This document shows, piece after piece, positions 1 through 33,915 of a stretch of 33,915 bases of DNA. Each line of letters opens with the position of its first letter. Positions within the stretch are counted from its first letter, which is position 1. The stretch covers positions 1 to 33,915 of IMG/VR virus record IMGVR_UViG_3300030376_001983; one strand, given 5' to 3'. The DNA comes from a virus (Duplodnaviria > Caudoviricetes). The notes beneath the pieces are model-generated. The model was given only the letters and a program-made list of their open reading frames with translations, did not search any database and was not told where the DNA came from. Position numbers and translations under genes: made by a program.

Positions 1-107
1 ACGTAACCATTGACGCAACAGAGAACGCACTAGCATCTGGCCCAGTAGCAGTAGCAACAGGTGTTACTCTCACTGTCACAACAGGAGGGAACTTGTCCAT
101 TGTCTGA
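1..107 (+). CDS. Partial CDS: 3' end of a tail-fibre-associated protein (second copy of the end of 32603..33067)
   Basis: 1..107 equals 32961..33067 except one synonymous change (89 G vs 33049 A); ends ...GGNLSIV* at TGA 105-107. Confidence 0.85.
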   Translation, partial: VTIDATENALASGPVAVATGVTLTVTTGGNLSIV

Positions 108-181
108 GATACGAGTTACAACGATAAGTGATACGGCTGGCACTGGCCCTGTTACGCTGACGAAGCAACACGCTGCAAAGG
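1..181 (+). repeat. Terminal homology block 1 (partner 32961..33141)
   Basis: 1..161 matches 32961..33121 with 1 mismatch; partial match continues to about 181, then similarity collapses. Confidence 0.97.
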
Positions 182-456
182 GTTGGCTTTTTCAGTCAAG
201 CGGAGGCTTAATTGAGAGTTTTAACATGTCTTCATATGTTGATAATTCTACAGGAAACTCCAGTTACAATTTAACCTCTGCAATAATTTCAACAGATGGT
301 CACATTTCAATGCCAATAGCCCGAACATCAGATGATAGGAATGTTTCTGTTATTATAAACTCTGCAAGTCAATTTACCGCTTATTCTAGGGATATTTCTG
401 CTAATGCATTGGAAGATAGCAACATTTTAGCTACAACACACGGAGACCTAGCATGA
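100..456 (+). CDS. Small tail-fibre tip / putative receptor-binding protein A, allele 1
   Basis: Likely TTG start at 100 after GGAGG (84-88), overlapping the upstream stop; AAKGW...SFNMSS.VDNSTG...HGDLA pattern shared with the next two ORFs. Confidence 0.75.
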   Translation: MSEIRVTTISDTAGTGPVTLTKQHAAKGWLFQSSGGLIESFNMSSYVDNSTGNSSYNLTSAIISTDGHISMPIARTSDDRNVSVIINSASQFTAYSRDISANALEDSNILATTHGDLA

Positions 457-533
457 GTACGATAACGGTCACAAACATCAAAGCCACAGGTGAAACAGCT
501 AGTCGTGCAGTGTCAGGGGTTGCGGCGGCTTGG
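439..533 (+). repeat. Terminal homology block 2 (partner 33420..33514), A/B gene junction
   Basis: 439..518 is identical to 33420..33499 (80 bp); partial match to about 533. Confidence 0.97.
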
Positions 534-842
534 GTTAATTTTAATGGGACTGGGACTATTGCGACTAGAGATAGTAACAATGTTTCAAGCTTAACAGATA
601 GTGGGACGGGCAAGTATGACATCAACTTTTCCAATAACGCTGGTAATGCTAACTACGCCTACAATGTTACATGTGCTAATACATCTAGTCCATTTTTAAG
701 AAATTTTTGGGTAAATGACGTTGCAAACGCAACTACCAGCAAAGTTCAGGCTCAAACACTTTACGCTTCTGATACATCAGGTAATGGCGCAAACTCGGAT
801 GCCATCCTTGTAAGCGTAACAACCCACGGAGACTTAGCATGA
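453..842 (+). CDS. Small tail-fibre tip / putative receptor-binding protein B, allele 1
   Basis: ATGA overlap with gene A; AAAWVNFNGTGT..RDS.NVSSLTDSGTGKY.INF motif typical of phage fibre C-terminal domains; ends HGDLA. Confidence 0.8.
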   Translation: MSTITVTNIKATGETASRAVSGVAAAWVNFNGTGTIATRDSNNVSSLTDSGTGKYDINFSNNAGNANYAYNVTCANTSSPFLRNFWVNDVANATTSKVQAQTLYASDTSGNGANSDAILVSVTTHGDLA

Positions 843-943
843 GTACACTAGAAGTATCCAACCTAAACGATGGCACAACAACTGTAGCGACTACGTTTGT
901 TACTGGTGGGTCTGCAAAGTCTTGGTGTCAATGGAGTGGAGCC
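824..943 (+). repeat. Terminal homology block 3 (partner 33796..33915), B/C gene junction
   Basis: 120 bp with one synonymous mismatch (865 A vs 33837 C); runs to the last base of the window. Confidence 0.97.
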
Positions 944-1204
944 AGCTCTATAAGAAACAGTTTAAATGTTTCTTCTATAACAGATGTAACCACAGGAAGT
1001 AATACGATTACCTATACAACTAGTTTTGCAAATGACGATTATGCTCAAGGTGGTATGGCAAGAGAAAACTCAAGTGGTGCCACTGCTCATATGCGTCTTT
1101 CAACTTTTGCTACTTCTAACACAAGATACTTTTGTGTTGATGAAAGTGGTACATCTATAGATGGAGAAACTCAAATGGTCGTAGTGCAAGGAGACATGGC
1201 ATGA
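839..1204 (+). CDS. Small tail-fibre tip / putative receptor-binding protein C
   Basis: ATGA overlap; SAKSW...SLNVSSITD..TG motif; ends QGDMA; paralog of A and B. Confidence 0.8.
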   Translation: MSTLEVSNLNDGTTTVATTFVTGGSAKSWCQWSGASSIRNSLNVSSITDVTTGSNTITYTTSFANDDYAQGGMARENSSGATAHMRLSTFATSNTRYFCVDESGTSIDGETQMVVVQGDMA

Positions 1205-1614
1205 CCCACAGACATCTATGGGATAGGTTAGCAGAAGCTAAGAGTAGGCTAGACCCAGTGCAGTCTAAGTATCGTGTGCTGTTCGAAGACCCAGCCGCAC
1301 CTGACGAACCAGCTAAGGTATTAGTGCCAGATCCTAATTGGATGGCTTGTGCTTTAGAGGGTGACATACTCCCACCTATAGAGACTTACCAGCGTGACAG
1401 AGGTGTGCCAGATGGACAGCCAAAGGAGCATCCATACGCTGAACCTATCGGTGCTATGACAGAGGAAGAAGCAATAGAATACTTAGTTCAAAAGGATATA
1501 GATCCGTCAGTATGGCGAGACTATAAAGGTAACAGAACAATCCTGAAGATTGTGCCTGTTGAAATGATCCCTAGTGATCGGTCATTTAGAAACGCATGGA
1601 GAATTATGCAATGA
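1201..1614 (+). CDS. Conserved phage protein, tail-fibre module
   Basis: ATGA overlap; C-terminal PSDRSFRNAW motif shared with the next ORF. Confidence 0.7.
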   Translation: MTHRHLWDRLAEAKSRLDPVQSKYRVLFEDPAAPDEPAKVLVPDPNWMACALEGDILPPIETYQRDRGVPDGQPKEHPYAEPIGAMTEEEAIEYLVQKDIDPSVWRDYKGNRTILKIVPVEMIPSDRSFRNAWRIMQ

Positions 1615-1958
1615 CAACTTACATCAATATCAACGGAGATGTTCGTGAGGCATCTTCTCTAACAGTACCTTCTGACAGAACGTTCAGAGGTGCTTGGCAG
1701 TTCAACGGTGACGCTGTTGAAGTGGATATGTCTAAAGCCAGAGATATTCACAAAGATAATCTAAGGGCAGAACGTGCGCCTAGATTAGAAGCTTTGGACG
1801 TAGACTATATGAAAGCGTTGGAGGCTGGCTCTGGTGCAGATGCTATAGCTGCTAAGAAGAAGACACTGAGAGACATTACAGCAGATGCTAAGATAGCTAA
1901 CGCATCAACCCCAGACGCTTTGAAGGCATTGGACTTGGCAACTCTACTAGGAGAGTAA
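1611..1958 (+). CDS. Putative tail fibre assembly chaperone
   Basis: Start placed at 1611 (ATGA overlap, GGAGA at 1598-1602); LRAER..LEALD...LRDIT helical motif like phage tail-assembly chaperones. Confidence 0.6.
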   Translation: MTTYININGDVREASSLTVPSDRTFRGAWQFNGDAVEVDMSKARDIHKDNLRAERAPRLEALDVDYMKALEAGSGADAIAAKKKTLRDITADAKIANASTPDALKALDLATLLGE

Positions 1959-1959
1959 T

Positions 1960-2979
1960 ATGAGTTTAGCGAGAGACATAGCAGACTTAGGAGCAGTAAC
2001 TACTAGGCTCGATACTGTTGGTGCTAGTAGTGGTGCGCTTAGTAACAGAAATCTTATAATTAATGGGGCGATGCAAGTGGCGCAACGTGGAACGAGTGTT
2101 ACTGGATCAACTGCTAGTGCTATCCTTACTGTGGATAGGTTTCAAACTCACGCTTCTGGCGCAACATACGACAGCCTCCAACAAAGTGTAACTTTAGGTG
2201 GAGAAACTGGTTTACCTGTTCAGTTTAAAAATTATTTTAAATTTAATGTCACAACAGGAGCAAACAACTGTGCTGTATGGCAAACTGTTGAAGATGTTAC
2301 TAAGGTACAAGGCACTCATACTTTAAGTTTTTATGCAAAAGGCGTAAACCCTGCTGGTGGTAGTATAGATTTTACAACTAGACAAGACTTTGGAAGTGGT
2401 GGCTCAACTGCCGCAGATGTTCTTGTGGGAAACTTTGTTCTTACTTCAACTTGGCAAAGGTTTACATTTACTTTTGATGTTGCTTCTGTTGCAGGAAAAA
2501 CAATAGGCGCAAGTAGTTATTTTAGGGCTATGTTTCATCAACCAAATGGTGATAGTGGAAGTGCTGCATGGAACTTACAAATCACAGGCCTTCAACTAGA
2601 AGTCGGCTCAGAAGCCACGCCCTTTGAGCATCGTAGCTATGATGACGAACTTTCTAAATGTCAAAGGTACTTTCAAGCTTGGGGAGCTGTTCACGCTTTT
2701 GCATCGGGTGTTTGGTTTAATAGCACTCAGGTTTTAGCGCACATGCCTTATATTAAAGAAATGAGAGCCGCTCCTACGTTTACTACGTCAGGCAATGATT
2801 TTGCAAAAGTGTATAAATCAGGTGGAACCATTCAAGTAAGTGACTCTACTCCTTTTGATGTCATCAATACAACTTCTGCAAGAGTAAACGTAGGTTTTGG
2901 TACTTCGGGTACATCAGGAGAAGGTGCGTATATACAAACTGAATCGGGTGCGTATATACATGTGGAAGCGGAGATATAA
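1960..2979 (+). CDS. Tail fibre/spike protein with carbohydrate-binding-like domain
   Basis: NRNLIINGAMQVAQRG...DRF...QLEVGSEATPFEHR....EL..CQRYF...MRAAPT signature common in marine phage tail proteins. Confidence 0.75.
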   Translation: MSLARDIADLGAVTTRLDTVGASSGALSNRNLIINGAMQVAQRGTSVTGSTASAILTVDRFQTHASGATYDSLQQSVTLGGETGLPVQFKNYFKFNVTTGANNCAVWQTVEDVTKVQGTHTLSFYAKGVNPAGGSIDFTTRQDFGSGGSTAADVLVGNFVLTSTWQRFTFTFDVASVAGKTIGASSYFRAMFHQPNGDSGSAAWNLQITGLQLEVGSEATPFEHRSYDDELSKCQRYFQAWGAVHAFASGVWFNSTQVLAHMPYIKEMRAAPTFTTSGNDFAKVYKSGGTIQVSDSTPFDVINTTSARVNVGFGTSGTSGEGAYIQTESGAYIHVEAEI

Positions 2980-2981
2980 AA

Positions 2982-3158
2982 ATGAATATCACATCGGCTC
3001 AATATAAAGTAGATTTAGATGGCACAACAAAAGTTTCAATTAAGGCCACAATAGACGGTAAACAAATGGCTGTACCCCTAGACCCAGCAAACCGTCACTA
3101 CGCAGCCATCCTCGAATGGGCAAAAGAAGACGGCAACGAGATAGCCGCAGCGGATTAA
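2982..3158 (+). CDS. Small conserved phage protein (58 aa), not in ORF track
   Basis: Translated by hand: MNITSAQYKVDLDGTTKVSIKATIDGKQMAVPLDPANRHYAAILEWAKEDGNEIAAAD; GGAG upstream; TAATG overlap with next gene. Confidence 0.85.
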   Translation: MNITSAQYKVDLDGTTKVSIKATIDGKQMAVPLDPANRHYAAILEWAKEDGNEIAAAD

Positions 3159-3562
3159 TGGATCTACCCAAGGTAAATATAGCAGTCATCGGAGTGATCT
3201 GCTCTAGCTTGGGTGGCATGGTTTGGTACGCTAGTGAGCAAGCTTCTATAATAGCTAATCTCGAAGAGACTGTTGCTGTTCTTGATGCTCAAAGTAATAC
3301 TACTGATAAGGTAAATATGATCAGAGATATTGAGCAAAACAAAGAACGAATAGATGAGATTATAGATTACATTGTAGAAGTTGAAGAAGATAATAGCGAA
3401 ACTGTTGATGAAATTTATCAAGAGTTTGAGGATGTTTTTGAAACGCAAGAGGGTTTTTTGCTTCAGTTTAATCAAATCGTTAAGCTTCAAGCTCGAGTTA
3501 AAACTTTAGAAAACACATTAGAATTTTTAGCGAGACGTCCTACACTATCAGACGGTAGATAG
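3158..3562 (+). CDS. Membrane-anchored coiled-coil protein
   Basis: Start placed at 3158 (TAATG overlap); N-terminal hydrophobic helix then acidic heptad-like region; near lysis genes. Confidence 0.65.
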   Translation: MDLPKVNIAVIGVICSSLGGMVWYASEQASIIANLEETVAVLDAQSNTTDKVNMIRDIEQNKERIDEIIDYIVEVEEDNSETVDEIYQEFEDVFETQEGFLLQFNQIVKLQARVKTLENTLEFLARRPTLSDGR

Positions 3563-3564
3563 CT

Positions 3565-4023
3565 ATGGTTGATCCCATTACAATTCTTGCTGGTATCAAA
3601 ACAGGACTAGCTGCTGGTAAAACAGTAGCTGGTTTGTCTAAACAGATTGGGCAATTCTTTGATGCAACTGACCAAGCAAAGAAAACGCTACAGAAAAAAG
3701 GTGTATCAAGCAAAAGTGCAAATGCTACGGCGTTGGATCGTTGGGCGAAAGTTAGACAAGCAGCGGAAGCTGAAGAAGAACTCAAAGAATGGATTACTCA
3801 AACTTACGGAAGATCCAAATACCTAGAGCTATTAAAGATTCGTAGAGAAGTTTTAGCAGAAAAGCGTGAAGCAGAAGCTCAGGCAAGGCGTGAAGCACAG
3901 GAAAGGGCTGAGTTAGGTCTGACTATAGCTGCAATAGTTCTGCTTCTCACAGCGGCTGCTGTTGGCTCTACTGCTTATTTGCATTATATGGGGTGGCTAG
4001 ACATCTGGGATTACTTACCCTGA
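3565..4023 (+). CDS. Hypothetical membrane protein
   Basis: MVDPITILA N-terminus, charged helical middle, C-terminal transmembrane segment. Confidence 0.7.
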   Translation: MVDPITILAGIKTGLAAGKTVAGLSKQIGQFFDATDQAKKTLQKKGVSSKSANATALDRWAKVRQAAEAEEELKEWITQTYGRSKYLELLKIRREVLAEKREAEAQARREAQERAELGLTIAAIVLLLTAAAVGSTAYLHYMGWLDIWDYLP

Positions 4024-4172
4024 GATTAGTTGAAATTAGATACGACAGGTTTGTTGTGTATACAGATGATGGTAAATTAGTTATACAAACAAGTGAAAGG
4101 CGCATAGCAAAAGGAGTTTGCAATGGTGAAATTAACAGCAAGCGCGATAGACCAGCTAAAGATACTACCTAG
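4020..4172 (+). CDS. Possible small protein (50 aa) with CTG start, not in ORF track
   Basis: Open frame (L/M)RLVEIRYDRFVVYTDDGKLVIQTSERRIAKG... fills the 100 bp gap and begins at a CTGA stop/start overlap. Confidence 0.45.
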   Translation: MRLVEIRYDRFVVYTDDGKLVIQTSERRIAKGVCNGEINSKRDRPAKDTT

Positions 4173-4347
4173 ACTGGCTTTTCTTTGCCAAATTATTTTA
4201 ACTTGGAAGGTTTGTTTGTGGTTTATGACGCTCGATGATCCAACAACTCAGCAGAGTGCGTTTGTATCTTTGGTTACTGCGATGCTTTCAGCATCTTTCG
4301 CACTGTGGTTAGGCAAAGAAGCTAAGACAGATAGGATAGGCGAATGA
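4123..4347 (+). CDS. Putative holin (two TM helices)
   Basis: AAGGAG RBS; two hydrophobic segments and a charged C-terminus; upstream of endolysin. Confidence 0.6.
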   Translation: MVKLTASAIDQLKILPRLAFLCQIILTWKVCLWFMTLDDPTTQQSAFVSLVTAMLSASFALWLGKEAKTDRIGE

Positions 4348-4685
4348 TTGGGATACTTCAAAGTGTAGCTGGACTAGCTACAACGTACATCGATAGCAAA
4401 GCAAAGGTCAAAGCTGCTGAAGCAGAAACCAAAATGAAGATTGCTACTGGTGAAATCAGTTGGGAGCAAGCAGCTATTGAGGCCAGCGCAGACAGCTGGA
4501 AAGATGAGGCTTGGACTCTTTGCTTCATTGCCATAGTGCTGGGTTCATTCGTGCCTTGGTTACAACCATACATGAAGCAAGGCTTTGAGAATCTTCAGGC
4601 TGCGCCCCAGTGGTTTAGTTGGGCAATGTATGCTTCAATCGCCGCGTCGTTTGGAATTAGAACAATGAAAGGATTTAAGAAGTGA
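4344..4685 (+). CDS. Putative holin / lysis membrane protein
   Basis: SWKDEAW motif, TM segments, basic C-terminus FGIRTMKGFKK; directly upstream of endolysin. Confidence 0.65.
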   Translation: MIGILQSVAGLATTYIDSKAKVKAAEAETKMKIATGEISWEQAAIEASADSWKDEAWTLCFIAIVLGSFVPWLQPYMKQGFENLQAAPQWFSWAMYASIAASFGIRTMKGFKK

Positions 4686-5143
4686 CATTTAAATTAAGCG
4701 AACGTAGCCTTGATAGGCTTGAAGGTGTTGATAAAAACATGGTTGCTCTTGCAAAGTATGCAATTGGTATAACCAAAGTTGATTTTGGAATACCACACCT
4801 GGGCGGCATGAGGACAATGGAACAACAGCGTCAGCTTGTTGACAAAGGTGCATCTCAAACCATGAAGAGTAAACATCTCGAAGGAATTGCAATAGATACA
4901 GTGGCTTACATAGGGTCAAGGGTATCTTGGGAACTCAATCTCTACGATGATATTGCGGATGCCATGCAGCAAGCAGCTAATGATCTTGGCATTCATGTTC
5001 GCTGGGGAGCCGCATGGCACATCAATTCGATTGGTGAATACGAAGGCACAATGGAAGATGCAATGAATGAATACATCGATCTTCGAAGGTCGCAAGGAAG
5101 GCGTCCGTTTATAGACGCTCCTCACTTTGAACTTTCGGTTTAA
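4682..5143 (+). CDS. Endolysin, peptidase M15 family
   Basis: RT..QQ..L...GASQTMKSKH..G.AID, WG..W and D.PHFEL zinc-peptidase motifs; GTGA overlap. Confidence 0.88.
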   Translation: MTFKLSERSLDRLEGVDKNMVALAKYAIGITKVDFGIPHLGGMRTMEQQRQLVDKGASQTMKSKHLEGIAIDTVAYIGSRVSWELNLYDDIADAMQQAANDLGIHVRWGAAWHINSIGEYEGTMEDAMNEYIDLRRSQGRRPFIDAPHFELSV

Positions 5144-5336
5144 GTTTTGGTTTAACTATTCTTGATGCAACATCGCTTTCAACGCAGTACATTTCCGTAC
5201 CATTGACTAAGTTGTACAGATCATCTGTTGCATATTGCGCTTTATAACAAGACTCGTAGTTATTAAACCAAATCATTGTTGCAGTTTCTTCAGACTTAAT
5301 GTGATAAACCAAAACTAATGCAGTAAAGAAATCCAT
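5109..5336 (-). CDS. Hypothetical protein, last gene of early block
   Basis: Start placed at ATG 5336, 1 nt after the upstream stop; overlaps the endolysin 3' end convergently. Confidence 0.6.
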   Translation of the reverse strand: MDFFTALVLVYHIKSEETATMIWFNNYESCYKAQYATDDLYNLVNGTEMYCVESDVASRIVKPKLKPKVQSEERL

Positions 5337-5337
5337 A

Positions 5338-5625
5338 CTAATGCACATACTTTCTTACTGTACTTACACTAACTCCAACAATTTTTGCTGTTGAACCTAG
5401 ACACCACCCTTTGTCTAAAAAATATTTTATGTCATCAATCTCTTTGTCGGAGAGGGAACTATTACGCCACCCCTCTCCGAAGGTAGCAGACCTTGGTGTT
5501 TGCTTTGGTTTACTACCGCTCGATAGTTTACCACGCCTTTTGTGTACGTTCATTTTCCCCTCCACTTTATACAGTCTATGATTGCATAGTTTAGCATCTT
5601 CTATCATTTGTTCTAGTGGTGTCAT
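5338..5625 (-). CDS. HTH DNA-binding protein
   Basis: C-terminal LS..EI..I...L..G......AKIVGVSVSTVRKY helix-turn-helix. Confidence 0.75.
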   Translation of the reverse strand: MTPLEQMIEDAKLCNHRLYKVEGKMNVHKRRGKLSSGSKPKQTPRSATFGEGWRNSSLSDKEIDDIKYFLDKGWCLGSTAKIVGVSVSTVRKYVH

Positions 5626-5762
5626 GATTTATCCTTTTTTATTTCTTCATATTTTTTCATAACTCTTTCTGTAAAAGCTCCAGATTCTATTTCATCTAAA
5701 TGAAGCTCTGCTATTTTTAAGCAGTTCCTTATTAGTTTTATTTGTTTTTCAAGTTGTGTCAT
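5622..5762 (-). CDS. Small hypothetical protein (46 aa), not in ORF track
   Basis: MTQLEKQIKLIRNCLKIAELHLDEIESGAFTERVMKKYEEIKKDKS; AGGAG RBS; ATGA overlap with next gene. Confidence 0.7.
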   Translation of the reverse strand: MTQLEKQIKLIRNCLKIAELHLDEIESGAFTERVMKKYEEIKKDKS

Positions 5763-5773
5763 TTTATTCTCCT

Positions 5774-5805
5774 AAAAAAAAGGCCAGCCCCGATGGGAGG
5801 CTGGC
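5774..5805 (-). terminator. Rho-independent terminator downstream of ssb-like gene
   Basis: Minus strand GCCAGCC-TCCCATCGG-GGCTGGC then C and 8 T. Confidence 0.8.
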
Positions 5806-5879
5806 AAGTTACAAGAGAGCCGCGAGGCCAACAGGCTGTGAGCAGTGTAAGCGTACTCTCTTGGAGAACGTGCCTCTAA
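5774..5879 (-). ncRNA. Candidate 3'UTR-derived small RNA
   Basis: CAAGAGAG/CTCTCTTG stem (5812-5819 with 5856-5863) before the terminator; 5' segment ACGTTCTCC is complementary to early-gene RBSs. Confidence 0.4.
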
Positions 5880-6284
5880 TTAAAACGGTATGTCATCTTC
5901 TTTCAAGTTATTATTTGGCTGTTCTTCATTTTTATTTTGTGGATCAGATATTGCGAACGACATGTAAGGCTTGCCATCCTTCATTCTTCTCCATGATGCC
6001 AGTCGTTTGTCTGTATATGGTGCAGTCCAAGGCATCTGCTTGTCTGCTGTGTCGTACAACTTACCAGTGTAGTCTGGTGCGTTGTCTTTGGCGTTGTCAT
6101 TCTTAAACATCACGCCCACTTTCTCGTACACTTCCATGACTTCCATGCCAGATTGTGTGACTCTGCGTACTATTACGCACTTAGCGTCACGACCTTCCAC
6201 ATTCATCTTACCTTGCAAGATCATGTTCATGTCTTCGAAGGGTGGGAATGCCACGCCATCATTTGTATTATCGTATTCTGCCAA
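5880..6284 (-). CDS. Putative single-stranded DNA-binding protein
   Basis: APDYTG motif; acidic tail ending EDDIPF (SSB-Ct like); follows erf; TTG start with GGAG. Confidence 0.7.
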   Translation of the reverse strand: MAEYDNTNDGVAFPPFEDMNMILQGKMNVEGRDAKCVIVRRVTQSGMEVMEVYEKVGVMFKNDNAKDNAPDYTGKLYDTADKQMPWTAPYTDKRLASWRRMKDGKPYMSFAISDPQNKNEEQPNNNLKEDDIPF

Positions 6285-6312
6285 GCTTCTGACTCCTTTG
6301 CTTAGTTGTGGT

Positions 6313-6379
6313 GAGGGGTTCTTGGGAAAACCTCCCCCTCGATAAGGCTATCATAACTCCAAAGGAGACTTCCCAAGAA
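6313..6379 (-). promoter_or_regulatory. Structured erf-ssb intercistronic leader
   Basis: 10-bp inverted repeat TTCTTGGGAA (6319-6328) / TTCCCAAGAA (6370-6379) enclosing two small hairpins. Confidence 0.45.
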
Positions 6380-6838
6380 TTACCAATTAGTATTGCTAGT
6401 TCGCTTTGTTTCTGGTGCTGGCTCATCATTTGCCACAGGCTTTGGCGTTGCACCTTTCCTGTTTTGCTCACCATCATCATCTTCAGCTGGTAAGTTTAGC
6501 AATGACATAATGCCATAGCGTCTAGCATATGTGATAGCACTGCCTAGTCCTTGCATATCATTCTTGCCTAGTACTAAAGGTATGGCTGTCACAAAGCTCT
6601 CGCCACTCTCATGCACAAGCTCTGTTGTGATAGACTTGCCATGCTCGTTTGATATTGCTCGATGCATAAGCAAGAAACCTTTCTTTGCTAGTGGCTCTGT
6701 CACCGCTTCGATCACGCTCTCAAGTGTAGCGTACTTGTTACCGAAGTGTGGATTCTTACCACTCTTTTTGATTGGCTCTATGTCGGCTCTTGCTTCCATA
6801 AGCATCTTGATAATATTTGTTTTGGTTTTGGTAGTCAT
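6380..6838 (-). CDS. erf: ERF-family single-strand annealing protein
   Basis: KNPHFGNKYATLE, GSAITYARRY and EDDDG motifs of the ERF superfamily. Confidence 0.92.
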   Translation of the reverse strand: MTTKTKTNIIKMLMEARADIEPIKKSGKNPHFGNKYATLESVIEAVTEPLAKKGFLLMHRAISNEHGKSITTELVHESGESFVTAIPLVLGKNDMQGLGSAITYARRYGIMSLLNLPAEDDDGEQNRKGATPKPVANDEPAPETKRTSNTNW

Positions 6839-7611
6839 TTCGTTCTCCTTGTTATTCTAAGATGTCCGCGCTTGTCACGCTTGACGGTGAGTTGGTCGCA
6901 ATAAACTTCTCGTTCGTTATCACTGACCATTTGCTTGAGATTTTTCTCAGCATTCTTGAAGACTTTGTTTTGTTCATATCCATGAATGTAGGTGACTGCT
7001 GCATCGACGAATTCATTGTCGAATGATGCATCTCGTGTTTCCATATCATCCAGCGTAATTGATAGCCTTGATAGTTTTGTTTCCTCAATTCCAACAGGCT
7101 GTTCATCGCGCATAACATAACCCCAGAAGTCAGACACCACTGCCCACATAGAATTGAAATACTCTTCGTTGTACTTGACATGTATGCACTCCCAATCACT
7201 GTTACCAAATATAACAGACAGGTATACACCTTCTGCTTTTGCCATGTGACAGTAGAACTGTAGCTGTGGCATGTATCGATCAAGCATTTTGTCCATGTTG
7301 TAGAACCTATTGGTATGCTTTGCTTCGATAATATTTCTTTCATCTTTTATGGCACCATCGATTGTGCCTTTCACTGGCACAGTACCAACTGTTCCAGTAA
7401 ACTCTCGCTGTTGTGCAACAACTTGCTTGCCTTCATTTGCGGTAAACCATTTCAAGTTGAAGTCTTCAGTATGCCGACCCAACTGTACTGGTAAGTTAAA
7501 CATTAGGTTCTCTGGTTCTTCACGACCTGTCTTTACTTTCCAGAGTTCGAGCCAGTAGCCTTCCATGATTTTGGTGCAGTCACTGCCACCAATGAAACCT
7601 TTACGTTCCAT
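6835..7611 (-). CDS. YqaJ/lambda-exonuclease-like recombination nuclease
   Basis: RKGFIGGSD, GTIDG, EAK and YMPQLQFY motifs; adjacent to erf. Confidence 0.88.
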   Translation of the reverse strand: MERKGFIGGSDCTKIMEGYWLELWKVKTGREEPENLMFNLPVQLGRHTEDFNLKWFTANEGKQVVAQQREFTGTVGTVPVKGTIDGAIKDERNIIEAKHTNRFYNMDKMLDRYMPQLQFYCHMAKAEGVYLSVIFGNSDWECIHVKYNEEYFNSMWAVVSDFWGYVMRDEQPVGIEETKLSRLSITLDDMETRDASFDNEFVDAAVTYIHGYEQNKVFKNAEKNLKQMVSDNEREVYCDQLTVKRDKRGHLRITRRTK

Positions 7612-7635
7612 GTTACGTTCTCCTTTTTTATTTTT

Positions 7636-7676
7636 ATTATATCATACAATTTACCACGATTGCGGTGTTGTGTAAA
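7636..7676 (-). promoter_or_regulatory. Sigma70-type promoter(s) for the exonuclease-erf-ssb operon
   Basis: Minus strand TTTACA-17 nt-TAAATT with extended TG, plus a second extended -10 TGaTATAAT, in an AT-rich gap. Confidence 0.6.
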
Positions 7677-7684
7677 ATATTTAT

Positions 7685-8062
7685 TTATTTATTTATTTGT
7701 TCTTTGATTTTGTCGTGCTGATCGATCAACCGCTTGAGCATGGCTTCGGCTGCTGGCTCGCTATATGTATGCCGCAGCAGCCGAGCATATGCGTTGCGGT
7801 GTGGATCGAGATCAGTTTCCTCGAGTAGGTTTTTGTCAATCATTTCAAGGGCTTGTCTGCCCCATAAATAATTATGACCAACCGACTCGCGTTCTTTGAT
7901 ACGCTTTGCCATGATCTCAAGAGTATCAGGAGCCCAGCTTCTGCTGGCCTCCCTCTGTTTCTTTCGATCTTCAGCATAGATTTCACGAGAGGAACGGCTC
8001 AAGCTTTGAGACCATACCTCATCTTGTACAGCACGAGTTACTGATTTCATTGTGCGATCCAA
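7685..8062 (-). CDS. Hypothetical protein
   Basis: 125 aa ORF in the tightly packed early block, GGAG upstream. Confidence 0.7.
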   Translation of the reverse strand: MDRTMKSVTRAVQDEVWSQSLSRSSREIYAEDRKKQREASRSWAPDTLEIMAKRIKERESVGHNYLWGRQALEMIDKNLLEETDLDPHRNAYARLLRHTYSEPAAEAMLKRLIDQHDKIKEQINK

Positions 8063-8247
8063 TACTCTTTCACTTTTTTACCACTATCGACTTCAATAAA
8101 TTGACTATCGATTGGCACTCCAGATTGTTTTAGATCTGTGATTCGGGATGCCAAGCGAAAACATTTAAATTTTTCGAGTGCGGTTATTGCAGTAATAGTA
8201 TTGCCTTGCTCAAGATAACTCTTGATCTGTTTGTTTTGAGATTCCAT
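8047..8247 (-). CDS. Small winged-helix DNA-binding protein
   Basis: L..G.TIT...AL..F.CFRLASRI.DLK..G..I pattern; GGAGAACG RBS. Confidence 0.8.
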   Translation of the reverse strand: MESQNKQIKSYLEQGNTITAITALEKFKCFRLASRITDLKQSGVPIDSQFIEVDSGKKVKEYWIAQ

Positions 8248-8569
8248 TTTCGTTCTCCATTAGTTGTTTAAATTTATCGCCACTCATTATGACCAGCGTT
8301 TGCGGAGTTCCCCTCCGTCTTTTATAGAATGCAATATCCCTGCCTTCTAATACTTTGAAAGGGCTTGGGAAGGATGCAGTATCACGATACTTTACCTCAC
8401 CTACCATTTCAAGTCCTTTGATTTCGAGCTTGATGTCACCAGAATATTCTCCTCCCAAACTGCCTGAGAGGGGCTGGCGTTTCGCTTTGATCTGCGCTTT
8501 GATTTTGTTGAGCCAATCGACAAACCACTTTTCGTGGTATGTTCCTTTGTTTTTGTTACGGTTTGCCAT
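8210..8569 (-). CDS. Holliday junction resolvase (Hjc-like PD-(D/E)xK nuclease)
   Basis: KG...E, PLSG, GD and EVK motifs. Confidence 0.8.
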   Translation of the reverse strand: MANRNKNKGTYHEKWFVDWLNKIKAQIKAKRQPLSGSLGGEYSGDIKLEIKGLEMVGEVKYRDTASFPSPFKVLEGRDIAFYKRRRGTPQTLVIMSGDKFKQLMENENGISKQTDQELS

Positions 8570-8721
8570 CTGTCCTCCTCATAGCAATTCAAACATACAT
8601 ACCAGTGCTTCTGTGTAGATCTACCACTATTGTTTTTTAGTATAGCAACAAACCATTCCGTATTACTTTCGCAGCTGACGCACGTTATTCTTGCTGGTTT
8701 TTTTCTTGACTTCGATGTCAT
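8401..8721 (-). CDS. Zinc-finger protein (CxxC...CxxC)
   Basis: CVSC and CLNC pairs; C-terminal half overlaps the resolvase gene. Confidence 0.55.
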   Translation of the reverse strand: MTSKSRKKPARITCVSCESNTEWFVAILKNNSGRSTQKHWYVCLNCYEEDRWQTVTKTKEHTTKSGLSIGSTKSKRRSKRNASPSQAVWEENILVTSSSKSKDLKW

Positions 8722-8917
8722 ATCCCAATGCCTCGAGCCAACACATGAGAAAAAATCCAGACGGAACTCTCTTGTGCTGCTCCCATTTGTGAATCAATGA
8801 TTCGGTACAGCCTATGATGTTAGCCAGCTGTGGCTGACTCAATCCCTGATCATGTCTCGCATCGATGAGCATCTCAATCATCTCATTGTAATTGTGAGAC
8901 AGTCGTGTGTTAGGCAA
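8663..8917 (-). CDS. XRE/Cro-family HTH regulator
   Basis: AR...GLSQ.QLA..IG...S.I.KWE...R.PS. Confidence 0.85.
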   Translation of the reverse strand: MPNTRLSHNYNEMIEMLIDARHDQGLSQPQLANIIGCTESLIHKWEQHKRVPSGFFLMCWLEALGYDIEVKKKTSKNNVRQLRK

Positions 8918-9106
8918 CTAAAAATTTATATCCTCTTCATCATCGAAGATACCAAGTCCTTGGCATTCTTCGCAAATTTCAGTGGCACTATCTATATATC
9001 CTACATCTCTGTCAAACCCATGTGATTTGGGTACATCGTATTCAATGTACCCATCACCACCGCATTCTTGACAAGTCTTAGTAGGGGATCTCATCATCGA
9101 TGTCAT
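8918..9106 (-). CDS. Small DnaJ-type zinc-finger protein
   Basis: CQECGGDG and CEECQGLG repeats; start placed at 9106 after GGAGAG. Confidence 0.75.
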   Translation of the reverse strand: MTSMMRSPTKTCQECGGDGYIEYDVPKSHGFDRDVGYIDSATEICEECQGLGIFDDEEDINF

Positions 9107-9344
9107 TGCTACTCTCCGCAAGTATTTGAGCTTGATGTATTTCAGCAAGCTGTTCGATTGCATGTTCTTCCCACACATTGGTAGCACGATTTACCCATTT
9201 GTCACGATTAAATCTTGGATTAGTTCGTGCAAGTTCATCAGCAATCTTTTCGATTCCTGTTGCCCAATTCAAATGTGGTGTGATTACATCAGCAAGAAAC
9301 TCAAAGTCTCTGCGTGTAAATTTAGGTGTTGATCTGTTAACCAT
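9078..9344 (-). CDS. Hypothetical phage protein with acidic DDEIPY tail
   Basis: TAATG coupling with upstream gene; ADEL..TNPRFN..K motif. Confidence 0.75.
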   Translation of the reverse strand: MVNRSTPKFTRRDFEFLADVITPHLNWATGIEKIADELARTNPRFNRDKWVNRATNVWEEHAIEQLAEIHQAQILAESSNDIDDEIPY

Positions 9345-9703
9345 TAGTCCATCCTCACTATATGATGTTTGCCAAGTGTTGGTATTGCCATTACTGAATA
9401 AGGATAGAAGTAGACTGACCCCTCTTCAGTATCCCATGTCATAAATGGATGCATGGGTGAGTCTTCTGGATGACGAAGAACACCTTCGTTATCTATCTCA
9501 CCAGTCATATGTCTACCTTTGATACCCATACCAGAACGAGCTTCGTACTGATTATGAAGGTGATCGAAGAGAGTTTCTTGAATGGCAAAGCAAGTACGCC
9601 TCAAGTTCCATTCAGTTACCCAAAGCGGAATGAATCCACCCCAGCCCATCATCTGATGTGTTGTCATATCAGGGTATTTCTTTTTGTTGTATGTGATTAT
9701 CAT
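9344..9703 (-). CDS. Hypothetical protein
   Basis: 119 aa ORF with AAGGAGG RBS. Confidence 0.75.
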   Translation of the reverse strand: MIITYNKKKYPDMTTHQMMGWGGFIPLWVTEWNLRRTCFAIQETLFDHLHNQYEARSGMGIKGRHMTGEIDNEGVLRHPEDSPMHPFMTWDTEEGSVYFYPYSVMAIPTLGKHHIVRMD

Positions 9704-9715
9704 GTTGATTCCTCC

Positions 9716-9931
9716 TTAATCGACTGTGGTTGTAAGTGAGAGATTGTATTGAATCCAATCGTATATAATGTCTTCAATCTCACTAGTATGATCACTGATA
9801 TTAATCTCTGATAATTTAAAACCATCAAGCTTATCATCAATCATCTTTCCTATTTGTGGTTTCATAATCTCGAACAGAACTATTGCTATTCTTGATTCTC
9901 TTTCACTTAATATGATGTCATTGTCAGCCAT
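9716..9931 (-). CDS. Hypothetical protein
   Basis: 71 aa ORF with AAGGAGAACG RBS. Confidence 0.75.
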   Translation of the reverse strand: MADNDIILSERESRIAIVLFEIMKPQIGKMIDDKLDGFKLSEINISDHTSEIEDIIYDWIQYNLSLTTTVD

Positions 9932-9971
9932 TTTACGTTCTCCTTTTTAGCCATTTGACTTTGGTTTATTG

Positions 9972-10191
9972 ACACCCAGCATAGCTCACGCGTTGCCAGC
10001 TTTATCTGGGTGTATGTCAGCCCCCAGCCCGAAGGGATGAGGGGCGCGAGTCTACTACTCGCAAGTGACCATGCCCAGCTTCGCTGGAATAGCATGGCAC
10101 ACTATTAGACACCTCTGGTGTCAGACACATCTATGGATGTGTCACGCGGTGCGAAGCACCGCGAAAAATTTGGGAGGGTCGAAACCCTCCC
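9972..10191. other. GC-rich non-coding hairpin array
   Basis: Perfect stems at 10046-10062, 10075-10087, 10108-10122, 10124-10143, 10145-10163 and 10172-10191, plus 9972-9979 pairing with 10006-10013. Confidence 0.8.
10164..10191 (-). terminator. Probable terminator after the first early gene
   Basis: GGGAGGGT-TTCG-ACCCTCCC followed by AAATTTTT, 6 nt after the stop. Confidence 0.55.
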
Positions 10192-10197
10192 TTATTT

Positions 10198-10656
10198 CTA
10201 CGCTGATAAAGCGTTGAACTCTGCAACAATCGTTGCCATTTCTTCTGACATCTCACCATCGATGGCATTTGCCGCTACGCTAGTAAACTGTTTGCCAGTC
10301 AACTTCTTGTAAGCTTTCTGCGCTGCTTTCAACTCATCTTGCATTACAAGCAATGCGAATTGTTCAGCCTTGGCACTGGCTACGCTTGCTTTGAAGTTCA
10401 TAGTTGAAATCTCATCACCTACGCAACGCGACTGATCACGCGCTGCCCATCGCTTCGCGTTGGCCTCGCGGTCTTGCTGCTTTGGTATCCAGAACTCCAA
10501 GTCTTCTATTTCCCTTCGAAGCTTGCGCTCCGCGTGGAAATAAAGACTGTCGATATGATGCCAGCCTTCAGACTTGCCCTCTGTGTTAGAGCTACGAATA
10601 TATAACTCTGTTGGGTTTGTGTAAGTTTCAACGATTGCTTTTACTAGATTAGACAT
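10198..10656 (-). CDS. Hypothetical helical protein, first early gene
   Basis: 152 aa; AAGGAGAACAG RBS. Confidence 0.75.
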   Translation of the reverse strand: MSNLVKAIVETYTNPTELYIRSSNTEGKSEGWHHIDSLYFHAERKLRREIEDLEFWIPKQQDREANAKRWAARDQSRCVGDEISTMNFKASVASAKAEQFALLVMQDELKAAQKAYKKLTGKQFTSVAANAIDGEMSEEMATIVAEFNALSA

Positions 10657-10699
10657 TTTCTGTTCTCCTTGTGGTTACATTCTAGCTTCTTCTCAGTTT

Positions 10700-10975
10700 A
10701 GTCCGACCCGAAGTGAGGGGCTGGACAACAACGACAGGGAATGACCATGGTTCGTAGGTCAACACGCAACCACGTCCGTGTTTACCTAGGGTTCTGGACG
10801 TTCCATGACGGTGGTGGCCAGACGCGAGCTTCGTGTTGGTCTAAACCAAATACACTTCACGAGCGTAGCGAGTGGCACTCTCACTACCGCGTTAGGGATG
10901 GAAGCCCGAAGGGGCAAGACTCGATAGAGGCTTGATTCACGACAGCCCGACCCCCACCTTCGGGGGGAACGCCCT
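10700..10975. other. Structured non-coding region between early and late blocks (candidate origin/ssDNA signal or RNA leader)
   Basis: CAC-GAGC-GTA-GC-GA-GTG, CCC-GAA-GGG, CAAGACTC-GATA-GAGGCTTG and CCCCC...GGGGG stems; GCGTT/AACGC could close a multiloop. Confidence 0.55.
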
Positions 10976-10979
10976 GTCA

Positions 10980-10995
10980 ATACTAGATGTAGTAT
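10980..10995. promoter_or_regulatory. Palindromic operator, NrdR-box-like
   Basis: ATACTA-GATG-TAGTAT, abutting a minus-strand TTGACA (10975-10980). Confidence 0.4.
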
Positions 10996-11030
10996 GTAGA
11001 CCCATAACTAGGCACAAGTGACGTAGGGTA

Positions 11031-11046
11031 ATTGCTTGACAGCAAT
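11031..11046 (+). promoter_or_regulatory. Palindrome containing a TTGACA -35 box upstream of terS
   Basis: ATTGCT-TGAC-AGCAAT; TTGACA at 11036-11041; -10 box is weak. Confidence 0.4.
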
Positions 11047-11066
11047 AGCTATTCTGGTGTCCAAAT

Positions 11067-11089
11067 GGGGGGAGAGAGGGAGAGGGGGG
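11067..11089 (+). repeat. Polypurine mirror repeat
   Basis: GGGGGGAGAG-AGG-GAGAGGGGGG. Confidence 0.7.
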
Positions 11090-11105
11090 CTTACAGAGGC
11101 ACAAC

Positions 11106-11486
11106 ATGAATAACATTCTCAATACTAAGAAACTGACACCAAAGCAAACGGCTTTGGTTGATACACTCGTATCAAAAGGTTGCTCTATCACTCAGGCCGC
11201 TAAAGAAGCTGGGTATGCTGATGGTGACTCAGGTAGAGTGACTGCTAGCAAGGCTCTAAAGCAACCTCATGTGCAACAGTACATGATGCAGTGTGTGACA
11301 GAGCAATTAGGAATGAATGCTACGATTGCCGCTAGTAGAGTAATGAAACTAGCTACTGGTGCTAAGTCTGAGTACGTTCAGCTAGAGGCGAGTAAGGATA
11401 TCCTCGATCGTGCTGGCTTCAAGCCTATAGACAGGTCTCAGGTACAACTAGCTGGTGATATACGAGTGTCCATCGATCTAGGCTAA
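11106..11486 (+). CDS. terS: Terminase small subunit
   Basis: LTPKQ...V......TQAA..AGY N-terminal HTH; A.SEYVQLEASKDILDRAG; first late gene. Confidence 0.85.
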   Translation: MNNILNTKKLTPKQTALVDTLVSKGCSITQAAKEAGYADGDSGRVTASKALKQPHVQQYMMQCVTEQLGMNATIAASRVMKLATGAKSEYVQLEASKDILDRAGFKPIDRSQVQLAGDIRVSIDLG

Positions 11487-11609
11487 GTTACTACGTTCCT
11501 CAGCCCCAGTTCATTATAGAGTGTTACCTCTGCAACACACGCCCCCCAAAAACCGCAATCACAATCTTGTTACAGGTCTTCCCCCAGCATTTTTTTCTTA
11601 CAAAGTATT

Positions 11610-11618
11610 TTGTGCGTT
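11610..11618 (+). promoter_or_regulatory. Late-module motif TTGTGCGTT, copy 1
   Basis: Intergenic, upstream of the basic-protein/terL operon. Confidence 0.65.
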
Positions 11619-11680
11619 TGAAATAATATTTTTTTAGTGTAAGGGTGAATTTATGTTTAATTGGTTAAAGAGATTGTGGC

Positions 11681-11986
11681 ATGGCGAAAACTCCAGCGTG
11701 GCAGAGAAAAGAGGGAAAGAATCCCAAGGGCGGTCTAAACGCAAAGGGTCGAGCAAGTTACAAGGGGGGAACACTAAAAGCCCCAGTGAAAAGCGGAGAC
11801 AATCCTCGAAGAGCAAGCTTCCTAGCAAGAATGGGGGGAGCAAAGGGACCAGAAAGAGACAGCAAGGGAAAACCAACCCGTCTTCTTCTCAGCCTAAAAG
11901 CGTGGGGAGCATCAAGCAAGTCGGACGCAAAGGCAAAGGCCAGAGCGATAAGTCGAAGAAACAAAGCTAAGAAAGGAAAAGCATAA
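11681..11986 (+). CDS. Small highly basic conserved phage protein
   Basis: MAKTPAWQRKEGKNPKGGLNAKGR...RRASFLARM; TAATG coupling to next gene. Confidence 0.8.
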   Translation: MAKTPAWQRKEGKNPKGGLNAKGRASYKGGTLKAPVKSGDNPRRASFLARMGGAKGPERDSKGKPTRLLLSLKAWGASSKSDAKAKARAISRRNKAKKGKA

Positions 11987-12138
11987 TGCCAATGGGAAAA
12001 GGAACATATGGTGACAAGGTTGGAAGGCCTAAAAAAAAGAAATCTATGCTAAGTAAAAAGCAGAAGACGCTACCCCCAGCTTTGAAAAGAAAGATAATGA
12101 AGGCCAAGTCTGGCGGTTCTTCTGGTAGCTCTTACTAA
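11986..12138 (+). CDS. Tiny basic protein (50 aa), not in ORF track
   Basis: MPMGKGTYGDKVGRPKKKKSMLSKKQKTLPPALKRKIMKAKSGGSSGSSY. Confidence 0.8.
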   Translation: MPMGKGTYGDKVGRPKKKKSMLSKKQKTLPPALKRKIMKAKSGGSSGSSY

Positions 12139-12139
12139 G

Positions 12140-12313
12140 ATGGCTAAGAAGAAAAAGAGTTTGCTAAAACTGACCAAGCGTCAGGAGCAAACTATGAAGC
12201 GTCATAGTGAGCATCATACTCCCAAGCATATGAAGGTAATGAGGACTGCAATGCTAAAAGGTTCTACATTTGGTGAGGCGCATAAGTTAGCAAAGAAAAA
12301 GGTTGGTAACTAA
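12140..12313 (+). CDS. Tiny basic His/Met-rich protein (57 aa), not in ORF track
   Basis: MAKKKKSLLKLTKRQEQTMKRHSEHHTPKHMKVMRTAMLKGSTFGEAHKLAKKKVGN. Confidence 0.8.
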   Translation: MAKKKKSLLKLTKRQEQTMKRHSEHHTPKHMKVMRTAMLKGSTFGEAHKLAKKKVGN

Positions 12314-12480
12314 TGGCAGTTAATGCAGCTGGTAATTATACCAAACCTAAGATGAGAAAGTCTTTGTTTCAAAGGATCAAAGCAAGGGCTACACATGGTA
12401 CGGCTGCTGGTCAGTGGTCTGCTCGAAAGGCGCAGTTGCTTGCCAAGGAATATAAAAAACGTGGTGGTGGTTACAAGTAA
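12313..12480 (+). CDS. Tiny basic protein (55 aa), DUF5872-like N-terminal part, not in ORF track
   Basis: MAVNAAGNYTKP.MRK.LF..IK......AGQWSARKAQLLAKEYKKRGGGYK. Confidence 0.8.
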   Translation: MAVNAAGNYTKPKMRKSLFQRIKARATHGTAAGQWSARKAQLLAKEYKKRGGGYK

Positions 12481-12492
12481 AGGAGAAAACTA

Positions 12493-12645
12493 ATGGCTAA
12501 AAAACCTACATTACTTCAACAAAATCTAAAGAAACCATCTTTAGAAGATTTTATGAAAGCTTTTAACAAAGCATCAGATAGTCAACTTAAACCACTTCTT
12601 TCTAAATCTATGATAAGAAGAATGGAAAGGATTATGAAAAAGTGA
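12493..12645 (+). CDS. Tiny basic protein (50 aa), not in ORF track
   Basis: AGGAG RBS; MAKKPTLLQQNLKKPSLEDFMKAFNKASDSQLKPLLSKSMIRRMERIMKK; GTGA overlap. Confidence 0.75.
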   Translation: MAKKPTLLQQNLKKPSLEDFMKAFNKASDSQLKPLLSKSMIRRMERIMKK

Positions 12646-12878
12646 AGGCTTCACAAAAGTCTTTACTTAATTGGGGCAAGCAAAAGTGGCGCACCAAGTC
12701 TGGCAAAAAGTCTAGTGAGACAGGTGAACGGTACTTACCTAGCAAGGCTATTGCTGCTCTTAGTGATGCTGAATATGCAGCTACAACCAGAGCTAAACGA
12801 AAGGGTAAGGCAAAGGGTAAGCAGTTTGTGGCTCAACCGAAAAAGATTGCTAGGAAAGTAAAACAATATAGGAGTTAA
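12642..12878 (+). CDS. Small basic protein, DUF5872-like C-terminal part
   Basis: QKSL..W.KQKWRTK...ERYLP.KA...LS..E..AT...K..G...GKQFV. Confidence 0.75.
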   Translation: MKASQKSLLNWGKQKWRTKSGKKSSETGERYLPSKAIAALSDAEYAATTRAKRKGKAKGKQFVAQPKKIARKVKQYRS

Positions 12879-12880
12879 TT

Positions 12881-13114
12881 ATGGGCTGGATAATAGCAAA
12901 CACTGGCAAAGCTTATGATGGGGAAACCCATGAACTTGCTGGAACTACATTCTCAGGTAAAACAAGAACCTTTGAATCCAAAAGATTAGAGTGGGTTAAT
13001 CTTGTTGTTAAGTCTAAGGCAGCACCAAAAAAGAAACGTGCTAGAGATGACAAGGGTAGATTAAAAGCAGACGATCCTTCTACACCAGATGTTAACGAGG
13101 CTTACGAGCAATGA
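12881..13114 (+). CDS. Conserved small phage protein
   Basis: KRARDDKGR.KADDPSTPDVNEAY motif; AGGAG RBS. Confidence 0.75.
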   Translation: MGWIIANTGKAYDGETHELAGTTFSGKTRTFESKRLEWVNLVVKSKAAPKKKRARDDKGRLKADDPSTPDVNEAYEQ

Positions 13115-13341
13115 GACAAGAAGATAAACCAAAAAAGAAAACCAAAAAAAAGAAAACTCTTTTAGCTGGCTCTTTCAAAGATGATCTTTTTGAACCTAAT
13201 GAAATTATAAATATAAGTGATAATGATCTAGGTCGTTATTTATCTATGCATTTAAAAGCAATAAGAAATGATAATAGTAATAAAGGTGTTCGAGCAAATT
13301 ACAGAGCTATTCTTAGAGAACTAAGAAGAAGAGATAAGTAA
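13111..13341 (+). CDS. Small basic hypothetical protein
   Basis: ATGA and TAATG overlaps on both sides. Confidence 0.7.
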   Translation: MRQEDKPKKKTKKKKTLLAGSFKDDLFEPNEIINISDNDLGRYLSMHLKAIRNDNSNKGVRANYRAILRELRRRDK

Positions 13342-13541
13342 TGAGCTTTGTAAATACTTTAAAGACAGAAGAGCTTACTATGCTTCGAAGGATTGTTAAG
13401 AAGGTACACTTTAAATACTTTGATAAGAAACATGGTAAGTCTTTTGTGACAAACAAAATGCTAGACAATGTAATAGAAACCATTGGCCCAGAAGCAGTCG
13501 AGAAGATGATAAGGTCTGGAGTTGACAAGGGGCTGCGTTAG
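13341..13541 (+). CDS. Small hypothetical protein preceding terL
   Basis: Coupled to terL by a TAGTG overlap. Confidence 0.7.
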   Translation: MSFVNTLKTEELTMLRRIVKKVHFKYFDKKHGKSFVTNKMLDNVIETIGPEAVEKMIRSGVDKGLR

Positions 13542-15064
13542 TGGTCGATTTTAAATACAAGCCAGATGGTGATACTCTTAAAGGCTTTATGAAAGATAAT
13601 ACTTTCTTTCGTGGCATTCGAGGGCCAGTAGGATCTGGCAAATCAGTGGGATGTTGCGTTGAAGTATTTCGTAGAGCTTTGGAACAAAAGAAAGCCCCAG
13701 ATGGAAAACGAAAGTCACGATGGGCTATTATACGAAACACAAACCCACAACTACGAACTACAACTATTAAAACATGGCTTGACTGGTTCCCAGAAAATGA
13801 CTGGGGAAAGTTTACTTGGTCAGTGCCATACACCCATCACATCAAAAAAGGTGAGATAGATCTTGAGGTTATCTTCTTAGCATTAGATAGACCAGAAGAT
13901 GTAAAGAAACTGTTATCACTAGAACTAACAGGCATATGGATAAACGAGGCACGAGAAATTCCTAAGTCTATCATCGATGCTTGTACCATGCGTGTTGGTC
14001 GTTACCCTTCTATGCGTGATGGTGGACCAAGTTGGACAGGTGTTATAGCAGATACAAACGCGCCAGAAGAAGATCACTGGTGGCCTATTATGTCTGGCGA
14101 AGTTCCAATCCCTGATCATATTCCAAGAGAACAAGCTAAGATGCTAGTAAAACCTGATAACTGGCAGTTTTTTACACAGCCTTCCGCAATGCTCGAAGAA
14201 CGTGATGAAGATGGTGAGGTAGTAGATTACAAGCCAAACAATACTGCTGAAAACAAAAAACATATGCTTGCCAACTATTATGACAATTTAATAAGAGGTA
14301 AAACAAAAAGCTGGATTGATGTCTATGTTATGAATAGGCTTGGCACTATCCAAGACGGAAAGCCGATATACCCAATGTTCGCTGCAGAAGTACACATAGC
14401 CAAAGAAGAAATAGCGGTAGCTGCTGGCGCACCGCTATATGTTGGCTTGGACTTTGGGTTGACTCCAGCTGCAACTCTTGGACAAAAGATCAGGGGTCGC
14501 TGGCTCGTCCAGTCGGAGATAGTGGCCTTTGATATGGGGATTGTTAGGTTTGCTGAAGTATTGCGTGAAGAAATTTCCTCCCGATTTTCTCAAGCATCTG
14601 AGGTGTATATATACGGCGATCCCGCTGGGGATTTTAGAGCGCAGACAGATGAAAGTACCCCTTTCCACATCTTGCGCGGTGCTGGTTTGAGGGCATTCCC
14701 AGCCCCTTCGAACTCTGTAGACCTTCGGTTGGAAGCTGTCTCTTCCCAGCTAACTAAGATGGTTGAGGGCAAACCAGCATTTATTATTGATAGAAGGTGT
14801 CAGCAGTTGATCAAAGGATTTGAAGGTGGATATCAATATAAACGTATGGAAGTATCTGGTGAAAGGTATGCTGATAAACCTGATAAGAATATGTACTCTC
14901 ATATTCATGATGCCTTACAATACATGATGCTGGGTGCTGGTGAAGGTAGAGCTTTACTTAATAGTCAAAAACCAGCTAGACCTGTGATAGCAAGTAGAAA
15001 CTTTGATGTATTTAATAAAAAACCTGTTAAACAAAAAAGACAGGGTCTTTGGGCAAGAATGTAA
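13541..15064 (+). CDS. terL: Terminase large subunit
   Basis: Walker A GPVGSGKS, Walker B IWINE, nuclease GLDFG...GDPAG...H..DALQY. Confidence 0.95.
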   Translation: MVDFKYKPDGDTLKGFMKDNTFFRGIRGPVGSGKSVGCCVEVFRRALEQKKAPDGKRKSRWAIIRNTNPQLRTTTIKTWLDWFPENDWGKFTWSVPYTHHIKKGEIDLEVIFLALDRPEDVKKLLSLELTGIWINEAREIPKSIIDACTMRVGRYPSMRDGGPSWTGVIADTNAPEEDHWWPIMSGEVPIPDHIPREQAKMLVKPDNWQFFTQPSAMLEERDEDGEVVDYKPNNTAENKKHMLANYYDNLIRGKTKSWIDVYVMNRLGTIQDGKPIYPMFAAEVHIAKEEIAVAAGAPLYVGLDFGLTPAATLGQKIRGRWLVQSEIVAFDMGIVRFAEVLREEISSRFSQASEVYIYGDPAGDFRAQTDESTPFHILRGAGLRAFPAPSNSVDLRLEAVSSQLTKMVEGKPAFIIDRRCQQLIKGFEGGYQYKRMEVSGERYADKPDKNMYSHIHDALQYMMLGAGEGRALLNSQKPARPVIASRNFDVFNKKPVKQKRQGLWARM

Positions 15065-15074
15065 TTGTGCGTTG
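15065..15074 (+). promoter_or_regulatory. Late-module motif TTGTGCGTTG, copy 2
   Basis: Immediately after the terL stop, upstream of the portal operon. Confidence 0.65.
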
Positions 15075-15122
15075 CCAAAATTGTTTTTCTCTGCTTTGAG
15101 GGAAATATAAAGGAGATTTACT

Positions 15123-15509
15123 ATGTGCGGTAGAAAGAAAAGAGATCCTCGAATAGATGAGGAACAGAAAAAAGCAAGAGAAACAGCAGAGGCTGCAAAA
15201 GAACAAGCTTTAGCAAAACAAGAAGCTCAACGTCAAAAACAATTAGAAGCTGAAAGAGAAGCAGCTGCTAGTGCTGCTGCAACTGCAGAAGCTAATGCTG
15301 CAAAAGAAACAAGACAAGCAGAACTTAATATGCAAGCTGGAGAGTTAAACAATACTGGAACCTCTAAACAAACAGGAAGAACTAGTGGTTTGTTTGCTAG
15401 TAAAGCAGCAAGAAGAAGAAGTAGATCAGCAAGGTCTGGAAGAAGAGGAAGACGTAGTTTGCTTACATCATCAGGTGGTGGCGTAGGTTATTTTAGTAGG
15501 TTTCTATAA
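15123..15509 (+). CDS. Pre-portal virion protein
   Basis: MC start, Ala/Glu helix, GRRSLL motif typical of small genes before T7/BPP-1-type portals. Confidence 0.65.
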   Translation: MCGRKKRDPRIDEEQKKARETAEAAKEQALAKQEAQRQKQLEAEREAAASAAATAEANAAKETRQAELNMQAGELNNTGTSKQTGRTSGLFASKAARRRSRSARSGRRGRRSLLTSSGGGVGYFSRFL

Positions 15510-17044
15510 TGATAACAGATCCTATAGCAAAAGAGTTTCTCAAAAGATATGAGAGAGCAAAAGCAAAGCGTACAAACTTTGTTGATGTTTTTGAAGAGTG
15601 TTATGAGTTTGCGCTGCCGCAACGCGAATCATTTTACTATGAAGTTTCTGGTCAAAGAAGAGATGATAAAATCTTTGATGAGACTGCTGTTGTAGGAGTT
15701 CAAGAGTTTGCTTCAAGATTACAGTCTGGACTTGTTCCAAACTTTGCTCGATGGGCAGATTTAACTGCTGGGTCTGAAACACCAAAAGAACAAAGAGAAG
15801 CTGTTAATAATGAGCTTGAAGAAGTTACTGAATATGTTTTTGAAATACTTCAGAACTCAAACTTTGCACAAGAAGTTCATGAATCTTTTATGGACTTAGC
15901 AGTTGGTACTGGTGTCTTAGTATGCGAAGAAGGCGATGCTATCAATCCTATACGTTTTTCCGCAATACCATTACCTCATGTCATACTAGACACTGGGCCT
16001 GATGATCGCATTGATCATGTTTTTAGAGAAAGAAAATTTATAAGATATGATCAGTTACCAATGCTCTATCCAAATGGAACATTTAATTCAGAACTACAAA
16101 ACTTAATAGATAACTCTGATCAAACAACAACAGTCTTAGAAATAGTATGTAAAGATTATTCTAAAAAGAATGAAGAAGCATATCTATACTACGCAATATG
16201 TTTAACAACAAAATCTCTTATGATGCAAAGGCAGATGTCTGGAGTTGGCTCAAATCCTTTTATTTGTTTTCGTTGGTCTAAATGCGCTGGTGAGGTTTAT
16301 GGGCGAGGTCCATTATTCAACGCATTGAGTGCAATTAAAACTACTAACCTTACAGTTGAGATGATACTTGAGAATGCACAGATGGCTATCTCTGGCATTT
16401 ATCAAATGGAAGATGATGGGGTAATAAACCCTGACACAATTAACCTAGTCCCTGGAACAATAATTCCAAAGGCTATGGGATCAGCTGGATTACAACCAAT
16501 ACAAGCTGCTGGTAGCTTTGATGTAGCACAACTTGTTCTTGGTGATATGCGTAACAATATCAAACGTGCTTTATACAATGATATGCTTGGAGATCCTAAT
16601 CGAACACCAGCATCAGCAACAGAGATTGCAGAACGTATGGCAGATCTATCAAGACGTATTGGATCTGCTTTTGGTAGATTGCAAGTAGAATTAGTTCAGC
16701 CAGTATTACAACGTGTTGTTCATATTCTAAAGAAGCAAGGCAGACTAGAAGTCCCCACAATTAATGGCAGAGAAGTAAAAATAAGATCTGTGTCACCGTT
16801 AGCGCAAGCGCAAGCCAATCAGGATATTACTTCAGTGTCACGTTTTCTTGAGTTGGCTAATGGAGCATTTGGTGCAGATGCTATTAATGTATTAATTAAT
16901 ACGGAAGAAACAGCTGCATATCTAGCTAAGAAGTTTGGAATACCAGATAATTTAGTAAGAGATGAGCAAGAAAGAGAACAAATTCTTGCATTAATGCAAC
17001 AAATGCAGCAAGGTCAGGCGCAAGCACCACAACCTATGGAGTAA
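15509..17044 (+). CDS. Portal (head-to-tail connector), T7 gp8-like
   Basis: 511 aa; RW....GEVYGRGP, ATEI.ER and SPLAQAQ motifs. Confidence 0.93.
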   Translation: MITDPIAKEFLKRYERAKAKRTNFVDVFEECYEFALPQRESFYYEVSGQRRDDKIFDETAVVGVQEFASRLQSGLVPNFARWADLTAGSETPKEQREAVNNELEEVTEYVFEILQNSNFAQEVHESFMDLAVGTGVLVCEEGDAINPIRFSAIPLPHVILDTGPDDRIDHVFRERKFIRYDQLPMLYPNGTFNSELQNLIDNSDQTTTVLEIVCKDYSKKNEEAYLYYAICLTTKSLMMQRQMSGVGSNPFICFRWSKCAGEVYGRGPLFNALSAIKTTNLTVEMILENAQMAISGIYQMEDDGVINPDTINLVPGTIIPKAMGSAGLQPIQAAGSFDVAQLVLGDMRNNIKRALYNDMLGDPNRTPASATEIAERMADLSRRIGSAFGRLQVELVQPVLQRVVHILKKQGRLEVPTINGREVKIRSVSPLAQAQANQDITSVSRFLELANGAFGADAINVLINTEETAAYLAKKFGIPDNLVRDEQEREQILALMQQMQQGQAQAPQPME

Positions 17045-17047
17045 TGC

Positions 17048-17326
17048 TTGACTAAAAAAATCAATGTGGGTGTTGATGGGATACAGCGTCCACAAGAAAA
17101 AGATCAACAGATTAGCGAGAATATAGCCTCATTGTTTGGCTCTGCGACAGGACAAGCAGTCTTGCAGTATCTAAGATCAATTACTATTGAAATGGTAAAT
17201 GGCCCAAATGTAACTACGGAGGAACTGCGTCATATAGAAGGTCAACGATATTTAGTTGGTTTGATCGAAGCTCGTATGACACATGCACATAAGGTGAAAA
17301 ACAATGGAAGAAAATCAAGTAACTGA
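17048..17326 (+). CDS. Conserved head-module protein (Bbp19-like)
   Basis: F.S..GQAVL.YL...EGQR.LV..I pattern, after portal. Confidence 0.7.
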   Translation: MTKKINVGVDGIQRPQEKDQQISENIASLFGSATGQAVLQYLRSITIEMVNGPNVTTEELRHIEGQRYLVGLIEARMTHAHKVKNNGRKSSN

Positions 17327-18032
17327 AACTACAGAAGAAACAACTGAAGAAGTAAAAACTGTTGATAGTGTAACTTCTGAAACATCTGAAAGACCAGAAT
17401 GGTTGCCAGAAAAGTTTAATGATCCAGCTGATTTAGGTAAAGCATACAAAGCTTTAGAATCAAAGCTTGGTGAAAAAGAAGATGATGTTCGATCTAGACT
17501 TATGGATGAACTAAATGAACAGGCATCTGAAGGTGTACCAGCATCTGCTGGTGAGTATGAACTCCCTGATTTTATTGATGAAGAAGAAGCTTTAGAAAGT
17601 GATATGCTAAAAGACTGGGCAGATCACTGTCATTCTAATGGATATACCCATGAAGAATTTCAAAAAGGTATTGAAATGTATATGAATGGAATGGGTGATG
17701 ATAATGATATAGAAGCTGAAGCTGCACGATTGGGTGATAACTCTGATGCTAGAATAGAAGCTGCATCCCTCTTTGCTAATAAATTTTTTCCAGAAGAAGC
17801 TTTGCCAGCAATAGAACGTATGTGCGAAAGTGCAGATGGTATTGTTGCTCTTGAAGCAATTATGGAAGCAATAAAAGACCCAAGCGTAACAGAGCAAACT
17901 AACATATCATCAAACTTTAATGAGGTAGAGTTAACTGAAATGATGAGAGATGAGCGTTATTGGTCACCAGCAAAACGTGATATGAACTTTGTAAAGCAAG
18001 TAGATGAAGGTTTCAAAAAACTTTATGGATGA
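17304..18032 (+). CDS. Capsid scaffolding protein
   Basis: Very acidic; RPEWLPEKF....DL.KAY..LE.K motif; D.RYW C-terminus. Confidence 0.85.
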   Translation: MEENQVTETTEETTEEVKTVDSVTSETSERPEWLPEKFNDPADLGKAYKALESKLGEKEDDVRSRLMDELNEQASEGVPASAGEYELPDFIDEEEALESDMLKDWADHCHSNGYTHEEFQKGIEMYMNGMGDDNDIEAEAARLGDNSDARIEAASLFANKFFPEEALPAIERMCESADGIVALEAIMEAIKDPSVTEQTNISSNFNEVELTEMMRDERYWSPAKRDMNFVKQVDEGFKKLYG

Positions 18033-18543
18033 AGTAAAGATATTACAAAGTGGGTCGTATTATATGACCCCCTTTTATGAACATCACATAAGAGAAATAT
18101 ATTCTATACTGCATCCAGAAACAGAAAGAGAGCTTTCTAATCTTGGTTATTCTAACTCTCTTGAAGCTTTGCAAGATCTGCAAAAAGATTCTGAAGTCTA
18201 TATTGTAAGAGATAAAGACTGGAATATTATGATGGCAAGTGGTGTGTTCTTCTCTGAAGATCCACCACAACTCTTTGCATTGTTTACAAAACATGTAACA
18301 AAAAACTTCAAAGGATTGGCACGAGGATCTAAGTTATTAATATCATTCTTAGATCAGTCATATGAAGATTTATCTATGCAAATAGCAGAAGAATATGAGT
18401 CAATGTTGAACTGGGCAGTATGGTTAGGCTTTCATCCTGTTGGGTTTAGCGATTGGAAAAATGTGCGATATGTTGATTTTGTGCGTTGCAATCCGTCACA
18501 AAATTGTGTTTCACATAAAATATCAAGGCCTGTGATACACTGA
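18025..18543 (+). CDS. T7 gp13-like (acetyltransferase-fold) protein
   Basis: Start placed at 18025; C-terminal W..WLGF motif. Confidence 0.5.
   Translation: MDEVKILQSGSYYMTPFYEHHIREIYSILHPETERELSNLGYSNSLEALQDLQKDSEVYIVRDKDWNIMMASGVFFSEDPPQLFALFTKHVTKNFKGLARGSKLLISFLDQSYEDLSMQIAEEYESMLNWAVWLGFHPVGFSDWKNVRYVDFVRCNPSQNCVSHKISRPVIH
18479..18488 (+). promoter_or_regulatory. Late-module motif TTGTGCGTTG, copy 3
   Basis: Inside the 3' end of the preceding gene, about 135 bp before the capsid start. Confidence 0.65.
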
Positions 18544-18621
18544 GAAGCCCATTTGGATACCTTCATTGAGGATGTAAAGCAGATACCCAAGATGCCCGTA
18601 ACTTAATTTAGGAGAAAGAAA

Positions 18622-19431
18622 TTGGCTAATACAATAGACCAAGCCTTTATTAAGCAGTTCGAAACCGATGTGCATCTTGCATACCAGCGCATGGGTTCAA
18701 AACTGCGTAATACCATTCGTTCTACGAATGTGTCAGGCAATGTGGCTCGATTCCAGAAAATAGGAACTGGATCAGCTTCAACAAAATCGCGTAACGGTAA
18801 TGTTACACCAATGGAACTTGCACACACTAATGTGGAAGTAACAATGGCTGACTTCTATGCAGCTGAGTACATTGATAAACTTGATGAGTTGAAAACTAAT
18901 ATCAACGAGCGTCAAGCTATTGCTGAAAGTGCTGCTGCTGCGTTGGGTCGTAAAACTGATGAGATCATTACAACAGCTATGGATGCTGGTGCTAATTCAA
19001 CTCAGCTTCACGACACATCTTCTGCTGTTGAAAAAGCAGATCTTTTGTCAACCTTTGAAACATTTGGTACAGCAAGCATTCCAGAAGATGGACAACGCTA
19101 TATTGCTATGTCTCCAGCTGGTTTTGCAGACCTCTTTAATATTAATGAGTTTGCTTCAAGTGATTTTGTTGGACCACAAAACTTACCGTTTGCTGGCGGT
19201 ATGACAATGAAAGAGTTCTTGGGCTTCAAGATCTTTTCAACTTCAGCTGTAGCTGGTGGTAAAAACTTTGCTTATCACATGAGAGCAGTTGGTATTGGTG
19301 TGAACTCTGATGTTCAGACCGAAGTAAACTATGTAGCAGAAAAAGTATCGCACCTAGCGACATCAATGATGTCAATGGGTTCTGTTGTCATTGATGACAA
19401 TGGTATGTACGAACTGCTAGATAATAACTAG
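18622..19431 (+). CDS. Major capsid protein
   Basis: MANTIDQAFIKQFE..VH.AYQ..GSKLR; ALGRK.D; position after scaffold; TTG start with AGGAG. Confidence 0.92.
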   Translation: MANTIDQAFIKQFETDVHLAYQRMGSKLRNTIRSTNVSGNVARFQKIGTGSASTKSRNGNVTPMELAHTNVEVTMADFYAAEYIDKLDELKTNINERQAIAESAAAALGRKTDEIITTAMDAGANSTQLHDTSSAVEKADLLSTFETFGTASIPEDGQRYIAMSPAGFADLFNINEFASSDFVGPQNLPFAGGMTMKEFLGFKIFSTSAVAGGKNFAYHMRAVGIGVNSDVQTEVNYVAEKVSHLATSMMSMGSVVIDDNGMYELLDNN

Positions 19432-19443
19432 GAGGGTTAGAAA

Positions 19444-19707
19444 ATGGCTTTTGCTTCAAGTGGACTAACTCGTGTCGGTGGTGATTCAAATGGTAGCTTG
19501 TGGATGTATACATCTGCTGATGCTATCGCCGCTGTAAATAGTGCTGGATATTTTAATGATGCAGCAAACATGCTTGATGTTCGTGACTTAATTATCGTTC
19601 GCGATACTAATGTTCCAACAACAAGTTTTTGTACTGTTCTTTCAAATACTGGTACTGTTGTTGACGTATCTGATGGTACGGCAGTAGCTGAAACCGATGG
19701 CGACTAA
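19444..19707 (+). CDS. Small virion protein (possible capsid decoration)
   Basis: Follows the capsid gene before the terminator; W.Y.S.DAIA.V...GYFN. Confidence 0.6.
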   Translation: MAFASSGLTRVGGDSNGSLWMYTSADAIAAVNSAGYFNDAANMLDVRDLIIVRDTNVPTTSFCTVLSNTGTVVDVSDGTAVAETDGD

Positions 19708-19709
19708 TA

Positions 19710-19737
19710 GGTTGGGGCTTCGGCCCCACCCTTCTTT
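19710..19737 (+). terminator. Terminator after capsid genes
   Basis: TGGGGC-TTCG-GCCCCA then CCCTTCTTT. Confidence 0.75.
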
Positions 19738-19748
19738 GAGGATTTAGT

Positions 19749-20342
19749 ATGGCAGTTTCAAGTATACCAGCACAATCTCCAGTAGCTGTATGTAGTCGCG
19801 CTCTAATTCTTGTGGGTGCTGAACCTATTACATCATTTGATGATGGTAATAATGAAGCTTTGATTGCTTCGAACATGTATGAAGATGTTGCTCGATCATC
19901 TTTGCTAAATACTCGATGGAGATTTGCAACCAATCAATCAATATTAAATAGATTAACAGATGCTCCAACTGGTAGATTTGATGCTGCTTATCAGCTTCCA
20001 AGTGATTGGTTAATGACACATGTTGTAACTGTTAATGACACACCTATAGAATATCAAACTTATGGTGATAAATTATTTTGTAATGAGACAGCTAGTTCAG
20101 AGTTAGTATTAGACTTTACATTTAGAGCAAATGAACAGGGATGGCCTTCATATTTTACTATTGCTGTTGAGTATGAGTTAGCATCTGTATTTGCAGTTAG
20201 TTTAGCAAGAGATCAGAACCTTGCACAGCTTATGTCTCAACAAGCAGCAACATCGATGATGAGAGCAAGAAACTTAGATGCTCAACAACAAACAACAAGG
20301 AAACTTTCAACAAGTCGGTTTATTACAAATAGGCGAACGTAA
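19749..20342 (+). CDS. Tail tubular protein A / adaptor (T7 gp11-like)
   Basis: CS.AL..VG..PI.SF, WRFA and YQLPSD motifs. Confidence 0.85.
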   Translation: MAVSSIPAQSPVAVCSRALILVGAEPITSFDDGNNEALIASNMYEDVARSSLLNTRWRFATNQSILNRLTDAPTGRFDAAYQLPSDWLMTHVVTVNDTPIEYQTYGDKLFCNETASSELVLDFTFRANEQGWPSYFTIAVEYELASVFAVSLARDQNLAQLMSQQAATSMMRARNLDAQQQTTRKLSTSRFITNRRT

Positions 20343-22585
20343 TGCAGAAAGTACGAGTACCACTAACAAACTTTGCATTTGGTGAAGTAAGTCCTTCTTT
20401 ATATTCAAGAACAGATTCTCCTGTTTATAATCAATCTGCACAAAGAGTTAAAAACTTTTTTATAAGATCTGAAGGTGGAGTTGTTAAAAGATCTGGTCTT
20501 CAAAAAATATATCAATTTGACACAACTATAGATGAAACAAAAGTACAACAATGCAGATTGTTACCTTTTATATTTTCTGATGATGAAAGATACATTATTT
20601 CTTTAGAAGAAGCTAAAGTAAGAGTTTTTCAAATAAATCCAGTAAGTGGTGCTGTATCTCTAATACAAACAATAACATCAGATATTAATAGTGCCGCATT
20701 AAAATTTGATGATGAGTTTCTGCATGAATATACATATGCACAAGCTGGCGATGTTATGTTTATTGCACATCAAACATTTGCTCCTCAACAAATTGTAAGA
20801 ACAAGTCTTACTACTTTTCAAATAGAAGGATTTCAGTTCGATCAGAAGTCTGACAACAAACAAGTTTATCAACCATACTTTTCTTTTCAAGGTGCTGGAG
20901 TAACTTTAGATCCATCAGCATCAAGTGGATCTGGTGTTACTTTAACAACAAGTGCAGCTTATTGGGATACAACATCTCCTTCTAAGCATATTGGCACAAC
21001 TGTTAGATACAATGGTCAAGAGATAGAGATTACTGGTGTCACAAGCTCAACTGTTGCAACAGGTGACATACTTGATTCTCTTAAAGTAAAACTAAGTCCA
21101 GATTCTTTAAGAACAAATAATGGATCAAATATAGTAGAAGTTACTTTAGTAAATCACGGTATGTCTGTGGGCAACTCAATAACCTTTTCAAATTGTGATA
21201 CTGTTGGTGGTATAAGTATTAGCAATTTAAATGGCTCAAGAACTGTTGCTGGTATTATTAGTGATGATGTATTTACTTTTACTGCTGGTGGTTCATCTAA
21301 TGATTCTGCTTTGGGTGGTGGTACTCCAAGTGTAACTACTCACGCACCAACAACTAGCTGGGAAGAACAGTCATATTCTGCTCTTCGAGGGTTTCCAGCT
21401 GCTGTTACATTTCATGAAAACAGATTAGTGTTTGCTGGAACTCTTGGGCAACCAGATAGTATTTGGTTTAGTAAGATAGCATCATATTATAACTTTGATG
21501 TTGGTGAAGCTAAAGACAATGAGTCGATACAACTAACTGCTGCTATTGGTGAAATACAACAGATACGACATATTGTTTCAAACAGGGATCTGCAGATCTT
21601 TGCAGCTTCTGCTGAAATGTTTGTGCCAGCGTTTCAGAATCAACCTATTACTCCAACCAATGCACAGGTAAGAAGACAAACTCCTTTTGGTTCTGGATTT
21701 ACACGACCTCAAATTTTAGATGGTGCAACTCTTTTTGTTCAGAAGGGTGGGCAAATTGTTCGAGAATATTTGTTTAGCGATAGTGAAGCTGCATATGTAG
21801 CTAATCCAATTTCTACTATTTCTTCGCATCTTATTAAATCACCAATAGAAATGAATACTCTTTATGGTGCTTTATCTAGATCAGAAAGCTATGTCTTCAT
21901 TGTAAATAATGATGGAACAATGTCTGTATTTAATTCTAATAGAGCAGAGCAACGTGCTGGTTGGGTAGAGTTTGTAACAAATGGTAAGTTTCATTCTACA
22001 GTTACAATAGATGATCGTGTCTTTGTAAATGTAGAATATGATCTTGGTGATGGCACAAAAAAAATAGTTCTTTGTGAATTTGACTCTACATTTAATTTAG
22101 ATATGGCAAAAACATATAGCGGATCTAGTGGTGTATTTAATGTGTCAGCAGATTTTAATAATGGTGCTGTGTTAAGAGTTGTTAATGGTAACAATTATAT
22201 TGGAGAGTTTACTGTTAGTGGTGGCAATATAAACGTATCTTCTGTTGATGCTTCACTATCATCAGCTGAAATAGGATTTAACTTTGATGTTGAGTTAACA
22301 ACAAATCCAATAGATGCACAGGTAAACAATGGACCAATAACTGGTATTCCAAGAGGGCTTGGCACAGTATATCTAGACTTGAATAACACATTAGCTGTAA
22401 AGGTAAATGAAACAGCAATGATAATAAGAAATGTTACAGATGATTTGTCACAACAACTAGCTCCTTTTACTGGCAAAAAAGAGTTTAGATTACTTGGTTA
22501 TAATGCAGATCCTCAAATAACAATAACACAAAATGCACCATTAGATTTACAGATCAATGGTTTGGTAGCGGAGTTAATATTCTAA
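20342..22585 (+). CDS. Tail tubular protein B / nozzle (T7 gp12-like)
   Basis: NF..GE.SP....R.D, GGV.KR.G and GFP..V.FHENRL.F motifs. Confidence 0.88.
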   Translation: MQKVRVPLTNFAFGEVSPSLYSRTDSPVYNQSAQRVKNFFIRSEGGVVKRSGLQKIYQFDTTIDETKVQQCRLLPFIFSDDERYIISLEEAKVRVFQINPVSGAVSLIQTITSDINSAALKFDDEFLHEYTYAQAGDVMFIAHQTFAPQQIVRTSLTTFQIEGFQFDQKSDNKQVYQPYFSFQGAGVTLDPSASSGSGVTLTTSAAYWDTTSPSKHIGTTVRYNGQEIEITGVTSSTVATGDILDSLKVKLSPDSLRTNNGSNIVEVTLVNHGMSVGNSITFSNCDTVGGISISNLNGSRTVAGIISDDVFTFTAGGSSNDSALGGGTPSVTTHAPTTSWEEQSYSALRGFPAAVTFHENRLVFAGTLGQPDSIWFSKIASYYNFDVGEAKDNESIQLTAAIGEIQQIRHIVSNRDLQIFAASAEMFVPAFQNQPITPTNAQVRRQTPFGSGFTRPQILDGATLFVQKGGQIVREYLFSDSEAAYVANPISTISSHLIKSPIEMNTLYGALSRSESYVFIVNNDGTMSVFNSNRAEQRAGWVEFVTNGKFHSTVTIDDRVFVNVEYDLGDGTKKIVLCEFDSTFNLDMAKTYSGSSGVFNVSADFNNGAVLRVVNGNNYIGEFTVSGGNINVSSVDASLSSAEIGFNFDVELTTNPIDAQVNNGPITGIPRGLGTVYLDLNNTLAVKVNETAMIIRNVTDDLSQQLAPFTGKKEFRLLGYNADPQITITQNAPLDLQINGLVAELIF

Positions 22586-23019
22586 TGTCTGTTTTTCAAG
22601 TTATAGGTTTAGGTTTAAAATTCATGGGCGGTATGCAAGCTGCCAGAGCGCAAGAGCAAGCATCAAAAGATAATGCTGAAGCAATGGTAACAGATCGGAT
22701 TGTTGGTGAGGCACAAGCAGCACAGCAACAAGTTATGCGATATCAGCAATACTTTGATGATCTTGCATATAATGAAGGTGCTTTATTAAAGAACAGAGAC
22801 TTTGATCAAAGTGTTAAGGCATTTATGGACAATCAAGAAGAAGTGGCATTTGATGACCTGACTGTAATGGCAAGGCAAGCAGATATGGAAAGTAGAAAAC
22901 AAACAGTGGCATCATTGCTTGAAATAGAACGCGGTAAGAACAGAGCATCTGCTACTAGAATAAATACACTATCAAGTTTTGCTTCTGGTCTACATGATTT
23001 AAGTACAACTTTTACTTAG
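22585..23019 (+). CDS. Internal virion (ejection) protein, small
   Basis: Ala/Gln-rich helical protein after the nozzle. Confidence 0.6.
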   Translation: MSVFQVIGLGLKFMGGMQAARAQEQASKDNAEAMVTDRIVGEAQAAQQQVMRYQQYFDDLAYNEGALLKNRDFDQSVKAFMDNQEEVAFDDLTVMARQADMESRKQTVASLLEIERGKNRASATRINTLSSFASGLHDLSTTFT

Positions 23020-23027
23020 GATAAAAT

Positions 23028-26000
23028 ATGGCAAAAGTAATCCGAAGAACAGTAACTGAAACAAACAAACGTATTGGTGTTAATAACTTTGATGTTGAGG
23101 CTGATCGAGTAGGCCTTGCTTTAGCTGATGCTGGTGAAACTCTTAGAAGAAAAGCTTTTGAAGTAGATACAAAGAAAGCTGAAGTAACAGCTGAAGAAGC
23201 TGTTATGGCTATTGATTCATCAGAGTTTATGAAGTTTGGCGAAGATGGAATGCCAGTCGCAATGAAGCCACCAGAGGGCTATGGCAGTATTGCTAGAGAA
23301 GCTTTTCGAAGAGTAGCTGAAAAAAGATTTGCAGATACAATAGATCAGGACATTAGGTTAGAAGCTCAAAAGTATAGAGTTCAGCATAGCAGAAATCCAA
23401 TAGCTTTTAAAAATGCTATGGATAGTTACCTTAAAGCCCTTGGTACTAATGCTGATGGTCGATTTCAAGAACTAATAACTAATGTTGGAACTGCTATACA
23501 AGAGGGTCATTACTATGACTTGCTTGAGAAACAGAGAGAAAGAGCAAGAGCAAATCAAGCTGATGGTATTATTGCTGGCAATGTTGAAGTTGCTGCTCAT
23601 ATATATGAATTAGCTTTAAATGGAAATCTTGGCAAAGCTTTAAGTGCTGCAGAAGATAGGAAGCAAGTAAATGTTGATGGAGAGGAAGCTCAGTTGCTTA
23701 CAACTGGTGCTGGTGATTCTTATTACTCAGGTACAACAGGTGATATTGCAGCTGCATCTTTAATAGGAATTATATCAAAAGGTACTTTTGATGAGGATGA
23801 AAGACAGCAAATAGCTACAATGATAAGCACTAGCGGCAAGTATGAAGATGCTGATGAAGACATCAAACAATTATTTAATAAAAAAATAGTATACACAATG
23901 CCAGATGGAAAAGTAGTCACAACATCTTTGGCACAATTAATTACTGTTGATAATAAGAAATCTGTAAGTGCTGCTGTTACTTCTGTGATTGCTGACATGG
24001 ATGGTGTTGATGCAATCAGGAGAGCTAATAAAGCTGTTGCTGAAGCTAATCAAGAAAAAGAAGATTTAAGAAATCTAAGAATAGATAAAAGAGATTTAAA
24101 TACAGCAGCGTTACGAAATGCAAATAAAGCAGCACAAAAAGCTACAGAAGCATTCTTAGAAGGTGGAGATATTGCTGGAGCAATACAATCTTTAGGTGAA
24201 ATACATAGGCAATACAAACAAGAGTTAGATCGTAAGAGGAAAGATGACGAAAATTTTATGAGCAATCCTGAGTATAATGCCGCACTCATAGCACATAGAA
24301 CAAGTCTATTAGAGCCTTTTATTGGACTTGCATCATATGATGGCAAAAGCGATAACTTTAAATCAGCTATGTTAAATAACAGAATAGATGATCAGCTTTC
24401 AACAAACCAAAGAAAAGTAGTAAAGGCTGCACATAAACATGGCTTATTTCAAACTGCCGATTTAGCTACTTTATCTGCTTTTTTCAGTGCTGGTGAATCT
24501 GAAACTAAAACAAGAATGGAGAATAATCTTGCTCGAGCAGAAATAACAGATAAATACTTTAAACTTAATGGTAGTATATTAAATGGCGATGATGTTCTTG
24601 ATAAGGATATCGATGCAGTTAAAAAAGAAATAGATGCAAGTGATCTAAGTAATGATCAAAAGCTACAGTTTAAAAGAAACCTTGATTTATCAAGAGCAAA
24701 AAATAGACTGCAAATTTTTTCTCAATCATTAAACTCTGAAAGATTACAGTTACTCTCTCAATATGTAGGAAATAGAGTTGATCTTTCTGAGTCTGTCTTA
24801 ACAGGATTAACTGATGATGAAAAAGAGTTTGCTGACTTTGCAGTCCAAGGATTTAGTGATGCAGAAAGAAATGCTGTTGCTTCAGAGATTCAACAAATTG
24901 CTAGTGTAAGAGCTGGACAAGAAGAACGACAAAGAAAAGCATATGAAAATGCTTATAAGCATCAAGCTTTTAATAGAGGTCAGTTAGATAATAGCAGCAA
25001 AACAGCTATGGATATTGCTGATCAACAGTTGTCTGGTATAGGTTTTAACATTCAAGATGAAAGCACTTGGACAAACCAAGCATTTTTTATAATGAAAAAC
25101 TCAATAGGCTCAACTCTTGCAAATCAATATGACAATATAGCTAGGGGTGGAACTGTTCAAAACTTAGATCAGCTTATGAAACTTTATAGTAGATTAAGAG
25201 GGTTTAAACAAACAAATCAAACAACAAAAGAAGTTGTTAAAAGAAATTTATTAAAGGGTCAGGTTAAAGACATTACTCAAATGACAATAGATGCTGCACT
25301 GCTTGGCAATACTTTAGGTTTGTATAAAAGTTTTGATGATGCAATCGCTACCTTAAATTTAAGCGGCACTAATGCAACAGAAGCTGAAGTCACAAGACAT
25401 AGAGATGCTTTGTTTAGAAATTCAGATGGTCAGTCTGTTACTCCAGCTGAATTTGTTGATATAATTTTAGAGGGTAAAGGTGATATTGTTTCTAATTCTG
25501 AACTTGGTATATTAGCAAATCAACTGGCATCTAAAATGTTTGAGCAAGATACAATTATTCAAATGGTTGAGAAAGGATTTGAAGACAGATATAAAGAAGC
25601 AAAGTATATTATTGATCCAGCAAGACCTATTGGTCAAAAAGGATTATCAAGACACTCATTAGGTGTTATATTTGGTGATCCTAATTTAACAGAATATGTA
25701 ACAGATCAAATTAATAATCAGCTAGTTGAAGTTGGCTATACCCTTACAAATGTGCATGATGATAACTGGCAAGAAGATAATATTATTGGTGATTTAAACG
25801 ATCTTGCTATGACTGATAATTATGCTGCTATATATTTAGGAGGGGTAGAACAAACCTCTGATCAAGAACAAGGTATTAAATTTACCAGAGGAAAACGAAC
25901 CCAAGGTCAAAATTTAAAAGCAGCTGTTCTTGTTCCTATGTTTCCAAACATTGCAAGACCAGCGGATCAAGTTTTTCAGGTTATGGAAATTATTCAGGAT

Positions 26001-26210
26001 AGAAATGGTTTGAGCGAACTCACTCCACTTATAATAGATGGAAGACCAATGGGTTTTAAAATATCTGATGAAGCTAAAGACTATGTAGATCCTGATCTTA
26101 CCAATCAAAAAATTAATGCAAAAAGTATAGAAGAGCTAAGAGAGCAAAGAAAAAACTTTGAAATAATTAATGAGGCTATGACAGGATTAAAAGAAGGAAA
26201 GTTTTTCTAA
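23028..26210 (+). CDS. Internal virion (ejection) protein, large
   Basis: 1060 aa helical protein at the T7 gp15-equivalent position. Confidence 0.65.
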   Translation: MAKVIRRTVTETNKRIGVNNFDVEADRVGLALADAGETLRRKAFEVDTKKAEVTAEEAVMAIDSSEFMKFGEDGMPVAMKPPEGYGSIAREAFRRVAEKRFADTIDQDIRLEAQKYRVQHSRNPIAFKNAMDSYLKALGTNADGRFQELITNVGTAIQEGHYYDLLEKQRERARANQADGIIAGNVEVAAHIYELALNGNLGKALSAAEDRKQVNVDGEEAQLLTTGAGDSYYSGTTGDIAAASLIGIISKGTFDEDERQQIATMISTSGKYEDADEDIKQLFNKKIVYTMPDGKVVTTSLAQLITVDNKKSVSAAVTSVIADMDGVDAIRRANKAVAEANQEKEDLRNLRIDKRDLNTAALRNANKAAQKATEAFLEGGDIAGAIQSLGEIHRQYKQELDRKRKDDENFMSNPEYNAALIAHRTSLLEPFIGLASYDGKSDNFKSAMLNNRIDDQLSTNQRKVVKAAHKHGLFQTADLATLSAFFSAGESETKTRMENNLARAEITDKYFKLNGSILNGDDVLDKDIDAVKKEIDASDLSNDQKLQFKRNLDLSRAKNRLQIFSQSLNSERLQLLSQYVGNRVDLSESVLTGLTDDEKEFADFAVQGFSDAERNAVASEIQQIASVRAGQEERQRKAYENAYKHQAFNRGQLDNSSKTAMDIADQQLSGIGFNIQDESTWTNQAFFIMKNSIGSTLANQYDNIARGGTVQNLDQLMKLYSRLRGFKQTNQTTKEVVKRNLLKGQVKDITQMTIDAALLGNTLGLYKSFDDAIATLNLSGTNATEAEVTRHRDALFRNSDGQSVTPAEFVDIILEGKGDIVSNSELGILANQLASKMFEQDTIIQMVEKGFEDRYKEAKYIIDPARPIGQKGLSRHSLGVIFGDPNLTEYVTDQINNQLVEVGYTLTNVHDDNWQEDNIIGDLNDLAMTDNYAAIYLGGVEQTSDQEQGIKFTRGKRTQGQNLKAAVLVPMFPNIARPADQVFQVMEIIQDRNGLSELTPLIIDGRPMGFKISDEAKDYVDPDLTNQKINAKSIEELREQRKNFEIINEAMTGLKEGKFF

Positions 26211-29200
26211 TGGCTATGATTGACGTTTCAAACGTCTACCCAAACATAATGGGTGGCAGAGATTTACCTGACATATATGATAATAGGCCATCTCTTGATG
26301 AAGCTATGGGAGCATCACTAGGTAAGTTTAGAAATCTTTTTGATCTTAGCAGTCCTTTTAGTAATTACGCTAGCGATCTTTATGACTACGATCCTGATTT
26401 TGATGTGGCTCAATCAATATTTGATTTAGATCCATCTTACCATGAATACAGTATGAATTTAATTTATGCACAAAATAAAAAACATTTAGATTTTTTAATA
26501 GAAAAAATTGATAGATCTAAAAAAGATCAGGAAATATTATCTAGGGCAAGCATTGGTCAGCTTGCTTTTGTTTCTTTATTTGATCCTATTAATCTTGTTG
26601 CTTTGCCAGTCGGTATCGGTGTTGGTGCTGTTCGCGCTGGTTATCAGGTAGGTAAAGCAACTATGATGCTTACTGCTGCTGAAGAAGCTGTCTTATCAGC
26701 TGTTGATCCTGTTCAAAGAGATCTTAAAAAATCAGCAATTAATATTGGTGTGTCTGGTTTGGCTGGATATACAATAGGAAGTATTGTTGGCTTTGCTACT
26801 ACACCCAACTCTGGAAGAATAATAAAGTCTATTGCTGATCAAACTGAAGAAGCTGAGAATGCGCTTATTCCTCCAAAGATAGTAGATGAAGATGCTGTAC
26901 CTGTTATTGTTGATGAGTCATTTGATAAAACACAACCAATATCAAACTATGGAGAAGTTGCTACTGCACCAGCAGTAGAGCCACAAGGCGACCCAAGTTT
27001 AGTTAAAAATGTTTTTACAAATAGTTTTATTTTTAAGGCAGCTACATCTGGATACAAAAGAATAATGGGTGCAAAAGATGTACCTACAGATTTTAAAAGA
27101 TTTTATTATGATTTAGTTGGAGATCAAGGACAACTATCTGTTGGTCATGTTAATGGTCACACGCTAGGTATTAGCGTTCATATGGATCAGGCTAAGTATC
27201 AAGCTGAGATGTATAAGTTTTATAAAAATTTACAAAAATCTTTTATAAAAGAAAGTAAAAAACCAGTCGTTGTTGCTCTTGATTATGCTGTTGGAAGGCA
27301 AAGAGATTTTAATACATTTATAAGAGAGGTAAGCAAATTAAGGTTAAGTGGTCGTAAACCTCAGACACAAGCGCAAGAAGAGGTAATGAACCTTATAGAT
27401 GAGTTTGCTGAAACTTGGAGAGCAAGGCTAACAGAAACAGATCTTATTGGTAGTGCTAGATTTTATAGAAATCAAATGAAGTTCTTTACAAAAAGAATAG
27501 AAGATAATGAAGCAAAGATAGCAACATTGAAAAGTAATGGTATGAGAAGTGATCATCCATACTATGAAACTGTTATGGCTCGTGTAGCAAAATACAAAGA
27601 TGAACGTCAACAAGCTCAAGATGTATTAGAAGATTTAAAAGATATGGATGTTTTACCAGCTAAAGAAACTGTGTTTCATCCTAGATTTTTTCTTGTTGAT
27701 GTTATTAAAAAAAGAAGAAAAGAATTTGAAGAAATACTAATGAAGTGGTTTACAGAAAACCCAAGCATAAAAGTATTCGATCCTAGAAATCCTTTATCTG
27801 TCCAAAAGTTAAGCACTGATCCAGCAAAGGTAGCAGAAAGAGTTAAGCGAACTGTAGATAAGATTATATCTGAAGGTGCAGATAATGATTTCGAAAAAGC
27901 TTTTTTTGGTTACGGTGCTTCAAAACATTTTATGCACAGACGATTAGATATACCTAATCATTTAATTACTGATTTTATTGAAATGAATCCTTTCACTGCA
28001 TTTATGGCTTACAATCAGAGAGTAGCACCACGCTATTCATTTGCTAAAAAGTTTGGCGGCAGAAATATTGATGAATTGTTAGAGGAAAAAACTGATCAGC
28101 TTTTTGATTCTGGCATGGATATGGATAGAATAAATGCTGTGCTTGCTGATTTTAGAACTGACTATGACAGAGTTATGAATGCACCATTAAGAAACCCTGC
28201 TCGATGGGATGCAAAAGTAACTAGACGCTTAAAAGACTTAGCAACATTTAATTTTATGGGTGCTGTTGGCTTTACTACACTCACTGAGTTTGGTCGCTTA
28301 ATGGCAGAGCATGGCGTTAATAGAGTTATGCGTACTATGATTGCTAAGTACACAGATGATAAAGTTAGGTTGGCTGCTGCTGAAGGTCCAAAAGCAAGTG
28401 AAGGTATTGAAGGTGCTATGCACAGTGCTGGTATTAGGTATAGTGATGAAATGCTTACCAATCCACAAATGCATGGTCTTTGGGAGCAAGGTAAAGAAGC
28501 TTTTTATATTCTTAATGGTTTAACACCAGTTACTAGATTTCTAAAACACCTTGACGCAATCATGAGGCAAGATCAATTAATTCAGTTTGCTATTAAAGAA
28601 GCTGCTGGTGATGCTGATGATTGGATGTCTCAGTATTTAAGGCGATATAATATATCTAAAGCTGATGCTAAAAAGTTAGCAGCTAATAAAGGAACAGCAT
28701 GGGAAGAATCTGATGCTGGTTTAATCTATGCAAACACAGACAACTGGACAGATGAGGTTCTTAAAGAAAAGTTTCAGAGGGCTATGTCTACTGGGATATT
28801 AAATACTATTATGAATGCGACACCAGCTGACCGACCAAGAATAATGGATGGTGTTGTATTAATTCCAATGCGTGTAGCTAAAAGATTTGGGATGAAGCAA
28901 GACCCTAAGTATCGAGGTTATGCAAGGATGGAAACTGGATTGCTTTCTTTGCCGTTTCAGTTTTACGGATTTGCACTAGCAGCCGTAAACAAAACAACAG
29001 CCGCATATACTACTGGACAAATGAGATCTCCATTGTTTGGTGCAATTTGGATGATGGGACTAGGATATGGAGTGCTTGAGATTAAATCTAATTTAACAAG
29101 TGGATCTAAAAGAGCATGGGATAACATGTCATTTACTGACAAACTAATTAGATCTTTTGATCAATCTGGTTTGGCTGCTTTGTACAGTGATATGTTTTAC

Positions 29201-29509
29201 ACAAGTATATCTTCATCAATGGCAATGAATGGTGAAAATTATCTTGATGGATATGTTAAACCAAAATTTCCAGAAGAACAGGGATTTTTTAATTCTGTAA
29301 ATCAATTTGCTGGTGCTGGTCCATCAGTATCTCAAGATTATTACAATGCTTTCAATGGTTTAATAAATGGTGAAAAAGGTGCTGTTGAACAAACAGCTAA
29401 AATGATTCCAGGCATGAGGCTTTGGTTTATGAGATATATAATTAACTCATTTCAAGGTGCTTTTGATTATGAAAGCAAAGATACAATATCTGGATACGGC
29501 AGATATTAA
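26210..29509 (+). CDS. Internal virion (ejection) protein, large
   Basis: 1099 aa; DP.NL hydrophobic region and FQFYGF motif; T7 gp16-equivalent position. Confidence 0.7.
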   Translation: MAMIDVSNVYPNIMGGRDLPDIYDNRPSLDEAMGASLGKFRNLFDLSSPFSNYASDLYDYDPDFDVAQSIFDLDPSYHEYSMNLIYAQNKKHLDFLIEKIDRSKKDQEILSRASIGQLAFVSLFDPINLVALPVGIGVGAVRAGYQVGKATMMLTAAEEAVLSAVDPVQRDLKKSAINIGVSGLAGYTIGSIVGFATTPNSGRIIKSIADQTEEAENALIPPKIVDEDAVPVIVDESFDKTQPISNYGEVATAPAVEPQGDPSLVKNVFTNSFIFKAATSGYKRIMGAKDVPTDFKRFYYDLVGDQGQLSVGHVNGHTLGISVHMDQAKYQAEMYKFYKNLQKSFIKESKKPVVVALDYAVGRQRDFNTFIREVSKLRLSGRKPQTQAQEEVMNLIDEFAETWRARLTETDLIGSARFYRNQMKFFTKRIEDNEAKIATLKSNGMRSDHPYYETVMARVAKYKDERQQAQDVLEDLKDMDVLPAKETVFHPRFFLVDVIKKRRKEFEEILMKWFTENPSIKVFDPRNPLSVQKLSTDPAKVAERVKRTVDKIISEGADNDFEKAFFGYGASKHFMHRRLDIPNHLITDFIEMNPFTAFMAYNQRVAPRYSFAKKFGGRNIDELLEEKTDQLFDSGMDMDRINAVLADFRTDYDRVMNAPLRNPARWDAKVTRRLKDLATFNFMGAVGFTTLTEFGRLMAEHGVNRVMRTMIAKYTDDKVRLAAAEGPKASEGIEGAMHSAGIRYSDEMLTNPQMHGLWEQGKEAFYILNGLTPVTRFLKHLDAIMRQDQLIQFAIKEAAGDADDWMSQYLRRYNISKADAKKLAANKGTAWEESDAGLIYANTDNWTDEVLKEKFQRAMSTGILNTIMNATPADRPRIMDGVVLIPMRVAKRFGMKQDPKYRGYARMETGLLSLPFQFYGFALAAVNKTTAAYTTGQMRSPLFGAIWMMGLGYGVLEIKSNLTSGSKRAWDNMSFTDKLIRSFDQSGLAALYSDMFYTSISSSMAMNGENYLDGYVKPKFPEEQGFFNSVNQFAGAGPSVSQDYYNAFNGLINGEKGAVEQTAKMIPGMRLWFMRYIINSFQGAFDYESKDTISGYGRY

Positions 29510-29513
29510 CTTT

Positions 29514-29523
29514 TTGTGCGTTG
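29514..29523 (+). promoter_or_regulatory. Late-module motif TTGTGCGTTG, copy 4
   Basis: Intergenic, upstream of the tail fibre operon. Confidence 0.65.
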
Positions 29524-29568
29524 CGACTTTTAATCTTCACTGCTATTTCCATAAAAAAGAGGTAAATC

Positions 29569-30474
29569 ATGACGATTAATTTATCAGATAACAATCCAAG
29601 GGTGTCTTATACTGTCGCTCAAGGTGCAACTCAAACATCTTTTGCTGTGCCTTTTGAGTTTTTTGATAACGATGATTTAAACTTTTTTGTTGATGGCACA
29701 TTAAAAACTTTAACAACACACTACACTGTATCTGGTGGTGATGGATCTACTGGCACTATTACAACTACTACTGGCAATAGTGTAACAGGTATATCAGGTG
29801 GCTCTACAGTTGTTATTACAAGATCTATTGACTTAGATAGAACAACAGACTTTCCGTCATCAGGCCCATTTAATATTGCTTCTTTAAATACAGAGCTTGA
29901 CAGGCTTGTTGCTATTACAGCTGACCTTCAAGATGATGTTAATAGATCTTTAAAGCTAATTGATTTTGATAGTGCAGTTGATACCCAGTTGCCATTACTT
30001 GCATCTCGTAAAGGTACAGTGCTTGGTTTTAATGCTAGCACTGGTGTTCCAGAAGCTGGGCCACAGATTGCTGATGTTGGTACTCTTGCTGCAATTACAG
30101 CTGATATTACAGCATTAGCTGACATCGAGGATGGCACAGTATCTACTGATGCCATATCAGGATTAAATGCTGTTAAGGCAAATGTTGTTACAGCAGCTGG
30201 CATAGCAACAAATATTACAACAGTAGCTGGAATAAGTTCTAATGTTACAACTGTAGCTGGAGTAGCTTCAAATGTAACAACCGTTGCTGGAATTGCTAGT
30301 AGTGTTACAGCAGCAGCAACTAATGAAACAAATATAAATTTAGTAGGTTCGAATATAGCAAATGTAAATACGGTAGCTGGAATTTCAGCAAATGTTACTA
30401 CAGTTGCTGGAGTTGCTAGTGATGTATCTGTGGTTGCAGATAACGCATTAGCTTTAGCCATTGCTTTAGGATAG
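29569..30474 (+). CDS. Tail fibre proximal protein (T7 gp17 N-terminal-like anchor)
   Basis: F.VPFEFF...DL...V and LN.ELDRL anchor motifs; decad repeats; ends ALALAIALG. Confidence 0.85.
   Translation: MTINLSDNNPRVSYTVAQGATQTSFAVPFEFFDNDDLNFFVDGTLKTLTTHYTVSGGDGSTGTITTTTGNSVTGISGGSTVVITRSIDLDRTTDFPSSGPFNIASLNTELDRLVAITADLQDDVNRSLKLIDFDSAVDTQLPLLASRKGTVLGFNASTGVPEAGPQIADVGTLAAITADITALADIEDGTVSTDAISGLNAVKANVVTAAGIATNITTVAGISSNVTTVAGVASNVTTVAGIASSVTAAATNETNINLVGSNIANVNTVAGISANVTTVAGVASDVSVVADNALALAIALG
30181..30440 (+). repeat. Degenerate 30-bp (10-aa) coding tandem repeat
   Basis: NVVTAAGIAT NITTVAGISS NVTTVAGVAS NVTTVAGIAS ... NVNTVAGISA NVTTVAGVAS. Confidence 0.85.
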
Positions 30475-30483
30475 GAGATAAAA

Positions 30484-30933
30484 ATGGCAGATGACGCAAC
30501 AGTCGTTTCACAGGTTACAGTGTTACCAGATGAGATAGCGCAAACTATTTCTACTACAACCACTATTAGCCCAGCAGACGCAAATGATAAATGGTACTAC
30601 AAACTAACTAGCGTATCTAACGCAAGCACAGATTTAATGGCTGGTAATTTTATAGATTATACAGCGGTAGATGATGATACTTCACCAGTTGCAATAAACA
30701 CAGCAGATAAAGTTAAGTTCTTATATGTCAAGAATACTGACTCATCTAATGCTGTTTATATTGTAATAGATGGTGGAACAGCTTCATCTTCTGCTGGTGA
30801 TGCACTTTATGTAGGTGCTGGACAAGCTTTATCTATTCAAATTCCAAACACAACAGTAGCTGAAGTACACGCAATATCTAGCGCAAGCACAGTTACTTGC
30901 ATAGTGGCTGCATTACTTGATGACGTAGCATAG
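30484..30933 (+). CDS. Tail-associated beta-rich structural protein
   Basis: AGGAG RBS; acidic, Thr/Ser/Ala-rich; in the fibre operon. Confidence 0.65.
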   Translation: MADDATVVSQVTVLPDEIAQTISTTTTISPADANDKWYYKLTSVSNASTDLMAGNFIDYTAVDDDTSPVAINTADKVKFLYVKNTDSSNAVYIVIDGGTASSSAGDALYVGAGQALSIQIPNTTVAEVHAISSASTVTCIVAALLDDVA

Positions 30934-30945
30934 AGGTAACTCAAA

Positions 30946-31254
30946 ATGGCTAATACATTCAAAAACTTTACAAGCAGTTCGGTGGGTACTAATGAAACAA
31001 CTACCTACATTACCCCACTTGCAACGACTACGGTGACTATTGGTTTATCGATAGCTAATACAAGTGCTAGTCAAATTAAGGTTACGGTTAAGGCTGCTGG
31101 TGTTCATGTAATAAAGGACGCTCCTATACCAGCATCTTCTGCTTTGTCAGTATTGGATGGTAAGATTATCCTAGAAGCTTCTGATTCGATAACTGTAACA
31201 TCAGACACTGCGGCAAGTGCAGATGCAATTCTAAGTGTATTGGAGCAAACCTAA
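30946..31254 (+). CDS. Small tail-fibre adaptor-like protein
   Basis: MANTFKN...IGLS.AN...K.AP.P....L....GKI.LE..D pattern. Confidence 0.65.
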   Translation: MANTFKNFTSSSVGTNETTTYITPLATTTVTIGLSIANTSASQIKVTVKAAGVHVIKDAPIPASSALSVLDGKIILEASDSITVTSDTAASADAILSVLEQT

Positions 31255-32603
31255 TGGCTGGATATATAGGGCAACGCTCGGTAACTCTCAGCACGACTGT
31301 AGCTAATGCTCAAGACGTTACGGCTACTGACACCACACCAGAAGTAACCATAATAAATAACACGCATGAGGACAGTGACTCTGGTCGTGAGGGAAAAGTT
31401 ATTTTTAAAGGTCAACAGTCTGGCGGTGAAGAAAGCACATTAGCTGAAATAGAGGCAAATCATCACGGAAGCGCGGACGATGAGAAAGGCCAACTTATCT
31501 TTAGAACTAATGACGGTTCTGACGGTGCTAGCCCAACGGAGGCTATGAGGATAGCTTCTGATCAAAAAGTAGGAATTGGAACGAGTTCGCCTAGCCATAG
31601 TCTTCATCTATCTTCTTCTAGTGGGTCTACTTTAGCAATTACAGCAGGAACTAGTGACAATGCACAAGTAAGATTTGGTGACAGTTCTGACGATGATGCT
31701 GGTAAAATAAATTATGATAATTCCAGTAATCATATGGCATTTCATACTAATGCTTCAGAACGTATGCGTATCGATAGCAGCGGTAACTTGATTGTGGCTA
31801 AGACTGCTCTTGGTTCTGATGCAGGGGCAGAGTTAAGGTCCACAGGTTATGTATCTTTTACTAGAGATAACGCCACTGTTTTTACAGTCCGAAGAAATGG
31901 AACAGAGAGCGCTCATATGAACTTCATACATGACACAGGTGAGATAGGTGCTATTGGAACCTCTGGTGCTGCTCTTCGTATGTTCTCAACAGCTACAAAC
32001 TACAAAGGTCTGGCTTTTGAATTTAAAGCAATCACACCAACAAGCAATCAAGGAGTAGATCAAGATAATTCTACAGACTTAGGATCTGCAACTACGCGCT
32101 TTGACGATGTTAGAGCAACCAATGGCACTATTCAAACATCTGACGAAAATGATAAACAAGACATTGCATCATTAACTAGCGCAGAGATTACTGCGGCTAC
32201 AGCTATCAGCAAACTATTCAAGACATACAAATGGAAAGACAAGGTAGCAGATAAAGGTGACTCTGCTAGAACACATACTGGTGTGGTTGCACAGCAAGTA
32301 CAAACTGCAATGGCAGACGCAGGATTAGACGCAAGCAAGTATGCTTTCTGGTGTTCTGATACTTGGTGGGAAAAAGATGTTGAGGTTGCTGCTGTTGAAG
32401 CAAATGAAGAAGAGGGTAGAGAAGCCGCTGACGCATACACACGCACTGATACTTACAGCACTAAAGACGCAGCACCAGAAGGTGCAACAGAACGTACAAG
32501 ACTAGGTGTAAGATACCCAGAGTTACTAGCGTTTATTGGTGCAGCAACAGAACAAAGATTGACTAGCATTGAGGCTAGACTAACGGCACTGGAGGCAGAA
32601 TAA
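31254..32603 (+). CDS. Tail fibre with C-terminal peptidase S74 intramolecular chaperone
   Basis: VGIGTSSP and ERMRIDSSGNL shaft repeats; TSDEN.K, H.G.VAQ and G.RY.EL motifs. Confidence 0.88.
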   Translation: MAGYIGQRSVTLSTTVANAQDVTATDTTPEVTIINNTHEDSDSGREGKVIFKGQQSGGEESTLAEIEANHHGSADDEKGQLIFRTNDGSDGASPTEAMRIASDQKVGIGTSSPSHSLHLSSSSGSTLAITAGTSDNAQVRFGDSSDDDAGKINYDNSSNHMAFHTNASERMRIDSSGNLIVAKTALGSDAGAELRSTGYVSFTRDNATVFTVRRNGTESAHMNFIHDTGEIGAIGTSGAALRMFSTATNYKGLAFEFKAITPTSNQGVDQDNSTDLGSATTRFDDVRATNGTIQTSDENDKQDIASLTSAEITAATAISKLFKTYKWKDKVADKGDSARTHTGVVAQQVQTAMADAGLDASKYAFWCSDTWWEKDVEVAAVEANEEEGREAADAYTRTDTYSTKDAAPEGATERTRLGVRYPELLAFIGAATEQRLTSIEARLTALEAE

Positions 32604-33067
32604 TGGCTGGATATATCGGTGACATACCTGTTCCACAGGCTACCCAAACAAGACAAACCTTTACAGCTACAGCTAGTCAAACCTCGTTTCCCACGATTGG
32701 ATATACTGCTGGGTTTATAGATTGCTATCTCAATGGAGTAAAAATTTTAGACGGCGTAGATTATAACGCGACAAATGGCAGTGATGTGGTTCTTACAACT
32801 GGAGCTGCACTCAATGACATTTTAGAAGTTACTATTTTCACTGCTGTTGATTTAAGCACTGCTGTAGGTGGCGGTAGATACAAGGGTGAGCGTGGCACTA
32901 ACGGCCCAGCGGCTGCTGCTGGTGACATCTTTAGGGTGCATGAGCAAACGCTGAATACAAACGTAACCATTGACGCAACAGAGAACGCACTAGCATCTGG
33001 CCCAGTAGCAGTAGCAACAGGTGTTACTCTCACTGTCACAACAGGAGGAAACTTGTCCATTGTCTGA
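32603..33067 (+). CDS. Tail fibre-associated protein
   Basis: MAGYIG N-terminus; FTATA.QT.F...Y....D.YLNGV....DY.ATNG..V.L domain; C-terminal NA...GPV....GVTLTV. Confidence 0.75.
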   Translation: MAGYIGDIPVPQATQTRQTFTATASQTSFPTIGYTAGFIDCYLNGVKILDGVDYNATNGSDVVLTTGAALNDILEVTIFTAVDLSTAVGGGRYKGERGTNGPAAAAGDIFRVHEQTLNTNVTIDATENALASGPVAVATGVTLTVTTGGNLSIV

Positions 33068-33437
33068 GATACGAGTTACAACGATAAGTGATACGGCTGG
33101 CACTGGCCCTGTTACGCTGACTAAGCAGAGTGCTGCAAAGGCGTCCTTGAATTATAAAGGCACATCTACAAATAGTATTCGTTATAGTTTTAATGTATCA
33201 AGTGTTACAGATAACACGACTGGAAATTATACGACTAATTTTACTAACAGTATGTCAAGTGCAGACTACACAGTTACTTGCGCTCAAGGTGGAGACACAA
33301 GCAACAATGAAGTTCGTGTTCCTCAAAACGGAGGAGCTTTAGCCGCTAGTAGTTTTCAAGTTAATACGTTGCTTGTCGGATCAGCTATTAATGATGCTAC
33401 ATATTTATTTGAGACAATCCACGGAGACCTAGCATGA
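33060..33437 (+). CDS. Small tail-fibre tip protein A, allele 2
   Basis: Same first about 27 aa and HGDLA end as 100..456; different core, 7 aa longer. Confidence 0.75.
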   Translation: MSEIRVTTISDTAGTGPVTLTKQSAAKASLNYKGTSTNSIRYSFNVSSVTDNTTGNYTTNFTNSMSSADYTVTCAQGGDTSNNEVRVPQNGGALAASSFQVNTLLVGSAINDATYLFETIHGDLA

Positions 33438-33814
33438 GTACGATAACGGTCACAAACATCAAAGCCACAGGTGAAACAGCTAGTCGTGCAGTGTCAGGGA
33501 TTGCTGCTGCTTGGTGTCATTGGGACAACAATGGTGGTAATGACACAAGAGACTCTTTAAATGTTTCTAGTAGAGGAGACCTTGGTACTGGATACTCTAG
33601 TGTAAACTTCACAAACAGCTTTAAAGATAGTCTTTCAAAGTCAGTGACTACTGGCGCAAATGACGTTGATGCTAGTACTAGTTTTTATGATTTAAGTCCT
33701 CACACATACACCGCTAGTCAGGTTCAATTCGACGGGTGGAAACAGACGGATGATACTACTACTCAAGTGGACTTGAATAGGAACATGACTACAATCCACG
33801 GAGACTTAGCATGA
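33434..33814 (+). CDS. Small tail-fibre tip protein B, allele 2
   Basis: Same first about 27 aa and HGDLA end as 453..842; different core, 3 aa shorter. Confidence 0.8.
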   Translation: MSTITVTNIKATGETASRAVSGIAAAWCHWDNNGGNDTRDSLNVSSRGDLGTGYSSVNFTNSFKDSLSKSVTTGANDVDASTSFYDLSPHTYTASQVQFDGWKQTDDTTTQVDLNRNMTTIHGDLA

Positions 33815-33915
33815 GTACACTAGAAGTATCCAACCTCAACGATGGCACAACAACTGTAGCGACTACGTTTGTTACTGGTGGGTCTGCAAAGTCTTGGTGT
33901 CAATGGAGTGGAGCC
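33811..33915 (+). CDS. Partial tip protein C (5' end)
   Basis: Matches 839..943 with one synonymous change; truncated by the window end. Confidence 0.85.
   Translation, partial: MSTLEVSNLNDGTTTVATTFVTGGSAKSWCQWSGA

Follow-up and report, generated by a model that had tools for sequence, protein, structure and literature searches.

In diversity-generating retroelements (DGRs) and shufflons (tail-fibre invertases), a likely receptor-binding protein has a constant and a variable part. The way in which phages of abundant marine bacteria match strain-level surface diversity is usually visible only as coverage gaps. Several described systems come close to the locus presented here, as far as the accessible parts of the papers go. 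In flexible gene modules, co-existing host-recognition variants shuffle independently on a stable backbone (Bellas et al., 2020, PMC7468147). Conserved motifs, or their surroundings, are also where exchanges take place in the gp38 adhesins of T2/T6-type phages (Trojet et al., 2011, PMC3157838). The conserved boundary-sequence model of phage mosaicism places exchange at short conserved sequences at gene or domain borders (PMC3233612), and Rad52-like phage recombinases tolerate sequence divergence (De Paepe et al., 2014, PMC3945230).

We have analyzed a stretch of 33,915 nucleotides, hereafter the window, which is the entire record IMGVR_UViG_3300030376_001983 (Caudoviricetes). It carries an array of tandem paralogous genes (A, B and C, the slots), each made of a short header and a variable core. 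The array resembles flexible modules and metaviromic islands in the near-identical backbone, the divergent co-existing variants and the assemblies broken at the variable site. However, in the modules, as presented in the accessible text of PMC7468147, a single locus of a single phage receives alternative variants, whereas in the array the variable unit is smaller than a gene, a domain with defined ends, and the cores move among three paralogous slots and are common to phages with unrelated capsids and replication genes. We have found a near-identical backbone with divergent variants and, in relatives, variants that recur in different combinations, and we consider the array a member of the class of flexible host-recognition modules, of the replacement type.

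Like gp38, the array encodes small separate tip proteins with a conserved N-terminal attachment part and a variable specificity part, but gp38 is encoded by a single gene, whose four hypervariable segments are separated by glycine-rich motifs (as described in the available part of PMC3157838). The array has three or four genes, a predicted beta-sandwich core that is mostly moved whole, and movement between paralogs; besides, no glycine-rich motifs were found in the core alignments and the predicted core is all-beta, which sets it apart from gp38. The presumed exchange at short conserved borders, tolerant to mismatches, is shared with the boundary-sequence and Rad52-like models (PMC3233612 and PMC3945230, in their accessible parts). 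Unlike in the former, the boundaries of the array lie inside coding sequence, three in tandem, and most carriers have no recognised Rad52-like enzyme. In contrast with DGRs there is no reverse transcriptase and no adenine bias, and in contrast with shufflons there is no invertase, all the cassettes are in direct orientation and each genome has one allele. The initial annotation of this DNA had proposed a route to host-range variation independent of both. Our analysis supports the population pool on which this proposal rests, and a presumed effect on host range; routes of this general kind have been described already in what is available of PMC7468147 and PMC3157838. A repertoire of chimeric adhesive fibre tips is also found in the MAT fibres of Bdellovibrio (Caulton et al., 2024, PMC10769870), which according to the accessible text sit on the bacterial surface, have long stalks and carry tips of different folds, unlike the one-fold phage array. 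The available part of PMC12379486, on structural variants of marine phages, does not include this array. Our literature search, which covered mainly openly accessible main texts so that its silence is weak evidence, gave no description of the array or of slot-crossing cores shared across lineages. The class of mechanism is known, and what is added here are slot-independent whole-domain cores in a tandem paralog array across lineages.

Organization of the array

A fibre gene ending in GGNLSIV is followed by A, B and C, at times by a fourth gene (X), and then by D. Each of A, B and C consists of a slot-specific header of 26–28 amino acids and a core of about 95 amino acids that runs from a conserved Trp column to the GDLA-stop. 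These measurements, with the HGDLA-stop contained in the 3' repeat, agree with the constant N-terminus of about 27 residues and the HGDLA end that had been noticed before. The features of the window are the following:

32603..33067, + strand: upstream short fibre-like gene ending in GGNLSIV-stop; PHROG tail-fibre matches; overlaps the beginning of A; positions 1-107 repeat its 3' end
100..456, + strand: major allele of gene A (A1), with the header at 100-183 and the core starting at the Trp codon at 184; phrog_11355
453..842, + strand: major allele of gene B (B1), with the header at 453-530 and the core starting at 531; phrog_11355, E 8e-15
839..1204, + strand: gene C, third paralog; header 839-922; phrog_11355, E 1e-16
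33060..33437, + strand: gene A, allele 2 (minor); core from 33144; low depth in X1-X3
33434..33814, + strand: gene B, allele 2 (minor); core from 33512; 100% identical in contig L004
33811..33915, + strand: the C header again, where the circle joins 839-943
439..518, + strand: A/B island of 80 bp, the 3' repeat of A plus the header of B; equal to 33420-33499
439..456, + strand: 3' junction repeat CACGGAGACYTAGCATGA, with the HGDLA-stop, an ATGA stop/start overlap and a likely Shine-Dalgarno GGAG
825-842, 33420-33437, 33797-33814: further copies of CACGGAGACYTAGCATGA, with a variant at 1187-1204
1201..1614, + strand: gene D, conserved downstream neighbour
1596..1958, + strand: gene E, conserved neighbour; phrog_20196; start probably at 1611
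6380-6838, - strand: ERF single-strand annealing protein; PF04404, E 2e-23
6835-7611, - strand: YqaJ/RecE-like exonuclease; PF09588

All five cassette genes match the PHROG 11355 profile (tail fiber protein; E 7.5e-7 to 1.2e-16), none of them has a match in Pfam, and the Rfam search gave 0 matches. The start of gene A is most likely the TTG at 100 and 33060, judging from the homologous A header, which begins with TTG in 123 of 129 A genes. The GGNL(S/A)IV end precedes A in at least 113 of 122 arrays and D comes after C in at least 117 of 132. Gene D has neither a Pfam nor a PHROG match and is unnamed in the ESM Atlas; homologues were found in HMO-2011, Mel-JY33, Nsp-JY18 and SI2. Gene E follows D in the loci long enough to show it. 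Only one core allele of gene C is present in the window, and in relatives the gene varies (110 slot-C core clusters) just as much as A and B. Two other fibre-like genes, at 1960-2979 (CBM-like) and 31254-32603 (bearing an S74 chaperone), are replaced by other variants in related loci where D and E are conserved, and from their sequences look like more flexible tail modules beside the array. The rest of the window encodes T7-like head and tail genes, terminase, endolysin, ERF, the YqaJ exonuclease and a RusA-like resolvase (Pfam and PHROG profiles); the profile search gave no match to PolA in this genome.

Two alleles of one circular genome

The two ends of the window had been described as the same locus with constant blocks and divergent cores, and the comparison confirmed it in detail. 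Block 1-161 differs from 32961-33121 by one mismatch (at 89), 439-518 is identical to 33420-33499, and 824-943 differs from 33796-33915 by one mismatch (at 865). These blocks are far beyond chance, since no exact repeat longer than 14–17 nt arose when the window was shuffled 20 times. The cores between them measure 257 and 278 nt in A and 290 and 281 nt in B, i.e., they differ by 21 and 9 nt, every reading frame is open, and amino acid identity is 26% between A1 and A2 and 28% between B1 and B2.

Read depth was obtained from three public runs of one study (X1-X3), in which the backbone reached 66–72, 40–44 and 68–76, respectively. In the same order, depth was 9.9, 5.6 and 21 over the A2 core, and over the B2 core it was 8.7, 9.3 and 19. 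For contigs that bridge the exact A1 boundaries (33127 to 33420) it was 59.5, 43.7 and 60.8, and across the B1 boundaries 51.7, 31.3 and 39.9, these last two sets of values being read from joints that match the A1 and B1 boundaries in contigs whose inner letters are not given. The sum of A1-type and A2 depth (69.4, 49.3 and 81.8) is close to the backbone, and that of the B alleles (60, 41 and 59) equals it or is somewhat lower. A1 and B1 are the major alleles, and A2 and B2, with 11–32% of the summed allele depth in the three runs, the minor ones. The two end copies are not a duplication, because the A allele depths add up to about the depth of the backbone; depth fits alleles that co-exist on one backbone. 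The contig is a circle of about 32.96 kb that was entered via one allele and left via another. Additional cores bridge the same constant blocks in X1-X3, and another run (X5) had no cover over the A2 and B2 cores.

It had also been suggested that A and B could be swapped independently. The two nearest IMG/VR contigs phase as upstream-A1-B1-C (L007) and A2-B2-C-downstream (L004), although they perhaps come from related data and their independence is incomplete. Neither A1-B2 nor A2-B1 was seen in this phage's population. Single-slot swaps of A, B and C do occur in relatives (see below), and an A2-type core is paired with a different B in L125. Same-slot combinations drawn from short reads could be chimeric through the 80-bp island. 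The initial annotation had named fixed haplotypes together with breakpoints away from the junctions as evidence against its reading; only A1-B1 and A2-B2 were found, but the breakpoints concentrate at the junctions. Only 3 of 146 other arrays have an identical island, a modest argument for a close donor or for two swaps made separately.

Some minor differences between strains were detected. The A at 33049 (G at the twin position 89) was read as G in all the X1-X3 contigs and may be a base of the minor haplotype or of the assembly. A second strain-variable region is located at 12000-13341, where G024 (A1-B1) is 82–89% identical in pieces but 99% over 13342-30000; G023 (A2-B2) is 100% identical to the window over 12000-14369. 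The C header of L007 has 5 mismatches at 862-906 followed by unchanged sequence, which makes this header polymorphic even in closely related strains. In the main fibre gene (29569-30474) there are 30-nt (10-residue) repeats at 30071-30433, with variant joints in the runs.

A pool of cores in related loci

Junction DNA patterns retrieved 311 related loci. Among 900 ORFs with a family match, 841 had a stop and lay outside L167, and 812 passed the core-length and end filter; after merging duplicates, and including the window's two alleles, 187 distinct arrays with 475 complete genes remained (56 genes not assignable to a slot). Clustered at 85% nucleotide identity, the cores gave 343 types, among which 254 had a single member, and the Chao1 estimate for this sample of loci is about 870 cores. 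The population pool of core alleles that the initial annotation had postulated is supported: the two alleles co-exist on one backbone, single slots are swapped in relatives and breakpoints concentrate at the junctions. In the 98 complete arrays (4753 pairs, with slot labels that predate a small correction), 37 pairs had one core in common, five had two, five had three and 4706 none; thus, 37 of the 47 pairs sharing any core have just one in common. At the sequence level, these counts show that cores assort largely independently.

Several pairs of loci have flanks 95–100% identical and swapped cores, in C only (L072/L066), in B (L140/L021), in A (L245/L298) or in all three (L231/L283). The GenBank phages Mel-JY33 and Nsp-JY18, with one array each, have flanks 96% identical and three cores that cannot be aligned. 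They repeat the pattern, which is therefore not confined to metagenome assemblies. Both are recorded on different cyanobacterial genera while being 96% alike around the array (loci L313 and L314), reflecting either a host shift linked to the cores or doubtful host labels. Relatives of A, D and E are also present in HMO-2011, less strictly ordered.

The plain ABC order was found in 84 of 187 arrays, many others being cut by contig ends. Variants include the header order A-C-B (L232/L012), A alone before D (L296) and the fourth gene X (L186/L270/L241). One of the last, G018 (L270), has a capsid protein 97% identical to that of the window and yet an ABXC array. In the record of Dunaliella viridis virus SI2 (L315:1433-2908) a long protein encoded immediately ahead of D ends in a single fused core with the GDLA terminus, and by its sequence this would be an unsplit form of the module.

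Cores shared between slots and lineages

The most unusual feature of the array, missed by the initial annotation, is that cores cross slots and move between unrelated phages. Among the 78 clusters with at least two slot-assigned members, 22 span slots. In 11 of these a pair from different slots is at least 95% identical in DNA; same-slot pairs at that level were found in 54 clusters. The A1 core of the window is 99.6% identical to a slot-C core (L054) and its A2 core 98.6% identical to a slot-B core (L052). In 20 of 22 cases, cross-slot identity begins 0–11 nt before the Trp codon and ends 0–5 nt beyond the stop. In the two exceptions (L015 and L022) identity continues into the next header; these may be intermediates of unequal crossover or chimeras. 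The tree of headers required 2 slot changes against a null mean of 131 (200 shuffles), and that of cores 148 against 153.9 (range 139–168), although this second tree is poorly resolved and the missing slot signal is thus partly noise. None of the 149 multi-gene arrays contained the same core twice, which points to exchange between genomes and not to copying within one. Finally, a window-like capsid protein was found in only 6 of 23 long array-bearing records, and PolA in 8, indicating that the array sits in unrelated backbones.

Junctions and breakpoints

Cores are bounded by Ala-Lys/Ala-Ala-Trp codons at the 5' side and by the GGAGACYTAGCATGA end at the 3' side. The genes end in GGA GAC YTA GCA TGA. 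At the codons with free third positions, GGA was found in 352, GAC in 343 and YTA in 354 of 356 ends, whereas within cores the background frequencies are 0.29, 0.34 and 0.53, respectively. A Shine-Dalgarno GGAG and the ATGA overlap (translational coupling) account for part of this conservation, but the third positions of GAC and YTA are left unexplained by either. Likeness at four-fold sites was 0.64–0.74 in the headers against 0.56 in D and 0.50 in the upstream gene (55/102 arrays, with non-independent pairs), while protein identity of the headers was equal to or lower than that of the neighbours. This fits repeated homogenisation by recombination. The loci were gathered by their junction DNA, so that junction conservation is inflated; Nsp-JY18, found by protein search, has decayed 3' ends.

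Breakpoints had been expected at the conserved junctions, and they are concentrated there, though not exactly. In same-slot swaps, the place of the first mismatch ahead of the Trp codon varies. Moreover, of 160 cluster pairs with a 20-mer in common, 8 show a step-like mosaic inside the core, so breakpoints can drift into it. Homology between slots at the 5' side is very short (5–10 of 12 nt), at or below the length that annealing proteins are thought to need. Close cores differ mostly by transitions, with 382 synonymous versus 244 non-synonymous changes, and adenine is involved in 456 of 914 differences (63 close core pairs). With half of the differences involving A and an excess of synonymous ones, there is no DGR signature. 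The junction repeats are direct, and no matching inverted pair was found among the 25 longest repeats.

Recombination enzymes and host

The 23 long array-bearing records (16 of them at least 90% complete) were searched for recombination enzymes. Reverse transcriptase (PF00078) was found in none, while the positive controls matched in 3 of 14. Tyrosine recombinase (PF00589) appeared in 4 of the 23 and serine recombinase (PF00239) in 2. In agreement with the initial annotation, none of these three enzymes was found in the six frames of the window genome (G000). ERF was found in two records, RecT in one, Sak in none and Sak4-like proteins above the cut-off in two, so that in most carriers no annealing protein of these types was recognised. 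Nor does one particular enzyme accompany the array throughout these records. The ERF that had been mentioned as possibly used is ruled out for the family as a whole, since it is present in just 2 of 23; by analogy, ERF and the exonuclease are a plausible candidate recombination pair for this phage only.

Known systems were also considered and discarded. For a shufflon, there was no recombinase match in the window genome and no matching inverted pair among the 25 longest repeats, and the alleles are in different genomes. For a DGR, besides the absence of reverse transcriptase in the 23 records, there were no adenine-specific differences and no template copy for a variable repeat in the genome. 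An integron was rejected with no PF00589 match in the window genome and a repeat of 15–18 bp within coding sequence.

As for the host, the scan of GTDB genomes for the junction gave 0 matches, i.e., no host or prophage there. The nearest capsid is that of Pelagibacter phage Hodr (52.6%), and together with the HMO-2011 homologues it leads us to guess an alphaproteobacterium.

Predicted structure of the core

The initial annotation had suggested structure prediction of the cores. A core-only model of B1 gave a confident beta-sandwich (pLDDT 86); it replaced a first model from a narrower B-type alignment, which had pLDDT 64 and no clear Foldseek match. The best solved matches were the tailspikes of phiAB6 (Z 7.1) and Pam1 (6.5) and gp53 of the Acinetobacter phage AP22 (5.4), followed by H-type lectins (5.3) and the R2 pyocin fibre (5.2); a viral envelope protein of an unrelated kind (5.5) also ranked among them. 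These scores (Z 5.1–7.1) are middling, below 8, over 69–95 aligned residues with rmsd 2.2–3.4; Foldseek against PDB gave none at E<=0.001, and the PDB sequence search 0 matches. Predicted viral structures of BFVD match strongly, including tail fibres of Syn5, S-TIM5 and ACG-2014f, and in the ESM Atlas only unnamed viral clusters were found at 0.9 or above, with K1-lyase_C (0.83) and H-lectin (0.79) as leads only. The core domain was C-terminal in all 76 longer homologues, some of them T7-type or collagen fibres, and its profile matches 31,077 clusters at 50% identity. The fold is predicted to be H-type-lectin-like, of the kind found at the C-terminus of tail fibres. At these middling scores, the predicted fold resembles that of AP22 gp53, R-type pyocin fibres, the Pam1 and phiAB6 tailspikes and H-type lectins, but in the phage and pyocin proteins the domain is the end of a long chain, and H-type lectins are animal proteins, whereas in the array it stands alone on a header of 26–28 residues. 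A role as a glycan-binding fibre tip is likely from fold and gene context, on which the presumed receptor binding and change of host range also rest.

Possible mechanism of core exchange

We consider it probable that this is an array of predicted tip genes with three slots, in which the headers are fixed to their slot and cores of about 290 bp are swapped by mismatch-tolerant homologous recombination at the two junctions. Exchange would take place between phages during co-infection. Same-slot swaps would use the headers, of 60–160 bp, as homology arms, while the rarer moves between slots would start at the shared TGC-N4-GCT-TGG, helped by similar first codons of the resident core, and end in the 15–18-bp 3' repeat. 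Selection would hold the joints at the domain boundary. The recombinase could be whichever is present, a phage annealing protein or the host RecA. The headers would dock each tip on the virion and the cores would bind different surface glycans of the host strains.

Random illegitimate joining followed by selection could lead to a similar picture, with junctions conserved for docking and translational coupling and only domain-boundary joins surviving. Translational coupling would indeed explain GGAG and GCATGA, and the shared 5' runs between slots are just 0–11 nt. It is a recognised alternative to the boundary-sequence model in the accessible text of PMC3233612. Yet neither constraint needs the third positions of GAC and YTA; the four-fold sites are homogenised even in header A (0.67, against 0.50 in the neighbouring gene), although none of the search patterns included this header, and same-slot swaps have arms of 60–160 bp, so that we find this explanation unlikely. 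A dedicated site-specific system, integron- or shufflon-like and served by a host or helper enzyme that recognises the 3' repeat and the 5' junction, would account for the near-invariant 15-bp direct repeat after every gene, for the predominance of whole-core transfers and for the arrays with altered order or with one or four genes. It seems very unlikely given how few records carry a tyrosine or serine recombinase, with neither in the window genome. Moreover, the 5' junction differs from slot to slot, the same-slot breakpoints are scattered upstream of the Trp codon, internal mosaics exist, and all three cores differ in Nsp-JY18 in spite of its decayed 3' repeat.

Chimeric assembly of phages with common blocks might have created both alleles and the apparent shuffling. 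All but a few of the loci are short-read assemblies, the window itself runs through two variants, G024 differs from it near 12.0–13.3 kb, and L015 and L022 could be chimeras via a shared core. Nevertheless, depth sums to one backbone, with long pieces that carry no other letters, a core can be mis-joined across slots only where it really occurs in the two contexts, usual k-mers exceed the length of the shared 5' runs, and the two deposited phage genomes show the same pattern, all of which makes an artefact highly improbable. The contig displays both copies as terminal direct repeats, as would be expected if each genome carried both alleles (by terminal redundancy or duplication) and switched them internally. 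This is scarcely credible when A2 and B2 have so small a share of the depth, no multi-gene array repeats a core and the deposited phages have one array.

The locus offers a defined unit, the core of about 290 bp with mapped ends, and a large natural library with evidence of trade between unrelated phages and between paralogs. The debate between boundary sequences and illegitimate recombination becomes directly testable, as the junctions can be recoded synonymously, and there are cultured carriers of the full array (Mel-JY33 and Nsp-JY18) or of related genes (HMO-2011). Core swapping explains the broken assemblies or false terminal repeats in such genomes here. With binding predicted, core exchange likely varies the host cells to which the phage attaches.

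It is also conceivable, though rather doubtful, that A, B and C co-assemble in one mixed fibre head where headers fix the positions and any core fits any position. The solved folds that match the core are trimers. This and other hints point in that direction: three genes are usual, no core is repeated, and three copies is the commonest number in multi-copy proteins among the top family matches (16 of 52, with 11 each for two and five copies). The four-gene and one-gene arrays argue against a strict heterotrimer. Prediction of the A+B+C complex scored 0.20 against a mark of 0.32, an unusable answer that does not count as evidence. If true, such a head would be a combinatorial binding library of three specificities drawn from many hundreds of cores, spread across unrelated marine phage lineages and kept recombinable through DNA-level selection on the junctions. 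Among the proteins P0197-P0240 there are some with up to 9–15 tandem copies of the core domain, and about ten consist of just three copies (337–356 aa).
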